In this document: in pieces, positions 1-64,000 of the stretch
Position numbering within the stretch: the stretch's first letter is position 1
Layout of the letters: every line of letters starts with the position of its first letter
Virus record (IMG/VR): IMGVR_UViG_3300028048_000064
Coordinates: 85,925 to 149,924 of that record
Source of the DNA: a virus
Lineage: Duplodnaviria; Caudoviricetes
Reading direction: 5' to 3' (one strand)
Length of the DNA stretch: 64,000 nt
Notes under the pieces: model-generated
The model's database searches: none
Told to the model about the DNA's origin: nothing
The model's input: the letters and a program-made list of their open reading frames with translations, nothing else
Translations under genes and position numbers: made by a program

Positions 1-378
1 GATGCATTCACGTTTTATGAATATGTAAATGACATTAACGATACAATAACATCATACAATAAGTATGCTTTCAGTTTGGTTAATTCTACACGTTATTATG
101 ATAAGCGGCTAGATACACAGATAGTATCAATTCCTTATGTAAAAAGTGACTATGAAGCCATTATAAAAAACGAAACAGACTATTTATTTGCAGATACATT
201 CAAGAGAGATTATCTGAATGATATAACATATAAACCAACTGTTGAGAATGATGTGAGGATAGACAGAGGTAACTATGCTGCATTTGAAAAACATTTGAAA
301 CTTGGCGAAATCAAGTCTATGGAAACAATGGAAAACTTCTCTAATGGTTCATTCTTCAATATACAGAAGGTTAATTAA
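1..378 (+). CDS. Hypothetical protein, 5'-truncated (probable virion/structural module)
   Basis: Frame is open from base 1 to TAA at 378; first of a co-oriented gene run. Confidence 0.6.
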   Translation, partial: DAFTFYEYVNDINDTITSYNKYAFSLVNSTRYYDKRLDTQIVSIPYVKSDYEAIIKNETDYLFADTFKRDYLNDITYKPTVENDVRIDRGNYAAFEKHLKLGEIKSMETMENFSNGSFFNIQKVN

Positions 379-432
379 CATTTGAAAAAATTGAGTTTTT
401 AATATAAATTAATAGATATACAGACAAGGTAG

Positions 433-1341
433 ATGAATAATACATATGGGATTGTAAAATCAAGTTTAATAGACCCTGCACAGGATGTACAGGTATTCTA
501 TCATTATAGACCAAGCCGTAGTTCAGAGGATAGTTCATTTAAGTCTTTCAAAGAGATTACAGATGTTTCATCTATTTTCTCAAATTCGGTAATTGATACA
601 GATGATTTTGATAAACGTTTACCTGGTATGTATAATCTTAATTTGCCGGTTTCAATATTCGGGAAAAAAGGCATCTATACGATTTATATTAGACCAAAGG
701 AGTTTACATGCACAATCAAGGATGTAGGCTCATTGGCCGCATATCCTGATATAAAGGGTATTGTCATTGACATGAACAGCGTTGAAAATCAGACATTGTT
801 TGAGGCTGATAAACTTGTTGGCTATCGTGTTGAATACTTTGACTATGAGGGTAGTGGTTTGAAAAGACAAGAGTATTATAGGCTTATTACAAGTAATAAT
901 ATGTGTGAACCTGTTTCACAGAATTTAACATCTGCCAATACAAATTCAAATGGCTACAGATTTAATGGAAGTGGTACGTTGTGCTTTATGACACTTACAC
1001 CATCTACAAGTCCAAGTTTTAAGAGTAATTCCAAGCCTTATATAGGCTCTCCTAATCAGCAAATTGTAATTACTAATACCAAATTTGACCCGGTAATGAT
1101 TGAGGTTGAAATGGTTGACCATGATATTGAAACGCTGAGTATAATGAGTGAAGGAAATGTGGTAAGAAACCTCGATAAAGGACAAGTGTCTTATTATAAC
1201 TTTGAAAATGAGATATATAAGCAGTATGAGTTCTCTACCATTAAGGATAATTACACAAAGAATAGTGTTGCAGAGATTAAGATTGACAGAAGTAACAATA
1301 TTGATAATGAACTTGATATAAATGATTTAATAGAGGCATAA
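433..1341 (+). CDS. Hypothetical protein, putative virion structural protein
   Basis: 302-aa ORF, beta-rich composition, tightly packed with neighbours; no recognised motif. Confidence 0.55.
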   Translation: MNNTYGIVKSSLIDPAQDVQVFYHYRPSRSSEDSSFKSFKEITDVSSIFSNSVIDTDDFDKRLPGMYNLNLPVSIFGKKGIYTIYIRPKEFTCTIKDVGSLAAYPDIKGIVIDMNSVENQTLFEADKLVGYRVEYFDYEGSGLKRQEYYRLITSNNMCEPVSQNLTSANTNSNGYRFNGSGTLCFMTLTPSTSPSFKSNSKPYIGSPNQQIVITNTKFDPVMIEVEMVDHDIETLSIMSEGNVVRNLDKGQVSYYNFENEIYKQYEFSTIKDNYTKNSVAEIKIDRSNNIDNELDINDLIEA

Positions 1342-1344
1342 ACA

Positions 1345-4110
1345 ATGGGTCGTTACAGTAAATTACATAGTAATTACATACTTAGTAAGAAGCATCAAGT
1401 CACCCATAAGGGTACAATCTTTGAAAGAGACTGGGTGACAATTGGCTCACAGCATCAGATTGAGAAAGGCAAGAAGCCTTATTATTCTGATACTAACTTC
1501 TTGTTTACTGACAACTCATATCCATCATATAAGAAAAAGTATAACTATGGAAAATGGGTTGCATCATGGGATTATGATGATGTCAAGGATGCAAAAGATG
1601 AGGTAAATAAGGTTAAAGTCAATAAGACAAGTAACGACATACGTGATTTTGCCTATTATGGCTCTGCTGTAGAGTTGGTTAAGTCCTCTGTTACTAATAT
1701 CATTAATTGGTTTCCAGCATATGTGGCATGTTCACACTCAGATATATATGTACCAAATGAAGATGGTACGGGATTTGTTGTATTAACAGGAACTAGATAC
1801 AATCACATGATTGTAAACCCCTTTAATATTGATTTTGTACATACTTTATCACAAGAGGAAAAGGAAGGCACTAATGTTGATAGGTTTATGGCTGAGTCAT
1901 ATACTAGATATATGATTAAATTCGGTAATGATACACCCGGAGAAATTATAGCATATAGAAAAACACAATATGTTCCATTAAATAGTAATTCAGATAACTC
2001 ATTCGGTGTTTATACAGAAAACGAAGCTAAAACAAAAATAAAAAGTGGCGAATACCGTTATGCTGATTGCTACCCAGAATATTGGCTACCAGGTGGTAAC
2101 AGAAAACCACTTTATCAAATAAACTTAGGTGCTGAGAATGAAACACATTTGGAACTTATTTTCCAAGCATATATCATTGACTCAGAGATTGTTTTGCTTA
2201 CCAAAAATAGTGGAACATCTGGTAATCCTGATTTTATGATTATTCCAAAAGAAGAAGTATTTGAGGAATATTTCAACAATCTCGATGATTTTGAGAAACA
2301 ACTTCTTACATTAAATTCAAAACCTGTATATAGAAATTCATTTTTGACACCTTTTGAGGGTGAGACAGATTATAAATATGTATATCGTGATTATACATGG
2401 CCTTCAATAAGTGTTGATGGGTATCCTTATTCGTTTATTGACATTGTTTCAGAGGGTTATACTGATTATCTGTCAAGATTGGTTGATATGGCAACCACTT
2501 ATGATGAATTATGGTGTGATAGCCTATATAGGAATATGACCCATGAGGCAATCAAGAACTTTGATTGGACTTATACAAAGGACTATACTGACGGTGATGA
2601 ACAAGATAATATAGATGGCGGTAATCAGATGATGAAACTTCTACGTATCTATGGCCGTGCATTTGATGACTTGAAGAGATATGCCGATGGCATTGGTTTT
2701 GTGTCAAAGAATACTTATGACGGCTATAACAATGAACCAGATGCAGAGATTTCAGATAGACTTGAGTTAATGGGTTGGGATGCCCCATCAGTTATACCAG
2801 ATGCTACTGACGGAAATACAGATATTATCAAGATTGAAAAATCTTTCCTTGATAATGGAAATTATAAATGGTTTGATGCCCAAAACTCAGAGGATATAGA
2901 CACAGCCAAGACAGACATTAACTTTGCAAAACATCTTTTACTTTCATCAAGTAGGATTTTGAATACAAAGGGTACAACGCAGGCTATTGATATGGTTATG
3001 GCATTGTTTGGATTTGGTGAAAAAGATTATACTTTAACAGAAAGGTTCTATAAGATACCTTATTCTTCATTGAAGAATTTTGATGACGAATATACCACAT
3101 CAGAAGAAGAAACAATGACATATGGTGAATTGGTTGATAATATCAACTTTTATAAGGACTATCCAAAGGCTTATGATGATATATACAGTGGTGTACCTCT
3201 TGGTGATTACTATGTTTCCAAAAAAGCATATGTTAATAAAAATAACGGGTCTGTTATTGGGCAACAAGCTTATAATGAGTTAGATGATAATACTAAAAAA
3301 GATTATGAGGAAGTAATGAAAACCACTCACTATATTATTCCTTTCTATACACAGAAGAGAGTGTATGATGGGGATTTATACTTCAATTCAAAGGGCGGTT
3401 GGGGTAAAAATGATATTGATGGCCAATATCTTGAAACCATGTCATATCTACATATTGTAGATGATTTCAGTGAATTGTTAAATCTTAACCCAAGTTCATT
3501 AAATGATGAAGACATATATTATGTATCAGATATGACAACTTACAGTGAATATGTGGAAACATTACCTGAGAATTTATCCCATTTCTTTGTGATTATTGAA
3601 AATGGAAAATATAATCCACAACTTCCGGAGTCATGGGCTAATGTTGATATGACAAGTGATACAGATATTGCCAAGAAAGCTAAGTATCTTGATAGTTTGG
3701 TTTCTAACAATATTGGAAATAATCCACATGTCGGCTATGGTGCATATGATATGGGTGAGGATTTCATTGAGTATATGAAGAAACCATTCAAATTTGCCCT
3801 TGATGAAGAATTATTGCCGGATGAATGGAAAGATGAAGCAGATAATTTCACATTTGTGGCTGACTATGAGGATAGCGTTGTAGTGTTTGGCAATGGAAAT
3901 GAAGATAACATATATGGTAAGGTGAAGATAATTGATGATGGCACTACGGATTACTATATCAATCACAAGTATCTGAAACTCAAATTCAATCTTGATGATG
4001 AGAGGCAACCAAACGAACTTTTCAGAAATTATTTCATGAATGTTGTTCTGAAATATGTAATGCAAGTTATACCATCAACAACAATTTTGGAAATAAATTT
4101 CAATAGTTAA
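1345..4110 (+). CDS. Large acidic protein, putative baseplate/virion protein
   Basis: 921-aa ORF; the segment ILNTKGTTQAIDMVMALFG resembles the KGT..AI motif of baseplate wedge/tail proteins (inference). Confidence 0.5.
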   Translation: MGRYSKLHSNYILSKKHQVTHKGTIFERDWVTIGSQHQIEKGKKPYYSDTNFLFTDNSYPSYKKKYNYGKWVASWDYDDVKDAKDEVNKVKVNKTSNDIRDFAYYGSAVELVKSSVTNIINWFPAYVACSHSDIYVPNEDGTGFVVLTGTRYNHMIVNPFNIDFVHTLSQEEKEGTNVDRFMAESYTRYMIKFGNDTPGEIIAYRKTQYVPLNSNSDNSFGVYTENEAKTKIKSGEYRYADCYPEYWLPGGNRKPLYQINLGAENETHLELIFQAYIIDSEIVLLTKNSGTSGNPDFMIIPKEEVFEEYFNNLDDFEKQLLTLNSKPVYRNSFLTPFEGETDYKYVYRDYTWPSISVDGYPYSFIDIVSEGYTDYLSRLVDMATTYDELWCDSLYRNMTHEAIKNFDWTYTKDYTDGDEQDNIDGGNQMMKLLRIYGRAFDDLKRYADGIGFVSKNTYDGYNNEPDAEISDRLELMGWDAPSVIPDATDGNTDIIKIEKSFLDNGNYKWFDAQNSEDIDTAKTDINFAKHLLLSSSRILNTKGTTQAIDMVMALFGFGEKDYTLTERFYKIPYSSLKNFDDEYTTSEEETMTYGELVDNINFYKDYPKAYDDIYSGVPLGDYYVSKKAYVNKNNGSVIGQQAYNELDDNTKKDYEEVMKTTHYIIPFYTQKRVYDGDLYFNSKGGWGKNDIDGQYLETMSYLHIVDDFSELLNLNPSSLNDEDIYYVSDMTTYSEYVETLPENLSHFFVIIENGKYNPQLPESWANVDMTSDTDIAKKAKYLDSLVSNNIGNNPHVGYGAYDMGEDFIEYMKKPFKFALDEELLPDEWKDEADNFTFVADYEDSVVVFGNGNEDNIYGKVKIIDDGTTDYYINHKYLKLKFNLDDERQPNELFRNYFMNVVLKYVMQVIPSTTILEINFNS

Positions 4111-4122
4111 CTATAAAGATTA

Positions 4123-4764
4123 ATGACGGTAAATGTAGAGAATAATACCTTGGAGTTTGATGCAAATTGGACTGAAGGTAGTAGTAATAATAAGAAGTCA
4201 TTTACTGTAAGTGGCAGTAAGGGATTTCGTTATGAGGTAAGTGAGGGTGATTGGTTTGATGTTACTCTTACTGACAATACATTTACTGTTACCGTAAGAG
4301 AAAACTTCAATATTGGCGAAAGAAACGGATATATATTGCTAAATAACAATATGGTACATGGCAATACAAGTGACGAAGATACAATAGATGAATTAGAGGT
4401 TGATATTCATCAGGATGGTATGAAATGTACAATAAACATTTCAGAAAATAGTGCCTCATTTGCTTCAAATCCAACACATGAAGATGGTGATAAGATAATA
4501 ATAAAGGAAGATAAGACTTTTACTGTTACAACTACAGGTGGGGTAAAGGATTTTATCATAAAGGAAATAAGGGAAGAATATACAAATAATACCAAACCAG
4601 TTCAATTTGACCATGGAATTAAGGTTGAAAAGATTAGTAAGACGCAGTTAAAGATTACAAGTTATGGCCGTGTATTTGACCCTAATGATAAAAAGTATAT
4701 CATAACATTGGCACATAAAAACAATCGTGAAATAGCAAAAACAATAACAGTTACATACAGTTAG
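4123..4764 (+). CDS. BACON-like (Ig-fold) domain protein
   Basis: Pattern SFTV..W....FTVTV.EN....R.G.I typical of BACON domains. Confidence 0.55.
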   Translation: MTVNVENNTLEFDANWTEGSSNNKKSFTVSGSKGFRYEVSEGDWFDVTLTDNTFTVTVRENFNIGERNGYILLNNNMVHGNTSDEDTIDELEVDIHQDGMKCTINISENSASFASNPTHEDGDKIIIKEDKTFTVTTTGGVKDFIIKEIREEYTNNTKPVQFDHGIKVEKISKTQLKITSYGRVFDPNDKKYIITLAHKNNREIAKTITVTYS

Positions 4765-4776
4765 AAAAAAGACATT

Positions 4777-5157
4777 ATGGTACAATCATATTATAGTTAT
4801 AAGAAACAATTACGTGAAAGTTATGTTGAACCGACAGTTTCATTACAAGAAGCAGCAGAGTCAACAAGAAAAGTCAGACGTAAGTCAAATGATAAATCTA
4901 CTGATGAGGTTTATTTTGACCGTGAGGGTGGTGAAATGAGGTTTAAATATAAGTTAGAGCCTGAGCATGCAGAACTATATGTTGAGATTTCATCTGATTT
5001 TATAACATATAGAACTGAGGATAATGATTTGATTTTAGTCGCAAAACCAAACCCATATAGTTTAGAAAGAAGATGTATTGTTAAGATAATGAATTCATTT
5101 AATCCGTTATTCTCGCAGACAAAAGTCGTTATTCAGAAAGGAGTTGACCAAAAATAG
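4777..5157 (+). CDS. Hypothetical protein with degenerate BACON-like C-terminus
   Basis: FDREGGE...LVAKPNPYSLERRCIV...VIQKG. Confidence 0.45.
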   Translation: MVQSYYSYKKQLRESYVEPTVSLQEAAESTRKVRRKSNDKSTDEVYFDREGGEMRFKYKLEPEHAELYVEISSDFITYRTEDNDLILVAKPNPYSLERRCIVKIMNSFNPLFSQTKVVIQKGVDQK

Positions 5158-5175
5158 CCAACTCCTTATTTTTTC

Positions 5176-6006
5176 TTAAAGATTGATTAATCTTTCCTCA
5201 TCATTTTGTATATCTTCATATGAGGTTATTTCGAATTTATATGTTCTATATAGGTTTTTAACCTCATGAAGCGTATATTTCATTGTATCAATATCCCATA
5301 TGACAAATCCATGACCAGTTGTATTTTCTCCACTGTTGCATTGGAATACTGAGCCTGCATAGACAATTGGAACACCGTTTTTCTTTATTGTCTGATGTTT
5401 ATGTATATGTCCTGCCATTACGCAGTCACATTCTTTGAAATCATCTGTATTGATACCACTTTCTGACATTCTGCCAATATCCGTAACAGCACCGGCGATA
5501 TCACCATGATATAAACCAATTAGTTTACAATCCGGGTTTTCTTCTCTTAACCCATCAATATTTGGTTTTGCGAACTTATCGAACATTGAGTATAGAACCC
5601 ATATGATGTTATCATCCTTAATGTATCCGCTTTTATATTCAAGAGCCTTATCAGCATATATAATATTTGGATAAGCCCCTTTAATTGTGAATGTTGGCGA
5701 TATTGAGTCCATCCTGTCTTGATTATTTTCAAGCATATCATGATTACCGGCCACAATAATCGTTTTGGCCATTGCATTGAGATAATTCAAAAACTCATGG
5801 AATAAATCCTTTGATTCGTTGTCTGCTTTGATTTTCTTTTCAAATACATCACCAACGATGACAATTCTGACTTCCTCTTTCTTTAAATCCTTGATTTCAA
5901 GCATGATTTCGCCTGCAAGTTGCTTCAACATATCAGAGAATGGTCTATCTGTTGAAGAACTGTTAGGTATGTGCAAATCAGCCATGAAAATAACTTTCTT
6001 AACCAT
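5176..6006 (-). CDS. sbcD: SbcD/Mre11-like metallophosphoesterase nuclease
   Basis: Motifs DLH, GDVF, GNHD, YHG, GHIH, YAGS; SbcC partner nearby. Confidence 0.85.
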   Translation of the reverse strand: MVKKVIFMADLHIPNSSSTDRPFSDMLKQLAGEIMLEIKDLKKEEVRIVIVGDVFEKKIKADNESKDLFHEFLNYLNAMAKTIIVAGNHDMLENNQDRMDSISPTFTIKGAYPNIIYADKALEYKSGYIKDDNIIWVLYSMFDKFAKPNIDGLREENPDCKLIGLYHGDIAGAVTDIGRMSESGINTDDFKECDCVMAGHIHKHQTIKKNGVPIVYAGSVFQCNSGENTTGHGFVIWDIDTMKYTLHEVKNLYRTYKFEITSYEDIQNDEERLINL

Positions 6007-6024
6007 AGTTTCTTAAATTTTTTG

Positions 6025-6056
6025 CAAAGATACTACTTTTATTCCAAAAAAACAAA
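6025..6056 (-). promoter_or_regulatory. Bacteroidota sigma-A type promoter for sbcD
   Basis: On the minus strand TTTG-N20-TATCTTTG. Confidence 0.7.
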
Positions 6057-6160
6057 TAAAATTTGTTAAAAAATTCAAATTCTATAGGTACCTAGGTACC
6101 TTATGTATTGAAAAATAAAATTAAAATATATAATTTTATTTTTATATAATATTATACTAG

Positions 6161-6922
6161 ATGGACCAGGACCTAAAGAAGCGAATTATACTTGGTTTGG
6201 ATGTTTCCACACGTTGCATTGGTTCTACCGTTGCAAGCCTTGATGAGGATGGAACAATTAAGATTTTGGAAATAAGTCATTTGAAACTTAAAACCCCAAG
6301 AAAAACTAAGGGGACAAAGATTTTGTTCCAGAAGAGTGATGTATTTAAACAGAAGTTAGAGGATAAGTACACAAAATATTTCATTACTGACGTTATTATT
6401 GAAGAGCCACTTATCAGCAGCAATAATGCTGAAACGGCAGCAACACTAATGAGATTTAACGGTATGATTTCACAGTGTGTAAAGGATGTTCTTGGTATTA
6501 TTCCGGAATATATTTCTTCATATGATGCAAGAAAGTTTGGTTGCCCATCATTGATTGCAATCAGAAAGTACAATAAGGTGGGTGAAGTATATTCTCGTAA
6601 GAAGATAATGAAATGTATCAAGAAAAATGAATTAGTTTTGTTTGGCGCTTATCCGTTTGACTGTGCAAAGAAGTTCATACTTTGGAATTATGTTTCAGAG
6701 AAGTTCCCTTACATCAAATGGGACTATAACAAGAAGGGTGAATTGAAAAATGAGAATTTTGATGCAAGTGACAGCCTTATGTGCGTTCTTGGCTATGTTT
6801 CCAAATGTAAGTATGGTGATAAGGAACCAGAGATTGTGAATAGTACGAGCAAAAAGAATAAAATTGAGTATACAATTGATTTTTGCGGACAGAAATTTGA
6901 CAAAGTTATAGATTTTGAGTAG
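6161..6922 (+). CDS. RuvC-like Holliday junction resolvase
   Basis: RNase H-fold acidic motifs ILGLDVST, VIIEEP, DASDS. Confidence 0.75.
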   Translation: MDQDLKKRIILGLDVSTRCIGSTVASLDEDGTIKILEISHLKLKTPRKTKGTKILFQKSDVFKQKLEDKYTKYFITDVIIEEPLISSNNAETAATLMRFNGMISQCVKDVLGIIPEYISSYDARKFGCPSLIAIRKYNKVGEVYSRKKIMKCIKKNELVLFGAYPFDCAKKFILWNYVSEKFPYIKWDYNKKGELKNENFDASDSLMCVLGYVSKCKYGDKEPEIVNSTSKKNKIEYTIDFCGQKFDKVIDFE

Positions 6923-6947
6923 TTTTTTAATTAAAATTGCTTAAAAA

Positions 6948-6979
6948 TTTGGATATTTAGTATATTTTTAGTATCTTTG
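6948..6979 (+). promoter_or_regulatory. Bacteroidota-type promoter
   Basis: TTTG(6948)-N20-TATCTTTG(6972). Confidence 0.75.
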
Positions 6980-8017
6980 CAAAAAAAAAATAGAAGCAAA
7001 GTGGAAGAAAGTGTACTAAATTTGTTATATACCTTTTTGGGTAGTTATGGAAAACATTCAGGTGAATGGTATTCTTTTAATTGTCCTGAGTGTGCAGCAG
7101 AGAAAGGAGTTAAGGCCGACAATAAATACAACCTTGAAGTGAAGATAGACCTTACAGTTAAGGGCTGTGGAGGGTATCATTGTTGGCGTTGTAAGGACAC
7201 AAATGGTACAAAAGGTACACTTGTATCACTTTTCAAAAAATATGCCTCTAAAACGGTCTTAGATGAGTTTAAACAGATAGTAAATGACTTCCGTGAAGCA
7301 AAGAAGTATGAACTATTTGATGGAAGTGGTGTAATTCCGGATGAATTTATTGAAGATAATGAATTTTATCTCCCTGAAGGTTTTAAACCTATAAGGGAAA
7401 ATGACAAATATGCTGCCGATGTTAAGCAATATCTCTTGAAACGTGGTATTGATGATAAGATTATTAAGAAATACAATATTGGTTATATTGGAAACAATCC
7501 ATCAGTACATTTCTCATTAAGAAATAGGGTGGTTATACCATCATATGATGCTTTTGACAGCCTTAACTATTGGGTCGGACGTGATTATACAGGGAAAAAC
7601 AAGATTAGATACAAAAACCCAAAGGCTGAGAAGACACAATTCATATTTAACGAGGGAAAAATCAATTGGTATGAGCCTATTACACTTGTAGAAGGTCCAT
7701 TTGACCATATTGTAGTACCAAATTCAATTCCTTTGTTGGGTAAAACCTTGGATAAGGATTATTTGCTATATAAGACACTTATTCAGCGTTCAAGAAGTCT
7801 TATTTACATATTATTGGATGATGATGCATTATATAACGCCAAGAAGATATATAAATTGCTTGAAAATTCAGAATTAAGTGGCCGAATTAGGTTAATTGAA
7901 TGTCCGGCAGGTTATGATGCTTCATTGGTGTATGAAAAATACGGAAAGAAAGGGATTGTTTCACTTTTAACACATGCCAAGAAGTTAAATGACTATGATT
8001 TAGCAACTTTTCACTAA
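6977..8017 (+). CDS. DNA primase (Zn finger + TOPRIM); true start probably GTG 7001
   Basis: CPEC...CWRC zinc finger, YLLKRGI, RYKNP, LVEGPFD, LDDDA. Confidence 0.85.
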   Translation: MQKKNRSKVEESVLNLLYTFLGSYGKHSGEWYSFNCPECAAEKGVKADNKYNLEVKIDLTVKGCGGYHCWRCKDTNGTKGTLVSLFKKYASKTVLDEFKQIVNDFREAKKYELFDGSGVIPDEFIEDNEFYLPEGFKPIRENDKYAADVKQYLLKRGIDDKIIKKYNIGYIGNNPSVHFSLRNRVVIPSYDAFDSLNYWVGRDYTGKNKIRYKNPKAEKTQFIFNEGKINWYEPITLVEGPFDHIVVPNSIPLLGKTLDKDYLLYKTLIQRSRSLIYILLDDDALYNAKKIYKLLENSELSGRIRLIECPAGYDASLVYEKYGKKGIVSLLTHAKKLNDYDLATFH

Positions 8018-8021
8018 ATAA

Positions 8022-8053
8022 TTTGGTCATTTCAGAAAATTATAGTATATTTG
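8022..8053 (+). promoter_or_regulatory. Bacteroidota-type promoter
   Basis: TTTG-N20-TATATTTG. Confidence 0.7.
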
Positions 8054-8079
8054 CAAACGTAAAAGAATATTAATTAAAA

Positions 8080-8511
8080 ATGACTGTTGAAGTAGAGTTA
8101 ATAAATAGGATATATACGAATTTATGTGAGTTCTGTGATGCCAATGGCTTAGATGTACAGGAATACATGTCAAATGCTATTACGGAAAGATATAATCTTG
8201 ATAAGTATGGTGATTTGAATGAGAAGTTGGCAAAGAAAGAAGAAAAGAAGCCAACTACTAAACGTACTAAGAAAAATCAAAGCGAAGCAGAGTTAGCAAC
8301 AGAAGAATTCAACAAAATTGTAGTTGATAAATTAGTTTCTATGGTTAAAGGAAATGATGAACAAGACAATAGAGCACAGACTGATGAAATCAGAGAAGAA
8401 GTCATCAAGGAGGAAACAGAAGAAACAAAGCAGCCAACAATTGAACCCATTGTGGTACAAGGAGATGGTGACAAACCTAAGAAGGTAAGAAGAACATTAA
8501 AAACTAAGTAG
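8080..8511 (+). CDS. Hypothetical protein (possible ribbon-helix-helix-like N-terminus)
   Basis: 143-aa ORF after a promoter. Confidence 0.55.
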   Translation: MTVEVELINRIYTNLCEFCDANGLDVQEYMSNAITERYNLDKYGDLNEKLAKKEEKKPTTKRTKKNQSEAELATEEFNKIVVDKLVSMVKGNDEQDNRAQTDEIREEVIKEETEETKQPTIEPIVVQGDGDKPKKVRRTLKTK

Positions 8512-8527
8512 AAAAGAAAAAATATAT

Positions 8528-10948
8528 ATGGTAAATGTAAATCCGACTGATAAACTTGTATTTGATTTGAAGATGCTTCAGATTGACTACAATGAACAGA
8601 AGAAACAATCACTTAGAAAGGAAATATCAGAGAAGTATGGTGTTCCCTTGAAGAATGTTGAAATAAATTTCATACCAATTACTGTCAATAAGGATGGTGA
8701 TAGAATTTCCTTGACATCAGATGTTATTGAGAATATCCAAGACCCAAATTTCCAAGTTGGTTTGTTTAAGGAATATTTGGATTTAAAGGATATTAAGGAT
8801 GTAGATTTTGAGGAAATCAAGAAAATTGATGCACAGGTCAACGCATTTGTAGATTTTGACCAATATTCAAAATATAAGTTGTATAAGTTCAAGTATGTAA
8901 AGTGGAAGAATTACCTTTCATATGGTAATGATAACTATTTTGACTTTACTAAACTTCACGGCCTTGTCCTTTTGAATGGAGAACCTGAAAACCAGAGTGG
9001 TAAGACTACATTTGCCATTGATTTGCTTAGATTTGCATTATTTGGAAAGGCACAAAAGTCACCAAGTCTTGACAGTGTGTTTAATGTGTATCATCCGGAA
9101 GAAACTGAGGTAATGGTTGAAGCCGGTATTGAGATAGATGGCATAGACTATGTTATTAGAAGAACTGTTACACGTCCGGCATTAGCAAAGAGAACAAAGA
9201 AGAGTAAGGCCAAACAGAAGATTGAATATTTCAAACTCACAAATGGAGATTATGAACTTATTGAGAATTGTGAGGGTGAAAGTGGAACAGAAACCAATAA
9301 TATTATTAAAGAGTCAGTAGGAAGTGTTGATGATTATAACCTTGTAATTTCTGCAACGGCAAAGACACTTGGTGATTTGTTGGATATGGGTCAGACAGAT
9401 AAGGGTAAACTCTTTTCTCGTTGGCTTGGATTACTTACAATTGAAAAGAAAGAAGAAATTGCCAAGGATTTGTGGAAGAAACAGATTTCTCCGTCTTTGC
9501 TTTCAAATACATATAATAAGGCAACTATTGATAGCGAAATCACTGATTATGAGGCAGCAATCAAGGGAGATAAGGAAGAGGTTGAGAAGACTCAAGTAAA
9601 ATTGAATGCATCCAATGATAGGATAAATTCACTTAATACGGAAAAAGTCAATGTCCTTACCAATAGAAAGGAAATCAAAGAGGAATTGATTAAACTTGAT
9701 GTTACAACCATTGAGACTAAACTTACAAATCATAATGCAGAACTTACCAATTACCGTGCTCAGTTGGCAAAATTCAAAGAGGATTATACAATTGTAAAAG
9801 ATGCTAAATATGATGAGGATGAATATAATAAGGTAAATACTGCACGAGAGGGTAAAATTAAGGAACAGAAGGTATTTCTTGATAGGAATATTGAAATAAA
9901 GGTAGAAATCGGTCATTTACGTACAGATACCAAACGTATTGAGAAACTTATTGAGGATAAGGTTTGTCCTACTTGTGGCCATCCAATTGAATTAGATGAA
10001 CAGAATGGCTTTATAGATAAGAATAAGCAAGCAGAGGATAAACTTATTGAGGAAGGAAAGAAAAACAAAGCCGAAATTGATAAATTCACCGAAGAGATAG
10101 ATAAGTTAGCAAAGACAATGGATGAAATGCTAATTCAGAAGGAAAATCTTAGGAAAAAAGGTGAATTAGAACTTAGAATGACAGCCATTAAGTCAAATAT
10201 TGACACTATCAAACTTAAAATTGCTGACTTGGAGAGGCAAAAGGCTGAAATTGAAACAAATAGGGATAATATCAAATATAATAATGAAATTGACCTTAAA
10301 ATAAGAAATCTTGACGAAAGCATTAAGACTGAAACAAGGATTAAGGAACAATTCATTAAGGATATTGAAGCATATAACAATGATGCCAAGAATTACGAGA
10401 AAGAGATAGAAAAACGTAAGACGTTGGTGGCTAAATTGTTAGAGGAAGAGAAAATTATCAGAAATTGGACTATTTATCAACAATTAGTCGGAAAGAACGG
10501 TATTGTAAAGATTGTACTTAAGAGAGCATTACCGATTATCAATAATGAAATTGCACGTATCCTTAATGGTTTATGTGACTTTGAAGTAAAGTTGTCAGTT
10601 TCAGATGATGGTAAGGTTTGCATGGATTTGATAAGGGATGGCGTTGCATTGGATTTATCCACAGGTGCTTCCGGTTTTGAAATGACAGCATCTGCTCTTG
10701 CAATAAGAAGTGCTTTGGCAACCGCAACGGCTCTTAGCCATAGTAATGCGTTGGTTCTTGACGAGATTGATAGTGCTGTGGCAGCGTCGAATTATGATAA
10801 TCTAAGGGAACTGTATAAGCGAATAATCAAGAATTATGATTTCATATTACATATATGCCATAATGAGTTGCTGGCAGATTGGCACGATATTTGCATAACA
10901 GTGACAAAGGATATAAAGAACAATGTTTCAACAATTAAACTAAAATAA
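8528..10948 (+). CDS. sbcC: SbcC/Rad50-like SMC ATPase
   Basis: Walker A NQSGKTT, long coiled coil, Zn hook CPTCG, signature ASGFE, Walker B LVLDE, H-loop ICH. Confidence 0.9.
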   Translation: MVNVNPTDKLVFDLKMLQIDYNEQKKQSLRKEISEKYGVPLKNVEINFIPITVNKDGDRISLTSDVIENIQDPNFQVGLFKEYLDLKDIKDVDFEEIKKIDAQVNAFVDFDQYSKYKLYKFKYVKWKNYLSYGNDNYFDFTKLHGLVLLNGEPENQSGKTTFAIDLLRFALFGKAQKSPSLDSVFNVYHPEETEVMVEAGIEIDGIDYVIRRTVTRPALAKRTKKSKAKQKIEYFKLTNGDYELIENCEGESGTETNNIIKESVGSVDDYNLVISATAKTLGDLLDMGQTDKGKLFSRWLGLLTIEKKEEIAKDLWKKQISPSLLSNTYNKATIDSEITDYEAAIKGDKEEVEKTQVKLNASNDRINSLNTEKVNVLTNRKEIKEELIKLDVTTIETKLTNHNAELTNYRAQLAKFKEDYTIVKDAKYDEDEYNKVNTAREGKIKEQKVFLDRNIEIKVEIGHLRTDTKRIEKLIEDKVCPTCGHPIELDEQNGFIDKNKQAEDKLIEEGKKNKAEIDKFTEEIDKLAKTMDEMLIQKENLRKKGELELRMTAIKSNIDTIKLKIADLERQKAEIETNRDNIKYNNEIDLKIRNLDESIKTETRIKEQFIKDIEAYNNDAKNYEKEIEKRKTLVAKLLEEEKIIRNWTIYQQLVGKNGIVKIVLKRALPIINNEIARILNGLCDFEVKLSVSDDGKVCMDLIRDGVALDLSTGASGFEMTASALAIRSALATATALSHSNALVLDEIDSAVAASNYDNLRELYKRIIKNYDFILHICHNELLADWHDICITVTKDIKNNVSTIKLK

Positions 10949-10972
10949 AAGAATATGAGTTAGGAAAGACAT

Positions 10973-11677
10973 ATGAGAAGAACACAAAAGTTCGAGAAAT
11001 TAGACGAAATTGATGCATATTTCGAAGATATAAAACAATATAGACCACTTTCTTCAAGGGAAGAAAAGGAACTTGCCAAGAAGATTAAAAAGGGTGATAA
11101 AGCAGCACTTGATAAGTTAGTAAAGGCTAATCTGAAATTCGTAATAAACTATGCAAAACAATATAGAAAAAGCGGAGTTCCATTTACTGATTTGATTTCA
11201 GAAGGAAATATTGGGCTAATTAAGGCAGCAGAGAGATTTGATGAAACCAAAGGTGTAAAATTCATTTCATACGCAGTTTGGTGGATAAGAAACTCAATCC
11301 AAGAATGTATTGAACGTTATTTGGGTAATGATGAGGAAGTAAATGCAGAAACTTATATGTTTGACAAATGCAATACATCTGAATATGAATATTCTTCAAA
11401 ATTGGTAAATAATGAATTTGAGGAAGAACTGAATAATATTCAAAGCAGAGAAGCAACAATAGCCGAGCTTATGAAAACTCTTAAAGAACGTGAGATTAAG
11501 ATACTTTCACTTTATTTCGGCCTATATAACGGTAAGGAAATGACACTTGATGAAATCGGCCAAGAAATGGATTTAACAAAGGAAAGAGTAAGACAGATTA
11601 AGGATAAGGCATTGGTTAAATTAAAGGTAAATGCCCTTTCATCAGATGAGTTTTATACTTTTAAGGAACTGAGATAA
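10973..11677 (+). CDS. Phage-encoded RpoD/sigma70-family sigma factor
   Basis: LVKANLKFV, DLISEGNIGLIKAAERFD, KFISYAVWWIR, TLDEIG..LTKERVRQI. Confidence 0.92.
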   Translation: MRRTQKFEKLDEIDAYFEDIKQYRPLSSREEKELAKKIKKGDKAALDKLVKANLKFVINYAKQYRKSGVPFTDLISEGNIGLIKAAERFDETKGVKFISYAVWWIRNSIQECIERYLGNDEEVNAETYMFDKCNTSEYEYSSKLVNNEFEEELNNIQSREATIAELMKTLKEREIKILSLYFGLYNGKEMTLDEIGQEMDLTKERVRQIKDKALVKLKVNALSSDEFYTFKELR

Positions 11678-11733
11678 TAATTAGGGAACTATATACCTGT
11701 TATTCCCGAATGGGATGTCGAGGATTTACTATA

Positions 11734-12992
11734 TTGACGTTTCACAGGGTGTCCAATGACATTGCCCTCGCCGTCCTTTAAACCGGTTCCCTCCGGTCTA
11801 TTATATTCGCATCCTTCTCCACAATACCTACTAAGGCTTGTGGATTCAAGGCAAATCTCTTTATGTTTATTGCTGCATTAATATCACGGTCATGATGCAT
11901 ACCACAAACAGGACAATTCCATTCACGGTCTTTTAATGTCATGTCAGACTTAACATATCCGCAATTGCTGCATGTCTTACTACTTGGCTCAAACCTACCA
12001 ATGAATATCACGTTCTTACCAAGCCAATCACTCTTGTACATGACCTGACGGACAAACTCACCCCAAGATGCACTTTGTATACTATTCGCAAGTTTGTGAT
12101 TCTTCAGCATACCATCTACATTAAGGTTCTCAAGACAAATGGTGTCATAACGTCTTACAAGGTCTGTTGTGAGTTTGTGAAGAAAATCTAAACGCATATT
12201 GGTTATTTTCCTATATTGTTTTGCAATCTTCAATCTCATTACTTCATACCTGTTAGAGCCTTTTACTGTCCTTGCAAACCTACGTTGCAGCAAGGCAAGC
12301 CTTGCTTGGATATGTTCAAGATATTTTGGATTTGAGTATTTAGTCCCATCAGACAGTATTGCGTAATCCTTTATCCCAAGGTCGATTCCAACACTTGTTT
12401 CTTCAGAAATTTTGGTTTTCGATTTCTGAGGTTTGTTGTCTTCGACCACAATGGTACACCAATACTCGCCGCATTTATCTCTACTGACAGTCAGTGTTCC
12501 AATATTAGCACTTGATAAATCAAATAGCTTGTTCTTGCATAGTTTAACCCACCCGCATTTTGGTATTCTGACTTTCCAATTTTCAAAGTCAAATCTGATT
12601 GCATTAATATATTTTGAACGGTCTTTTGATTTTTTCTTTGATTTGAATTTAGGAAAACCTTTTTTTGCTTTGAAAAACTGTGTGTATGCATTGTCAAGGT
12701 TGCGTAGTGACTGCTGAAGGCATTCAGCCGGTACATTTTTCAACCATTTATATTCCTCAGTATTTTTTAGTGTGGTTAGTTCCTTTGCGAGTTCAAAATA
12801 AGTTATAGTTTTATGTTCGTTAGCCCAAGCCTTTGTTTTTTTATCAAGTCCCCAATTGTATATGAACCGAGCACAGCCAAATGTTTGCAGTAATTGGTGT
12901 TGCTGCTTGTATGTGGGTTTAATTTTGTACTTATATGCTCGTTTCATGATATTACTTATAGTTTTTACCTGTTTTCTATAAATAAATATCAT
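11734..12992 (-). mobile_element. IS200/IS605-superfamily (IS1341-like) solo tnpB element with putative omegaRNA at right end
   Basis: On the minus strand the tnpB 3' end is followed by a GC-rich structured tract ending GAAACGTCAA at 11734; no tnpA adjacent; left end not defined. Confidence 0.7.
11778..12947 (-). CDS. tnpB: RNA-guided endonuclease TnpB
   Basis: MKRAYKYKIKPT HTH, RuvC I GIDLGIK, RuvC II CLENL, Zn finger CSNC..CPVC, RuvC III DRDINAAINI; catalytic D/E/D intact. Confidence 0.92.
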   Translation of the reverse strand: MKRAYKYKIKPTYKQQHQLLQTFGCARFIYNWGLDKKTKAWANEHKTITYFELAKELTTLKNTEEYKWLKNVPAECLQQSLRNLDNAYTQFFKAKKGFPKFKSKKKSKDRSKYINAIRFDFENWKVRIPKCGWVKLCKNKLFDLSSANIGTLTVSRDKCGEYWCTIVVEDNKPQKSKTKISEETSVGIDLGIKDYAILSDGTKYSNPKYLEHIQARLALLQRRFARTVKGSNRYEVMRLKIAKQYRKITNMRLDFLHKLTTDLVRRYDTICLENLNVDGMLKNHKLANSIQSASWGEFVRQVMYKSDWLGKNVIFIGRFEPSSKTCSNCGYVKSDMTLKDREWNCPVCGMHHDRDINAAINIKRFALNPQALVGIVEKDANIIDRREPV

Positions 12993-13054
12993 AATGTTTT
13001 GAAAAATTTTCTTTATTTAACTATATTTATGTTATAAGATTAAGGTAATATACT

Positions 13055-13672
13055 ATGGCAAATAAGAAAACAGCAAGTAAAAAGGCTAAGAAAGATACAA
13101 AGAAAGTAAAGAATGCTGAAGCAAATGTAGATGTAAAGGATTTGTTTTTGGCTGAAGCTAAGAGTAGTGCATTTACAGAGGAAACAATAAGTGAATTGGA
13201 CGGGATAAAGGTTGAAAGTCCATATAAGAAAAAGGAAGTAGAAGAACCGGTTGATACTCCAACAGATGAGGTAGAAGTAAGTGATGCAGTTATTGATGCA
13301 ACTGATATTCCTACTGATGAATTAGCTGATATAATTATGACATCAGCACAGGATGATGTTGTTAAGATTGTTGATGAAGAAAATGAGACTGTTGAAGAAA
13401 AAACAGTAGGTGAGTTACTTGAAGAAGTTATTGAACAGCCGGAGAAAGAAGAAGTTATAAATGTTCCGTTTGTACAGATAGCCGGTGAGGAAACAAATGA
13501 TGCCAATGAAGGAGTTGCAACATATGCAACTACATATTCAACAGAGGAAATCAAGGAAGAAGTAAAAAATGAAACGCCTCAACCTAAAAAGGATACTATT
13601 AAGCCAAAGAAACGTTCAACATCAAGGGAAGTGTATGGTTATCATTGGATGGGTATGATTTTTGATGAGTAA
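13055..13672 (+). CDS. Acidic low-complexity hypothetical protein
   Basis: 205 aa, E/D/V-rich, preceded by a TATTTAT motif. Confidence 0.6.
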   Translation: MANKKTASKKAKKDTKKVKNAEANVDVKDLFLAEAKSSAFTEETISELDGIKVESPYKKKEVEEPVDTPTDEVEVSDAVIDATDIPTDELADIIMTSAQDDVVKIVDEENETVEEKTVGELLEEVIEQPEKEEVINVPFVQIAGEETNDANEGVATYATTYSTEEIKEEVKNETPQPKKDTIKPKKRSTSREVYGYHWMGMIFDE

Positions 13673-13700
13673 TTAATTAATTTTTAAATAAGTTAAGGAA

Positions 13701-14210
13701 ATGAATAAAGATAAAGGATATATAGAGATTTCAGAAAGTCTCAAAAGGATACGTTCAATCAACGAAGGTAAGGTTTTGAATGAGAATTATACATCAACAT
13801 CTACGTCTTCATCATCTTACAGTGAACCTACAACTACCGACGATGCTGATAGTAAGAAAGTTGATACTGTGCCATATACGATGCAGGATGAGTTGATGGC
13901 TAATATTACACAGACAGCAAAGACACAGTTTGGCGCTGATTTCTCACAGTCAGATAACCCAATGCTGTATTATCCAAAGGATGGTGATGTCACATTGAGT
14001 GGTACTATTGGTGATATGAATGATGCCAAATTCCAATTCAGATATAAAGATTCTTCCGGCAATGGATGTTATGTATGGGTTGACCCATTACAACTGACAG
14101 ATGAAACAATTAAGAAACTATCAGTAATAAATGGAGTATATAAGAATTGGAAGAATGACCTTGCATCCGCAGAAGATATAAAGCCGATGGGCTATAAAAA
14201 TAGACAGTAA
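13701..14210 (+). CDS. Hypothetical protein
   Basis: 169-aa ORF; followed by hairpin AAGCCAC..GTGGCTT plus T-run. Confidence 0.6.
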   Translation: MNKDKGYIEISESLKRIRSINEGKVLNENYTSTSTSSSSYSEPTTTDDADSKKVDTVPYTMQDELMANITQTAKTQFGADFSQSDNPMLYYPKDGDVTLSGTIGDMNDAKFQFRYKDSSGNGCYVWVDPLQLTDETIKKLSVINGVYKNWKNDLASAEDIKPMGYKNRQ

Positions 14211-14216
14211 GAGAAT

Positions 14217-14241
14217 AAGCCACTTAAATGTGGCTTTTTTT
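14217..14241 (+). terminator. Intrinsic terminator
   Basis: AAGCCAC-TTAAAT-GTGGCTT followed by a T-run. Confidence 0.6.
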
Positions 14242-14276
14242 CTTGTCAATTCAATATTTATTGTATATATTGAATA

Positions 14277-14498
14277 GTGATGGCAATTACTGATAATGAT
14301 ATAAAGAGAATGCTTCATGAGGAACTATCCAAACAAGAGGTTAGGTCAATGATTGATGACAAATTGGCAGAATATCTGAAGGATAGGGAATTGAAGAAAC
14401 AAATAAGGAATGTAGCAGTGGACGTTATTGAGGATTTCTTCCATGAGATGTGGAGAAAGAACGGCTTCTGGAAAAGTCCGATTAAAAACAAATTATAG
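14277..14498 (+). CDS. Small hypothetical protein
   Basis: 73-aa ORF in a co-oriented run. Confidence 0.55.
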   Translation: MMAITDNDIKRMLHEELSKQEVRSMIDDKLAEYLKDRELKKQIRNVAVDVIEDFFHEMWRKNGFWKSPIKNKL

Positions 14499-14513
14499 GA
14501 GGAAAAAAGAGGC

Positions 14514-15713
14514 ATGAATGACGTAATAATGGCTAATTTGAAGAAATATGCTGCTAATAATAAAAGCAGTGTTTTCGCATTAAGTAATTGGTTGACTCTG
14601 AAAATGAAGAATTTTTCATTGACTGAGGCTCTTGCATGTGTTTATTTGTTTGCCGGCGGTCATGAAGATGAAATGACAAAGATTATCAAGCAATTGACAG
14701 AGAAAAGAAAGGTTAATGGCCGTACACAAGTATATAATGCAGATAATGTTGATGTTATTGACATTATTCGTGGTACAAATGGTAAACTCCAATTAAAAGG
14801 ATATAATCCTGATAAAGAACCTATGGCTAAAGGACAGCATCTCCCAAGAAATCAGAAGATTTTCAGAAAGAGTGATGACCAAGTTAATAAAACTTATCAG
14901 AATTCTGAAAGGAAAATGATGGATTTCGGTCAAAAGGTAAGGGAAATGTTTCCGGGTGAGTCTAATATGTATATAACCCATGCAATGCAAGCCATTAAGA
15001 GGTATGCTAATGAAAAGAAGATAAGTACAGATAAGGTATTAAATTCAATTGAAAAGGGTAGACTCAAGTTAAAGGATGAGGAATATAATTCATTTGAAGT
15101 AGTGTCGGCTTTTAACGAATCTAGAACAATTATAATCAGTGAGTCAGTATTCAATGAAATCAATAGGGAATACGAAATGACAGAATATAAATTCTATAAT
15201 AATATAAAGAAATTCCTCGCTGATTTGCTTGCAGACCCTGTGAATGCTAAACCAACAGATATATTGTTGAAAAATAAACTTACACGTTCAAAACTTCTTA
15301 AATATCTAATCGGTCTTGGCATTTTAGAAAGAGATAATAAACTTTCTGACAAGGATGAAAATGGAATGCCGAAGAATGTAACAATGCTTACCAAATTCAA
15401 AGTCCCTAGGAAAAACCTTGACAGAAAACTTAAAAAGATGTGGATAAGGCTCTTTGAAAGGAATATACCTGAGAGAAAGCATAATACCGAATTAAATGAA
15501 GAAGGCGAAGGTGCAACAACAGCCGATGCATCAGGTGAGTTTGTACAGCCATTATTTTCTGTTCAAAGGAGAAAGATGCCTGTAGAGGTAGAAGAAGCAA
15601 CTACCACTTCAACAGCAGGAAACTATGAGTATGATGTGCCATTTGTCGGTGATGAAGAAACATTGGCAAGGAAAAATGGTGTTGGTGGCTCAGTTTCTGT
15701 AAATAAAGCGTAA
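14514..15713 (+). CDS. Hypothetical protein (possible internal head protein)
   Basis: 399 aa; IIISES..NE motif seen in several ORFs here. Confidence 0.55.
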   Translation: MNDVIMANLKKYAANNKSSVFALSNWLTLKMKNFSLTEALACVYLFAGGHEDEMTKIIKQLTEKRKVNGRTQVYNADNVDVIDIIRGTNGKLQLKGYNPDKEPMAKGQHLPRNQKIFRKSDDQVNKTYQNSERKMMDFGQKVREMFPGESNMYITHAMQAIKRYANEKKISTDKVLNSIEKGRLKLKDEEYNSFEVVSAFNESRTIIISESVFNEINREYEMTEYKFYNNIKKFLADLLADPVNAKPTDILLKNKLTRSKLLKYLIGLGILERDNKLSDKDENGMPKNVTMLTKFKVPRKNLDRKLKKMWIRLFERNIPERKHNTELNEEGEGATTADASGEFVQPLFSVQRRKMPVEVEEATTTSTAGNYEYDVPFVGDEETLARKNGVGGSVSVNKA

Positions 15714-15717
15714 TTTT

Positions 15718-15924
15718 TTGGCGATGTCAACTATTTATAGATATAATAATAGCGATGACTTCGACCGGTCAGTTGTAATAGATAAGTTACAGCATATAGC
15801 CGGCGAGTTGGAACTTGAACAAGAGAAACCCGATGAGGAACGAAGCAGAGAAGCGGAGTTTAAACTGATTTACCGACAGTTCATCGAGGGGTTGAAACTA
15901 TCAACAGGATACAATTATAGATAA
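15718..15924 (+). CDS. Small hypothetical protein
   Basis: 68-aa ORF. Confidence 0.4.
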   Translation: MAMSTIYRYNNSDDFDRSVVIDKLQHIAGELELEQEKPDEERSREAEFKLIYRQFIEGLKLSTGYNYR

Positions 15925-15944
15925 AAGTTAAATATATTTAAACA

Positions 15945-16814
15945 ATGTTATCAAAAAGATATACGTTCAGCGAATTAAATCAAATCCTCATGGAAAGCAA
16001 CTATGGGTTCAATCCTCGTATTGGTGAGAAAGTTGAGAGTGAGGATAAGAAGAATAACGAAAAGGCAGTGGACGATATCATGAAACAGTCTAAGGAGTTC
16101 GATGGTGGAATTACTGATAAGAAGAAAAACACCAACAAGGAAGATATACAGGACTTCAACAAGACAACACTTGATGTCAAGTTTGCATCTGAACCCGGTG
16201 ATTCTTATGTAGAAAGGGTAAAGGCACAAGTTCATGGTTTCCCATCTGCTGACAACGAGAAAAACAGCAAGATTAAGGAAGATAACAAGTCCTTAGACTT
16301 TGAAGGTAACGAAGAATTCTATGATGCTCAGAAAGAGAAATCAAAGGAAGTAAATGATAAGGAGGCAGAGTTGAAGCATGCCGGCCTTAAAGCGCGTGAG
16401 TTACCAAAAGAAATATTTAAAAATGATACATTATTTAAAAACGAGAATAAGACAATGAAGCGTTTACATTTCAAGAATACAATATTCCTCAGTGAAGCAC
16501 AGATGCTGAAGAAAGTCCCTGAAGAGTTCAAGAACTCTGATGGCAAATTTATTATGAAGGATGCAAGTGATACAGAGTACCTGGTAGAGTGCAAATATAA
16601 TGACACTTTCAAGTGTGCAAAACTCACTGTCCTCAATAAGACCAATAAGGAGCAGATTAATGAAGAGTTGGAAAGAATGAAGCAACTCTATGATTATAGC
16701 AGTTCAAACTACATGGGTGGTACAACTGCCAAGTCAAGAAAGGATGAGACAAAAACCTTGTCTGAAATGATTGACCATGTTAAGGACATGGATAAAACTG
16801 TTAAGGGAGAATAA
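15945..16814 (+). CDS. Hypothetical acidic protein (possible head protein)
   Basis: 289 aa, K/E-rich, INEELERMKQL motif. Confidence 0.6.
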   Translation: MLSKRYTFSELNQILMESNYGFNPRIGEKVESEDKKNNEKAVDDIMKQSKEFDGGITDKKKNTNKEDIQDFNKTTLDVKFASEPGDSYVERVKAQVHGFPSADNEKNSKIKEDNKSLDFEGNEEFYDAQKEKSKEVNDKEAELKHAGLKARELPKEIFKNDTLFKNENKTMKRLHFKNTIFLSEAQMLKKVPEEFKNSDGKFIMKDASDTEYLVECKYNDTFKCAKLTVLNKTNKEQINEELERMKQLYDYSSSNYMGGTTAKSRKDETKTLSEMIDHVKDMDKTVKGE

Positions 16815-16825
16815 TAAACTGACTA

Positions 16826-17524
16826 TTGAGGATAACGGAGACGGAGATGGAGCATTTAGAATTTTTAGAAAAGACTATCAAACTGATGGATAAGTATGGT
16901 TTGTGGAAGATATTCCAAGCTACACTTGTATTGGCTGGTTTTCTTTACATAACATATAATGTCCAAAATCTGCCTGATATAGTGTCAGTTGCTTTTAACA
17001 ATGAGACTGAGATAAAACAGAAATCACATGATGCTGCCGTCGAAGTAAGAAGAGCAATCAAGCCAAATGTGGATATGCTTCTTAAAGATGCCTTGTCCAC
17101 AATGAATGCAGACCGTGCATTCGTAATCGAAATGCACAACGGTACGAATAACGTTGCAGGACTGCCATTCATCTATGGTGAAATGACCTATGAAGAGGTA
17201 AGGTCACATATAGCACACATTGATGAGGATTATACATCTGTCAATCTGTCAAGGTTCAATTTTCCAATATATATTGAAAACAACCATATATGGCGTGGAA
17301 GTATCGAGGAATTAGGTAAAATTGATTCGAAGCTGGCATCAAGGCTTGCATCAAACGACGTTACCTTTCTTGCAATTATAGGGCTTCATGGTGTGAATAA
17401 CGAATTGGGATATTTCGGTTTCACATTCTGTAATGGAAAAGCCGTTCCAACTGAACAAGAAATTGAAATATGTCTTACATCAACAGCCCAAAAACTGTCA
17501 ATATTACTCGATTCTAAAAGATGA
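16826..17524 (+). CDS. Membrane-anchored protein with GAF-like C-terminus, holin-like
   Basis: One N-terminal TM helix; ADRAFVIEMHNG and LGYFGFTF segments; architecture like T4 holin T (inference). Confidence 0.5.
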   Translation: MRITETEMEHLEFLEKTIKLMDKYGLWKIFQATLVLAGFLYITYNVQNLPDIVSVAFNNETEIKQKSHDAAVEVRRAIKPNVDMLLKDALSTMNADRAFVIEMHNGTNNVAGLPFIYGEMTYEEVRSHIAHIDEDYTSVNLSRFNFPIYIENNHIWRGSIEELGKIDSKLASRLASNDVTFLAIIGLHGVNNELGYFGFTFCNGKAVPTEQEIEICLTSTAQKLSILLDSKR

Positions 17525-17547
17525 TTTAATAGTTTGGAGGGTTAGAT

Positions 17548-17805
17548 ATGACGTTAACGAAGAGACAGAGGAACATCATCGATGTAGCACAGTGGATACT
17601 TATAGGTATCATGCTATTCGTTTGCACAGTAGTTTATGTTGGAAACGTAAAACTCAGCAACGAGGACAGAGTGCTTAAAAAAGAAAGTACTTATATCAAA
17701 ATCTACAGTGACCACAGAATTCATGAATTGGAAAAAGAAAACAAAGAATTAGCTGATTCACTGCTGAAAATAACCGAAAAATTGAAAGAGTCAACAGTTA
17801 ACTGA
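17548..17805 (+). CDS. Small TM + coiled-coil protein (possible spanin-like)
   Basis: N-terminal TM helix then heptad-rich tail. Confidence 0.45.
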   Translation: MTLTKRQRNIIDVAQWILIGIMLFVCTVVYVGNVKLSNEDRVLKKESTYIKIYSDHRIHELEKENKELADSLLKITEKLKESTVN

Positions 17806-17820
17806 AATTAAAGCTTATTT

Positions 17821-18333
17821 ATGACTGATATAGATAATAAAAAATTTTTCTACGTTCTATTAGCACTGATTGCATTGCTAATTGGGTCAATAATACTGAA
17901 TATCACACAGTATCAAGACCTTCACAATAGTGAAACAAAAACCACTATTGTTGAGAAACATGACACCCTTACAGTACATGATACCCTCACAATTGATAAC
18001 CCACAACCTGCTGAGATAATAGAGACAACCAAATATATTAAAGTACCTGTCAAGAGTGATGAAAAAGATACCGTATATGTTGAACTTGCAAAAACAGAGA
18101 AAATATACAAGGATGATTCAACATACGAATGTAAGGTATCAGGCGTAGAACCAAATCTTGATTATATCAAGGTTTTTCCGAAGACAACTATTATAACCAA
18201 TGAAAAGACAATCACAATAGAAAAAACACGTAAAGCACATTTCAATTGGGGCTTACAAGGTGGTTTAGGATATGGCATATTAGGGAAGAAATTTGATATA
18301 TATGTGGGATTTGGCGCACAATATAGTTTTTGA
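17821..18333 (+). CDS. Bacteroidota-phage membrane protein (possible spanin-like)
   Basis: N-terminal TM, HDTL/DTVY repeats, C-terminal GLQGGLGYG..YVGFGAQYSF beta-hairpin. Confidence 0.55.
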   Translation: MTDIDNKKFFYVLLALIALLIGSIILNITQYQDLHNSETKTTIVEKHDTLTVHDTLTIDNPQPAEIIETTKYIKVPVKSDEKDTVYVELAKTEKIYKDDSTYECKVSGVEPNLDYIKVFPKTTIITNEKTITIEKTRKAHFNWGLQGGLGYGILGKKFDIYVGFGAQYSF

Positions 18334-18419
18334 AAACAACTTTACATATTTTTCTGACGGCTAAATGTTGAGTTTAGCCGCTTTTTTTATTATATTGATA
18401 TTATATTTAATCGATTAAT

Positions 18420-18602
18420 ATGTTTTTGACGAAAATTTTTGTTTTTATATTCATAATGTGCCTATTAAATCTGATTAGAGAAGGCTTTAGATTTGGAATT
18501 TGCTTTGCAAAGAATGAAAAGTATAAAAGTAATACAGTAAGGACAATATTCTTGTGGGCATCTATTTCATATGTCCTAACAATAATTTTTTGTGGGTTTT
18601 AA
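18420..18602 (+). CDS. Small two-TM membrane protein
   Basis: 60 aa, two hydrophobic segments. Confidence 0.5.
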   Translation: MFLTKIFVFIFIMCLLNLIREGFRFGICFAKNEKYKSNTVRTIFLWASISYVLTIIFCGF

Positions 18603-18617
18603 AAAGGAATAATATAT

Positions 18618-19157
18618 ATGGATTTACAGGAAAGACTAATTGAATTATCAGAATATGGAGCAAATTTCAATGTTGCAAACGGTAATTTCGTAATAAAAAT
18701 CAAATATGATAGCAAATGGTCTATCATTCAACCTGATGGTGATGAAATTGCATTCTATCGTGATGAGAATGATTCATCAGTATACTATTATGTTGCACCG
18801 GTATCTATCAGTATAGATAAGATATTTGCAGCAATTGATGAAACTATTGACTATAATAGGGAACTTGAACAGAAAGTCGTACTGTTTAAACAGAAAATGG
18901 AAGAATTGCAGAATATCTTTGCAAAAGAAAGCCTTGAAGTACTGAATACCTTGGAGTTTAAGGTTAAAAAGAAAAAAGTTGCCAATAATAAAAAGGAAAA
19001 ACAAACCAAGGAAGAAGTTGAGGAACAAACCGAAACAAAAAATGAAGTAGAGTCTACAACAGTAGAGGAAACAAAGGAAACTGAAAAGGAAGAGAAAAAA
19101 GAAGATAAACTTTCAGAGATAGATGATAAAATAAGTAAGATATTAAATAATAAGTAA
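18618..19157 (+). CDS. Hypothetical protein
   Basis: 179-aa ORF, coiled-coil C-terminus. Confidence 0.6.
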   Translation: MDLQERLIELSEYGANFNVANGNFVIKIKYDSKWSIIQPDGDEIAFYRDENDSSVYYYVAPVSISIDKIFAAIDETIDYNRELEQKVVLFKQKMEELQNIFAKESLEVLNTLEFKVKKKKVANNKKEKQTKEEVEEQTETKNEVESTTVEETKETEKEEKKEDKLSEIDDKISKILNNK

Positions 19158-19164
19158 AGGTAAA

Positions 19165-19560
19165 ATGATGACATTAATTACATTTTTAAGCTACATATTT
19201 TTATTATACGGGCTATCCAACCTTGTGGTCTATAGTAATGGCATTTTCCATATATTTGAGAAGTGGCGTTTAATTGCACATAATATCGGAGAACAATTTG
19301 GCGAATTATTCACATGTATGATGTGTTTCTCTACATGGGTTGGCCTTGCATTAAGCCTTATTAATAATATCTTTTTACCATCAGTACCATTTACAGCATT
19401 TAATATGATATTAGGGGCAGTAGCACCTTGGTGGTTTGTTATGGTACTTGATATGGGATTTGCAAGTGCTGTTGTATGGCTATTACATCAGTTAGAGGAA
19501 ATGATGGAAAGAACCGGCAATGTTGTTTACGAAGACGAAATGATTAATCAACAAACTTAA
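19165..19560 (+). CDS. Membrane protein with CxxC..W motif (DUF1360-like)
   Basis: LFTCMMCFSTWVG in a multi-TM protein. Confidence 0.55.
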   Translation: MMTLITFLSYIFLLYGLSNLVVYSNGIFHIFEKWRLIAHNIGEQFGELFTCMMCFSTWVGLALSLINNIFLPSVPFTAFNMILGAVAPWWFVMVLDMGFASAVVWLLHQLEEMMERTGNVVYEDEMINQQT

Positions 19561-19572
19561 CATATACGCACT

Positions 19573-19824
19573 ATGGGTTTCGATTTACAGAAAGAATTGA
19601 ATAACAATGAGAATGACAAGATTGCCATTGAAGCACAAGTTGAAAAATACAAGAAGACTTTTGCTGATGAGTTAGTTAAAAAAGGCGTAGGAAAGGAAAT
19701 GTCCGAAAGCCTTAAATATAATTCACAACCGGTAAAGTTAAGGAAACCTTTCAAACTAAGGGTAAATGAAAAGATAGAGAAGTTTAAAAATAAATTGAAA
19801 ATCGTATTAGGAGTGGAAGAATAG
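19573..19824 (+). CDS. Hypothetical protein
   Basis: 83-aa ORF. Confidence 0.5.
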   Translation: MGFDLQKELNNNENDKIAIEAQVEKYKKTFADELVKKGVGKEMSESLKYNSQPVKLRKPFKLRVNEKIEKFKNKLKIVLGVEE

Positions 19825-19825
19825 G

Positions 19826-20092
19826 ATGGTTATAGATGATTTTTTTGAAATTGCCAATGGACTTGACAATACATTGCTGATGCTTCAGGAGAAGTACCAA
19901 ACGGATTTAAAAAGAAAATTCACAATTGGAATACAATTGCCAAAGGATGAATTAAGAAGACTTGACCATGACCTTTATGTAATGCAGAATGGTAATGAAG
20001 CCGGCTTTACTGGAAGTGATGAAATAAGAGCCAAGATAATGGGACTTGACTTTGTTGTCGTTTCAGAAGAAGAAAAAGAGGAAGAAACCTAA
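19826..20092 (+). CDS. Hypothetical protein
   Basis: 88-aa ORF. Confidence 0.5.
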   Translation: MVIDDFFEIANGLDNTLLMLQEKYQTDLKRKFTIGIQLPKDELRRLDHDLYVMQNGNEAGFTGSDEIRAKIMGLDFVVVSEEEKEEET

Positions 20093-21018
20093 TTGGCTTT
20101 TTCCTTTTCTTTTTTCTTTTTTTCCTGAAATGTACGTTTGCGATTTTTTTGACCTGTCTTGTTTTGTAATTCATCTATAATCCATGTTGATAACCTCCTG
20201 TTAAGTTTATCGGTGAATAGTATGTACTTGTTTTGTTTTAATTTCTTAACAGCTTTCTCTAATATATCATATAGCCTTTCAGCTTCCTCATAACTTTTAC
20301 AAGATATGAAATCATACTCCAAGTCATATTGTATGATGATGTGTTCCTGATATAGGAATATTCTTTTTATATTCTCACGACATACATCCTTTAAAAGTAT
20401 CTCTTTAAGTATAAAATGGGCAGTTTTCTTATCCTTTACAGGGTGATAGCCATATACCTTGAATTTTTCTTCAACAAGCCAATCATGCTTTGCAATGATT
20501 TTATAGTCACTGTCGGTTATGACGTTTTCAACGAATTTTCCGAACTCATTCTTGAATTTCTTTGCCTTTTCTACATCTGCACCGACCTTTTCAACAATCA
20601 TTATCTCATATTTGACAGGTTTTGTTAGTTTTCCATTAATGGCAATACCATCACTTGTTTCCAATACAGCCATAGGGCATAGTACTGACTTCATGTTTTC
20701 CTCTACAGCATTGTTATACATATCATAGGCATCATTCCTCCACCATGTAGTGCCAATACGCTTAACCCTACGCCTATTCTTCATAACAACAACCATATAA
20801 TAAGCATACTTGTCATTGTTTTTCTTCTTCTCAGCAAGAATAACGGCACGTCTTTTCTTATAAGCACGCTTGTTTTGCTTGCTTTTAAGTTTTTTCTTAT
20901 GGGCAATTTTCTTTAATCTTTCCTTTTCAGCCTTCTTCTCGGCTCTTTTGCGTTCCCTTTCAAGTTTTCTCTGTTTTTCCTCTTCACGTCTTTTTAAAAT
21001 CTTTTCTAATTGTGTCAT
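20089..21018 (-). CDS. Basic hypothetical protein
   Basis: 309 aa, K/R-rich N-terminus. Confidence 0.6.
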   Translation of the reverse strand: MTQLEKILKRREEEKQRKLERERKRAEKKAEKERLKKIAHKKKLKSKQNKRAYKKRRAVILAEKKKNNDKYAYYMVVVMKNRRRVKRIGTTWWRNDAYDMYNNAVEENMKSVLCPMAVLETSDGIAINGKLTKPVKYEIMIVEKVGADVEKAKKFKNEFGKFVENVITDSDYKIIAKHDWLVEEKFKVYGYHPVKDKKTAHFILKEILLKDVCRENIKRIFLYQEHIIIQYDLEYDFISCKSYEEAERLYDILEKAVKKLKQNKYILFTDKLNRRLSTWIIDELQNKTGQKNRKRTFQEKKKKEKEKAN

Positions 21019-21062
21019 AGACAGTTAAATTTCAATTTTATCATAAATATGTACTGAAAAAA

Positions 21063-21094
21063 TTTGGTTGTAAAGAGAAAAAATAGTATCTTTG
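21063..21094 (+). promoter_or_regulatory. Bacteroidota-type promoter
   Basis: TTTG-N20-TATCTTTG. Confidence 0.75.
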
Positions 21095-21136
21095 CAACCG
21101 ATAATAAAATTTATTAACTTAAATACGTAAAAGAAA

Positions 21137-21616
21137 ATGAAGACATTTGATTTAACAGAAGAGAACCAGAACCTGTTTAATGATTTGTTTGAGGAAACAG
21201 GTTATCATAACTACATGCAATTGAGACTTATCGGTGTTGCAAAGTCAAAGGAAGTTATTACAGTTAATAGGCCTAATGCAATTGCAAAGCATGTTGGGCA
21301 TCTTCCTGATGATGTTGTAACTATTCTTGTATATGAGGATGCTTTTGACCGTCTTGATGACAAGAGTAAGAAACTCCTTATTAAGGATGCATTCAACCTT
21401 ATTGCATATGATGATGAGAAGGATAAGATTGCCATTGGTGCTCCGATGATTACCGTTACAGTTGCAGGTAGACAGAAGTGGGGTGAGGATTTGATTAATA
21501 GTGCAGAGTTTGCTGTTGCTGCTATTGCTCAAATCGAGGAAGAAAAGAAAGAGGCCAAGGAAGCAGAAAAGGCACGTAAGGCTGCTGAGAAGGCTGCAAA
21601 AAAGAGAAATAAGTAA
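21137..21616 (+). CDS. Hypothetical protein
   Basis: 159-aa ORF after a promoter. Confidence 0.6.
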   Translation: MKTFDLTEENQNLFNDLFEETGYHNYMQLRLIGVAKSKEVITVNRPNAIAKHVGHLPDDVVTILVYEDAFDRLDDKSKKLLIKDAFNLIAYDDEKDKIAIGAPMITVTVAGRQKWGEDLINSAEFAVAAIAQIEEEKKEAKEAEKARKAAEKAAKKRNK

Positions 21617-22383
21617 TGCATAGCAACTATTCTTTATATCACGGTGACTGTATTGATATCATGCATCAGCTTATAGACATGAACGTCAAGGCTGATGCTA
21701 TCATCTGTGATGTTCCATATGGCATACATAATAATAAGTTTGATACGGTTATACCATTTGATGATATGTGGGATTGTATCAATAAACTTGTTAAACCAAA
21801 GGGTAATATCGTCTTGTTTGGTGGCGGATTGTTTGCCTGCAAGTTGGTTTTAAGTAATGAGAAAAAATTCAGATATGAATTGATTTGGAAAAAGTCAAAA
21901 TGTGGCTCACCACTCACTGCCAAGTATATGCCGCTAAAAAAGCATGAAAATATTCTTGTATTTGGTGAAAGTGCTGCGTATTATGAACCACAAATGACAA
22001 CCGGAACACCATATAAAAGGAAATACACACCAAATAAGGTAAATAACCTCGGTTATGGTATTGCCGGTGTACAGACTGATAATAAAGGCACAAGACACCC
22101 ATCAACAGTACTTGATTTTCCACAAAAATGGAGAAGACAAGACCAACTTCATCCGACACAGAAACCGGTTGAATTAATGGAATTCCTTGTTAAGTCATAT
22201 TGTCCTAAAAATGGTCTGGTAATAGATTTTTGTGCAGGTAGTGGAAGTACGGGAGTTGCATGTATAAACACCGATAGGAATTTTATAGGTATAGAACTTG
22301 ACTTGGATTATTATAAGATAATGGAAGAAAGGATTAAAGAAGCAGTTATTAATAAAGAAACAAACGAACTTACGAATGGATAA
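21616..22383 (+). CDS. DNA methyltransferase (N4/N6, beta class)
   Basis: GDC, DVPYG (DPPY-like), HPTQKP, DFCAGSGSTG, FIGIE. Confidence 0.88.
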   Translation: MHSNYSLYHGDCIDIMHQLIDMNVKADAIICDVPYGIHNNKFDTVIPFDDMWDCINKLVKPKGNIVLFGGGLFACKLVLSNEKKFRYELIWKKSKCGSPLTAKYMPLKKHENILVFGESAAYYEPQMTTGTPYKRKYTPNKVNNLGYGIAGVQTDNKGTRHPSTVLDFPQKWRRQDQLHPTQKPVELMEFLVKSYCPKNGLVIDFCAGSGSTGVACINTDRNFIGIELDLDYYKIMEERIKEAVINKETNELTNG

Positions 22384-23062
22384 TATTAAGGATTTAAAAC
22401 TATTTGCCTCTGATATGGGTGTGAATAGCAATACTTTTGACGAATATCAGAAGTACAATTTCAGAAATTCATATATTGAGCCAACAGTTATTGAGGAACG
22501 TTCAAATATGGGGCCTATGACATCTATATCTGTGTATTCAAGACTATTGATGGATAGGATTATATTCCTTGGTACAGAGATAAATGATGATGTGGCTAAT
22601 ATCATTTCAGCACAGTTGCTATGGCTTGAACAACAAGGTAGTAGTGATATTACCATACAAATTTCAAGCCCCGGCGGGAGCATATACGATGGCCTCCAAA
22701 TCATTGACTCTATGGAGTACATTAAACCTGATGTTTCAACAGTGTCAATGGGTATGGTTGCATCAATGGCAACTGTTATTGCAAGTTGTGGAACAAAGGG
22801 AAAGAGATTTATTCTTCCACATGCAAGATTTCTTGTTCATCAGCCATTACAAGGCGGAGGTGGCGGAATGAAACAGTGCAGTGATGTACAAATCCAAGCA
22901 AAGGAAATACAGACACTGAAAGAGGAATTACAGCAAATGCTTGCAGAAAACAGTGGTCAGCCATATGATGTAATTGAAAAGATGTGTGACCGAGATACTA
23001 TTCTTACAGCAAAGGAAACGGTTGAATACGGATTTGTGGATGAAATTATAACAAGAACATGA
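22376..23062 (+). CDS. clpP: ATP-dependent Clp protease proteolytic subunit
   Basis: SRLLMDRIIFLG, SPGGS, ASMAT (catalytic Ser), HQP, DRD. Confidence 0.93.
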   Translation: MDNIKDLKLFASDMGVNSNTFDEYQKYNFRNSYIEPTVIEERSNMGPMTSISVYSRLLMDRIIFLGTEINDDVANIISAQLLWLEQQGSSDITIQISSPGGSIYDGLQIIDSMEYIKPDVSTVSMGMVASMATVIASCGTKGKRFILPHARFLVHQPLQGGGGGMKQCSDVQIQAKEIQTLKEELQQMLAENSGQPYDVIEKMCDRDTILTAKETVEYGFVDEIITRT

Positions 23063-23235
23063 CGTTAGAGGAATTAATCGAAGGCCTTTTCAGTAACGCA
23101 CTTAATGGTATGCCGTCATTCCCTGAAGATATACAAGAAAAAATTAAGAAAGAAATAGAAAAAGCTGAAAAAGAGACTAAGGAATGTATTGAAACAAATA
23201 TGAAATAATATTTATTGTTATAATAAGCAATAAAA

Positions 23236-23937
23236 ATGGCATACATAAGTGAAAATATCAAACGTTTATTCTATTTTGTAGAAAGTCAGACAATATACGA
23301 AATTAGCAAACATCAAGATGCAGATAATTGTGGGCTTTGTATGGGTTATACTAAAACCGAAGACGGCGACTATGTAATTAAGGAAAATTCGGAACTTGCA
23401 ACTATATTCCCATATTTTACTATTACATATTCTACATATAAATTCGTAGAAGACGAAGATGAAGAAGGAAATAAGGTTATAAAAAAGGTAATTGATGATA
23501 CAATTCCACCTGTAACGAAATACTTCTGGTTGCAAGACCTAATTCACGATGGGGACAAAATAGCAAATAATAAGTTTGTTTGTACTGTTGGTTTGCACGG
23601 AGATACTTCTGCAACATTCCTTGACAGATACATTAAAAAAGTAACTGAGGATGCAGTTGCAAAGATTAAGAATAATTATCTGCCGGACGAATTGAGAAGA
23701 CAGTATCCTGGTTATCTTATTGGTACACCTTATGATAGTTTTGTTGATGGTAAGGATGTCAAGGTTACTGCAACATCACTCACAGCAGCACAACAGATAC
23801 TATCTGATGTTAATATAAAAACTCTGTATAATAATGCGGCAAAAGAAAAAGCAACCGCATCTGCAAATACTGTTCTTAGAAACATTAACAATCAGGTAGA
23901 TACCTTGGAGATAACAACTGAACCAATTTCTGATTAA
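23236..23937 (+). CDS. Hypothetical protein
   Basis: 233-aa ORF preceded by TATTTAT. Confidence 0.6.
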   Translation: MAYISENIKRLFYFVESQTIYEISKHQDADNCGLCMGYTKTEDGDYVIKENSELATIFPYFTITYSTYKFVEDEDEEGNKVIKKVIDDTIPPVTKYFWLQDLIHDGDKIANNKFVCTVGLHGDTSATFLDRYIKKVTEDAVAKIKNNYLPDELRRQYPGYLIGTPYDSFVDGKDVKVTATSLTAAQQILSDVNIKTLYNNAAKEKATASANTVLRNINNQVDTLEITTEPISD

Positions 23938-23961
23938 TAACAATAAAAATAGAGCCACATT

Positions 23962-24093
23962 TTATTTTGCGGCTCTTCTTATAAATCTACGAGTAGTTGT
24001 TGTTCCAGTTGTTCCGCTTGTCGTTCTTGGCGGGGTTTTGATTATCTTTTTCGGCTGTGTTGCCAAATTCTTCTTACCGCAATTGCATCCCAT
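23962..24093 (-). CDS. 43-aa small basic protein MGCNCGKK... (not in ORF track)
   Basis: Manual translation: MGCNCGKKNLATQPKKIIKTPPRTTSGTTGTTTTRRFIRRAAK*. Confidence 0.55.
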   Translation of the reverse strand: MGCNCGKKNLATQPKKIIKTPPRTTSGTTGTTTTRRFIRRAAK

Positions 24094-24132
24094 CTTATTT
24101 TATCCTTTATCTGTTATATCTTTATTTTAAAA

Positions 24133-24543
24133 TTAATTCAGTTTATAGTCTGAAACCTTATCAAACTTGCAAAGGAATTGGTTTTTAAGCATATTTGCCT
24201 TATAATCATCAATTGTTGAAACAATACCTGACAGTTTTTCAATTTTACTGTATTCAGTCTTCAATATATCAACAATCTCCATTGCTCTTGCACAAAGTTC
24301 ACCAAGGTCATCCGTTTCATTGATTTCAAGTTTATTCAACTTGGTTAATTGGGTATATGATGGCTTACCATAGTAGCCAAATGTCTGTTCTGCCAATTCA
24401 TCAGCAAAATCAACAATTGTATTTCTGATTTTATCACACATCTCATGTGCATGATTGCTGTCAGTTGAATAGTGTATCATTTTCGTAGCGTCAGCATACA
24501 GATACAACTTGAATATAATGTCACTTATCTGTGTAATGTCCAT
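24133..24543 (-). CDS. Ferritin/Dps-like four-helix protein
   Basis: KMIHYST..HAHEMCD...DELAEQ pattern resembles Dps-like phage proteins. Confidence 0.55.
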   Translation of the reverse strand: MDITQISDIIFKLYLYADATKMIHYSTDSNHAHEMCDKIRNTIVDFADELAEQTFGYYGKPSYTQLTKLNKLEINETDDLGELCARAMEIVDILKTEYSKIEKLSGIVSTIDDYKANMLKNQFLCKFDKVSDYKLN

Positions 24544-24658
24544 TTTTATTTGTAAATTTTACTATAAATATGTATAAAAAACCAAATATTAACAATATTT
24601 AACGTGTTTTATTTGGACATTTGAAAATAAATTAGTAATTTTGTCAAAAATCTGAATT

Positions 24659-24862
24659 ATGAGTATAGTTTATTTAATAATTGCTATTATTATAGTGTTA
24701 AACGGTACACGTGTTAGAAACAAATATGTGAATTATTATTTTAACTTTGAAACAAGCAACCCATGTAATGAATTTGCACATTTTTTGGGAACATTTTTTG
24801 TTGCTTTAACTGAAGGTGTTTGTTGGTGGTATATAATAAAAACAATAATTAAGTATATATAA
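24659..24862 (+). CDS. Small membrane protein
   Basis: 67 aa, two hydrophobic segments. Confidence 0.45.
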   Translation: MSIVYLIIAIIIVLNGTRVRNKYVNYYFNFETSNPCNEFAHFLGTFFVALTEGVCWWYIIKTIIKYI

Positions 24863-25686
24863 TGTTTCAACCGGTTATTAAGTGGAGTGGCAGCAAAAGA
24901 AGCCAAGCAAATGAGATAATAAAGTACTTTCCAAAGGAAATAGACACATATTATGAGCCGTTTTGCGGCGGAGCAAGTATGCTATATGCATTAATCACAT
25001 CAGATATTAGTGTTAATAACTATGTTTGCTCTGATATTAATTCAGATTTGATTAATCTGTGGAGATATATCAAGAATAACCCATATATTCTTGCTTGTGA
25101 ATATGAAAGACTGTGGAGAGAACTGAATAAGGATAAAGATATTGCAAGACAGAAAGAATATTATAATAGAATAAGGTTTGTATTCAATGAAAGTAGGCAT
25201 CCAGTACATTTCCTATTCTTAAATCGTACATGCTTCAACGGATTAATAAGATATAATTCAGATAATGAGTTTAATAGTCCATTTCATCTTAATAGACCTG
25301 GTATTGAACCAAACAAATTAGGGAAAATACTTGAAAATTGGTCAGAATTACTTCAAAAGAATGATGTTACATTCCTAAAATGCGATTATAAGGATATTTT
25401 GCCATTTGAGGGTGATTTTGTATATTTAGACCCACCATATGCAAATACAAACGGAATGTATTCAGGAAATTTCGACAATGAAGAGTTTTTTAAGTGGTTA
25501 AAGACAGTAAGGGCCGAATGGGCATTAAGCTATGATGGTAAAAGTGGTAATGATGATAATACATTCGATGTACCAAAGGAATTATATACAAAACATGTAT
25601 ATATAAAAAGTGGAAACAGTTCATTTAAGAGAATAAAACAAAGTGATAACAAAGCAATAGTTTTTGAAAGTTTATATTTAAAATAA
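24862..25686 (+). CDS. dam: Dam-like (D12 class) DNA adenine methyltransferase
   Basis: KWSGSK, YEPFCGG, FNGLIRYN, YLDPPY, LSY. Confidence 0.9.
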   Translation: MFQPVIKWSGSKRSQANEIIKYFPKEIDTYYEPFCGGASMLYALITSDISVNNYVCSDINSDLINLWRYIKNNPYILACEYERLWRELNKDKDIARQKEYYNRIRFVFNESRHPVHFLFLNRTCFNGLIRYNSDNEFNSPFHLNRPGIEPNKLGKILENWSELLQKNDVTFLKCDYKDILPFEGDFVYLDPPYANTNGMYSGNFDNEEFFKWLKTVRAEWALSYDGKSGNDDNTFDVPKELYTKHVYIKSGNSSFKRIKQSDNKAIVFESLYLK

Positions 25687-25691
25687 AAAAT

Positions 25692-28289
25692 ATGGAGAAA
25701 TTATGTACAACCTTGGAACAATCCAAAAAACTCATTAAGTTAGGGATTAGTGCTGACACTGCTGATATGAGATATGGATATATTGCTCCGTATGATTATT
25801 CTGACAGAATGTTTGACGGAGGCTATGATGAAGTACCTTATCCAAAGGATTTTCTGAAATTGAATGCTGATTTCTCAGAAAATGAGTATGAAAGTTATTT
25901 TCCTGCATGGAGTCTTGTAGCTTTGTTGAATATAATGCCGAAATGTATAACAATTAAGGTAACTGAACACAGCGCATATTTCTATTTCCTTGAATGGCAA
26001 TTTGCCAATGACAATTCTTTGAGATATGTCGGGCATGATGGAAAATGCCTTGTGGATATATACAGTGACCATGATGATGATAAATATAAAGATACTATTG
26101 ATACGGCAGTGGAAATGATTATTTGGTTAAAAGAAAACGGAAAAATATAATGACAAAGGAAATTGAGGAATTTATACTTTTAAATGATAAAGAAGATAAA
26201 ATGTTTTTAAATAATGCGGAAAGGGAAATGTTTATCATATTATCTGACCAAATCTGCATGCTGTTTGAAGAACATAATAAAGAAAGATATTTTGATAAGT
26301 TAAAACTAATTAAGGATTTCTACAATAAGATATTTGTCTTTACGGTAAGACCGTTGATGGAAAACAACGAAAAACTGATGAAAGAACTTGAGCTACAGAT
26401 GAAATACGGCACAAGAATCACATTATTGCCGGAAGAAATTGACAAAATAATAGCAAATATATGACAAAGAAATTTTGGAATAATTGGAAAAGTAGGCTCG
26501 GTGATACTAAGCAAATTTACCTTTGCCGTCAAAAAACAAAGTGGTCTGATTATGAAAATAATTTACACTATTCAAAGAGGTTATTAAATGACCATATTGG
26601 CGAAAGAATACTTTCTTATAAATTCAATGGTAATACTGTTGATTTGGTGATTGAAAGAAAACGTTATGTTGATGACGGTCATTTTAATTGGCATTATAAT
26701 ATTGAAAATGAATACATTACTATAAAAAGAAAGGATATAGTATCTGTTAGTTTTGGAAAAATTAAATATTAAGATATGTGTTATACAATCAAGAAACTTT
26801 ACAAGACATACGGTAAACGGAAAATCCAAGTATATGACGGTAAAAAACTGTTTGGCACTATTTCTAACGCATGGGGATGGATATGCATTGACCCAGTAGA
26901 AAGAGGCGAAGGGAATGATTACAAAAATAATGTATTCAGCCGGGTTTTTATTAAAAACCATGATATTCTCCGAAAAATTGCAATGGAAAATCTTTGGTGG
27001 TTGCTTCATTCAGACCACATTAACGAAGAATATACTGAACAGGAAGCATGGGAAGAAAAAATTAAGAATTGGGATAGAGGAATTGTAGCATTTCATTCAG
27101 ATAATGAATCAGTATTTTTCCCAGGTGAAAAGGAAATTGCGTTAAATTCAATTAATAATAAATAATATAACAAATACAATGAATAGATTAGAAGAAATAT
27201 GGCAAGCCTTTCAGAAATATAAGTCAGTAACCGAAACTGGTAGTCTATCTGAAGGTGATTTTATTGCAGGCGCTGAATGGTCCGATGAAAATCCAAGGAC
27301 TGATATAATACCACGAGGCTCAATATCACATATAAGGATAATATTGGTTAATAAGTTCTGTGATATTGCTAAGAAATATAGCAACTGTACCATTGACGAA
27401 GTTCCTGAAATGAAAGAAGCCTTTGACATGGCGGATATGTTTGATAAGGCTTGTGAGTACGCTGGATATAAGTTTAATAATAATAAAGGAATTTACGAAT
27501 TTAAATAGTATAAATTATGAAAGTATATATAGTAGCAAGACCCTATGATGAGATTGAGGAATTTATTCCTATGTATGTAACAACGTATGAAGATAAGGCT
27601 CGTACATTTTTAAAGTGGTATAGTGATGAATCCATTCAAATGGTCATTTTCTCTAAAGAGTGGAATCCTGAAGACCCAAAAGGTTCACCAAATATTCTAT
27701 TCAACTATCTTGATGGAGATTTGACATATAAACAAGATATGACTGAAAAGAATACTTTGTATGGTAAGTATAAAGAATGGCTTGAATTGGATGAAGAAGA
27801 AGCAGAAAAATATATGTTTGGCGACCCAGATGAAGACAAAGATGAGAATGGAATGTTGAACGTTAAAATTTGGAATTTGGATAAAGATGAGTAGGTTTAC
27901 AAAACGTCGCAAGGCTGCACGGCAAGAAAAGGAAGAAAAACAGCGTAGATTGGAAGAAAATTTAAAGAAATCTGAAAAAACATGTAATGACATTCTGAAG
28001 GTCTGTGATTATATTAATAAAAATCATCCGGAATTTGATTCGTTAGATGGAGATAAACGTGTAGAACTTTTTGGCGAAATTTTTAATAATATGCATAATG
28101 AGACATAACTACAAAGAACCATATTGGGCAAAATATGTACCAAGTTGGAAGAAACCACCGAAGTATATTCCTCCTAAAAGAGAATATAAACCATTGCAAC
28201 ATTGTAATGGTTGCACAGCGACATGTGAATATTTTGGCTATACAGAATACGAGAAATCGTATTTATGCCCCTATTATGATTTGCAATAA
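25692..28289 (+). other. Run of ~8 small hypothetical CDSs (25692-26150, ~26150-26464, 26461-26772, 26776-27165, 27179-27508, 27517-27894, 27887-28108, ~28098-28289)
   Basis: Tightly packed or overlapping co-oriented ORFs typical of phage early accessory genes. Confidence 0.6.
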
Positions 28290-28330
28290 ATAAGAAAATA
28301 ATAGGTTTTTATAATTTTTAACGAAAAATA

Positions 28331-28362
28331 TTTGGTACTTTCATTTTTTTGTAGTACCTTTG
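28331..28362 (+). promoter_or_regulatory. Bacteroidota-type promoter upstream of Ro60
   Basis: TTTG-N20-TACCTTTG. Confidence 0.75.
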
Positions 28363-28550
28363 CAAACGAAAATAGAAAGATAACCTCGTCTAAGGGTAAG
28401 TGCAGGGGTTTGACACACAATGTACATTTGTGAAAAGGGTTGTCTGTGAGGCAAGTAAGGAAAGTGCAACGCCACCCTAATTAGTCTTTCTTTTTTAAAT
28501 ATAGAATAAAAAATTTCTTTTAATAATAACAAATTAAATAGTGATAGATT

Positions 28551-30215
28551 ATGGCAAAGTTTAATTCAAAGAAAGAGGCTACAAAGCCAACCGTAATTAA
28601 TGAGATGGGCGAGAAGGCTTTTGAACTTACCGCAAAGGAAAATCTCGTACAGAGTGTGTTAACCTCATTCCTTCAGGGACAGTACTATGAGAGTGAGTCT
28701 GAGGAAGTAAAGAAAATTCTTGATTGTGTAGATAAGGTTGACCCATTGTTCGTGGCAAAACTTGCATTGTATGCACGTAATGAGGGTAATATGAGGTCAT
28801 CAAGCCATTTGCTTGGTGCTGCATTGGCAAAGTATATTGCCGGTCAGAATTATGCCGCACGTTTCTATAACAAACTCATTGTCCGTCCGGATGATATGTC
28901 TGAGGTGCTTTCATGCTATGGTTCGTTGAACGGCATGAATATTACTGATAAGTCACTTCGTAGGATTCCAAACTCTATTAAGAAGGGATTCAAGGCTGCA
29001 CTTGAGCGTCTTGATGCTTATCAGATTGACAAATATAAGATGAATAGCCGTCAGGTGAAACTCATCGACCTTGTTAATCTGTTGCACCCAACGCCAACAC
29101 AGAAGAATAAGGAAGCTTATAAGCGTCTTATTAACGGTGAGTCTCTTGCTGACCTTTATGAGAGTAAGGTACTGGAGAAGGAAATGTCAAAGGGTGGCCA
29201 GACAGCCAAGACTGAGGAAGAGAAGACTGCTGCAAAGGAGGAAGCAATCTCTACCGTTCTTGACAATGTTAAGGGTATGCCTATTTTCAATCTGCTTCGT
29301 AACCTGCGTAACATTATCCTCTATGCGCCAAACCGTATAGACGATGCTATTGCACAGTTGACCACAAGGGAAAAGATTGTCAATTCAAGATTGCTTCCAT
29401 TCCGTTTCGCAACTGCATACACAGAAATTGAGAACATGAGTTATGAGGCAAAGAAGCCATCATCTTCAATCGCTTTGGAAAGCGAAATCAGTAAGATGAA
29501 ACTCACTCAGAATGAGTTTGCCGCTATTAAAGCAAAGGTTCTTAATGCTCTTGAAGATGCACTTGAGTATGCTTGTGAGAATATTCCGGAGTTTGATAAC
29601 GGCACATACATCTTGGTAGACTCGTCAGGTTCTATGCGAGGGGACATGGGTGGTTCTTCCCGTGTATCTGCATTTTCAAAGACTACCACTTCAATTATTG
29701 GTTATTTGTTTGCTGCAATGGTCGGATGGAAGCAGAAGGATATCTATATCGGCTTGTTCGGTGATAGGCTTATTCCAGTGGAAGTTGACCGTTCTAAGAG
29801 GATGCTCGATTTCTGTAACTACATGAACAGTAAGGGTGGCTCATGTGGTGGTGGTACAGAGGCTGGTATTTATGACTTCCTTCGCCAGTGCATTAAGGAG
29901 AAGAAGAAGGTGGATAACGTAATCGTCTTCTCTGACTGTCAGATTGGTTCCGGTGCAGAGACTGCATGGTATGGCACAGATAGTAGTGACCGTAGTGGAC
30001 GCTTCCAGGACTTGTTCAAGGAGTTCAAGAAGATTAACCCAATGTGTAACTTCATTGTGTGCAATCTTCGTTCGGCTAAGGGTAACTCAGTATTCCACAA
30101 GTCACAGAGAATACTTAACATCGCTGGTTGGAGTGAGAAGATTTTCGATGTGATTAAGTCCAACACCGTTGGTATGGATGCAATCATCAAGAAGATTGAA
30201 GCCATCGAGATATAA
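28551..30215 (+). CDS. rsr: Ro60/TROVE-domain RNA-binding protein (Rsr)
   Basis: TROVE motifs DPLFVAKLALYAR, RPDD, FNLLRNLRNI, SRLLPFRF; C-terminal vWA LVDSSGSM..GGT..FSDCQ..AGWSE. Confidence 0.9.
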   Translation: MAKFNSKKEATKPTVINEMGEKAFELTAKENLVQSVLTSFLQGQYYESESEEVKKILDCVDKVDPLFVAKLALYARNEGNMRSSSHLLGAALAKYIAGQNYAARFYNKLIVRPDDMSEVLSCYGSLNGMNITDKSLRRIPNSIKKGFKAALERLDAYQIDKYKMNSRQVKLIDLVNLLHPTPTQKNKEAYKRLINGESLADLYESKVLEKEMSKGGQTAKTEEEKTAAKEEAISTVLDNVKGMPIFNLLRNLRNIILYAPNRIDDAIAQLTTREKIVNSRLLPFRFATAYTEIENMSYEAKKPSSSIALESEISKMKLTQNEFAAIKAKVLNALEDALEYACENIPEFDNGTYILVDSSGSMRGDMGGSSRVSAFSKTTTSIIGYLFAAMVGWKQKDIYIGLFGDRLIPVEVDRSKRMLDFCNYMNSKGGSCGGGTEAGIYDFLRQCIKEKKKVDNVIVFSDCQIGSGAETAWYGTDSSDRSGRFQDLFKEFKKINPMCNFIVCNLRSAKGNSVFHKSQRILNIAGWSEKIFDVIKSNTVGMDAIIKKIEAIEI

Positions 30216-30436
30216 GGCTGAATATTCAGTAGAATAGTTGACTGAGGCTATTTGCAAGAGAATAGCTGCCACAGGCCGGTGAAAGCAATAGGAGATAATT
30301 ACGTAATAATACCTATGGGCGTACACCTATTAAGAGAAAATAAAAGTTAGAACTAGGCTGTTTCTAGCAACTATTCTTTCCTTTTTCAGAAAAATATCCT
30401 ATATTATTAATATACAACTTTTAAAATTTAAATCCT

Positions 30437-30652
30437 ATGAGTAAGAAGTTATTTAAAAATCTGATGGCTCAGAAGCAGTCTGAGTTCAGAAAGTGGGCAA
30501 GCAGATATGGTCTTACATTTAAGACTACTTCAGAGATGGAGCGTGAGCGTTCTGTACGTGAGAAGGAACAGGAACGTGTTGGTTCACAGCGTGGTGATAA
30601 TGCACGTGGTGGACGTGGTAATAAAAACCATAAAATGCGTAACCATGCATAA
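30437..30652 (+). CDS. Small basic protein with RGG tail
   Basis: 71 aa, overlaps start of the next gene. Confidence 0.5.
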   Translation: MSKKLFKNLMAQKQSEFRKWASRYGLTFKTTSEMERERSVREKEQERVGSQRGDNARGGRGNKNHKMRNHA

Positions 30653-32102
30653 TGAGCAAGTATTTACCCCATCTTGGATGGTGAGGCTTATGCTTGATAA
30701 ATTGCAGTATTCTGGAAACGGGGTACTGCAAAAGCATATTATAGATAATAGTTGTGGTAAGGGTGCATTCTTAACCAATGTAGTAGATAGGTACTGTAAG
30801 GCTTATATTGCAGCCAATGGTTCTGAAAATGGGCTTAAACATGAACTTGAAACATATATTCACGGAATTGAAGTTGATGAAGCATGTTGGGGAATAACAA
30901 TTGTTGAACTTAACAGAGTTGCCTTAAAATACAATATTGAAGATGTCAATTGGAATATAATTAATGGTGATGCACTTGGGATTAATTCATTTGATGGTAA
31001 AATGGATTATGTTGTTGGTAATCCACCTTATTGCAAGGTACATGACTTTGGTGACAAATATGATTTAATTAAGAAATATTCATTTGTACAAGGTGGAATG
31101 CCTGATTTATATCTTGCATTTTTTGAGATTGGCATCCATATGTTGAATGAAACCGGTAAGTTAATCTATATTACACCAAGTACATGGACGGTAACTGTTG
31201 CAGGAAAAACGTTTAGAAAATACCTAATTGAAAACAATACACTATCTGATGTAATTGTTATGGAGCATGAACAGATATTCCCGGAGGCAACCACATTTAC
31301 AATGATTACACAGATTGATAATTCCAAGAAAGATATAAAGGAGGATTATAATAAGGTAACATTATATAAGTATAATCCTAAAACCGTTGATTTTGATTAT
31401 ATTGCAACAAGACCATTATCATTGTTTACCGTTGGGGAAATGTTCTGTTTTGTAGGGGATACAGATACATTAAACCTTATGAAAGGGGTTAATAAGCATG
31501 AATATGATGATATTATCAAGGTTAAGAACGGATTTGCAACATTGAATGATAAATTATTCATTATCGATGAGAATATACCGGAAACAGACCCAAGATTTGT
31601 TGCAAAGGACTATATCATGGTTATTAAGGCATCAACAGGTGAACAGAAATGGGCAATTTTCCCTTATAATATGCAGAAAGACATGAAACCGTTCAAATTC
31701 GATGAGTTAAGTGAATATGCAAGAAACTATCTTCTTGAAAGAGCAAATGAACTGCATTTGGAAGAGCAAGGCAGAATGAAAGGAAAATGGTGGCTCTATG
31801 GACGGACTCAAGCAATTAATGATGTTGCAACAGGAATGAGATATTCTGTCAGCCCGATTATCAGTTGCAAGGAAGATGTAATTGTTAAGTATGTATTTTC
31901 CGGTATGGGTGTATATGGCGGAGTGTTTGTAATACCAAATGGAACAGAACTTGATTTTGACGTTGAGGAATGCCTGAAGACTGATGAGTTTATCAGTTAT
32001 GTGAAAGCACTTGGCAGATTTAAAAACGGTGGTTATTATACATTCTCATCAAAGGAATTACAGAATTATCTGAATTATAAGTATAAACAAAGCAGAATGT
32101 AA
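30645..32102 (+). CDS. Eco57I/TaqI-like (gamma class) N6-adenine DNA methyltransferase
   Basis: QVFTP, DNSCGKGAF, VVGNPPY, DLYLAFFE; ATG 30645 is a likelier start than 30507. Confidence 0.88.
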   Translation: MHNEQVFTPSWMVRLMLDKLQYSGNGVLQKHIIDNSCGKGAFLTNVVDRYCKAYIAANGSENGLKHELETYIHGIEVDEACWGITIVELNRVALKYNIEDVNWNIINGDALGINSFDGKMDYVVGNPPYCKVHDFGDKYDLIKKYSFVQGGMPDLYLAFFEIGIHMLNETGKLIYITPSTWTVTVAGKTFRKYLIENNTLSDVIVMEHEQIFPEATTFTMITQIDNSKKDIKEDYNKVTLYKYNPKTVDFDYIATRPLSLFTVGEMFCFVGDTDTLNLMKGVNKHEYDDIIKVKNGFATLNDKLFIIDENIPETDPRFVAKDYIMVIKASTGEQKWAIFPYNMQKDMKPFKFDELSEYARNYLLERANELHLEEQGRMKGKWWLYGRTQAINDVATGMRYSVSPIISCKEDVIVKYVFSGMGVYGGVFVIPNGTELDFDVEECLKTDEFISYVKALGRFKNGGYYTFSSKELQNYLNYKYKQSRM

Positions 32103-32435
32103 TTGGTATTTTAGATTAATTCATATATAAAAAGAGAGCATTGATATTTTTTTCTTTGCTCTCTTTCTTTTTAGAATTGTTTACTATATTTTTACAATAA
32201 AAATTTTTCTTAAATTTATATTTTTTTCTTTCTGATAACTTGTTTCTTTTTGTATGAAACTATATATTTATCTAATGAAGTCAGGTAGAAAACGCCGGCA
32301 TTCTTGCCAATTTCTGATGGAATCTATATTCCGAGAGTATACGCTGACATACAGAGATATATGCTTGCTATGCTGCATTTTTTTACTTGGTGGAAATAAC
32401 ATTTAAAATAAAATATTTTACATATTATATCAAAC

Positions 32436-33026
32436 ATGGTAAATTCATTTTGCAAGGCTGAGGACTATCAGCAAATACTTAACGTAAGGGAAAACGTGTC
32501 TATTATCCGTTTTTCAAAAGAACCAATTATGGAACCTGTATATGAGGGAGAAGGCGAAGATATGCACCCAACAGGTGAATACGTAGACTCAGGCCTCGTT
32601 AAATTCACAGAGGAAACTATTATCGGTGAACTGACACCGGAGAAAATCATTGACGTAAGACTTCATGAAGTAGACGTATATGATGCTTCAGAGGATGTAA
32701 ACCTCATCTTCGTGAACGGTAAACCAATGTGGTTCGACAAGGTGACACGTACATGCATCAGCTATTCAATGCAGATTGAGAAAGAAGCAGGTAATACAAC
32801 TACTACCCTCTATGATAATGACGGTACTGCATACGTACTCCCAATCGATGATGCACTTAGCATGTTTGGAGCAGTTGAACTCTATGCAAAGGCTTGCTAT
32901 AATAAGACACAAGAACATAAGGATAACCTTAAAGCACTCACTACCGTACAAGAGGCACTTGACTATAATATCAAGACCGGATATCCTGAAAAACTCAAAT
33001 TCACTACCCCACAGGAAAGTGAATAA
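32436..33026 (+). CDS. DUF4376-like tail-fibre-associated protein
   Basis: VELYAKACYNKTQEH...YNIKTGYPEKL C-terminus; directly upstream of the DGR target. Confidence 0.6.
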   Translation: MVNSFCKAEDYQQILNVRENVSIIRFSKEPIMEPVYEGEGEDMHPTGEYVDSGLVKFTEETIIGELTPEKIIDVRLHEVDVYDASEDVNLIFVNGKPMWFDKVTRTCISYSMQIEKEAGNTTTTLYDNDGTAYVLPIDDALSMFGAVELYAKACYNKTQEHKDNLKALTTVQEALDYNIKTGYPEKLKFTTPQESE

Positions 33027-33091
33027 TAGATAGTTTCATACAAAAACCATATTTTTAAAATAATATTATATTAATATAACAAGGGAATAAA

Positions 33092-35626
33092 ATGCCAAAC
33101 GTAAACAATAATATAATTACAAAAGATTGGATGGATGTACATGATGCGGTATTGACTTCCAAACTTAAAGGATTGGCCGATGCACAGATAGTCCTAACTC
33201 TTGATGCTGCTCCGGCAAATTGGGAAACCTATACTACCTATACAATCGGTACAGGGGCATCTGCCGAAGTACATGATTTCAAGGAAGGTGATGAGGTTAG
33301 AGTACCGGACACAGGTGCTGTCAATGGCTTCTCCTATTATAAGCTTATTAAATTCACCGGAACTGGTAGTAATAAAACTGCTACATGGGTGAAAATCGGT
33401 GATGGCACTGGTGACTATAGAGGAACTATCAAGGTAACACTGCAAGCAATTGTTAATAATGCACAAGCGTCAGGCGATGACCTTAATGGACTTACCGTTA
33501 GTGTACAGAACGTTACAGGTAGCGAAGCTGCTATTGTAAAGACATGGGCGGGTAGTGAATTGGTATTCAATCAATTGACACCAATGAAGGAATACCTTAT
33601 TACCGTACAGACAAAGAACGATACATATGTAACGAAAATCGGTGGCAATGTTGGTAATACTTATACTGTTGCATCATTGGGTATCGCACAGGAAGTATCA
33701 AAGACATTCCAATATTTTGCAGAACAATATACAATATCAATTGACAGTAACCAAATTGATAAGACTGATATTGCCAATGCAAAGGTTATATATAATGAAA
33801 CACAATATGCTAATGGTGCTTCATTCAAAGTGCCACTTGGAACAACTATTGCAGTTGACGGCGAAAGTCAAAACGTAACAGCAACTGACTTGACAAGTAC
33901 TGGTTATTCATGTGCATTGTCACTTACTAACCATGTTATTAATGCGTTGTACAGTACTGAGGTTTTATCAATTACTTCTGTAACCTCTGATAAGGCCGGT
34001 GATGATTTCGCTGGTGTCACATTTACTGTAAATAATGTTACTAAAACCTATGGTACCGATACACTTACATGGAAAATACCATACGGTAATAGCGATATAG
34101 TTACAGCTGATAGAACAGGATTTAGTGTTACTATTACTAAAACACCTAATACAGATAAAGCTGACTCGGTATCTAAAACTGCAACAATCGCATATGAAGA
34201 AATGAAAAACGGAGTGTTCGCATATTATTCAAACGGCGATATGAAACCACTTGCACAAGCAGATAACACTGCAATTGGCGTAGCTGTTATTGATGATGAT
34301 GCATGCTTTGTAATCGGAAAAAATACTACACAGTTAGCATTTGGTGGATACGGTACAGTTAATTTAACAGGTACTGCAATGGTAACAACTGATAGTACTA
34401 CTGCTAAAACTGACTTTGACGGCTATCGTAACACATCAAGAATAATGAATGCACTGAAAGACCAAGCAGGCAATGGTTCAAGTCCTTATCCTGCAACTAC
34501 CGGCGCTCCTGCTGCTGAATGGTGCAGAACACAATTCAATGGAGAAGGTTATCTGCCTTCATTAGGTGAAATGAATTTTGCTTATCAACATAAAGCTGAC
34601 ATTGATGCAATGATGACCGCTATTGGCGGTACTGCAATGGGAACAAATTACAGCCATTGGACATCAACCCATTATAATACAACGCAGTACTCGTGGAGGC
34701 TTAGTTGGAATGGTGGCTATGCGAATTACGGCAACCGTTATACCAATAGCTACTACGTGAGGGCGTTCCAAGCTCTTAAAACTTCAATTACTTTAAATCT
34801 TTCTGCAACGGGTAGTTCATCTATCGGTGGGCAAACCGTACTTGTGTCCGACAAATTAGGTAATGTACAAACAGCAACATCTGATAGTAATGGTCAAGTG
34901 ACATTTAGCAACGTTGCATGTGGACAGGTATTTGTTAGCGTTAAAAAATGCTTGGTTAACTCAAATCGTACAATTAAGGTGTCACCAAACAATAAAGTAT
35001 TTACTATTGGGTTCAGTATCCCTAATGTAGGCCTATACTACTATAGCCTTGATAAAAATGGCAATGGCGTATTATCACCAAGTTCAGCAACCAATGCAAT
35101 TGGTGTGGCTGTTGTAACAAGTAACTGTGCATTTGTTATTGATAAAAATGATTTATCCGCAGCAAAGGGAGGTACAGGTATTGCATGGGGTGGTTATCAA
35201 GTTGATTTAAGCAATATTGGTGTAATGGTAACAGATAATAGTACAACTGCCAAAACGGACTTCTCTGGTGAGGAAAATACTGCCAAGGTTATAAATGCAT
35301 TGTACCAAGTACAAGGTGCTGCATACAACACTTATCCTGCAACGTATGGTGCTCCTGCATTGGAGACATGTACCACTGCATTTAATGGTAAAGGCTATAT
35401 GCCATCACTTGGTGAATGGAATGCTGCATACAGCAATAAATCAACGATTGACTCTATGATGCAGAATATTAGTGGATATACAGCAATTAAAAGTGGATAC
35501 CATTGGGGTAGTACAATATATAATGCTACGCAGGGCTCGTGGATTCTTTATTGGAATCTTGGCAATTCGGATGGCCTCGACCGTTATAACTATAGCAGCT
35601 ACGTGAGGGCGTTCCAAGCTCTTTAA
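33092..35626 (+). CDS. DGR target protein (tail fibre/adhesin-like) with two tandem C-type-lectin-like variable domains
   Basis: Duplicated domain (AIGVAV..., TAKTDF.G..NT, GAPA, YLPSLGE, W.ST, YVRAFQAL); both copies end in a VR. Confidence 0.9.
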   Translation: MPNVNNNIITKDWMDVHDAVLTSKLKGLADAQIVLTLDAAPANWETYTTYTIGTGASAEVHDFKEGDEVRVPDTGAVNGFSYYKLIKFTGTGSNKTATWVKIGDGTGDYRGTIKVTLQAIVNNAQASGDDLNGLTVSVQNVTGSEAAIVKTWAGSELVFNQLTPMKEYLITVQTKNDTYVTKIGGNVGNTYTVASLGIAQEVSKTFQYFAEQYTISIDSNQIDKTDIANAKVIYNETQYANGASFKVPLGTTIAVDGESQNVTATDLTSTGYSCALSLTNHVINALYSTEVLSITSVTSDKAGDDFAGVTFTVNNVTKTYGTDTLTWKIPYGNSDIVTADRTGFSVTITKTPNTDKADSVSKTATIAYEEMKNGVFAYYSNGDMKPLAQADNTAIGVAVIDDDACFVIGKNTTQLAFGGYGTVNLTGTAMVTTDSTTAKTDFDGYRNTSRIMNALKDQAGNGSSPYPATTGAPAAEWCRTQFNGEGYLPSLGEMNFAYQHKADIDAMMTAIGGTAMGTNYSHWTSTHYNTTQYSWRLSWNGGYANYGNRYTNSYYVRAFQALKTSITLNLSATGSSSIGGQTVLVSDKLGNVQTATSDSNGQVTFSNVACGQVFVSVKKCLVNSNRTIKVSPNNKVFTIGFSIPNVGLYYYSLDKNGNGVLSPSSATNAIGVAVVTSNCAFVIDKNDLSAAKGGTGIAWGGYQVDLSNIGVMVTDNSTTAKTDFSGEENTAKVINALYQVQGAAYNTYPATYGAPALETCTTAFNGKGYMPSLGEWNAAYSNKSTIDSMMQNISGYTAIKSGYHWGSTIYNATQGSWILYWNLGNSDGLDRYNYSSYVRAFQAL
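34679..34777 (+). repeat. DGR variable region VR1 (internal)
   Basis: 99-nt match to TR with 17 differences, all at TR adenines. Confidence 0.95.
35525..35623 (+). repeat. DGR variable region VR2 (C-terminal)
   Basis: 99-nt match to TR with 22 differences, all at TR adenines. Confidence 0.95.
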
Positions 35627-35631
35627 AACTT

Positions 35632-35656
35632 TATTCTCCCCAACCAGGGGAGAATA
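35632..35656 (+). promoter_or_regulatory. DGR post-IMH hairpin/cruciform
   Basis: TATTCTCCCC-AACCA-GGGGAGAATA, perfect 10-bp stem just after the target stop codon. Confidence 0.8.
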
Positions 35657-35787
35657 TTTTTTACTTTATTTAGGCTGTATTTGTTTTTTAACGCTCTTAA
35701 TTGGTGAACTATCCACGTCTAAAAGTAAGGTACTTTTTGCAAATTTTGTTAAAAATACTTAAATAAAAACATTTTTTGTGAAAAATA

Positions 35788-35819
35788 TTTGTATATATGC
35801 AGAAAAAGTATTACCTTTG
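35788..35819 (+). promoter_or_regulatory. Bacteroidota-type promoter for avd-TR-RT
   Basis: TTTG-N20-TACCTTTG. Confidence 0.75.
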
Positions 35820-35862
35820 CACAACAAAATTAAACATTAATACTTTTAAAAAGTAAAATTCG

Positions 35863-36228
35863 ATGGCAAAGACTAATACATTATCCGTATATAAAGTTAC
35901 GGAGGAACTAACAACAAGAGTTTACTTACTTATTGGTAATTATAGTAAAAAATTTAAACATACCCTTGGTGATAAAATATGTGAAGGATGTATAGAATTA
36001 CTTAGTTATATAACATATGCTAATAGGTCAGAAGAAATTGCTGTACGCATAAAGTATTTGAATGATTTTCTTTTAAAATTTGAAATTGTAAAAAATCAAT
36101 TAAGATTATCTTATAAACTTAAATGTATAAGTTTAAAACAAATGACTGATATTTCTGTTTTAATCAATGACGTTGAAAAACAGATTGTTAGTTGGAAGAA
36201 ATTTAGTAAAACTAAGGAAAATAAATAG
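35863..36228 (+). CDS. avd: DGR accessory variability determinant (four-helix bundle)
   Basis: 121 aa; LSVYK..., KFKHTLGDKI, KQIVSWKK; located between target and TR. Confidence 0.85.
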   Translation: MAKTNTLSVYKVTEELTTRVYLLIGNYSKKFKHTLGDKICEGCIELLSYITYANRSEEIAVRIKYLNDFLLKFEIVKNQLRLSYKLKCISLKQMTDISVLINDVEKQIVSWKKFSKTKENK

Positions 36229-36354
36229 ATAAAAAATTTTTGTCAGAATCATTGAAGTTACGGCGACAATGAGTGAACGTTTACTATTAAAAAGAGGGGT
36301 GTGCACTGTAAACCTTTAATATTAAGGAGCAGTTAAGTGAATAGTTACACCATG

Positions 36355-36453
36355 AAAACGCAGAACTCGTGGAAACTTAATTGGAATAATGGCAATACGA
36401 ATAACAACAACCGTTATAACAATAACAACTACGTGAGGGCGTTCCAAGAACTT
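36355..36453 (+). repeat. DGR template region TR
   Basis: AAC/AAT-rich; aligns ungapped to both VRs; between avd and RT; followed by hairpin GCCACTAT..ATAGTGGC (36473-36498). Confidence 0.95.
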
Positions 36454-36544
36454 TTTATAGTAGATATTAAGAGCCACTATATTTCAAATAATAGTGGCAT
36501 TTTTTTTATTAACAATTTTGTTTAATAAAAAAAAAAATAATATT

Positions 36545-37747
36545 ATGGTGGCATATGAAGACATATTTGAAGCATATTTTGAATGCAGAAAAAAGAAAAG
36601 AGGTAAAAAAACTTCTTTAGAGTTTGAAATGAGTTATGAGGCAGAATGCGTATCTTTAGCAAATGAAATAAATAATCGTACATATGAGATTGGTACATCT
36701 ATAGCATTTTTTGTGCAAAGACCAAAGAAAAGAGAAGTCTTCGCCGCCAATTTTAGAGACCGTGTTGTCCATCATTGGTTAGCGTTAAGGCTTGAACCTT
36801 TATTTGAAAATTTGTTTATTGAAGACACATATAGTTGCAGAAAAGATAAAGGTACGCAATATGGCATTAAATGTTTAAAAGAAAAAATTGAACATTTAAG
36901 TAATAATTATACTGAAGATTGTTATGTTTCAAAATTTGATTTACAAGGCTTTTTCATGTCAATTGACAAGGAAATTCTTTGGACAAAATTAAAACACTTT
37001 ATAGAAGAAAACTACAAAAACACTGTTGATTTTGATGATGTATTATGGGTAACAGAAAAAATAGTCAAGCATTGTCCGGAGAAAAACTGTATAAAACGTT
37101 CTCCTGAAAGTTGGTGGATTGGTTTCCCCGAAGACAAGTCATTATTTACTTGTGGTGAAGGGAAAGGCCTTCCAATTGGCAATTTAACATCTCAACTATT
37201 TGCTAATTTTTATATGCATGAATTTGATGCAATGATGGTAGAAAAATTTGGAGACGGGTATGGCAGATATGTTGATGACTTTTTCATAATTGCTAAAGAT
37301 AAACAAGAGATATTGAATTTTATAAATCCAATGAAAAAGTTTCTTTTTGAAAGACTGCATGTAAAGCTTCATCATAAAAAGATGTATTTGCAGCATGGGT
37401 CAAAAGGTGTTAAATTCATTGGGGGTGTTGTCAAACCAAAACGTATTTATACGGGTAATGAAACCATAACCAACTTCTGTAATGCCATTGATGACATTAA
37501 TAAAAATTATCGTAAATATACAATTGAAGACATTGTATGCCGTCTTAATAGTTATTTTGGTTTTTTGAGACACACTAAAAGCTTTAATATAAGAAAAAGA
37601 ATGTTTTTAAAACTTAATTTAAAAGTTACTAGTAAGCTTTATTGCAGAGGCTTTTACGAAAGTGTTGTAATTAAAAAACAGTTTAAAAAGAAAAATAAAT
37701 TAAAAAATAAGATAAGAAGTTTAATAAAGAATAGTGTTGAATTTTAA
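36545..37747 (+). CDS. DGR reverse transcriptase
   Basis: KREVFAANFRDRVVHH, YSCRKDKGT, DLQGFFMSI, GLPIGNLTSQLFAN, RYVDDF; ATG 36545 is the likely start. Confidence 0.95.
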   Translation: MVAYEDIFEAYFECRKKKRGKKTSLEFEMSYEAECVSLANEINNRTYEIGTSIAFFVQRPKKREVFAANFRDRVVHHWLALRLEPLFENLFIEDTYSCRKDKGTQYGIKCLKEKIEHLSNNYTEDCYVSKFDLQGFFMSIDKEILWTKLKHFIEENYKNTVDFDDVLWVTEKIVKHCPEKNCIKRSPESWWIGFPEDKSLFTCGEGKGLPIGNLTSQLFANFYMHEFDAMMVEKFGDGYGRYVDDFFIIAKDKQEILNFINPMKKFLFERLHVKLHHKKMYLQHGSKGVKFIGGVVKPKRIYTGNETITNFCNAIDDINKNYRKYTIEDIVCRLNSYFGFLRHTKSFNIRKRMFLKLNLKVTSKLYCRGFYESVVIKKQFKKKNKLKNKIRSLIKNSVEF

Positions 37748-37795
37748 AATTTTTATGTCACTCCTATATATTTATAATATATAATTTATAAAATT

Positions 37796-38077
37796 ATGAA
37801 ACAGAAAATACTAATTAACGAAAAACAGTTGCATAACATAGTAAAAAGAACTGTGAATAATGTCTTGAAAGAATGGGACGATGTTAATGATGAGTCATAT
37901 CGTGAAAAAACGTTTATTGACGATTTATATAATATACGTGCATATATTGATGCTGCAATAGAGGATGCTGAAAAAGGTAAATATACGCAAGAGAATGGAA
38001 GCTGGTGGCTAAAGCGTTTATATGATAATTGCAAGAGCTTTATCAGTAATTATGATAAGGTTTTTAATTTTTCTTAA
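37796..38077 (+). CDS. Hypothetical protein (INE..L..IVK..V..VLKE N-terminal motif)
   Basis: 93 aa, preceded by TATTTAT. Confidence 0.55.
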   Translation: MKQKILINEKQLHNIVKRTVNNVLKEWDDVNDESYREKTFIDDLYNIRAYIDAAIEDAEKGKYTQENGSWWLKRLYDNCKSFISNYDKVFNFS

Positions 38078-38468
38078 AAAAACTTGATACTTTTTGAAAA
38101 CTACTCTATATTTATTTTTAAAATTAACCAAATAAAAATGCAGAAATCTTACATCAGCGCATCAGCAAGCAGACAATGGCTTCAGGGAACCACAACAAGT
38201 TGTTCTCCGATTAATAGTGCGTTGTACGATAATTTTGTGCCAGCATTTGAACATGGTTTAGATTATGATAAAATTGAAAAGGGTATAAAGCAGCGAAAAA
38301 AGAAAATATTAAATGTAGCCGCATAGAAACATTCCGATTTAAAACTCAATATATTTTCCCCAAAGCTGTGATGAAGACCCTAAAAAAGTAAAAATCACGG
38401 CTTTTTTATATTATAATAAGGTGTATTCCTTAAAAAACATTAAATGGGATAAAAAAGTTGAGAAAATA

Positions 38469-38500
38469 TTTGGATATTTCAAAATTAGTTAGTACCTTTG
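38469..38500 (+). promoter_or_regulatory. Bacteroidota-type promoter heading the tRNA/ncRNA island
   Basis: TTTG-N20-TACCTTTG. Confidence 0.75.
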
Positions 38501-38803
38501 CATCGCAATTCAGAAATAATACTTCTGATAAAGCGAAAAACGGAACAATGAGGCAGAAATACCGAATGTAAGTTTCCAAAAAGAGTTCTTTGACATATTG
38601 GGACAACAAAATAAAGCAAAAAAATCAATGCGGAGAGGATTGGTGAAAAACCACATTCATTTTTGTCTATAAGGTGACGAATTGGGGTCAGGTAGTCAGT
38701 AATTACAAGCCCACCTTACGGGATGAGCCTATAAACAAACAAAATGAATTAGTTCAGTAAATATAAGATAGAAATATCTAACAGAATTCCAAATTGGTGA
38801 AAT

Positions 38804-38873
38804 GCGTCTTTGGTGTAATGGTTGCATATCTGATTTCCAATCAGAAGGACAGGTTCAATTCCTGAAGACTGCT
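38804..38873 (+). tRNA. tRNA-Gly(TCC), acceptor stem bulged (possibly degenerate)
   Basis: TCTGA-TTTCCAA-TCAGA anticodon arm; CAGG-TTCAATT-CCTG T arm. Confidence 0.65.
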
Positions 38874-38878
38874 CTCTT

Positions 38879-39332
38879 TTGCATATCATAGGTAGTTTCT
38901 TCAAAATTCGGTGGAAATCCTTCCCTTCAAACCTGCAATTTATAATGTGTGGCTTAAGTATGGCGGAGGAACCACAACACTAATCAATAATGTGCAAGGA
39001 TAATACCGAGTTAAATTGAGATAATGACCTCCTTAATTGGACTGGGAAAGTTAAAAGCTTTTTATCTTATAGTACCTAAGTTGAAATTTATATAGTAGAA
39101 AAGCGGAGCACGTGTGAATCGGAGGTAACCAGTTCTAGTAGAAGCACTTCATCGTGTGGGCTGGGCATAAATGAGGAGATACTACTATGTAACTTGCAAG
39201 AATTTCAATAAGGTAATTTCAGACTACAACAAACAAAGAATAGAGGAATAGCAATTTGCTATAAACTCCACTGTCAACTGACAGGAAGTAGGCTTTATTG
39301 TACAAACCACTTTGTTTGGCTATGATATGCAA
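38879..39332 (+). ncRNA. Group-I-intron-derived structured RNA, no exons
   Basis: 13-bp closing helix TTGCATATCATAG/CTATGATATGCAA; P4-P6-like core shared with 44681-45030. Confidence 0.5.
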
Positions 39333-39348
39333 TCTTTAGAAAATATAT

Positions 39349-39638
39349 AGAACAAGTACAGACCACTGAGTAGGAACTGGGGAAGTGATAGGTAAATGCT
39401 AGCTTCATATTTATCATGTAGACGGACTCAAAGCAGTACCGACAGCCCAGTGAAAGGTGTTGGTTAGGATAAGGAGTTATCCAATACGTGAAGAGCAGCG
39501 TATTTCGTGAGAAGCCATAAGCAGGAACACAACAAATGCCGTAAAACAGCGCAAGTGCCTAATAGCGGGTTTCCTGATTAAATCTGAATAGATGATAAAA
39601 GGTTGCAAAAGTCTGTACCTCGTAAATTTACTTGTTCT
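39349..39638 (+). ncRNA. Unknown ~290-nt structured RNA
   Basis: Closing helices AGAACAAGTA/TACTTGTTCT and GTACAGAC/GTCTGTAC; GC-enriched, no credible ORF. Confidence 0.45.
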
Positions 39639-39645
39639 TTTGAAT

Positions 39646-39717
39646 GCTTGGATAGCTCAGAGGCAGAGCATCGCACTGTTAATGCGAGGGTCGGGATATC
39701 GTAATTCTCTCCAAGCG
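39646..39717 (+). tRNA. tRNA-Asn(GTT), atypical T loop
   Basis: TCGCA-CTGTTAA-TGCGA; acceptor GCTTGGA/TCCAAGC. Confidence 0.8.
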
Positions 39718-39861
39718 CAAAATATTTTTGTATTAAAAACTCCGAGGGTTGGAAGATGGTTGGACTTACGGCAAATGCTAGGAACCTGATGAACCGTAAG
39801 TCAAAGGTGTGTTGTAGGAGTTGCAGGTGAAACGGACAACAGTGTAGGAGTTTTTTTATAT

Positions 39862-40019
39862 GTGGCAGTAACTCAGTTGGTAGAGTGCCGGACTGAATAC
39901 AGAGTAAACTGAAAAATCAAACTTCGTATTGGTTGAGTGGCTGAAACTTTTAAACATTGGTTCGAATCCAATATACGAAGCAAATCCGGTTGTCGGTGGT
40001 TCAAATCCACCCTGCCGCA
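39862..40019 (+). tRNA. tRNA-Phe(GAA) interrupted after position 36 by an 85-nt insert (39898-39982) containing a tRNA-like module
   Basis: Joining 39862-39897 to 39983-40019 gives a canonical cloverleaf with CCGGA-CTGAAAA-TCCGG. Confidence 0.8.
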
Positions 40020-40097
40020 CATTTATATGAAAAAAAAACGTTCGAAACTTGTTTATTCAACTATTTATTAGTATATTTGCAATATATTAGTAAAAAA

Positions 40098-41144
40098 ATG
40101 AAAATGATTGATATTACAAGCGACGAAAACAAGAGAGAAATTTACAAATTATTTGATTCTTTTAATAAAAAAGAAGACATATACAATTATTTTGGAATAA
40201 GTCATAATAGCTATGGTGTTAAGTATGTTAATGCTATTGCATTAGAGATTAATTTTGATTTAAATATTTATCATAAAAGACGTTTTCCGGAAAGATTTTG
40301 TTTAAATTGTGGAAAAAAATTAAAAAAAGGACAAAAGAAATTTTGTGGCCATTCTTGTTCAGCCTCATATAATAATGCTACAAGTGCAAAAGTTGTTAAT
40401 AAGAAGAAAAAACAAGTAAAAAGTCGGGTAAACAAACAAAATAAATGTAAAGTATGTGGAAAAATAGATTGTTTACATACAGGCGTTTGTAATCATCATT
40501 CTTTAAATTGGTTTGATAATCTTATATATTTCGGTTTTGATAAAACGAAGTTAGGAACTGATGGCGTTTTTAATGAATATGAAAATGTAAAAAAGAAAAT
40601 TTCAGATGAATATAAAAATGGTTTGTCTGTATCTGCAATCAAAGAAAAATATAATTATCAGGGTTCAACTGAACGTCTTGTTCATGTTATGAAAAACATG
40701 GGAATTAATTTACGTTGTTTATCTGATGCTTTGCGTAAAGCCATTAGCGAAAAACGTTGTAAATTGCCAGAAGTTATGAAACAATTTAATTATGGGTGGC
40801 ATAATACATGGGATGGATACAAAGTTTTTTATCGCAGTTCATATGAATATGATTTATGCAAATATTTTGATGACAGAAAAATACACTATGAAATGGAAAA
40901 TTTAGTAATTGAGTATTTTGACACCATTTTAAATAAAAAGCGTTATGCGTTACCAGATTTTTATATTGAAAAAGAGAATAAAATTATAGAAGTTAAATCA
41001 AGAGTGACATTTGTTAAACAGAATATGATAGATAAAATGAAACGTTATATAGAGTTAGGGTATGATGTTTTATTAAATTATGAGCATAAAATGTATACCT
41101 TTGATGAAATGCTTAAAATTGAAGAATATAAGTATAAGATTTAA
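40098..41144 (+). CDS. Free-standing homing-type endonuclease, Zn fingers + C-terminal PD-(D/E)XK domain
   Basis: CLNCG..FCGHSC; YRSSYE...LPDFYI...IIEVKS; upstream ORF-track extension overlaps tRNA-Phe, so ATG 40098 is preferred. Confidence 0.75.
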   Translation: MKMIDITSDENKREIYKLFDSFNKKEDIYNYFGISHNSYGVKYVNAIALEINFDLNIYHKRRFPERFCLNCGKKLKKGQKKFCGHSCSASYNNATSAKVVNKKKKQVKSRVNKQNKCKVCGKIDCLHTGVCNHHSLNWFDNLIYFGFDKTKLGTDGVFNEYENVKKKISDEYKNGLSVSAIKEKYNYQGSTERLVHVMKNMGINLRCLSDALRKAISEKRCKLPEVMKQFNYGWHNTWDGYKVFYRSSYEYDLCKYFDDRKIHYEMENLVIEYFDTILNKKRYALPDFYIEKENKIIEVKSRVTFVKQNMIDKMKRYIELGYDVLLNYEHKMYTFDEMLKIEEYKYKI

Positions 41145-41151
41145 ATAATTT

Positions 41152-41350
41152 GGGAGGTTATTCCGTAAGTGGTAGCGGGGCTGACTGTATACAGAGTAAA
41201 CTGAAAATCAAATTTTAGTTTGGCTGAGTGGTTGAAAGCTAAGGCACTAAGTGCTGAGTGAATTTACACTCACATTCGCCGGTTCGAATCCGACAACTAA
41301 AACAAATCAGCTGCTTAACGGCTCGGGTGGTTCGACTCCATCACCTCCCA
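41152..41350 (+). tRNA. tRNA-Tyr(GTA) interrupted after the anticodon by a 115-nt insert (41190-41304) containing a tRNA-like module
   Basis: Joined exons give GCTGA-CTGTAAA-TCAGC, long V arm, GGTGG-TTCGACT-CCATC, acceptor GGGAGGT/ACCTCCC. Confidence 0.8.
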
Positions 41351-41378
41351 CATAATTTTTCATAACTAATGTTTCTGA

Positions 41379-41675
41379 TTGAATATGTTACAGAAAATTA
41401 AAGAAAAATATAAACGATACAAAAGGTTAAAAGGACTTAGAACATATCGTAAGTTAAGAAACACTTTTGATACTGAATATGGAAAATTCCTTGCTTATAT
41501 GTATTATGTCGGTGGTGAAGGAAAATTAGAAGACTTATATAAGTTATTTAATCCTGAAATAATTAGACGTGCTTGGTTTGCCGGATATTTTAACGTCTAT
41601 GATAAAAATTTAGGGTGGAAAGACCATCTGTACAATACAGATGTATATAAAAAATATGATAATGGAAAAAAATAA
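41379..41675 (+). CDS. Hypothetical protein
   Basis: ~97-aa ORF within the tRNA island. Confidence 0.5.
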   Translation: MNMLQKIKEKYKRYKRLKGLRTYRKLRNTFDTEYGKFLAYMYYVGGEGKLEDLYKLFNPEIIRRAWFAGYFNVYDKNLGWKDHLYNTDVYKKYDNGKK

Positions 41676-41908
41676 AATTCAGACCCGATGTTTTGCTGTG
41701 TCAGAGTAAATAAACAGTAGGTGGGATATGGTATGTCACCTTGATAGAAGAAACAGAGAGAAACTGTGCTAATATCAGAATAAACCATTAATACTAGTTA
41801 AGGGTAATGAGGTTTTGTAGGTAAGGAAACCGCCGCACTAAGTTTGGAAACAATAAATAAGAACTAAGTGAAATGGTAAGTTGGTTTATGGATTTCCAAC
41901 GTAAATTT

Positions 41909-41981
41909 AGCCCATTCATCTAGCGGCCTAGGATACATGCCTCTCACGCATGTCACAGCAGTTCAAATCTGCTATGGGTTA
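41909..41981 (+). tRNA. tRNA-Glu(CTC)
   Basis: CATGC-CTCTCAC-GCATG; full cloverleaf. Confidence 0.85.
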
Positions 41982-41992
41982 CAAATTATTTT

Positions 41993-42069
41993 GGGGGCGT
42001 AGTTCAGTTGGCTAGAACATCTGCTTTGCAAGCAGGGGGTCGTGGGTTCAAGTCCCACCGTCTCCACCA
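41993..42069 (+). tRNA. tRNA-Ala(TGC)
   Basis: TCTGC-TTTGCAA-GCAGG; encoded CCA. Confidence 0.92.
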
Positions 42070-42092
42070 ACTTGATTAACAAATGGTTATAC

Positions 42093-42166
42093 AGATGCTT
42101 AGTTCAGTTGATTAGAATATCGGTCTCCAAAATCGAGGGTCGGAGGTTTGAGTCCTTCAGCATCTG
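42093..42166 (+). tRNA. tRNA-Trp(CCA)
   Basis: TCGGT-CTCCAAA-ATCGA. Confidence 0.85.
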
Positions 42167-42172
42167 CAAAAA

Positions 42173-42245
42173 CGGGATATGAGGTTTAATGGTAGCCTGC
42201 GTGCTTTGGGAGCATGTCGAGTCAGTTCGAGTCTGGCTATCCCGA
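42173..42245 (+). tRNA. tRNA-Pro(TGG)
   Basis: CGTGC-TTTGGGA-GCATG. Confidence 0.85.
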
Positions 42246-42252
42246 CAAATAT

Positions 42253-42325
42253 GGTCGGTTCGACAAGTTGGTTAAGTCGTCGCCCTTTCAAGGCGGAGTC
42301 ACGGGTTCGAGTCCCGTACCGACTA
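42253..42325 (+). tRNA. tRNA-Glu(TTC)
   Basis: TCGCC-CTTTCAA-GGCGG. Confidence 0.9.
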
Positions 42326-42336
42326 CTTTCATTTTC

Positions 42337-42408
42337 GCCTCCTTGGGTGAGTGGCCGAGCCACCGGTCTGCAAAACCGGGTACCCCTGTTCGAGTCAGGG
42401 AGGAGGCT
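42337..42408 (+). tRNA. tRNA-Cys(GCA)
   Basis: CCGGT-CTGCAAA-ACCGG; U discriminator. Confidence 0.9.
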
Positions 42409-42423
42409 CATTAAATTATATTT

Positions 42424-42495
42424 GCCGGTGAAGCACAATGGTTGTGCAACTGATTTGTAATCAGTAGGCTGTGGGTTCGACCCCCATCACCGGCT
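42424..42495 (+). tRNA. tRNA-Thr(TGT)
   Basis: ACTGA-TTTGTAA-TCAGT. Confidence 0.88.
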
Positions 42496-42503
42496 CAAAG
42501 AAT

Positions 42504-42588
42504 GGCTTCATGGGGGAATTGGTAGACCCGGCAGACTTAAAATCTTCTGGCCAGTATGGCCGTCCGGGTTCGAGTCCCGGTGAAGCTA
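42504..42588 (+). tRNA. tRNA-Leu(TAA)
   Basis: AGA-CTTAAAA-TCT; long V arm. Confidence 0.85.
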
Positions 42589-42620
42589 CTGAATAATGGG
42601 TATTTAGCTCAGTGATAACT

Positions 42621-42694
42621 GTTGGCATAATTCAGTAGGTTAGAATGTCACGCTGATACCGTGAATGTGGGTGGTTCGAGTCCATCTGCCAACA
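42621..42694 (+). tRNA. tRNA-Ile(GAT)
   Basis: TCACG-CTGATAC-CGTGA. Confidence 0.85.
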
Positions 42695-42702
42695 CTTTTT
42701 AT

Positions 42703-42777
42703 AGTGCGTTAGTTCAGTAGGTTTAGAATGCCACACTGTCACTGTGGAGGTCGCCGGTTCGAATCCGGTACGCACTG
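42703..42777 (+). tRNA. tRNA-Asp(GTC)
   Basis: CCACA-CTGTCAC-TGTGG. Confidence 0.9.
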
Positions 42778-42796
42778 CTTATAATATTTAAATTTT

Positions 42797-43546
42797 ATGG
42801 AATATAATGTAGATGATATTAAAAAGTCAAAACCAAATCAAAGTTTTGAATTTATTTGTAAAAATTGTGGCTGTTCATTTTATCGTACAAAACGTGACAT
42901 TTCTAAAAATAAATATGAACTTCCAATGTTTTGTAGTTGTAAATGCAGAGGTGAATGGAAAAGTAAAAATCGTACCGTAAATGTTAAATGCAAATATTGT
43001 GGAAAAGAATTTAAAATTTTACTCAGTGATTATAATAGAAGCAAAACAAAACATTTTTTCTGTTGCCAATCTCATTCGGCATCGTATACTAACAGATATA
43101 GAAATAACGATAAAAAAATGAAAGATGTAGTATGGAAAGGTGGTAAACATAAAAAAGGATATAATGCTTGCCCTCGCTGTGGTAAACTAAAATCTTATAC
43201 CGCTGAATTATGCAGAAAATGTTGCATTGAGTTGAAACATGAAAAAATAAAATTAAAGACCCTTGGCTATTATATAGACGGACATAAATATTTGACTATT
43301 AAATGTAGTGAAATAAGAAAGGACGCTAGAAGAACAATTGAAAACAGTAATAAATTAAAACATTGCTGTTTTTGTGGAAACAATCATGAATTTGATGAGA
43401 TTCTTGACGTACATCATATAAAAGGCATATTAAAATTTCCTAGTTCTGCCACTATTGGTGAAATTAATAATATAGATAATTTAATGTGGGTTTGCCCTAG
43501 CCATCATAAGATGTTAGAGAAAGGTTTAATTACACTGACTCCGTAG
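42797..43546 (+). CDS. HNH homing endonuclease with multiple Zn fingers
   Basis: CKNCG, CKYCG, DVHHIKG...NNIDNLMWVCPSHH; stop codon lies inside tRNA-Lys. Confidence 0.85.
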   Translation: MEYNVDDIKKSKPNQSFEFICKNCGCSFYRTKRDISKNKYELPMFCSCKCRGEWKSKNRTVNVKCKYCGKEFKILLSDYNRSKTKHFFCCQSHSASYTNRYRNNDKKMKDVVWKGGKHKKGYNACPRCGKLKSYTAELCRKCCIELKHEKIKLKTLGYYIDGHKYLTIKCSEIRKDARRTIENSNKLKHCCFCGNNHEFDEILDVHHIKGILKFPSSATIGEINNIDNLMWVCPSHHKMLEKGLITLTP

Positions 43547-43609
43547 CTCAGTTGGTAGAGCACAACACTTTTAATGTTGGGGTCCCGGGTCCGAGTCCCG
43601 GCGGGGTCA
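43537..43609 (+). tRNA. tRNA-Lys(TTT)
   Basis: CAACA-CTTTTAA-TGTTG. Confidence 0.88.
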
Positions 43610-43621
43610 CTGAATTAATAT

Positions 43622-43694
43622 GGGACAGTTGGCCGAGTGGTTAGGTGCATGTTTGTGGCACATGTTTACGTTGGTTCGAACCCAACACTGCCCC
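43622..43694 (+). tRNA. tRNA-His(GTG)
   Basis: CATGT-TTGTGGC-ACATG; G-1:C73. Confidence 0.82.
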
Positions 43695-43701
43695 CATAAT
43701 T

Positions 43702-43774
43702 GCACCATTGGTGTTAGTGATTAGCATATCAGACTTCCAATCTGAAGGGGACAGTTTGAATCTGTTATGGTGCT
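43702..43774 (+). tRNA. tRNA-Gly(TCC)
   Basis: TCAGA-CTTCCAA-TCTGA. Confidence 0.82.
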
Positions 43775-43781
43775 CTAATTT

Positions 43782-43853
43782 GCAGTATTCGTATAGTGGT
43801 TATTACACCTGCTTGCCATGCAGGAGACGAAGTTTCGATTACTTTATACTGCT
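43782..43853 (+). tRNA. tRNA-Gly(GCC)
   Basis: CCTGC-TTGCCAT-GCAGG. Confidence 0.82.
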
Positions 43854-43974
43854 CTAATAATAGAAATTGACGATAGAGGTCTCAATGTTAAGTCCGGTAA
43901 CGGATAAAAGAAGTCTTGTTGGTTAAGGAAACCAGATTCCCTTGAAAGTACGTCCGTCAATTTTTTATATGAAC

Positions 43975-44158
43975 CTTGCAAGAAAACCCCATCCTTCAGG
44001 GTAGGGATGAATTGCAAAAAAATTCTTCGTAGGGGCATCTACGAATTGGCAAGCGGGAGTGAGACCATTGAGACTACGTGTCAAAGGGCATCCCACGCAA
44101 GCGTTGTTACACGAAGTGGCCAAGAATCCCTCAATCTTTAGGTGGGGGAGTATGTCAA
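43975..44158 (+). mobile_element. Non-autonomous IS200/IS605-type miniature element (left-end hairpin + omegaRNA-like right end), copy 1
   Basis: LE CCCCATCC-TTCA-GGGTAGGG; RE GAATCCC..TTTAGG..GGGGAGTATGTCAA; paralogous to 49837-50019. Confidence 0.75.
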
Positions 44159-44645
44159 GAACTAACAGAAGGAAACACCCGTATGTACTAGCGGGAGAAG
44201 TTACCGTAGGCAACCAATCTGAGGTTGAGATACATATCCGATTTGTATTGTAATTGGAGGTGGTTATTCATTAGTATGGATGTGTAGGATTAGAGTTGTA
44301 CGGGATAGTGGAATGTATGTTTTTAAGTATAAGTTGAAATTAATTCAGCAATGTTGATGCAATGAAGATTATCATTGAAATCTGAGTTTATGCAGCGGTG
44401 GCCATGTAATTGCATCAGTAGTGAGTCAAACGACACTATGGTCAAATTGTTGAATTTACTTGCAAGGATTTCGACTTTTTTTGATATGGTTTTACTCTGA
44501 CTTCGAGTACTGGCAATTCGGCAGAAAGCATTTATATGTTGTTAGATGCTATAGAGTGATAATGGTGGGAGTCCATGATGTCGTTTTGTGTTATCTACTG
44601 CTTGGAGAACTCTAATTAAAACTATTTTTGCTTTATTATATAAAT

Positions 44646-45038
44646 GAAAACATAAGCCTAATTGGTAAGGCAGTGGTCTTGAATTTAATTCGAGTGCTAT
44701 GGCGAGAAATCCCATAGTAGAATCTCCCTAAAACGGCGGAAGTCCTCAGAAGTGGGCATAAGTTGTGTGAGATATGTACATTCACACCACCTAAACAATA
44801 ATGGTGGAGGATAATACCGTGCTAAATTGAGAGACTATACCTTCAAATAACTTTGATGTTCATAAGGTTAAGTTTGGGTAAACAAGTTAGCCTCATAAAA
44901 GTGTCGAGAGTATATAGGAGATACCTAAGTTGAAATTTATAATGAAACCTAGAAGTGCGAACATCCAAGAAAGGTCAGTAGCTCGGTTGATTTATATCTC
45001 ATGAGAATTTTAATATGGTAAAAATAAACTGTCTTCCA
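44646..45038 (+). pseudogene. tRNA (Ser-like body) pseudogene with truncated group I intron after U34
   Basis: 5' exon GAAAACATAAGCCTAATTGGTAAGGCAGTGGTCTT; P1 CTTGAA/TTCGAG with U-G; P3 ATCTCC/GGAGAT; P4; R-like GTCGAGAGTATA; only acceptor 3' strand TGTCTTC remains. Confidence 0.6.
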
Positions 45039-45046
45039 TTTATAAT

Positions 45047-45130
45047 GGCGGGTTGCCGGAACGGTAACGGGCCTGACTTGAAATCAGAGGCATCCTTCGG
45101 GGTGAGTGGGTTCGACTCCTACACCCGCCG
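45047..45130 (+). tRNA. tRNA-Ser(TGA)
   Basis: CTGA-CTTGAAA-TCAG; long V arm with TTCG loop. Confidence 0.85.
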
Positions 45131-45220
45131 CACATACTTTATTTTTTCTAAAAAAAAAACGTTCGAAATTTTGTTTTTCCGCTATTTATTAGTATATTTA
45201 CAATATACATAAATAACAAA

Positions 45221-46117
45221 ATGAGAAAACGTAATATTATAGACATTAGTACAGAGGAAAAGAAAAAAGAAGTTTACGATATTTTAAATTCGTTATCAAG
45301 TAAAAATCAAATTCATGAGTATTTTGGTATATCAGATAATAAATGTGGTTCTGATTATGTTAAACAAATTGCTTCAAAAATTGGATTTGATTTAAACATT
45401 TATAAAGAAAGAAAAAAGAAACCTATTAAATATTGTAAGCAATGTGGTAATGAAATCACAAGTAAAACAGCAAATGAATTTTGTTGTAGTTCTTGTGCCG
45501 CAACGTACAATAATGAACACCGTTCAAAAGATGTTTATGAAAATATTGGTAACAAATTAAGAAAACATCCTAAAAAGGTATGTAAAGAAAAATATTGCGA
45601 AATATGTGGTAAAAAATTAGAAGGCCATCAGCATAAATATTGCTCTGAGAGTTGTAGGAATCGAAACAAATATTTAACGCAAGGACAAGAATTTATTTGT
45701 CAAGAATGTGGTAAAATATTTAAAAGTAGAAATCCAAATAGGAAGTTTTGTTCAAATGAATGTTGTGCTAAACATAGAGGTAAAGAAACTATTGACAAGT
45801 GGATTAAAGGCGAATATTTTTTAGACCCAAATTCAAAATTACCTAAATATATAAGATTGTTTCTTTATGAAAGAGCACATTATAAATGTGAAGAATGTGG
45901 CTTTGAAGGTTATAATAAGAGAACAAATAATACTATTTTACAAATTCATCATATAGACGGAAATTGTGGTAATAACTGTAGAGAAAATCTGAAAGTTTTA
46001 TGCCCTAATTGCCACGCTATGACTGAAAATTATATGGCACTCAATAAAGGAAAAAGTGCAAGGTCTAAAAGATATAAAGGAGAGAGCAACCAACAAGGAG
46101 TTGGGTCTGACTGCTAA
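45221..46117 (+). CDS. HNH homing endonuclease with Zn-finger repeats
   Basis: CxxCG..FCS..C repeats; LQIHHIDGN..NN...NLKVLCPNCH; 3' end overlaps tRNA-Ser(GCT). Confidence 0.88.
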   Translation: MRKRNIIDISTEEKKKEVYDILNSLSSKNQIHEYFGISDNKCGSDYVKQIASKIGFDLNIYKERKKKPIKYCKQCGNEITSKTANEFCCSSCAATYNNEHRSKDVYENIGNKLRKHPKKVCKEKYCEICGKKLEGHQHKYCSESCRNRNKYLTQGQEFICQECGKIFKSRNPNRKFCSNECCAKHRGKETIDKWIKGEYFLDPNSKLPKYIRLFLYERAHYKCEECGFEGYNKRTNNTILQIHHIDGNCGNNCRENLKVLCPNCHAMTENYMALNKGKSARSKRYKGESNQQGVGSDC

Positions 46118-46164
46118 TCAGAACGTGCTATTTGTGGCATAGGTATCGTAAACCTGCCTCTCCG
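46079..46164 (+). tRNA. tRNA-Ser(GCT), atypical D/T loops
   Basis: TCTGA-CTGCTAA-TCAGA; acceptor GGAGAG/CTCTCC, G discriminator. Confidence 0.7.
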
Positions 46165-46197
46165 CAGAGTTTAACATTAAAGCAGAAAGGAAAAATT

Positions 46198-46866
46198 ATG
46201 GAAAACAGTAAATACCCAAGAACGTTTCACGTCCCGTTCTCAGAAGGGTTACAGAATGATGACAGACGTGTTGATGACGATTGGTTTTCCTATTTGAAAG
46301 GAAAGGAACTGATTCTTAGCGAAAAATTAGACGGTGAAAACAGTTCTATATCTCGTTATGGTGTATTTGCTCGTTCTCATGCAGCACCTACAAGGAATCC
46401 TTGGTCAATAAACCTATGGGGAAATGACGGCCTTTATTGGAGAATTAAGGATTTGATTGGTGAAGATGAAATGATTTACGGTGAGAACTTATATGGTGTT
46501 CATTCGATTGAATATAATAGGTTGAAAGAATATTTCCATATGTTTGCCGTAAGGGATGAAGAGAAATGGTATTCTTGGGATGATGTTTCAGAAATGGCAC
46601 AGATTCTTGATTTGCCGACTGTTCCTGTATTGGAAAGACGTTCATTTGACACAGAAGATGAATTAAAGGAACACGTATTGTATTGGATGACGCAAGGCAG
46701 TAGGTATGGTGATACTATTGAGGGTGTTGTTATCCGTAATGTTGATAGTTATCCGATTGATGAGTTTTGTCATAATGTCGTGAAGTATGTACGTAAGAAT
46801 CATGTGCAAACTGACCAATTTTGGGCAAAAAATTGGAGAAAAGCGAAAATAACAGAATATTATTAA
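46198..46866 (+). CDS. ATP-dependent RNA ligase (Rnl2-like nucleotidyltransferase)
   Basis: KYPRTFH, motif I SEKLDGEN, III IYGEN, IV EGVVIR, V KYVR. Confidence 0.85.
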   Translation: MENSKYPRTFHVPFSEGLQNDDRRVDDDWFSYLKGKELILSEKLDGENSSISRYGVFARSHAAPTRNPWSINLWGNDGLYWRIKDLIGEDEMIYGENLYGVHSIEYNRLKEYFHMFAVRDEEKWYSWDDVSEMAQILDLPTVPVLERRSFDTEDELKEHVLYWMTQGSRYGDTIEGVVIRNVDSYPIDEFCHNVVKYVRKNHVQTDQFWAKNWRKAKITEYY

Positions 46867-46976
46867 TAACTTTTAACAAAAAATATTTGTAGATTCTTTG
46901 CACTGTCAAACGATGACAAAGTGTTCTTTTTATATATTTATATAATAAGAAAGGAGAAATAGAAAACACATCAAAG

Positions 46977-47444
46977 ATGATTATTGGTTCATATAATAGC
47001 ATGAGTTATCTTCAACCAGCAAATAAATGGTTGAAATATATTAACAAGTGGTTTATAAGGTATCAAGAAAAGACAATTGAGCAACAATATGCCGAAGGTA
47101 TAAGACTATTTGACATAAGGCTATTTGTTAACAAATATGGCAAGTTATGCTTTAAATGTCGTTTTGTTGAATATATTATATTCAGTTTATATGGTGTGTT
47201 TAATTTCCTTAATAAACAAGGTGATTGCTACGTAAGATTAACACTTGAAGAAACACTTGTTGATGCCGGTAGTAATAATATAAAGAATGTTGAGGAAAAA
47301 TTCATATGGGCTTGCAAATCATTACCAGAGATTTATCCAAATATTAAATTCTTTGGTGGAAAAAGAGAATTTGATGGAAAATTGCTGTATGAATTTAAAA
47401 ATGAATTGAAAGATTATGAATATAGACTTTTAACGTTTATATAG
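46977..47444 (+). CDS. PI-PLC X-box-like protein, probably catalytically altered
   Basis: GSYNSMSY (usual His replaced by Tyr), QEKTIEQQYAEGIRLFDIR. Confidence 0.6.
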   Translation: MIIGSYNSMSYLQPANKWLKYINKWFIRYQEKTIEQQYAEGIRLFDIRLFVNKYGKLCFKCRFVEYIIFSLYGVFNFLNKQGDCYVRLTLEETLVDAGSNNIKNVEEKFIWACKSLPEIYPNIKFFGGKREFDGKLLYEFKNELKDYEYRLLTFI

Positions 47445-47777
47445 AAAGACAAAAATGGAGAGTAAGGTGGCGCACTCCGCCGGAATAAAACGTCACGCTT
47501 ATAAGTCTGAAATTTTAAATACATATTAGGGTACAGAAATGACCGGGCGTAGATTTCAGTCTAAGTTCGTAGGAGGACTTCGAAATTGTATTTATTCTTC
47601 GAAGAATTTCAGATTTTTAGAAAATAGTTAGGAGATGCACCTAATGACTCAAGCATGCTGATATTTTGTTATGGTGACTTGCAAGATTTCTTAACTATTT
47701 TTGTTTTTGGAAAGTGAAAATAACAGAATTTTATTAGTTTTAAGTTATGGAGGAATTAAAAGACTAAGTAATGGTAT

Positions 47778-47851
47778 TGGGGTGTCGTATAGTCCGGTTA
47801 GTACACATGACTTTGACTCATGTAGCACCAGTTCAAATCTGGTCGCCCCAA
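47778..47851 (+). tRNA. tRNA-Gln(TTG)
   Basis: CATGA-CTTTGAC-TCATG. Confidence 0.88.
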
Positions 47852-47857
47852 CTATTT

Positions 47858-47931
47858 TAGAGATTGGTGTAAAATTGGTAACACGTGACACTCTGGATGT
47901 TAAGTTATCAGTCCGAGTCTGGTATCTCCAA
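47858..47931 (+). tRNA. tRNA-Gln(CTG)
   Basis: TGACA-CTCTGGA-TGTTA; one acceptor mismatch. Confidence 0.72.
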
Positions 47932-47938
47932 CTAATTT

Positions 47939-48022
47939 GGCTTCATGGTGGAATTGGTAGACACGAATGTCTCAAAAGCATTTGTCCGAGAGGATGTAAG
48001 GGTTCAAGTCCCTTTGAAGCCA
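47939..48022 (+). tRNA. tRNA-Leu(CAA)
   Basis: AATGT-CTCAAAA-GCATT; long V arm. Confidence 0.88.
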
Positions 48023-48024
48023 CT

Positions 48025-48149
48025 AAGCAAATAGTCATTTAATGGCAAGAACGGGGCGCATGGAGGAATATTGATGGAAACCATTGATACACAGTTAATG
48101 TGATGTTGCCAATCGGTGATGTTGGGTTCGATTCCTGACCTATTTGTTT
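48025..48149 (+). ncRNA. tRNA-like RNA with anticodon arm replaced by ~65 nt
   Basis: Acceptor-like AAGCAAATAG/CTATTTGTTT, D loop TTTAATGGCAA, T arm GTTGGG-TTCGATT-CCTGAC. Confidence 0.55.
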
Positions 48150-48209
48150 AATTTTAGTATTGAAAAACTGTTAAACTATATTTATATTAATATTTAAAGT
48201 TTAATTGTT

Positions 48210-48542
48210 ATGAGTTCAATATTAGATGAATATAAGAGATACACGGATGACAGTTTACTAACAGAGGAAGAAAAAGCCAAAGTTAGGGAGTTAGTAAATG
48301 ACTATGAGGCCTTAAATATGGATTTATTTATCCGTAAGATTGGTGGAATGGAACGTATTGAGGAAATGAAACGAATTAATGACGTTGCCGATGGCATGTA
48401 TGTTGTTGGCGGCAAGGTTGTGCATAAATCAAGGCCAAATAGTAATGCTTCTATTTCAAATAGACAGGAAGACCTGGATGAGTGGAAAAAAGGCTTCATG
48501 GAAGGTTTTGAGGAAGCATACAAGAGACTGAATATGAGATAA
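48210..48542 (+). CDS. Hypothetical protein
   Basis: 110-aa ORF preceded by TATTTAT. Confidence 0.55.
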   Translation: MSSILDEYKRYTDDSLLTEEEKAKVRELVNDYEALNMDLFIRKIGGMERIEEMKRINDVADGMYVVGGKVVHKSRPNSNASISNRQEDLDEWKKGFMEGFEEAYKRLNMR

Positions 48543-48558
48543 ATAATTTTTTATATAT

Positions 48559-48957
48559 GGGGATAACAGGCATTTGACAGCAAGTATGAAATGGTCTGTA
48601 AGCATGCAGTGTGAAGACTATTACACTTAAATCAATTTGGTCGAACAATTAATTGGCGAAACAACTTACGCTCTCGCTGCCTAATCGAAGTACAGTAGGT
48701 TACTGGCTTAATTCCCTTACAAGGTGAGGGAACGAGACATCACTTAATGAGTTATTTTCTGAGACTTGTTAGTATAGTGGTGCAGGAAAATCAGAAATAG
48801 TTGGTCTATGCCTTGATGGATTGATGAAAATTAAAAGGATAAGAATGCAATTTGGTAGTTCAAGTCGTGTTGCATTATGAAAATCAAAATTGAACTAAGC
48901 ATGTAGAAAATAGATGGTTTCCTTGTTTGGACGAGGTTTCGATTACCTCTATCTCCA
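48559..48957 (+). ncRNA. ssrA: tmRNA
   Basis: 5' GGGGATAACAGGCATTTGAC, 3' GGACGAGGTTTCGATTACCTCTATCTCCA, tag ORF 48655-48684 GETTYALAA*. Confidence 0.93.
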
Positions 48958-48968
48958 CAAATTAGGAT

Positions 48969-49054
48969 GCCGTTGTACCCGAACTGGTATAGGGGACAGT
49001 CTAAGGAACTGTTGCAACGGAAGTTGCGTGAGGGTTCGACTCCCTCCAACGGCA
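48969..49054 (+). tRNA. tRNA-Leu(AAG)
   Basis: ACAGT-CTAAGGA-ACTGT; long V arm; A discriminator. Confidence 0.82.
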
Positions 49055-49064
49055 CAAACATGAT

Positions 49065-49138
49065 GCCCCCATAGCTCAGTTGAATAGAGCACGATACTTC
49101 TAATATCGGGGTCACAGGTTTGAATCCTGTTGGGGGTA
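49065..49138 (+). tRNA. tRNA-Arg(TCT)
   Basis: CGATA-CTTCTAA-TATCG. Confidence 0.9.
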
Positions 49139-49177
49139 CAAAATTTTCTTGAAATTTACAATTTTTAACAAAAAATA

Positions 49178-49209
49178 TTTGGTAGTTTCAAAAATAATTA
49201 GTATCTTTG
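49178..49209 (+). promoter_or_regulatory. Bacteroidota-type promoter heading the Y-RNA-like array
   Basis: TTTG-N20-TATCTTTG. Confidence 0.75.
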
Positions 49210-49269
49210 CAACCGAATTAATGAAGAAAGCGTTCTTTAATATATTTATAATGTAGAAAACAAAAAAAT

Positions 49270-49353
49270 ACGAATAGTGATGTGAGAGTTACTTCGATAC
49301 AATATAATGTGGATATTTTCAATCAAAACTCACTCTCGCTGTTTTTCTTTCGT
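49270..49353 (+). ncRNA. Y-RNA-like unit 1 (stem only, no tRNA module)
   Basis: TAGTGA-TGTGAGA-GTTACTTCGA ... ACTCTCGC..TTTTCTTTCG. Confidence 0.55.
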
Positions 49354-49371
49354 TATTTTTTTAAAATATAA

Positions 49372-49516
49372 GTTGGTAGTGAAGTTAAGGGTTACTTCGA
49401 TTAATTATTGGTTCGAATCCAATAGATTCCGTTTTGGGAATTTTGGCGAAATGGTATACGCGAAACACTTGAAATGTTTTTTAGACAGAAACTCACCCTT
49501 GCTGTGATTCTCCAAT
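49372..49516 (+). ncRNA. Y-RNA-like unit 2, YrlA-type circularly permuted tRNA module
   Basis: Conserved stem encloses T arm (TATTGG-TTCGAAT-CCAATA), loop-closed acceptor (GATTCC/GGAATT), D arm and anticodon-like arm, in that order. Confidence 0.7.
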
Positions 49517-49525
49517 TTTTTATAC

Positions 49526-49665
49526 GGGCGTAAAGTTTAGAAAAAAGAAATTTACTGAAGGTATTTTCTTTGATTTTTCAATAGTGAACTTTACAGTTAC
49601 TTCGAATAGGTTAAAACGTTATCATGTCAAGATAAAGATTCTTGGTTCGACTCCAAGTACGCCCG
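49526..49665 (+). ncRNA. Y-RNA-like unit 3: tRNA-Asp(GTC) with the Y stem inserted (strand-swapped) in its D loop
   Basis: Acceptor GGGCGTA/TACGCCC-G, TTATC-ATGTCAA-GATAA; insert ~49541-49606 carries TAGTGA..GTTACTTCGA. Confidence 0.65.
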
Positions 49666-49670
49666 CAAAC

Positions 49671-49803
49671 AACAAGTAGTGACAGAAGAGTTACTTCGAT
49701 TTTTTAGCTAAGTAGGTTATAGCGCAATTCTGTTAAAATTGATGTCCGAGGTTCGAGTCCTCGAAGAATCTATTTTGTAATACTCTTCTAATTTTCTCTT
49801 GTT
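49671..49803 (+). ncRNA. Y-RNA-like unit 4 enclosing a complete tRNA-Asn(GTT)-like cloverleaf (49698-49771)
   Basis: AACAAG..AGAAGAGT / ACTCTTCT..CTTGTT stem; CAATT-CTGTTAA-AATTG. Confidence 0.7.
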
Positions 49804-49836
49804 TTTCTTTTGAAAGTAGTATATATTTATATACGT

Positions 49837-50019
49837 CTTGCAAGAAAACTCCATCCTTCAGTGTGTGGATGAATTGCAAAAAAAAATTCTTCGTAGGGGC
49901 ATCTACGAATTGGAAAGCGGGTGGAAGACCAGTGAGGCTCCGGCCAAAGGGCATCCCACGAAAGCGTCTAGTACGAAATGTCCAAGAATCCCCTCACTTT
50001 AGGGAGGGGAGTATGTCAA
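49837..50019 (+). mobile_element. Non-autonomous IS200/IS605-type miniature element, copy 2
   Basis: Paralogue of 43975-44158 (shares TTCTTCGTAGGGGCATCTACGAATTGG and GTATGTCAA end). Confidence 0.75.
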
Positions 50020-50028
50020 ATAAGAAAT

Positions 50029-50165
50029 ATGCAGTAGTGACGTGACTGTTACTTCGATAACATTTAGACAAGTGGTTAAGTCGCAATTTTTTGGTAATTG
50101 AGAACGCCGGTTCAATTCCGGCAGTGTTGTAAACAATAGCAAACAGTCACAAATTTTCTCTGTAT
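50029..50165 (+). ncRNA. Y-RNA-like unit 5 enclosing a complete tRNA-Gln(TTG)-like cloverleaf (50058-50130)
   Basis: GTGACTGTT/AACAGTCAC stem; CAATT-TTTTGGT-AATTG; GCCGG-TTCAATT-CCGGC. Confidence 0.7.
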
Positions 50166-50172
50166 TATTTAG

Positions 50173-50337
50173 TGGGCGGTAGTTCAGTGGTAGAACACGA
50201 GTCTCGTCTCTGTAGTTTAATTGGCAGAACACAAATTTTTATGATTTGGACATGAGGTCGATACTCATCGGAGGCACAAAGTTTTAAGAACTTACAAAAT
50301 AATCTCGAAATCCCTGGTTCGAGTCCAGGTCGCCCAA
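50173..50337 (+). tRNA. tRNA-Met(CAT)-like gene interrupted between C34 and A35 by a 93-nt insert (50206-50298) that begins with a full tRNA-like cloverleaf
   Basis: Joined exons give CGAGT-CTC|ATAA-TCTCG; acceptor TGGGCGG/TCGCCCA; T arm CCTGG-TTCGAGT-CCAGG. Confidence 0.7.
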
Positions 50338-50435
50338 CAAAAATATGTTGTCCCAATATATCGTAGGGAGCATGCAATTGTCTATTAATATAGGCTTTTG
50401 CATATTTTATTTTATATATAAAGATTTATTATTAA

Positions 50436-50807
50436 TTGAAAATGAGTGTAAACAGATATGATGAATTATTAAAACAGTTATATGAGAAAGACTTTGTTAA
50501 TTTGAGGTTCACAGTATTCAATTTCATTGAGAATGACGGTTATGTTGCAGAGATTTCCTCTGTTCATGGCAAGAAGTTTGACATTGATGATTTTGAGTTT
50601 ATTGTTTTTGACATTCCGCAGGAGGATAAGAAGGCAATTAAGAATGGAAATGCATTGGTTATTCAGAGATACCAGTCATTTAAGTATTATATTGAAAAGG
50701 AGTGTCAGGAAGTTCCGAATTGCGCTATTTTCATTATGAAAGATTTAGGAATTGTCATTGCAGTTAAGTTAAAATATTATAATCTTGGAAAAATGAATGA
50801 AGCTTAG
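50436..50807 (+). CDS. Hypothetical protein
   Basis: ~121-aa ORF. Confidence 0.55.
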   Translation: MKMSVNRYDELLKQLYEKDFVNLRFTVFNFIENDGYVAEISSVHGKKFDIDDFEFIVFDIPQEDKKAIKNGNALVIQRYQSFKYYIEKECQEVPNCAIFIMKDLGIVIAVKLKYYNLGKMNEA

Positions 50808-50827
50808 TATTTTTTAACGGTATTTCT

Positions 50828-50858
50828 TTTGAAGTATCGTTTTTTTGTAGTATATTTG
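50828..50858 (+). promoter_or_regulatory. Bacteroidota-type promoter
   Basis: TTTG-N19-TATATTTG. Confidence 0.6.
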
Positions 50859-50930
50859 CAAAAAATTAAGGAGACACAAGGGAAAGTGTGTGTGTTTATA
50901 TATATATAACAACATTAATCAAATATATTT

Positions 50931-51152
50931 ATGGCACAATTTTTAGAAAGAACATGTAGATGTATTAATGATTTATCCATTCCGTCTGAGGGTAGAAATT
51001 CAGCATTGGATATATTGAATTTTCATGCGGGCAGGGAATATCAGGTAGATGTTTACCCTTTATTTCTACAGGTATATCAGAATGGTGGATATAATGATTA
51101 TGTTTATTTGGAAGAAAAGGAATTTTTGGAACATTTTGAAATGATTGAATGA
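50931..51152 (+). CDS. Small hypothetical protein
   Basis: 73-aa ORF. Confidence 0.5.
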   Translation: MAQFLERTCRCINDLSIPSEGRNSALDILNFHAGREYQVDVYPLFLQVYQNGGYNDYVYLEEKEFLEHFEMIE

Positions 51153-51173
51153 TAAATTTAAAGTAAAGACTTT

Positions 51174-53342
51174 ATGTTAGATTACGAAGTACTTAAACAA
51201 AAAGAAAAGTTGCTTGACAATGCTTGTTCGGTATTGAAGAAGGAGTTTGTTGGACTTAATGAGATTATTGATGGAATAATCTACAATGTGAAACCGTGGT
51301 TTCTGTTTCCCGAATTACAGAATAGACCACATGTTGTATGTCTTTGGGGTTTGACGGGAACGGGAAAAACGAGTCTGGTTAAAAGGCTTTGCCAATTGCT
51401 TGAAATTGAGAAGGATATGGTATATTTCAATTTCGCTGAGATTGGTGAATGTTCATCGTGGGATATTGAGAGTAAGATTGAGGAAGAGTTATCAAGTGAG
51501 CGTTCAAATCGTGTATTTGTATATGATGAATTTCAATATGCTGCGACTTTGGATGCCACTGGTGCTGAGAAGGACAGAAAGAGTGGTTTGAAGCCATTCT
51601 GGGAGTTGCTTGATGATGGTAAGTTGCATCGTCGTGACTCATTTTGGCGTGTACGTACCTTGTATAAGGTTGTAGGTTACATGCAGAAGATTAATGCATT
51701 CTGTCCTATCAAGTTGGAGCATGGCGTTTGGGTTAATTCACAGGAATGTATGTCATATTTCACACAGTATGACATCGCAATGTTTTCACAGGTGTTTAAC
51801 TTTGACACAAATAATGGAAAAACAGTTCATGGTTTACCTCAGAATGGACCGGTTGCCAATGAAGACTATGATGATGATGATTGTTGCCGTGATGAAGTAG
51901 CAACACAGTCATCTGCTTCTGGCCAATTGGCAAGTATTATTGGTGATAAGAAGGGTGATGGAAGCCGTCATTTCTTCTTGAAGGACCATTATCTTGATAC
52001 GTTGATTGAACTTTATGATAAGACAAAATCAACCGTCAGTGACAAATTGACAATCTTTCATAAGATTAGGGAATACAGTTTTGAACAATTGTTAGGTCTT
52101 ATAACAGAGGTATTTGACAGTGCAACAAAGGGATATGACTTGAATTTCAGTGACAGTATCATATTTGTCATCGGCAATTTGGACGAGGCATATACCATTG
52201 CATTCAATGCAGACCCGGATATGAGTCCTGACCAATTCAATAAGGTAACAAAGAAAATTACCATTGTTGATGTTAAAGAGGCATTGCAGAAACGTTTCAG
52301 AAATGAACAGATTGCACGTCTTGGAAATATCCATATGATTTATCCTGCATTCTCAAGCAAGTCATTCATGGAAATCATTAACCTTTCACTTGCCAAATAT
52401 GCCAAGGATGTTAAAGAATTGACTGGATATGATGTTATATTCAAGGACAGCATTGTTAAATTCATTTATAATGAATCTGTGTTCCCTACACATGGTACAA
52501 GACCTATATATTCATCAATCCATGAGATTGTAAAGGCAAAACTACCACTTGTTATGCGTGAGGTGTATGACAAGGAAGATGACATCAAGAAGATTGAATT
52601 TTCTCATAAGGGGCGTAAGACAATTATTGAAATTTACAGTAATTCAAATGAACTTATACAAACCCTTAAATATACAGAGAAGACACGCCTTGATAAACTA
52701 AGGGAAAGTGAATGTGATGAGGAACAGGCAATTGTTGCAGTCCATGAAAGTGGCCACTTTGCAGTCTATGCTGCATTGATGCATAAAATCCCGGAGAAAC
52801 TATGCAGTAAGACTGCTTCAAGTAATAATGGCGGTTTCTTAATGCAAGACTTTGATGATACACATAAACTACATTCCGTTGATATGCTGCTTAATAGGAT
52901 TAAGATTAGTCTTGGCGGTTATTGCGCAGAGAAAATGGTCTTCGGCGATGATTACATGTCTGTCGGTGCATCAAGTGATTTACGTAGTGCAACACGTACA
53001 GCAAGCCAACTTGTACGTGATTATGGCTATTGTGCGCCATATGTGACCACATATTCAGAAAATGCTGAAATCAACGATTTCGGACATATGATAAGACCGG
53101 AATCCCGTGAAGAGGCTAATGCGGAAATTATCGATATCATTAAGATTTGTGAGAATGATGTGAATAATATTCTGAAATCAGACTGTTGGAGAACATTGCT
53201 TAAAGACTCAAGCGAATATCTTTCAGTTAATTCAAATATGCCAAAGAAGAAGATGCAGGAACTATATGATAAGGTAGCATCTACTTGTAAGGCAGATAAA
53301 AAGGGTAGTGAGTATTACAGAAATAAGATTAAGGAAATCTGA
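51174..53342 (+). CDS. Soluble AAA+ ATPase fused to M41 (FtsH-type) metallopeptidase
   Basis: Walker A GLTGTGKT, Walker B VYDE, AVHESGH, LGGYCAE, GASSDL; no TM segment. Confidence 0.8.
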   Translation: MLDYEVLKQKEKLLDNACSVLKKEFVGLNEIIDGIIYNVKPWFLFPELQNRPHVVCLWGLTGTGKTSLVKRLCQLLEIEKDMVYFNFAEIGECSSWDIESKIEEELSSERSNRVFVYDEFQYAATLDATGAEKDRKSGLKPFWELLDDGKLHRRDSFWRVRTLYKVVGYMQKINAFCPIKLEHGVWVNSQECMSYFTQYDIAMFSQVFNFDTNNGKTVHGLPQNGPVANEDYDDDDCCRDEVATQSSASGQLASIIGDKKGDGSRHFFLKDHYLDTLIELYDKTKSTVSDKLTIFHKIREYSFEQLLGLITEVFDSATKGYDLNFSDSIIFVIGNLDEAYTIAFNADPDMSPDQFNKVTKKITIVDVKEALQKRFRNEQIARLGNIHMIYPAFSSKSFMEIINLSLAKYAKDVKELTGYDVIFKDSIVKFIYNESVFPTHGTRPIYSSIHEIVKAKLPLVMREVYDKEDDIKKIEFSHKGRKTIIEIYSNSNELIQTLKYTEKTRLDKLRESECDEEQAIVAVHESGHFAVYAALMHKIPEKLCSKTASSNNGGFLMQDFDDTHKLHSVDMLLNRIKISLGGYCAEKMVFGDDYMSVGASSDLRSATRTASQLVRDYGYCAPYVTTYSENAEINDFGHMIRPESREEANAEIIDIIKICENDVNNILKSDCWRTLLKDSSEYLSVNSNMPKKKMQELYDKVASTCKADKKGSEYYRNKIKEI

Positions 53343-53388
53343 AATTCACAACATATTGGTAATTTACAATAAATTAATATAAAATACT

Positions 53389-54132
53389 ATGGCAAAATTG
53401 GAAAAATCACAATATATTGGGATTGTAGAAAATACAGACCCTTGTTTCCACTTGGAGATATTCGATAACCTATATTTAGGTAATATCATTATAACAAAAC
53501 GTCTTACAGACAAACTAATTGAAAAATTAGTGGAGAATAAGGATAAATGCATATTGCATTTTACAATTACCGGATTTGGTAATACTAAGGTGGAACCATT
53601 TGTACCTTCAGTGGAGCAATCGTTTGATAAGTTTCAGAAACTGATTAATTGTGGTTTTCCAATCGAGCAATTTGTATTGAGAATAGACCCAATCATTCCA
53701 ACGGATAAGGGCATTAATACAGCCTTACATGTTATTGATATATTTAAGGATAGTGGAGTAAAGAGAGTACGTTTTTCTGTATTGGATATGTACAAGCATG
53801 TAAAGGAACGGTTTGCAGAGAATGGTTTGCCAATACCTTATAATACATTTCATGCACCATTGGAGAAACGTTTGGAAATACGTGACAGATTAGTGGAATT
53901 AGGTAATCAATATGGTTTTGAAGTTGAAGCATGTGGAGAACCCGGTATAGAGAGTATTTCCTGTCTATCTCAAAAGGATATTGATATCTTAAATCTAACT
54001 GACAAGATTAAATTGGTAGGTAATAAGGAACAAAGGGCAAATTGTAACTGTCCCCTTAATAAAATGCAACTGTGGCATAATAAAATGGAGCATTGTAAAC
54101 ATGGCTGTCTATATTGTTATATAAAAGACTGA
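53389..54132 (+). CDS. DUF1848/SPL-like radical-SAM-related protein
   Basis: FTITG..EP.VP, RIDPII, C-terminal CKHGCLYCY. Confidence 0.65.
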   Translation: MAKLEKSQYIGIVENTDPCFHLEIFDNLYLGNIIITKRLTDKLIEKLVENKDKCILHFTITGFGNTKVEPFVPSVEQSFDKFQKLINCGFPIEQFVLRIDPIIPTDKGINTALHVIDIFKDSGVKRVRFSVLDMYKHVKERFAENGLPIPYNTFHAPLEKRLEIRDRLVELGNQYGFEVEACGEPGIESISCLSQKDIDILNLTDKIKLVGNKEQRANCNCPLNKMQLWHNKMEHCKHGCLYCYIKD

Positions 54133-54229
54133 CAATTTGGCAGACTTGAATGGTTTGGCATGGTATTTGAATATATTGGGGTAAAGAAATAAGTAAATAA
54201 TAAACGCATATAAAAAAATTAAAAAAATT

Positions 54230-54883
54230 ATGAAGAACAGTTTTTTAGATTTGATGGAAACAGCAGAAGATTTGCTGGATAAGTGGTGTAACAATGATTT
54301 GGATAGAAAACCAAATGATTACATTACAACTTTTTGGACTGATTATGATTGGTTGAAACCCAATTATGAGTTAAAGGATAAAGGTGACAAGTATCAGGTT
54401 GAAGTCCATTATAATGATGATAAGGATTATGTACGTATCAGAACCGATAAGAAGAAGCATACAATCCATATAAGTGTATTTGAGGATTTTGACAAGACAC
54501 ATGCTTATACTGCATCCACATATTACGGTTCTTATACCTTTACAGCCCCAGAAGACTGCATTCTTGACAAATATGAAAAGACAATTGACAAGGAAAATAA
54601 GATGATGGTTATCACCTTTGAAAAAGCCAAGGCAGTTGAGAATAAAAAGGATGAACCAAAGGTTTTGGACGTTGAAAAGCAGAAGGATGATAAGGCAATC
54701 GACTATAAGGCACTCTATAATGACTTGCTTGAAAAGTATCATAAGGCAATTACAGAGTATGATAATAAGATGGATGCATTCCGTAATACACTTCTCAAGA
54801 GAAATGATGAGGTAGAGAAATATAAGAGGGAAAATATTGTATTGAAAAAGAAGTTTGAAGACATTAAGAAGATGTTTAATTAG
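54230..54883 (+). CDS. Small heat-shock (alpha-crystallin-like) protein with coiled-coil tail
   Basis: PNYELKDKGDKYQVEV...YTFTAPED...MMVITFEK; next to dnaK/dnaJ. Confidence 0.45.
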   Translation: MKNSFLDLMETAEDLLDKWCNNDLDRKPNDYITTFWTDYDWLKPNYELKDKGDKYQVEVHYNDDKDYVRIRTDKKKHTIHISVFEDFDKTHAYTASTYYGSYTFTAPEDCILDKYEKTIDKENKMMVITFEKAKAVENKKDEPKVLDVEKQKDDKAIDYKALYNDLLEKYHKAITEYDNKMDAFRNTLLKRNDEVEKYKRENIVLKKKFEDIKKMFN

Positions 54884-54961
54884 TAAGTGAAAAAAAAAAA
54901 GACAGCGCAGTACCTAATTTTTCAGGTTTAGGAACTACTTATAGTTATAAGCCTGAAAAAT

Positions 54962-56227
54962 ATGAGTACAAAAAGAAAAACAACAGAACAGTTTATTGAA
55001 GAAGCAAGAAAAATACATGGTGATAAGTATGACTACTCAAAAGTAGAGTATATAAACCAAGTGACAGCGGTTTGCATTATTTGTCCAATTCATGGTGAAT
55101 TTAAACAGATACCAAAATTACATCTTAGAGGCAGTGGTTGCCCTAAATGTGGAGTTGAACAACAGTCAGAAAAGAGACGAAATAAGCCAACGGTTTTCAA
55201 AAAAGAACGTGTAATACGAGAGAAACGCCAAAAATTTCATGTACCATTAATTAAAACGACAGAAGAATTTATAAATAGGGCTAAGGAAATACACGGTGAT
55301 AAATATGACTACTCAAAAGTAGTGTATAAAGGAAAAAAAGAACACGTTACAATTATCTGCCCGGAACATGGTGAATTTCAACAAAGGGCTAATTTCCATT
55401 TAAATGGTGGCGGATGCCCGAAATGTGGACGTATGGCAGCACATGAAAAGCAACGGTATACTAATGATGAGTTTATAGAAAATCTAAAGAAAATTTACGG
55501 TGATAGGTATGATTATTCAAAAGTAGAATATAAAGGCAGAAAAGAAAAAATAACTTTGATATGTAAAAAACACGGTGAATTTGAAAAAATAGCAAGTGAT
55601 TTAATCAATAAAAGAACAGGATGCCAGTTATGTAATAAAGAGAATAAACGAAAATTATTTTCACTCGGAAAGGAAAATTTTATTGAGAAATCGAATAATA
55701 TTTTTCATGGAAAATATAGTTATGAAAATGTTATTTATGTAAATAATTCGACAAAAGTTAACATAACTTGCCCTAAACATGGTGATTTTCCTTGCACTCC
55801 GGCAAATCATTTGAAAGGGCGTGGTTGCCCAATATGCAAAGCTGAAAATAATGTTTATGAAGAACGCTTATATAATTTTCTGTTAACAATTTTTGATAAA
55901 AATGAAATAAAATGGCAATATAAGCCCAAATGGTTAAGCGATAATAAATCATTAGATTTTTTTATTGAAAAATATAATATAGCAATTGAACATCAGGGTA
56001 GCCAACATTTTAAATATGTACCATTTTTATGCGGAAATAAGTCTGATAAATTTGAAAGGACTATTCACAATGACATTAATAAAAAATATGAGTGCGAAGC
56101 AAATGATGTAAAACTTTTGTATTTTACATATGAACTTAATAATGTAGATATATATTTTGACACTGTTTATACAAAAGAAGAAGATTTGAAAAATAAAATT
56201 TTAGATATAATTAAAAAAGAAAAGTAA
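54962..56227 (+). CDS. Homing-type endonuclease with four DUF723-like Zn repeats and a Vsr/PD-(D/E)XK-like domain
   Basis: Repeats [15 protein letters not shown]...IICP.HGEF.....HL.G.GCP.C; C-terminal [15 protein letters not shown]. Confidence 0.8.
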
Positions 56228-56228
56228 T

Positions 56229-58181
56229 ATGGGAAAAATTATTGGAATTGACTGCGGAACTGGTAATCAGTGTGTTAGTGTATTTGAAGGTGGTTCGCCT
56301 GTTGTTATAACTAATAGTGAAGGAAAACGTACTACTCCATCAGTGGTAGGCTTTACAGATGATGGTGAGATTAAAGTTGGTGAGTCAGCAAAGAGGCAAG
56401 CAATCACCAACGCCAAAAATACAGTAACAAGTATTAAACGTATAATTGGCCGAACTTATGATGAGGTTAAAGATTTGAAAACAACTTATAAAATTGAAAA
56501 CCGTCAGGGTAAACCTGTTGTGAATATTAACGGAAAACAATACACACCCCAAGAGATTACGGCATTCATCTTGCAGAAGATGAAAAAGACTGCTGAGGAT
56601 TATCTTGGTGAAAATGTTACAGAAGCTGTTATTACAGTACCTGCACGTTTTTCACAAGACCAACGCCAAGCGACGAAAGAAGCAGCTGAGATTGCAGGTC
56701 TAAAAGTCGCTAGAATAATAAACGAACCTACGGCTGGTTCATTAGCATATGGCATTGATAAAGCGGATAAAGACATGAAAGTTGCTGTTTTCGATGCCGG
56801 ACAAGGCACATACGACATTTCTATTCTTGAATTTGGCGGAGGTGTATTTGAAGTGCTCTCAAGTGGCGGTAATGATACGCTTGGAGGAGATAATTTTGAC
56901 AGTAAAATCATGGATTGGATAACTGACCTCATTAAACAGCAACACAATGTTGATATAACAACAGATGCGATGGCAATGCAAAGAATTAAAGAGGCAGCAG
57001 AAAAAGCAAAGATTGAATTGTCTTCAAGTACTGCGACAGATATTAATCTTCCATATATTACTTCTGTCAACGGTGAGCCAAAACATTTTGTTGAGACTTT
57101 GACACGTGCTAAGTTTGAACAACTTACACATGATATTATTGAGGCACATCGTCAGCCTTGTATTGAGGCAATGAAGGCAGCATCAGTTGAGCCAAAAGAT
57201 ATTGATGAAGTAATTCTTGTAGGTGGTACTACACGTATTCCTGCTATTCAGAACCTTGTTAAAGAGATTTTTGGTAAAGAACCGAATAAATCAGTTAATC
57301 CTGATGAAGCTGTTAGTATTGGTGCATGCATTCAAGGTGCAGTTCTTAACCAAGAAAAGGGTGCCGGCGATATAGTCTTGCTTGATGTCTTACCTTTGAA
57401 TTTGGGAATTGAAACTATCAATAACGCATTTACAACACTTATTGAGGCAAATACTACAATTCCTACTAAAAAGACACAAGTCTTCACCACAGCGGTTGCT
57501 AATCAGCCAGCAGTAACTATTAGGATTGCACAGGGAAATCGCCCACTGTTTAGTGATAATAGGCTAATTGGCCAATTTAATCTTGACAACATTCCGCCTG
57601 CCCCCAGAGGAGTGCCACAGATAGAAGTCACCGTCGACGTGGATGCAAATTCACTCGTTACTGTTAGTGCTAAGGATTTGGGAACCGGTAAAGAACAGCA
57701 TATAACCATTCAGAATAATAATCTTTCAAAGGATGAAATTGAACGAATGAAAGCAGAGGCTGAAAGATATGCTAAACAAGATGAGGAAGCAAAATCACGT
57801 CTTGATAAAATCAATAAAATAGATACAACAGTCTATAATGTTGAGAAGTTTGTTGAAGACTATAAGGATAAGACAGATATCTTAACAGAGGATGATAAAA
57901 ATTACTTTAGTGATAAAGTAAAGGAACTGTCTGAAATTAAAAATGGTGATTTAACAAATGCTGATAACTTAATTGAAGAGGTTAATAAACGTTTGGCTAC
58001 AGTTGGTGCAAAAGTCTATGCTAATGTGAATAATGCTCAATCCGGTGGTCCTAACCAATTTGGCGGATTTGATGCTTCGCAGTTTGGAGACATTTTCGGT
58101 GGTTTCAATGGTGGTGCAAAGACTGAAACACAGGCAGCACAGCCAACATCAGATGCTGAGGACATACAAGACGCAAAATAA
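56229..58181 (+). CDS. dnaK: Chaperone DnaK (Hsp70)
   Basis: [43 protein letters not shown]. Confidence 0.95.
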
Positions 58182-58242
58182 TGATAAGATAGTAGGTAGT
58201 TTTAGATTACCTACTATTTTTAAACATTTTTAACAAAAAACA

Positions 58243-58274
58243 TTTGGATATTTAAAAATAATGTATTACTTTTG
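58243..58274 (+). promoter_or_regulatory. Bacteroidota-type promoter for dnaJ
   Basis: TTTG-N20-TACTTTTG. Confidence 0.7.
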
Positions 58275-58300
58275 CATCTTGAAAACGATAAATTAATAAA

Positions 58301-59401
58301 ATGACACAGAGTAAAGATTATTACGAAATATTAGGAGTCGATAGGAATGCATCACTTGATGAAATAAAGCATGCTTACCGAAAGCTTGCTGTAAAGTGGC
58401 ATCCGGATAAGAACCCCGGTAATAAGGAAGCTGAAGAGAAATTCAAGGATGTGGTCAACGCTTATGAGATTTTGTCCGACCCTAAGAAGAAAGAGATGTA
58501 CGACACCTACGGAACTGTTGACCCTTCATTTGAACCGGGTGGTGCAGATGCTACTATGGATGAAATACTGAGGCGTTTTATGCAGCATGGTGGTTTTAAT
58601 CCATTTGGTGATGATGATGATTTCTTTGGCGGTTTTGGTCAGCAGCAAGTGATTAGGCGTGGAAGTGATACCAAGGTTAGGGTTACGTTGACTCTTGATG
58701 AAGTTTATAATAGGGGCAGTAAAACTATTAAATACAATAGGCTTAAACCTTGTAAGTCATGCAATGGAAAAGGTTCAAAGGATGGAAGTACCATAGGTAT
58801 GTGTCCTCACTGTCATGGAACTGGTTACATAACTCAGACACAGCAATTTGCATTTGGTTTTTCACGTCAGACTGTTCAATGTCCATATTGTAATGGAAGT
58901 GGAAAGAAAATTACCAATCCGTGCCCTAAATGTAATGGAAGTGGTCTTGAAATGATGGAGGAATCATTCACGTTTGATATACCGGCCGGCGTAACTGACA
59001 ATGTTACAATGAGAATACCAAGAAAGGGTAATTATTGTGAACGTATGGAAGGACAAGAAGGTGATTTGATAATTTTCTTCAAGGTTGATGAAAACAGTAA
59101 GTTCAAGGTAATACCTAATAATCCATATGATTTGGCATATGTTGATGAAACACCTGTTTTGGATTGTATAACAGGTTGTGATAAGACAATCAAGCATATT
59201 GATGGAAAAACCTATAAATATAAGTTGAGACAAGGAATTGAGGATGGTACAGTAATTAATTTGCCTGGTAAGGGTCTTCCGATGGGTAATGGAAGAATGG
59301 GTGACTTGAAGATTATTGTCAAGTACAGGATGCCAAAGGCTATTACAAGTGAGGAAAGAAAGTTAATAGAAAAATTAAGAAAAACAAATAACTTTAGTTA
59401 A
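58301..59401 (+). CDS. dnaJ: Chaperone DnaJ
   Basis: J domain HPD, G/F region, four CxxCxGxG repeats. Confidence 0.95.
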
Positions 59402-59412
59402 TATGAGTTTAA

Positions 59413-59865
59413 ATGAAGTATTCAGCAGGTGTTATTCCTTTTAGAGTTAATTCAAATAATGAATTAGAGTTCTTCGTCGGTCATCCGGGTGGTATTGGAT
59501 GGAGAAACAGAGAATATTGGGCGTACCTTAAAGGTGGCGTAGAAGCTGGTGAGAATTATGTAACCGCAGCTATACGTGAGTTTAAGGAGGAATCAGGTCT
59601 TTCAATGGAAGATTGTGAAAGTCAAATGTTGATACCACTTGGTACAAGTTTGCAAAACCCAAAAAAGACTGTTATTGCATATGGTTTGCATTATCCAAAT
59701 ATCAATCCGAATGATTGTCATTCAAATATGGCCGATAACGGGCTGAATCCTGAGATAGATGCTTATAGGTGGATGACATTTGAGGAATTGAAAAAGTATA
59801 CTCATCCGGCACATCTTATTTTTTATGAAACACTAATTAAAATGAACAAGTGGAAATCCAAGTAA
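59413..59865 (+). CDS. NUDIX hydrolase
   Basis: HPGG; Nudix box KGGVEAGE...AAIREFKEESG. Confidence 0.88.
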   Translation: MKYSAGVIPFRVNSNNELEFFVGHPGGIGWRNREYWAYLKGGVEAGENYVTAAIREFKEESGLSMEDCESQMLIPLGTSLQNPKKTVIAYGLHYPNINPNDCHSNMADNGLNPEIDAYRWMTFEELKKYTHPAHLIFYETLIKMNKWKSK

Positions 59866-60233
59866 TTATAATGCTGTTGGTGGTTGCAATTATTTCTTAT
59901 ACTGTTATCATGATGGTACAGTATCAAGAGACAATTGAAAAAACTGTTCCTAAGAAACGCTGTGAGTATTGTGCCAATTACATAAGATATGATATTTTTA
60001 AGCAAAAGTGTTCTTGGTTTAGACGGGACGGTGAATGCGCTAAATATTGCAATTTCTATGTGGAACTGCCAAAATGCCCGAAATGTAATAAACCTGTTAT
60101 TGTGAGGAATTGGAGTTCAAGATTTATTGGGCATGGTTATTTTGCAGAATGTCCGTCATGCGATTATCATACAGAAGTAATTTGGACTAAGGAAGACGGT
60201 AAGGAAATTATAAAAGAGGTAAATAATGCTTAA
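59850..60233 (+). CDS. Membrane-anchored Cys-rich protein
   Basis: N-terminal TM; CxxC motifs. Confidence 0.5.
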   Translation: MEIQVIIMLLVVAIISYTVIMMVQYQETIEKTVPKKRCEYCANYIRYDIFKQKCSWFRRDGECAKYCNFYVELPKCPKCNKPVIVRNWSSRFIGHGYFAECPSCDYHTEVIWTKEDGKEIIKEVNNA

Positions 60234-60801
60234 TATAATAAAGGATAAAGAGCCTATTTGGGAAACCGATAAATATGATGTGATATTGGTAGGTACAAGT
60301 ATATATTGCATGCTTACCAATGGGTTTCAGTCTAAGATGAGGTTAAAATATCCATATATAGATGCAATTAATGACTCAACGAATTATGGAGACTCAAGGA
60401 AATTGGGTAAGAGGATGACCATACAGGGGAAGCCCATTATATCTCTGATGTATATTGCCAATTATCCACATAGGAAAAGAGTATTTGTTGATTACGATGC
60501 ACTTGAGCATGCTATGGCCACAGCAAATGCTGAATTTAAGGGTAAGAAAGTATTAACCACCATGTTAGGTTGTTCAAGGTTTGATGGAAATGGTGATAGG
60601 GATAAGGTATTGGAGATATTGAAGGCTAATAGTTACAATATGGATTTGGATGTTTATGATTACATCCAATTAGAAAAGAGAAAAGAGATTTCTTTATATT
60701 TCAAGAAGTTGAGGTCAATTGAGTTTACAGAACCGGAGAAGTTCAATCAATTATGGCCAATTAAGAAACAGTTAATTAAGGAATTATATTTAGAATTTTA
60801 A
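60226..60801 (+). CDS. Hypothetical protein, possibly macro-domain-like
   Basis: YDVILVG...M..GF...KYP, DYDALEHAM, MLGC..DG pattern (weak). Confidence 0.45.
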   Translation: MLNIIKDKEPIWETDKYDVILVGTSIYCMLTNGFQSKMRLKYPYIDAINDSTNYGDSRKLGKRMTIQGKPIISLMYIANYPHRKRVFVDYDALEHAMATANAEFKGKKVLTTMLGCSRFDGNGDRDKVLEILKANSYNMDLDVYDYIQLEKRKEISLYFKKLRSIEFTEPEKFNQLWPIKKQLIKELYLEF

Positions 60802-60810
60802 TTTTTGTTA

Positions 60811-61350
60811 ATGATTAAAGGTAAGAAAGGCAGTAATGCAATTAATGAGCCGAGAATTAATGATGAAATCGTCGGCTGTGAGAGTGTAAGGCTTATTTAT
60901 GAATCTGTGAAGGCGAGAACAAGTCATATTATTTCAATTGATGAGGCACGTCGGATGGCAGAGAAATTGGGTAAGGATTTGATTGAGATAAATGGTAAGG
61001 CAGAGCCTCCAATTGTCAAGATTGAGGATTATTCGAAATATCTGTATGAATTGAAGAAGCAGTTGAAGAATAGCAAGAAACCATCGGTTGCATTAAAGGA
61101 GATACAGTTAAGCACTAACATTGCATCAAATGACTTGAATATAAAGGCTAACAAGGCACGTAAATTCATTTCTGACGGCGATAAGGTGAAGGTTGTATTA
61201 ACTATGAGAGGACGTGAATTATCACGTCGTGATGACTCTAAAAAGTGTATCTATGAGTTCATTGATATGCTGTCTGATGTATCAGTTCCGGAGGCATTGC
61301 CGCGTGATGAGGGTAATAAGTGTATTGTAATGCTTAAAAAGAAAAAATAA
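60811..61350 (+). CDS. infC: Translation initiation factor IF-3
   Basis: RINDEI..VRLI, DLIEI..PPIVKI.DY.KY.YE, KEIQL..I..DL..K...F...GDKVKV...RGRE. Confidence 0.92.
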   Translation: MIKGKKGSNAINEPRINDEIVGCESVRLIYESVKARTSHIISIDEARRMAEKLGKDLIEINGKAEPPIVKIEDYSKYLYELKKQLKNSKKPSVALKEIQLSTNIASNDLNIKANKARKFISDGDKVKVVLTMRGRELSRRDDSKKCIYEFIDMLSDVSVPEALPRDEGNKCIVMLKKKK

Positions 61351-61366
61351 ATTAAAATATTTTTTT

Positions 61367-61756
61367 ATGGATAATATTAAGGAAAAAATCAATGAGATTG
61401 ATGAACTGCTTGACAGGGCGACAGGCAGGACAACAAGGCTGATAGACCAATATGTTCAGGATATCTTCAATCATCCAAATGAGTGGCAGAAAATTACAGA
61501 CCACTGGCAGGATATGTATCCTAAACGTACAAGTCGTCATATTTTCGACAAACTGATGAATAGGCTGCGTAATGAGCATCCAGGAGAACAGTTTGAGCAT
61601 CGTTGGACTGATAACTATAAGGAAGTACGTTTGGTTAAACAGAATAGTAGTGATGTTGATAGATATAAGTTATCTGAGGTTAAACGTCTTTTTGGTGAAA
61701 TTAAGGAATTATATTCGAAACGTACAAAATATATTTTGAATGAGTGTAATTGTTAA
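61367..61756 (+). CDS. Hypothetical protein
   Basis: 129 aa; RATGRTTRL motif. Confidence 0.55.
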   Translation: MDNIKEKINEIDELLDRATGRTTRLIDQYVQDIFNHPNEWQKITDHWQDMYPKRTSRHIFDKLMNRLRNEHPGEQFEHRWTDNYKEVRLVKQNSSDVDRYKLSEVKRLFGEIKELYSKRTKYILNECNC

Positions 61757-62621
61757 TTGTAAATCAAAGGATTTTTCCTATGTACAGCGTAATAGTTTAA
61801 CAGTATCATATTTTGATGATATACGTAGTTACCCTGTATTGTCAAGTATGGAAGAACGTAAATTACTTGAAAGAACGAAGTCAAATAACCCTGTTATTGC
61901 TACTAAGGCAAGACAGAGGCTTATTGAATGTAATCAACGTTTTGTTGCATCTGTTGCTAAACATTGGCAGAATGGTGACAATCTGATGGATTTGATAAAT
62001 GAGGGAAATATTGGTTTGATGCATGCCATTGACAATTTTGACCTTAACAAGAAGCATAGGCTTATTACGTATGCTGTTTGGTGGATAAGGAAATACATCA
62101 ATGAATATGTGATTTTCAAGGAAAAGGCAATTGTACCGGCCGGTGCGTTGAAACTATACACATATGTACCGAAGGTTAGGAATAATTTCTATGCAGAAAA
62201 CCATAGGTTGCCCACATTTGAGGAAACAAAGGAGATACTTAGAAAGAAGTATAATGTATCAGTTCCTCATGATGAGGATTTGGAGATATTATCATATGCC
62301 CATATTGATGATGTGTATTTTGAACCTAATGAGAATGCATTGAGTAATGATAACGTCATGTTTGAGAATGTGACATCAAGTAATAATATTGAAGAGGAAA
62401 CTGATAGGGCAGATTTATGTAAATCTGTAAGGAATTTGCTTCAATATCTTACAGATAGGGAGAAGAAGATTATCAAGTTATTCTACGGTATTGACTGTCA
62501 TGAAAGAGGGCTTGTTTCTATCAGTGAAGAAATGGGGCTTTCAGTGGAGAGAATTAGACAAATTATCAATTCATCATTGAAAAAGATGCATAAGAAGGCT
62601 AATTTAATAAGGGAATATTAA
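61740..62621 (+). CDS. Second RpoD/sigma70-family sigma factor
   Basis: LIECNQRFV, DLINEGNIGL.AID.FD, TYAVWWIR, LSVERIRQI. Confidence 0.9.
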   Translation: MSVIVNCKSKDFSYVQRNSLTVSYFDDIRSYPVLSSMEERKLLERTKSNNPVIATKARQRLIECNQRFVASVAKHWQNGDNLMDLINEGNIGLMHAIDNFDLNKKHRLITYAVWWIRKYINEYVIFKEKAIVPAGALKLYTYVPKVRNNFYAENHRLPTFEETKEILRKKYNVSVPHDEDLEILSYAHIDDVYFEPNENALSNDNVMFENVTSSNNIEEETDRADLCKSVRNLLQYLTDREKKIIKLFYGIDCHERGLVSISEEMGLSVERIRQIINSSLKKMHKKANLIREY

Positions 62622-62649
62622 TTTAAGAAAAAGTAAAATATAGAATACT

Positions 62650-63207
62650 ATGGCAAAAGTAACAATTACATTTACAGAGCAGCATATCAAACTTATTCGC
62701 TGTCTGAGGTTTAAGCAAATTGAGATTAGGCATGAGAAGTCAGAACTTACCAAGTATACGAATTACATTAGACGTAGGCTTAATGATGACTTGAAGGATG
62801 ATAGCCTTATTGAAGACATTGAAACAAAACTTAATGCAATTGACCGTGCATCTAATATATCCAAGTCATATGCTGTTGAGGATAATGACAAGTATTATGG
62901 TATTGACACTTATGATTTGTTCAACTGTGACTATTGGTATGACCAAATGGCTCACATTGTTGGATTGTCAGATAAGGTAATCCCCGGAACGGAAGAAGAT
63001 ACAGACGGACCGAAGTATCCACAAGAGGTAATTGAGGAACTGAGAGCACTTGATGATTTCCTTGTTACCAATTTGCAAAGCATTGAGGATATTATCCATC
63101 AGTTCTGTGATAGGGGCGGTATTAAGCCCAATGTCAAGTATATCTCATATGACTATGAAGGTATTTGGCATACAGAGGAAGAGTGGAAAGCACTTGGAAG
63201 AAGATAG
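62650..63207 (+). CDS. Hypothetical protein
   Basis: 185-aa ORF. Confidence 0.55.
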   Translation: MAKVTITFTEQHIKLIRCLRFKQIEIRHEKSELTKYTNYIRRRLNDDLKDDSLIEDIETKLNAIDRASNISKSYAVEDNDKYYGIDTYDLFNCDYWYDQMAHIVGLSDKVIPGTEEDTDGPKYPQEVIEELRALDDFLVTNLQSIEDIIHQFCDRGGIKPNVKYISYDYEGIWHTEEEWKALGRR

Positions 63208-63273
63208 AATATACATATATACAAAAATGCCTCCTTTTTAGATATTGGAGGCATTAATTATTCATATAATTCT

Positions 63274-64000
63274 TTCAAGGAAACTCCATCCTTTAGGGTG
63301 GAGAGGAATTGAAAGTAGCCTTTTATTATTAAACTTATTTATTTTTCATTTGCAAATATACAACGTTTTCGGCAGAAAACAAAATATTTTTTTGCAAAAA
63401 ATACTTAATTATTGAGAATTTTTATAATTATTAACATATTTATATATAAATAACAACTAATACAAATGTACCTGACAACAAAAGTACAACTCACACAGAG
63501 CAACAAGGATAATATTAACCTTGATATACTCTATAAACTTGCATACCACAATGCAAGACTATACAACGTGGGGTTGTATAACGTCAGACAACATTTCTTC
63601 AACACTAACTCATACCTATCATACTTCTCTAACCATACAGAGTGCCAAACAAACGAAAACTATGCACTACTGCTTACAGACTGCGCACAGCAGACACTAA
63701 GACTGGTAGATAGAGATATGAACTCATTCTTTAAACTACTTAAAGCAAAAAAATACGGAAAGTATTCATTCCCAGTACACCTGCCAAAATATAAGGATAA
63801 GGAAGGAATTATGCCTTTCGCAGTACAAGGACGCTCATGCAGAATACAGAAAAACGGTACCGTGGCAATTGGCCTTACAAAGGAGTTTCGTGAACTATAC
63901 GGAATAACCGAAAGACGTTTCCTTATCACAATACCACGTAATCTACGTGATATACCGGTATTCAAGGAAATGAGGTTTATACCAAGGTACGGAGGAAAGG
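63274..64000 (+). mobile_element. IS200/IS605-family element: left-end hairpin plus tnpB (runs off window)
   Basis: LE CAAGGAAACTCCATCCTTTAGGGTGGAGAGGAATTG resembles the MITE left ends. Confidence 0.7.
63466..64000 (+). CDS. tnpB: TnpB, 3'-truncated by window edge (not in ORF track)
   Basis: Manual translation MYLTTKVQL...LAYHNARLYNVGLYNVRQHFF...NENYALLLTDCAQQTLRLVDRDMNSFF...LPKYKDK. Confidence 0.75.
   Translation, partial: MYLTTKVQLTQSNKDNINLDILYKLAYHNARLYNVGLYNVRQHFFNTNSYLSYFSNHTECQTNENYALLLTDCAQQTLRLVDRDMNSFFKLLKAKKYGKYSFPVHLPKYKDKEGIMPFAVQGRSCRIQKNGTVAIGLTKEFRELYGITERRFLITIPRNLRDIPVFKEMRFIPRYGGK

What the first reader, a model, noticed from the sequence alone, without database searches (positions are those of the whole stretch)
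49526..49665. tRNA-Asp carrying a ~66-nt protein-binding-type stem inside its D loop
Seen: intact acceptor (GGGCGTA/TACGCCC, G discriminator), anticodon arm (GTC) and T arm. The D loop holds the Y-type stem with its two strands in swapped order, so it is a circular permutation of the neighbouring units. Inference: a natural tRNA-aptamer chimera with free tRNA ends that might be chargeable; possibly an evolutionary intermediate between tRNA and YrlA. An ordinary tRNA-Asp also exists at 42703.
Basis: partly seen in the sequence, partly recalled or inferred. Interest (0 to 1): 0.7.

Follow-up and report, generated by a model that had tools for sequence, protein, structure and literature searches.

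The report
tRNA-shaped Ro60 partner RNA, phage
A large uncultured phage that makes its own Ro60 protein encodes a 140-base RNA that is a whole tRNA shape with free ends and, spliced into its D loop, a loop-closed copy of the Ro60-docking stem of Y RNAs: most likely an undescribed wiring of the known tRNA-like Y RNAs, not a working tRNA.

Summary
Window 49526-49665 has a 7-bp acceptor stem, G73, a 4-bp D stem, an anticodon arm (GTC) and a canonical T arm. Removing 65 bases (49541-49605) from the D loop makes ARAGORN call tRNA-Asp.

The insert carries every invariant element of the stem shared by the four neighbouring units, in swapped strand order and closed by a TTTT cap. Covariation in 16 diverse units supports that stem's two helices. 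Its 5' motif co-occurs with Ro60 (TROVE) genes in 32 of 50 phage contigs, and lies just upstream of TROVE genes in at least 10 genome or MAG contigs. This phage has a Ro60 gene, and it shares a promoter block with the array.

Six near-identical relatives keep the unit at 96-99% identity, against 85-89% for the flanks, with one compensatory T-stem change. U33 is A in two relatives, and the anticodons of sibling units drift, so a decoding role is unlikely.

Most likely it is a YrlA-type Y RNA in a new topology. Ro60 binding, end processing, charging and splicing are all untested. Rfam's YrlA model does not detect it. This scan noted similar D-loop grafts in other phages; I found none in the papers searched.

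The parts
49178..49211 (+). Promoter block upstream of the five-unit array (TTTG ... TAnnTTTG type). It is shared with the Ro60 gene's upstream region at 28331-28364.
   Evidence: Pattern found only twice in 64 kb. About 50 nt are alignable between the two sites and with L009. Reading it as a Bacteroidota-type promoter is from my own knowledge.
49526..49532 (+). Acceptor stem, 5' strand (GGGCGTA)
   Evidence: 7 Watson-Crick pairs with 49658-49664
49535..49540 (+). D stem 5' strand GTTT, followed by A14 G15
   Evidence: ARAGORN cloverleaf after removal of the insert; coordinates
49541..49553 (+). A-rich strand of the module. It corresponds to the RAAAAAAC segment that precedes helix 2 in other units; GAA can pair with UUC of TACTTCGA.
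   Evidence: Family alignment; constrained fold. The A-run length varies (A5 or A6) among orthologs.
49554..49562 (+). Module helix 2, 3'-type strand (ACTGAAGGT)
   Evidence: 9 pairs with 49588-49597 and one bulged A. The equivalent helix covaries in 16 units.
49563..49569 (+). Conserved internal-loop strand ATTTTCT (3'-type)
   Evidence: TT.CT is invariant or nearly so in the family alignment
49570..49581 (+). Basal helix TTGA/TCAA closed by a TTTT cap. In the neighbouring units the RNA ends lie here.
   Evidence: The cap is TTTTTT in L087. The basal helix covaries in the family.
49582..49587 (+). Conserved internal-loop strand TAGTGA (5'-type)
   Evidence: Invariant in all units
49588..49597 (+). 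Module helix 2, 5'-type strand (ACTTTACAGT)
49598..49605 (+). TACTTCGA, the end of the invariant GTTACTTCGA. It contains the CGA(A) motif that the Y-RNA literature links to Ro60 recognition.
   Evidence: motif described in PMC4201824 and PMC12135203
49606..49618 (+). Rest of the D loop (ATAGGTTA, with G18 G19 A21), D stem 3' strand AAAC, and G26
   Evidence: ATAGG becomes ATGG in four orthologs.
49619..49635 (+). Anticodon arm TTATC-ATGTCAA-GATAA, anticodon GTC
   Evidence: Positions 32 (A/C) and 33 (T/A) vary among orthologs while GTC is constant.
49641..49657 (+). T arm CTTGG-TTCGACT-CCAAG
   Evidence: Compensatory change to CTGGG/CCCAG in L009, L089 and L092.
49658..49665 (+). Acceptor 3' strand TACGCCC and discriminator G. 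It is followed by C-AAA, as in the phage's genuine tRNAs; no CCA is encoded.
28551..30215 (+). Phage Ro60 ortholog (554 aa, TROVE plus Ro60 vWA domains), the presumed protein partner

Best explanation
Unit 3 is a Ro60 partner RNA (a Y RNA of the tRNA-like YrlA kind) built in an unusual way.

Known YrlA RNAs are a circularly permuted tRNA whose anticodon stem runs into the Ro60-docking stem. Here the tRNA part keeps its native connectivity, with open acceptor ends and an intact anticodon arm. The docking stem is closed by a cap and plugged into the D loop between positions 15 and 17.

Inferred life cycle:
- It is transcribed with four sibling Y RNAs from a promoter block also found in front of the phage Ro60 gene.
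- It is released by the host's tRNA end-processing enzymes: RNase P at G1, 3' trimming after G73, then CCA completion.
- It is bound by phage Ro60 through the TAGTGA/ATTTTCT loop and the GTTACTTCGA strand.

The tRNA body then acts as a look-alike that recruits, or is a decoy for, a tRNA-recognising factor. It does not act as a decoder on the ribosome.

Shown: the anatomy, family membership of the stem, its genomic link to Ro60, and purifying selection. Inferred: binding, processing and role.
For: - Every invariant column of the stem family is present in the insert.
- The family's two helices are supported by covariation: 85.8% of cells paired, 11 of 16 pairs with compensatory changes, 0 of 500 shuffles reach the score, and slid controls are far lower.
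- The 5' motif co-occurs with TROVE genes in 32 of 50 viral contigs, and in 9 of 11 that are at least 90% complete.
- It also co-occurs with TROVE in 25 of 50 genomes or MAGs, and lies within about 1.5 kb upstream of a TROVE gene, on the same strand and contig, in at least 10.
- The units at those sites show the published T, closed-acceptor, D layout (PMC4201824).
- The phage itself has a Ro60 gene, and the promoter block occurs only before Ro60 and before the array.
- Unit 3 is 95.7-99.3% identical in relatives, against 86-89% for the next ORF and 85-88% for the leader. Changes fall only in linkers and loops, plus one compensatory T-stem pair.
- U33 is A in 2 of 7 orthologs. Anticodons of sibling tRNA-bearing units change between close relatives: GTT/GCT; TTG/TGG/AGG; GAT/TTT/TCT.
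- Loop-closed modules in free-ended tRNA-like RNAs recur in other Ro60-encoding phages: L016/L174 and L163.
- Precedent: M. smegmatis YrlA is cut by RNase P, gains CCA and stays bound to Rsr (PMC4201824).
Against: - There are no expression, end-mapping or binding data.
- For naked RNA, the thermodynamic ensemble prefers another helix (P about 0.6) to module helix 2 (about 0.09) and the D stem (about 0.03). The MFE z-score is only -1.8.
- The seven orthologs are too alike to test the module helices or D stem of unit 3 itself by covariation.
- Rfam YrlA (RF02553) does not detect any unit.
- The Ro60 gene is 19 kb away, not adjacent.
- Many of the 'genome' contigs carrying the motif next to TROVE also carry tRNA arrays, so they may be phage DNA binned into MAGs.
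Confidence: 0.6

Rival explanations
1. Split tRNA gene. The 65-nt module is an intervening sequence that is cut out of the D loop, and the halves are rejoined (the phage has an RNA ligase). The products would be a working second tRNA-Asp and a free hairpin Y RNA.
For: - Removing the insert gives a tRNA that ARAGORN accepts.
- The same phage has tRNA genes interrupted by structured inserts at 39862-40019, 41160-41345 and 50173-50340.
- An RNA ligase gene lies at 46132-46866.
Against: - An ordinary tRNA-Asp(GTC) already exists.
- U33 is A in two orthologs, A8 replaces U8, and A38 replaces C38.
- The insert is not tRNA-shaped, so RNase P or RNase Z could not excise it as proposed for the other inserts.
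- No helix joins the two boundaries apart from GAA/UUC.
- The insert keeps every element of a stem that elsewhere stays in the mature RNA.
Confidence: 0.12
2. A working tRNA-Asp that keeps its insert. It would be charged by AspRS and used in translation while carrying Ro60.
For: - G73, G10 and GUC are present, and GTC is constant in all 7 orthologs.
- The 3' context is tRNA-like, with C74.
- The insert sits in the length-variable part of the D loop (general knowledge).
Against: - U33A in 2 of 7 orthologs; C38 is absent.
- Sibling units change anticodon freely.
- A 65-nt arm plus a 60-kDa protein at the elbow should clash with the ribosome (inference).
Confidence: 0.07
3. A non-functional by-product of recombination among the tandem units.
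For: - Tandem paralogues favour rearrangements.
- This exact form was found in one narrow clade only.
Against: - It is 3-4 times better conserved than its flanks.
- There is a compensatory T-stem change, and indels occur only in linkers and the cap.
- All invariant module positions are kept.
- The same idea recurs in another lineage, L016/L174, with a covarying cap helix.
Confidence: 0.08
4. The RNA does not fold as a cloverleaf. The 5' part (positions 5-14) would pair with UGAACUUUAC of the module, giving a different, possibly switchable structure.
For: MFE of -29.0 against -28.0 for the cloverleaf. This helix has an ensemble probability of about 0.6.
Against: - A 10-bp helix arises in 50% of shuffles of this AT-rich sequence.
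- It would break the TAGTGA/ATTTTCT loop that the whole family conserves.
- tRNA folds are commonly missed by MFE prediction.
Confidence: 0.1

Closest known systems
YrlA (Y RNA-like A) of bacteria and actinophages (Chen et al. 2014, PMC4201824; Wang et al. 2018, bioRxiv 10.1101/312249; Rfam RF02553)
   Same: Both combine a Ro60-docking stem carrying a CGA(A)-type 5'-strand motif with a tRNA-like domain that has T and D features. Both are encoded in Ro60-bearing genomes, often several per locus, and both occur in phages with large tRNA sets.
   Different: YrlA is a permuted tRNA in T, closed-acceptor, D order. It has no anticodon loop and no free CCA end, and the docking stem replaces the anticodon stem. 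Unit 3 has native tRNA order, open acceptor ends and a full anticodon arm, and the docking stem (itself permuted and capped) sits in the D loop. RF02553 gives no hit.
[quoted passage not shown]
   Same: It is a Ro60-bound RNA whose tRNA-like domain has free, tRNA-type ends.
   Different: There the free ends arise by cutting the RNA into two pieces that stay paired. Unit 3 would achieve the same in one covalent piece.
Units 2, 4 and 5 of the same array, and similar units in other phages
   Same: They carry an identical docking stem, belong to the same operon and have tRNA bodies.
   Different: In unit 2 the stem joins between the anticodon arm and the T arm of a permuted tRNA. In units 4 and 5 it extends the acceptor stem of a whole tRNA. 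Only unit 3 has it in the D loop with the ends free.
L016/L174 RNAs (IMG/VR contigs found here), and D-loop grafts noted earlier in this scan (e1-5767119, e1-5767129)
   Same: A free-ended tRNA-like RNA carries a loop-closed Ro60-type module between the acceptor 5' strand and the anticodon arm. The anticodon is G-U-N (GTA) and position 33 varies.
   Different: In L016/L174 the module replaces the whole D arm (no D stem, no GG), the T loop is atypical, and L016 encodes CCA. These are different phage lineages.
tRNA-shaped ('enigmatic') introns of large phages
   Same: A structured insert lies inside a phage tRNA gene, and the same genome has three such genes.
   Different: Those inserts are tRNA look-alikes in the anticodon loop of needed tRNAs. 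Here the insert is a Ro60 stem in the D loop of a redundant, non-canonical tRNA.

Membership tests
YrlA-type Y RNA | Encoded with (usually next to) a Ro60/Rsr (TROVE) gene | tested here: met
   The Ro60 gene is at 28551-30215 of the same phage, 19 kb upstream, so not adjacent. A promoter block is shared. The stem motif co-occurs with TROVE in 32/50 viral contigs and 25/50 genomes, and is adjacent to it in at least 10.
YrlA-type Y RNA | 5'-strand motif GNCGAAN0-1G / CGAA (PMC4201824; PMC12135203) | tested here: inconclusive
   Unit 3 has UUCGAAUAGG, so CGAA is present but the first G is U. Sibling units have CGAU.
YrlA-type Y RNA | tRNA-like domain with T arm and D-loop signature nucleotides | tested here: met
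   T loop TTCGACT with G53-C61; G18 G19 A21, A14 and G10-C25 are present.
YrlA-type Y RNA | Permuted order T, closed acceptor, D; no free CCA end; no anticodon loop | tested here: not met
   Unit 3 has native tRNA order, open acceptor ends and a 7-nt anticodon loop. Unit 2 does have the permuted order.
YrlA-type Y RNA | Match to Rfam RF02553 at the gathering score (69 bits) | tested here: not met
   The best hit in the genome is 19 bits, and it falls on ordinary tRNAs, not on any unit. No hit in 11 TROVE-adjacent loci either.
YrlA-type Y RNA | Physical binding by Ro60/Rsr | not testable with these tools
   Needs EMSA or co-immunoprecipitation.
tRNA (functional tRNA-Asp) | Recognised as a tRNA by ARAGORN or Rfam RF00005 | tested here: not met
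   For the intact sequence, ARAGORN finds nothing and Rfam gives a partial 23 bits, below 29. ARAGORN calls it only after 65 nt are removed in silico.
tRNA (functional tRNA-Asp) | Invariant U33 and U8 | tested here: not met
   A33 in L087 and L089. A8 in all orthologs, although the phage's tRNA-Thr also has A8.
tRNA (functional tRNA-Asp) | AspRS identity set G73, G10, G34 U35 C36, C38 (E. coli set, from my own knowledge) | tested here: inconclusive
   All are present except C38, which is A38. The ordinary tRNA-Asp at 42703 has C38. The host's rules are unknown.
tRNA (functional tRNA-Asp) | Aminoacylation and use in translation | not testable with these tools
   Needs charging assays.
tRNA intron (group I, or bulge-helix-bulge) | Group I core, or a bulge-helix-bulge at both boundaries | tested here: not met
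   No Rfam intron family matches up to E = 10, and 65 nt is too short for group I. The constrained fold shows only GAA/UUC near the boundaries and no bulge-helix-bulge. The latter was judged by eye, not with a dedicated tool.

The most novel reading that the evidence does not exclude
Unit 3 is matured and charged like a tRNA while staying bound to Ro60, making it a tRNA permanently tagged with an RNA-surveillance protein. It would be used either to bring Ro60 to a factor that reads G-U-N anticodon loops, or as bait for such a factor, for instance an anticodon nuclease of host defence or a queuosine-inserting enzyme. Both lineages with the module at the D position have G-U-N anticodons (GTC here, GTA in L016/L174) with a variable position 33. 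Anticodons of sibling units change between near-identical phages, which would fit an arms race at the anticodon loop.
Probability: 0.12. Interest if true: 0.85.

Novelty: new variant of a known kind. Interest (0 to 1): 0.6.

Why it matters
What the tRNA-like domain of bacterial and phage Y RNAs does has been open since 2014. Known YrlA RNAs cannot present a free acceptor end or an anticodon loop.

This RNA, with its siblings, shows that phages attach one and the same Ro60-docking stem to tRNA bodies at several different points. One of these leaves every tRNA recognition surface intact. That gives a natural set of constructs for asking which tRNA face matters, and whether Ro60 particles meet tRNA enzymes, synthetases or anticodon nucleases.

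It is also a natural example of a tRNA scaffold that tolerates a large structured insert in the D loop.

Tried and rejected
- **Phage GenBank search:** blastn of the array against phage GenBank records gave no match.
- **Synteny search:** searching with the downstream 121-aa ORF brought only the two relatives already found.
- **Chance estimate:** my first estimate, that most single motif hits in viral contigs were chance, was wrong. Most have a covarying partner strand and a TROVE gene.
- **RNAalifold:** on the MAFFT alignment of 16 units it predicted only the basal helix. Helix 2 had to be supplied by hand and then counted.
- **Rfam:** the YrlA model (RF02553) and an E-value scan did not detect the units.
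- **Alternative helix:** the 10-bp helix favoured by the MFE was considered as a switch and set aside, because it is at chance level.
- **Pairing with neighbours:** none was found between unit 3 and the adjacent units.
- **Recent duplicate of the ordinary tRNA-Asp:** rejected. Identity is only 64%, barely above other tRNAs.
- **Whole-unit circular permutation of units 2 or 4:** rejected on topology. The attachment points differ.
- **Sigma-70 promoter and terminator scan:** uninformative.
- **Papers:** two Y-RNA reviews (PMC10870794, PMC6047535) are not held.

Full report
**What is there**

The window is the last 64 kb of a 150-kb IMG/VR virus record that CheckV rates 41% complete. It holds a large tRNA set and a tmRNA, an RNA ligase, and a Ro60 ortholog with TROVE and Ro60-vWA domains at 28551-30215.

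Behind tRNA-Arg (49065-49139) lie five units that share TAGTGA-N7/8-GTTACTTCGA. These five are the only copies in the held record. The finding is the third unit.

**Anatomy of unit 3 (coordinates checked)**

- Acceptor GGGCGTA/TACGCCC, with discriminator G.
- A8 A9, then D stem GTTT/AAAC.
- D-loop ends AG and ATAGGTTA.
- G26, then anticodon arm TTATC-ATGTCAA-GATAA.
- Variable region AGATT.
- T arm CTTGG-TTCGACT-CCAAG.

Between A14-G15 and the G18-G19 part of the D loop sit 65 nt (49541-49605). ARAGORN finds no tRNA in the intact 140-mer. It calls a 75-nt tRNA-Asp(gtc) when these 65 nt are removed. Rfam's tRNA model aligns only the 3' two thirds, at 23 bits.

The insert reads, in order: an A-rich strand, ACTGAAGGT, ATTTTCT, TTGA, TTTT, TCAA, TAGTGA, ACTTTACAGT, TACTTCGA. 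In the neighbouring units the order is:

- basal strand, TAGTGA, helix-2 strand, GTTACTTCGA;
- then the payload;
- then the A-rich strand, the helix-2 partner, (A)ATTTTCT and the basal partner.

So the insert is the same two-helix stem with its strands swapped, its basal end capped and its apical end opening into the D loop.

**Does it fold that way?**

With the cloverleaf enforced, ViennaRNA recovers helix 2 (9 bp, one bulged A), the capped basal hairpin and a GAA/UUC closure at -28.0 kcal/mol. The insert alone folds the same way.

The unconstrained MFE (-29.0, z = -1.8) instead pairs positions 5-14 with UGAACUUUAC. That helix dominates the naked-RNA ensemble: about 0.6, against about 0.09 for helix 2 and about 0.03 for the D stem. 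However, a 10-bp helix appears in half of the dinucleotide shuffles of this AT-rich sequence, so it is not evidence of design.

Folded together with units 2 and 4, unit 3 pairs only with itself.

The real fold still needs probing. The seven orthologs are too similar to give covariation for helix 2 or the D stem of unit 3 itself.

**The stem is a real, widespread RNA module tied to Ro60**

- *Distribution.* The 5' motif occurs in 59 IMG/VR contigs.
- *Covarying partners.* In most, the helix-2 strand has a covarying partner downstream, followed by an (A)WTTNYCT(C) strand and a covarying basal partner.
- *Pair counts.* On 16 diverse stem-only units, 85.8% of cells pair, and 11 of 16 pairs show compensatory changes. 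The covariation score is 0.458 against 0.177 in shuffles (0 of 500 reach it), and sliding the partner strand destroys the signal.
- *TROVE in phage contigs.* 32 of 50 motif-bearing viral contigs encode a TROVE protein, and 9 of 11 that are at least 90% complete do.
- *TROVE in genomes and MAGs.* A stricter motif hits 55 contigs. 25 of 50 of those genomes have TROVE, and in at least 10 the motif lies within about 1.5 kb upstream of the TROVE gene on the same strand and contig.
- *Layout at those sites.* The RNA there has the published YrlA layout: V region, T arm, closed acceptor stem-loop, D arm (PMC4201824).
- *Caveat.* Several of these contigs carry tRNA arrays and may be phage DNA inside MAG bins.
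- *Similarity to a known YrlA.* The 5' end of M. smegmatis YrlA, as given in a primer in PMC4201824 (GGUGAUGUGAG), resembles the UAGUGAUGUGAG of unit 1.
- *Rfam.* Even so, the YrlA model RF02553 detects none of these units. The family is a branch that the curated model does not cover.

**Link to Ro60 in this phage**

The Ro60 gene is 19 kb upstream. A ~50-nt block, TTTTTAAC.AAAAATATTTGGTA.TTTCA...TAGTA.CTTTGCAA, occurs only twice in the window: directly upstream of Ro60 and directly upstream of the array. The block is conserved in the relatives. Its form fits the TTTG / TAnnTTTG promoters of Bacteroidota (my own knowledge). This suggests co-expression.

**Conservation**

Unit 3 is present in six other contigs: L009, L065, L068, L087, L089 and L092.

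The differences are limited to:
- the A-run length (A5 or A6);
- the cap (TTTT or TTTTTT);
- ATAGG versus ATGG in the D loop;
- position 32 (A or C) and position 33 (T or A);
- one T-stem pair that changes on both sides (CTTGG/CCAAG to CTGGG/CCCAG).

Identity is 95.7-99.3%, against 86-89% for the neighbouring ORF and 85-88% for the leader. The unit is therefore under purifying selection, with structure-preserving change.

**Decoder or mimic?**

GTC is constant, and G73 and G10 are present. But A38 replaces C38, A8 replaces U8 (the phage's tRNA-Thr shares A8), and U33 is A in two orthologs.

In sibling units the anticodon itself changes between near-identical phages:
- unit 4: GTT or GCT;
- unit 5: TTG, TGG, AGG, or an 8-nt loop;
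- an extra unit in L087/L089: ATC or GTA.

In another phage group, units identical elsewhere carry GAT, TTT or TCT. These bodies therefore do not behave like tRNAs with a fixed coding identity. Whether this reflects relaxed or diversifying selection cannot be told here.

**Ends**

All 20 genuine tRNAs of the window have C at position 74, and several have N73-C-AAA. Only tRNA-Ala encodes CCA. Unit 3 has G73-C-AAA in all orthologs, while units 4 and 5, whose ends continue into the stem, do not.

With a 7-bp acceptor and a 5-bp T stem, unit 3 looks like a normal substrate for RNase P and 3' processing. M. smegmatis YrlA shows that a Y RNA can be cut by RNase P, receive CCA and stay on Rsr. Such cuts would also free the 3' end of unit 2 and the 5' end of unit 4.

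**Is the design unique?**

- *Exact form.* A metagenome scan for the swapped-order signature found the 42-44-nt form only in this clade.
- *Module in place of the D arm.* Looser scans found the same idea elsewhere. L016:6667-6787 and its relative in L174 are free-ended tRNA-like RNAs in which a capped module replaces the D arm. The anticodon is GTA, position 33 is T or G, the cap helix covaries (TGG/CCA against TGATT/AATCA), and CCA is encoded in L016.
- *Module at the anticodon-arm position.* L163:5495-5592 has the capped module there, which is the exact permutation of YrlA.
- *TROVE in those records.* All three records have TROVE-like ORFs, two of them weak.
- *Earlier notes.* This scan's earlier notes report further D-loop grafts in other phages. 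I did not check those loci.
- *Papers.* My literature searches found no description of any such wiring.

**Verdict**

- The interpretation as a tRNA/Ro60-stem chimera with free ends is supported.
- Chargeability is open, and decoding is unlikely.
- The 'evolutionary intermediate' idea is not supported.
- Best reading, at about 0.6: a YrlA-type Y RNA in a new topology.
- Rivals: D-loop intron (0.12), alternative fold (0.10), relic (0.08), working tRNA (0.07).

Noticed in passing
window 28296-28380 and 49143-49227: The Ro60 gene and the Y-RNA array are preceded by a near-identical ~50-nt promoter block found nowhere else in the 64 kb. This suggests that protein and RNAs are co-regulated.
   Followed up: partly
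L008, L022, L023, L027 (units at oriented positions 5922, 2872, 2210, 1469); window units 4 and 5; L087/L089 extra unit: Whole tRNAs enclosed in the Ro60-type stem differ between near-identical phages almost only in the anticodon: GAT/TTT/TCT; GTT/GCT; TTG/TGG/AGG; ATC/GTA. The anticodon looks hypervariable in an otherwise fixed RNA.
   Followed up: partly
L016:6667-6787 and L174:7363-7486 (- strand): A free-ended tRNA-like RNA in another phage lineage, with a capped Ro60-type module in place of the D arm. It has anticodon GTA and an atypical T loop TGCAATT; CCA is encoded in L016. The cap helix covaries between the two.
   Followed up: partly
L163:5495-5592: A free-ended tRNA-like RNA in a complete 299-kb phage that has a TROVE gene. 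The capped module lies between a D-like hairpin and the T arm, which is the exact circular permutation of canonical YrlA.
   Followed up: partly
window 49800-50030, compared with L087/L089: Two relatives have a sixth stem-plus-tRNA unit between units 4 and 5. The window has an unrelated ~230-nt GC-richer insert there, and L009, L065, L068 and L092 have neither.
   Followed up: no
window 39862-40019, 41160-41345, 50173-50340: Three tRNA genes are interrupted in the anticodon loop by tRNA-like inserts. At the position of the third, the relatives carry a different, uninterrupted tRNA(CAT) with a long variable region.
   Followed up: no
window 49376-49520 (unit 2); L010 and L044 units: The permuted tRNA units of these phages keep a complete anticodon arm with a 7-nt loop (GAA in unit 2), unlike published YrlA. 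The docking stem therefore joins at the variable-loop position rather than replacing the anticodon stem.
   Followed up: partly
window tRNA genes (38804-49139): All 20 ordinary tRNA genes encode C74 but not CCA (only tRNA-Ala does), and several share an N73-C-AAA 3' context.
   Followed up: partly
window 28365-28550 and 30216-30400: Roughly 180-nt non-coding stretches flank the Ro60 ORF, one between its promoter block and the start codon. They look GC-richer and possibly structured. Neither contains the stem motif.
   Followed up: no
window 36494-37747: An ORF with a reverse-transcriptase domain (RVT_1) lies just upstream of the tRNA region.
   Followed up: no

Follow-up and report, generated by a model that had tools for sequence, protein, structure and literature searches.

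A tRNA-Met(CAT) gene of a large phage interrupted within its anticodon by a tRNA-shaped insert of reversed layout

Introduction

To our knowledge, bacterial and phage tRNA genes have no introns besides self-splicing group I introns, of which the small ones in Jug phages have a reported average length of ~206 nt. The closest described system to the locus considered here is that of the Lak megaphages, huge phages infecting Bacteroidota, whose tRNA genes carry 'enigmatic' introns in their anticodon loops, the mechanism being left unexplained (Devoto 2019, PMC6784885, Fig. 4, Table S6). As described there, these introns are about 80–140 nt in length, near-identical across samples and present or absent among relatives, and within the intron of the Lak Thr gene Rfam calls a tRNA (PMC6784885). 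Full-text literature searches for a mechanism acting on tRNA-shaped inserts returned the Devoto 2019 description only and no mechanistic follow-up.

The present analysis concerns a 64-kb stretch of phage DNA (the window; all coordinates refer to it unless another sequence is named), which forms the 3' end of a 150-kb IMG/VR virus record and contains a tRNA-Met(CAT) gene with an insert of this general kind. As in the Lak introns described in PMC6784885, the insert interrupts the anticodon loop of an otherwise canonical huge-phage tRNA gene and has a tRNA-like module within it. It differs from the Lak form given there in that the tRNA mimic comes first, next to the 5' exon, the trailer behind it contains a different hairpin, and the point of insertion is between positions 34 and 35; a tRNA-first, trailer-last layout does not occur among the Lak cases of Table S6 that were compared (PMC6784885). 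Measured against that source, tRNA-shaped phage introns are not new as a general phenomenon, and the tRNA-first, trailer-last layout is a new variant (PMC6784885). The Met element may well belong to the tRNA-shaped introns of large-phage tRNA genes, in a layout opposite to that of the common leader-first form.

Results

The tRNA array and its surroundings

The record has a CheckV completeness of 41 %, corresponding to an uncultured jumbo phage of ~365 kb. All 26 of the tRNA-model matches in its 150 kb fall in the 38.8–50.3 kb interval of the window, a locus shared with a tmRNA, an RNA ligase, HNH endonucleases and a reverse transcriptase. Once the nested genes for Phe, Tyr and Met are counted in, the array serves 19 of the 20 amino acids, and neither ARAGORN nor Rfam reveals a further copy of a Phe, Tyr or Met tRNA in the 150-kb record. 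The absence of a second CAT-anticodon tRNA, first remarked for the window, thus extends to the whole record; the genome beyond the 41 % covered may still hold a second Met tRNA or further RNA-repair enzymes. In almost all tRNAs of the array (38804–50338) the encoded N73-C74 runs on into an A- or T-rich stretch, CCA being encoded in tRNA-Ala only, and a CCA-adding enzyme was not found in the incomplete 150-kb fragment. Two Rfam tRNA matches of ~50 bits each, at 39646–39717 and 43702–43774, are missed by ARAGORN; one is of Asn(GTT) type with an aberrant T-loop region, and its orthologue in the relative G001 has an insert, and the other is a second gene of Gly(TCC) type.

The tmRNA (48559–48958, mid-array; Rfam 114 bits) encodes the tag peptide GETTYALAA, and because a phage tmRNA carries this tag the host is taken to be bacterial. 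A reverse transcriptase gene (36494–37747; RVT_1) lies just upstream of the array and gives weak, sub-cut-off matches to group II maturase, Drt2 and retron reverse transcriptase models. The phage also encodes a TROVE/Ro60 protein (about 28689–29471), and an array of Y-RNA-like stems into which tRNA modules are built (49270–50165) lies directly upstream of the nested Met gene; one of these modules is named Gln(ttg) by ARAGORN in the window and Pro(tgg) in relatives. Searches of GenBank phages gave no cultured relative, at either the DNA or the protein level.

Structure of the nested tRNA-Met element

When introns are allowed, ARAGORN reports a 73-nt tRNA with a 93-nt insert at 50173–50338 on the plus strand. 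The insert (50206–50298) splits the anticodon between bases 34 and 35. The 5' exon (50173–50205) supplies the 5' strand of the acceptor stem, the D arm, the 5' strand of the anticodon stem and the loop bases C32, U33 and C34, and the 3' exon (50299–50337) supplies A35, U36, A37 and A38, the 3' strand of the anticodon stem, the variable loop, the T arm, the 3' strand of the acceptor stem and A73. In the outer tRNA the acceptor stem is of 7 bp, U8 and A73 are in place, the D loop is AGTGGTA with its GG and the T loop is TTCGAGT; in the ARAGORN structure the cloverleaf shows the RF00005-type features U8, G18G19, U33, T-loop and discriminator. Removal of the insert restores a 7-nt anticodon loop in an otherwise canonical tRNA, the U31·U39 mismatch of whose anticodon stem is present as had been noted earlier.

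Without introns, ARAGORN instead reports 50206–50277 as a tRNA with anticodon tta, and Rfam scores 50206–50276 at 38.4 bits against a cut-off of 29 bits; at the nested locus the inner match is the only one that Rfam gives, the outer tRNA not being aligned. This inner mimic runs from G+1 to A73 (50276) plus C74 and has acceptor, D, 'anticodon' and T arms: the acceptor is GTCTCTG/CGGAGGC with G1-C72 and two G·U pairs, the acceptor and T stems stack as 7+5 bp, the D loop contains GG, the 'anticodon' stem is CAAAT/ATTTG, the T loop contains UC, and A73 is in place. Its 3' end, A73-C74-AAA, resembles that of genuine tRNAs of the array. The T loop, GTCGATA, had been called atypical, and is not disqualifying because one tRNA-His found by IMG/VR word search carries the same loop; IMG/VR word searches with the D arm and the T arm found unrelated tRNAs only. 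The 22 nt 3' of the inner A73 contain the hairpin AAGTT-TTAAG-AACTT, and beyond C74 the rest of the trailer (50278–50298) consists of a spacer, this hairpin (AAGTT/AACTT, 50279–50293) and a tail ACAAA that reaches the 3' splice site. In minimum-energy folds the trailer hairpin persists, together with the acceptor and T arms of the outer tRNA and the acceptor and anticodon stems of the inner unit. The nested geometry proposed in the preliminary description is therefore borne out, by ARAGORN with introns for the outer tRNA and by ARAGORN and Rfam for the inner unit, and the inner stems, T loop and trailer hairpin are as it gave them.

Identity of the anticodon and position of the junction

ARAGORN names the outer tRNA Thr(CGT), with the junction 2 nt later, a designation that we rejected on synteny and on matches of the CAT arm to natural tRNAs. 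Uninterrupted tRNA(CAT) genes on at least a dozen phage contigs, and others in bacteria, for example Dysgonomonas (Bacteroidota) and a Cryomorphaceae MAG, contain the spliced arm CGAGT-CTCATAA-TCTCG as an identical 17-mer, U·U mismatch included. The syntenic site, defined by the same Y-RNA-like unit on one side and the same downstream 120-aa gene on the other, holds a tRNA-Met(CAT) with the loop CTCATAA in G001, L017, L018, L027, L028 and L039. Both observations agree with the Met(CAT) assignment made at the outset, and a CAT reading with its junction at the inner +1 is better supported than Thr(CGT). Given a CAT anticodon, the junctions are fixed: the insert is 50206–50298, and the 5' junction is unique and equals position +1 of the inner unit, the coincidence to which attention had first been drawn. 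The outer tRNA would be an elongator Met tRNA, or possibly Ile2.

Conservation among four lineages

The nested element is present in four lineages, namely the window, L019/L020, L038 and L042, relatives having been found via contigs that encode homologues of the downstream gene and by one metagenome word search. Among these lineages the element is 95–99 % identical and the 104 nt upstream of it are 85–91 % identical, and the neighbouring downstream gene has 73 % nucleotide identity between the window and L019. In the four-way alignment no exon column varies (0/75; the 5' exon is identical in 4/4 lineages), as against 9/95 columns of the insert; by our own estimate from these column counts, the chance of all nine falling in the insert is ~(95/170)^9, or ~0.005. 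At the inner acceptor pair 6:67, U·G is replaced by A-U with U·U as an intermediate, which constitutes a double compensatory change, and one-sided stem changes are seen at inner pair 2:71 (U·G to U-A) and at a pair of the inner T stem (A-U to G·U). The variable insert columns outside stems, two indels among them, are all in loops: one is in the inner D loop; in the inner 'anticodon loop' two lineages have the 7-nt sequence TTTTATG and the remaining two an 8-nt one, TTTCTATT or TTTCTATA; and the loop of the trailer hairpin is TTAAG, TTTAAG or TTTAAA, its stem and both flanks being invariant. The covariation count for these four sequences was not above the shuffle control (260 of 500), and the evidence therefore lies in the location of the substitutions and not in a pair statistic.

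Because the exons are invariant, all changes lie in the insert and the inner loop is of 7–8 nt, we conclude that the outer tRNA is under strong purifying selection and that the inner unit is a structural mimic, on which constraint acts for shape and not for decoding. In the trailer, we further conclude, the unpaired parts are constrained in sequence. The high conservation of the module as a whole could stem in part from recent transfer between lineages. It had been allowed that relatives might reveal the insert as a recent random duplication; this explanation is rejected, as neither the window nor G001 contains a paralogue of the inner unit, and this unit has diverged among the lineages with its stems kept. 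For the window, the search was made by blastn-short with the inner-plus-trailer sequence, of which no second copy was found.

The same alignment bears on what the inner unit might do. The ARAGORN label tRNA-Stop(tta) would fit a working ochre suppressor tRNA(UUA) for which the outer halves provide only a processing frame, an idea that we find scarcely credible and that the variation of the inner loop excludes. Because its loop differs in length between lineages (7 nt in two, 8 nt in the other two), no anticodon is fixed and position 37 is U in place of a purine, the inner unit was rejected as a genuine decoding tRNA; moreover, TAA is the main stop codon of the window, terminating 33 of 49 long plus-strand ORFs, and long ORFs under the standard code make up 72 % of it.

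It is also conceivable that the transcript is never spliced, the two nested cloverleaves forming one stable RNA with two elbows whose outer part never decodes. The element does follow directly on an array of tRNA modules embedded in Y-RNA-like stems, the phage encodes a TROVE/Ro60 protein, and there is no evident mechanism for removal of the trailer. Against such a composite RNA, the exons rebuild an anticodon arm identical to that of natural decoding tRNA(CAT) genes, an ordinary tRNA-Met stands at the site in relatives, and variation, which the inner loop admits, is absent from the bases of the outer anticodon loop. We therefore think a composite RNA unlikely, and a role for it, for example as a decoy for tRNA-targeting defences or as a partner of the phage Ro60 protein and the Y-RNA-like array, is to be regarded with the same reserve.

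Alleles at the syntenic site

Three alleles occur at the Met site among relatives: a plain gene, a gene with the tRNA-first insert and a gene with a leader-first insert. The last is represented by L030:805-965, a different tRNA-Met(CAT) whose insert is composed of an ATGTAG-AGTAAA-CTAC hairpin, an A-rich spacer and a tRNA mimic. The intron-less Met(CAT) allele (L003:1656-1742 in G001, L017:2868-2954, L027:2867-2953 and L039:442-530) is 87–89 nt in length and has a variable-region segment of ~20 extra nucleotides (GGACATTTGTGTGCATTGTGT), which is odd for a Met tRNA. A word search with the 5' exon found no intron-less copy of the window's own outer tRNA.

The patchy distribution, with three alleles at one site, is what might be expected if selfish DNA, in the form of a tRNA-plus-trailer segment, had inserted into the anticodon loop and killed the gene, the loss being tolerated as phage tRNAs are dispensable. 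A reverse transcriptase and HNH endonucleases are encoded in or beside the array, and a start at the +1 of a tRNA is also expected of an insert copied back, as this one possibly was, from RNA trimmed by RNase P. Nevertheless, we hold this explanation to be improbable, since no exon change has occurred in four lineages in which the insert and the flanks have diverged, the substitutions in the insert preserve structure, and neither the window nor G001 has a donor paralogue. The conservation of the exons and the match of the spliced arm to natural tRNAs are the strongest arguments both against a killed gene and against a composite RNA. A miniature element of IS200/IS605 type was considered because a TnpB (IS605 OrfB) gene lies within the tRNA array of a more distant relative (L022:972-2192), and was judged unlikely: tRNA signatures are present in the D and T loops of the insert, and a common target tetranucleotide is absent.

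Leader-first inserts in other tRNA genes

In our survey of the array with ARAGORN and Rfam, two further genes of the window, both on the plus strand, were found to have inserts: tRNA-Phe(GAA) at 39862–40020, with an insert of 85 nt and an Rfam tRNA score of 52.4 bits with the insert included, and tRNA-Tyr(GTA) at 41152–41350, with its mimic at 41214–41302. In these the order is a leader with an (A)TACAG-AGTAAA-CTG hairpin, an A-rich spacer and, last, a tRNA mimic that adjoins the 3' exon with its 3' end (stem, C, A); the leader motif occurs in the window at 39898 and 41190 only. These inserts share the architecture of the Lak Tyr, Phe, Thr and Gly inserts of Table S6 (PMC6784885), and features common to both sets, as that source gives them, are a leader starting (A)TACAG, a purine-rich hairpin loop of the form ..TAAA, an A-rich spacer and a mimic ending in CA (PMC6784885).

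In the Met insert this order is reversed, so that it is not of the leader-first type, and its polarity is, as stated in the preliminary description, opposite to that of the Phe and Tyr inserts. The description of it as a mirror image holds for architecture and fails for common descent, as no homology in sequence links the Met insert to those of Phe and Tyr, nor has the element any sequence similarity to the leader-first family at large.

Leader-first inserts occur in at least five tRNA genes of G001, Asn, Thr, Lys, Tyr and Arg (L001:2224-2380, 3871-4023, 5005-5159 and about 2927-3098; L008:2121-2273), and Arg inserts of this form also occur in L024–L026. Across the leader-first inserts, the leader stems covary (CAG/CTG, ACAG/CTGT, GTAG/CTAC, AATGG/CCATT) around a conserved AGTAAA loop. 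The Phe gene is interrupted in the window and intact in G001, the reverse is true of Asn, and insert occupancy also differs between the two for Lys, Thr and Arg, which matches the behaviour reported for Lak phages (PMC6784885). The tRNA-Arg(TCT) genes L024:3074-3233 and L025:3740-3898 share nearly the same insert, the T stem of whose inner unit has undergone the compensatory change GGTGG/CCACC to GGCGG/CCGCC; their exons differ at several positions and are clearly diverged. On these comparisons the leader-first inserts appear to behave like a mobile intron. The notion of a fixed distance between the non-tRNA splice site and the outer anticodon stem was dropped, leader-first inserts being found at both 35/36 and 36/37.

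Discussion

If the outer tRNA is used, the insert has to be removed from the RNA. We hypothesize, with middling confidence, that the tRNA with the CAU anticodon is functional, that the 93 nt at 34/35, a tRNA mimic flush with the 5' exon followed by a hairpin trailer, constitute an intron, and that this intron is removed via the cuts of tRNA processing and ligation. Host RNase P would recognize the inner mimic and cut 5' of G+1, so that the 5' exon would end in C34 with a 3'-OH; the mimic would be released at A73/C74 by RNase Z or a similar activity, in the way expected of the other array tRNAs; an additional cut 5' of A35 (...ACAAA|AUAA) would take off the hairpin trailer and leave a 5' phosphate; and the ATP-dependent RNA ligase of the phage, which needs a 3'-OH and a 5'-P, would seal the anticodon loop. 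The layout suggests RNase P for one of the two splicing cuts because a mimic with G1-C72, a 7+5 stack, the D/T elbow bases and A73 begins exactly at the 5' splice site, and because its A73-C74-AAA end is like those of the array tRNAs the mimic should enter the same 3'-end processing. The invariant flanks of the trailer hairpin suggest sequence-specific recognition at the 3' site, and we know of no enzyme that would remove the 22-nt trailer or cut precisely 5' of A35. In leader-first inserts the situation would be mirrored, in that the 3' site is the 3' end of the mimic and the cut away from the mimic would fall at the 5' site, before AUACA.

A candidate for the sealing enzyme is encoded inside the tRNA array itself, at 46132–46866 on the plus strand: an ATP-dependent RNA ligase of the Rnl2-like nucleotidyltransferase family (Pfam PF09414, E 7e-28; PHROG RNA ligase), with a homologue in G001 that is 95 % identical. 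It would fit the proposed route because RNase P and RNase Z leave the ends that are its substrate, 3'-OH and 5'-P. This family is usually read as repairing nuclease-damaged tRNAs. The ligase sequence gave no match to solved structures. RtcB was not found in the incomplete 150-kb fragment, and a search of that fragment for Rnl1 gave no match, nor did the control of the same search match anything.

Several known systems resemble parts of this scheme. Group I introns also occupy anticodon-loop sites, have a patchy, mobile-looking distribution and have homing endonuclease genes nearby; in contrast to their length of about 200 nt or more, the Met insert has 93 nt, it has no P3–P9 core, and its 5' exon ends in C and not in U. 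No Rfam intron match was obtained for 38000–52000 at E up to 1, so that no group I core was detected, and the base at −1 is C. One might instead envisage a small self-splicing or self-cleaving RNA of a new class for which the tRNA-like fold serves as a scaffold; the sequence-invariant single-stranded segments that flank the trailer hairpin, and the hairpin with the conserved AGTAAA loop in the related leader-first inserts, would speak for it. We rate this as quite improbable: no ribozyme family of Rfam was matched in the same interval at the same threshold, the insert is less than half the average length of the small Jug-phage group I introns, and next to a 5' exon ending in C there is no recognizable catalytic core.

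The nearest working analogy to the splicing route favoured here is that of the archaeal and eukaryal bulge-helix-bulge introns, which are removed from anticodon loops in a protein-dependent manner followed by ligation. The Met insert differs from them in its position (34/35 as opposed to 37/38) and in its bacterial host, and the ends proposed for it, 3'-OH and 5'-P, differ from the cyclic phosphate and 5'-OH of bulge-helix-bulge splicing; by inspection, no complementary 4-mer that could form such a motif (two 3-nt bulges around a 4-bp helix) lies at the Met junctions (50198–50215 and 50288–50308). In the plant mitochondrial t-elements, the mascRNA of MALAT1 and the tRNA-like domain of bacterial YrlA, embedded mimics draw tRNA end-processing enzymes to a defined bond, whereas the cut in the Met element would double as a splice site in the anticodon of another tRNA and would require religation. 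Breaks in the anticodon loop are repaired in phage T4 by Pnkp and Rnl1, a case of a phage RNA ligase sealing a tRNA; here, unlike in T4, the ligase is of the PF09414 (Rnl2-like) family and not Rnl1.

Taking the two forms of insert together, we tentatively propose, as somewhat doubtful in its full extent, that a tRNA mimic within an intron recruits end-trimming enzymes into the anticodon of another tRNA in large phages of Bacteroidota, a route not shown for any tRNA: the 5' site of the Met element would be cut by RNase P, the 3' site of the leader-first form by RNase Z, and an Rnl-type ligase would reseal the 3'-OH/5'-P nick. The tRNA-shaped inserts of huge phages have gone unexplained since 2019, and the Met element adds to them a second, mirrored architecture. 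The only splice site of the Met element that coincides with a tRNA end would be the site for RNase P, and this makes the idea of processing enzymes serving as splicing enzymes testable on one short transcript. Exons that are frozen, beside a mimic that drifts with its stems kept, are the strongest indirect evidence presented here that the interrupted tRNA is used. Genes of this kind are missed or mislabelled by standard tRNA finders, in the present case as a stop suppressor and as Thr, which can mislead inference of the genetic code. If the proposal is true, there would be a protein-dependent pathway of tRNA splicing in the bacterial world, the mirrored Met element would be a natural experiment indicating that either enzyme is able to define a splice site, and the phage could gate the supply of particular tRNAs.
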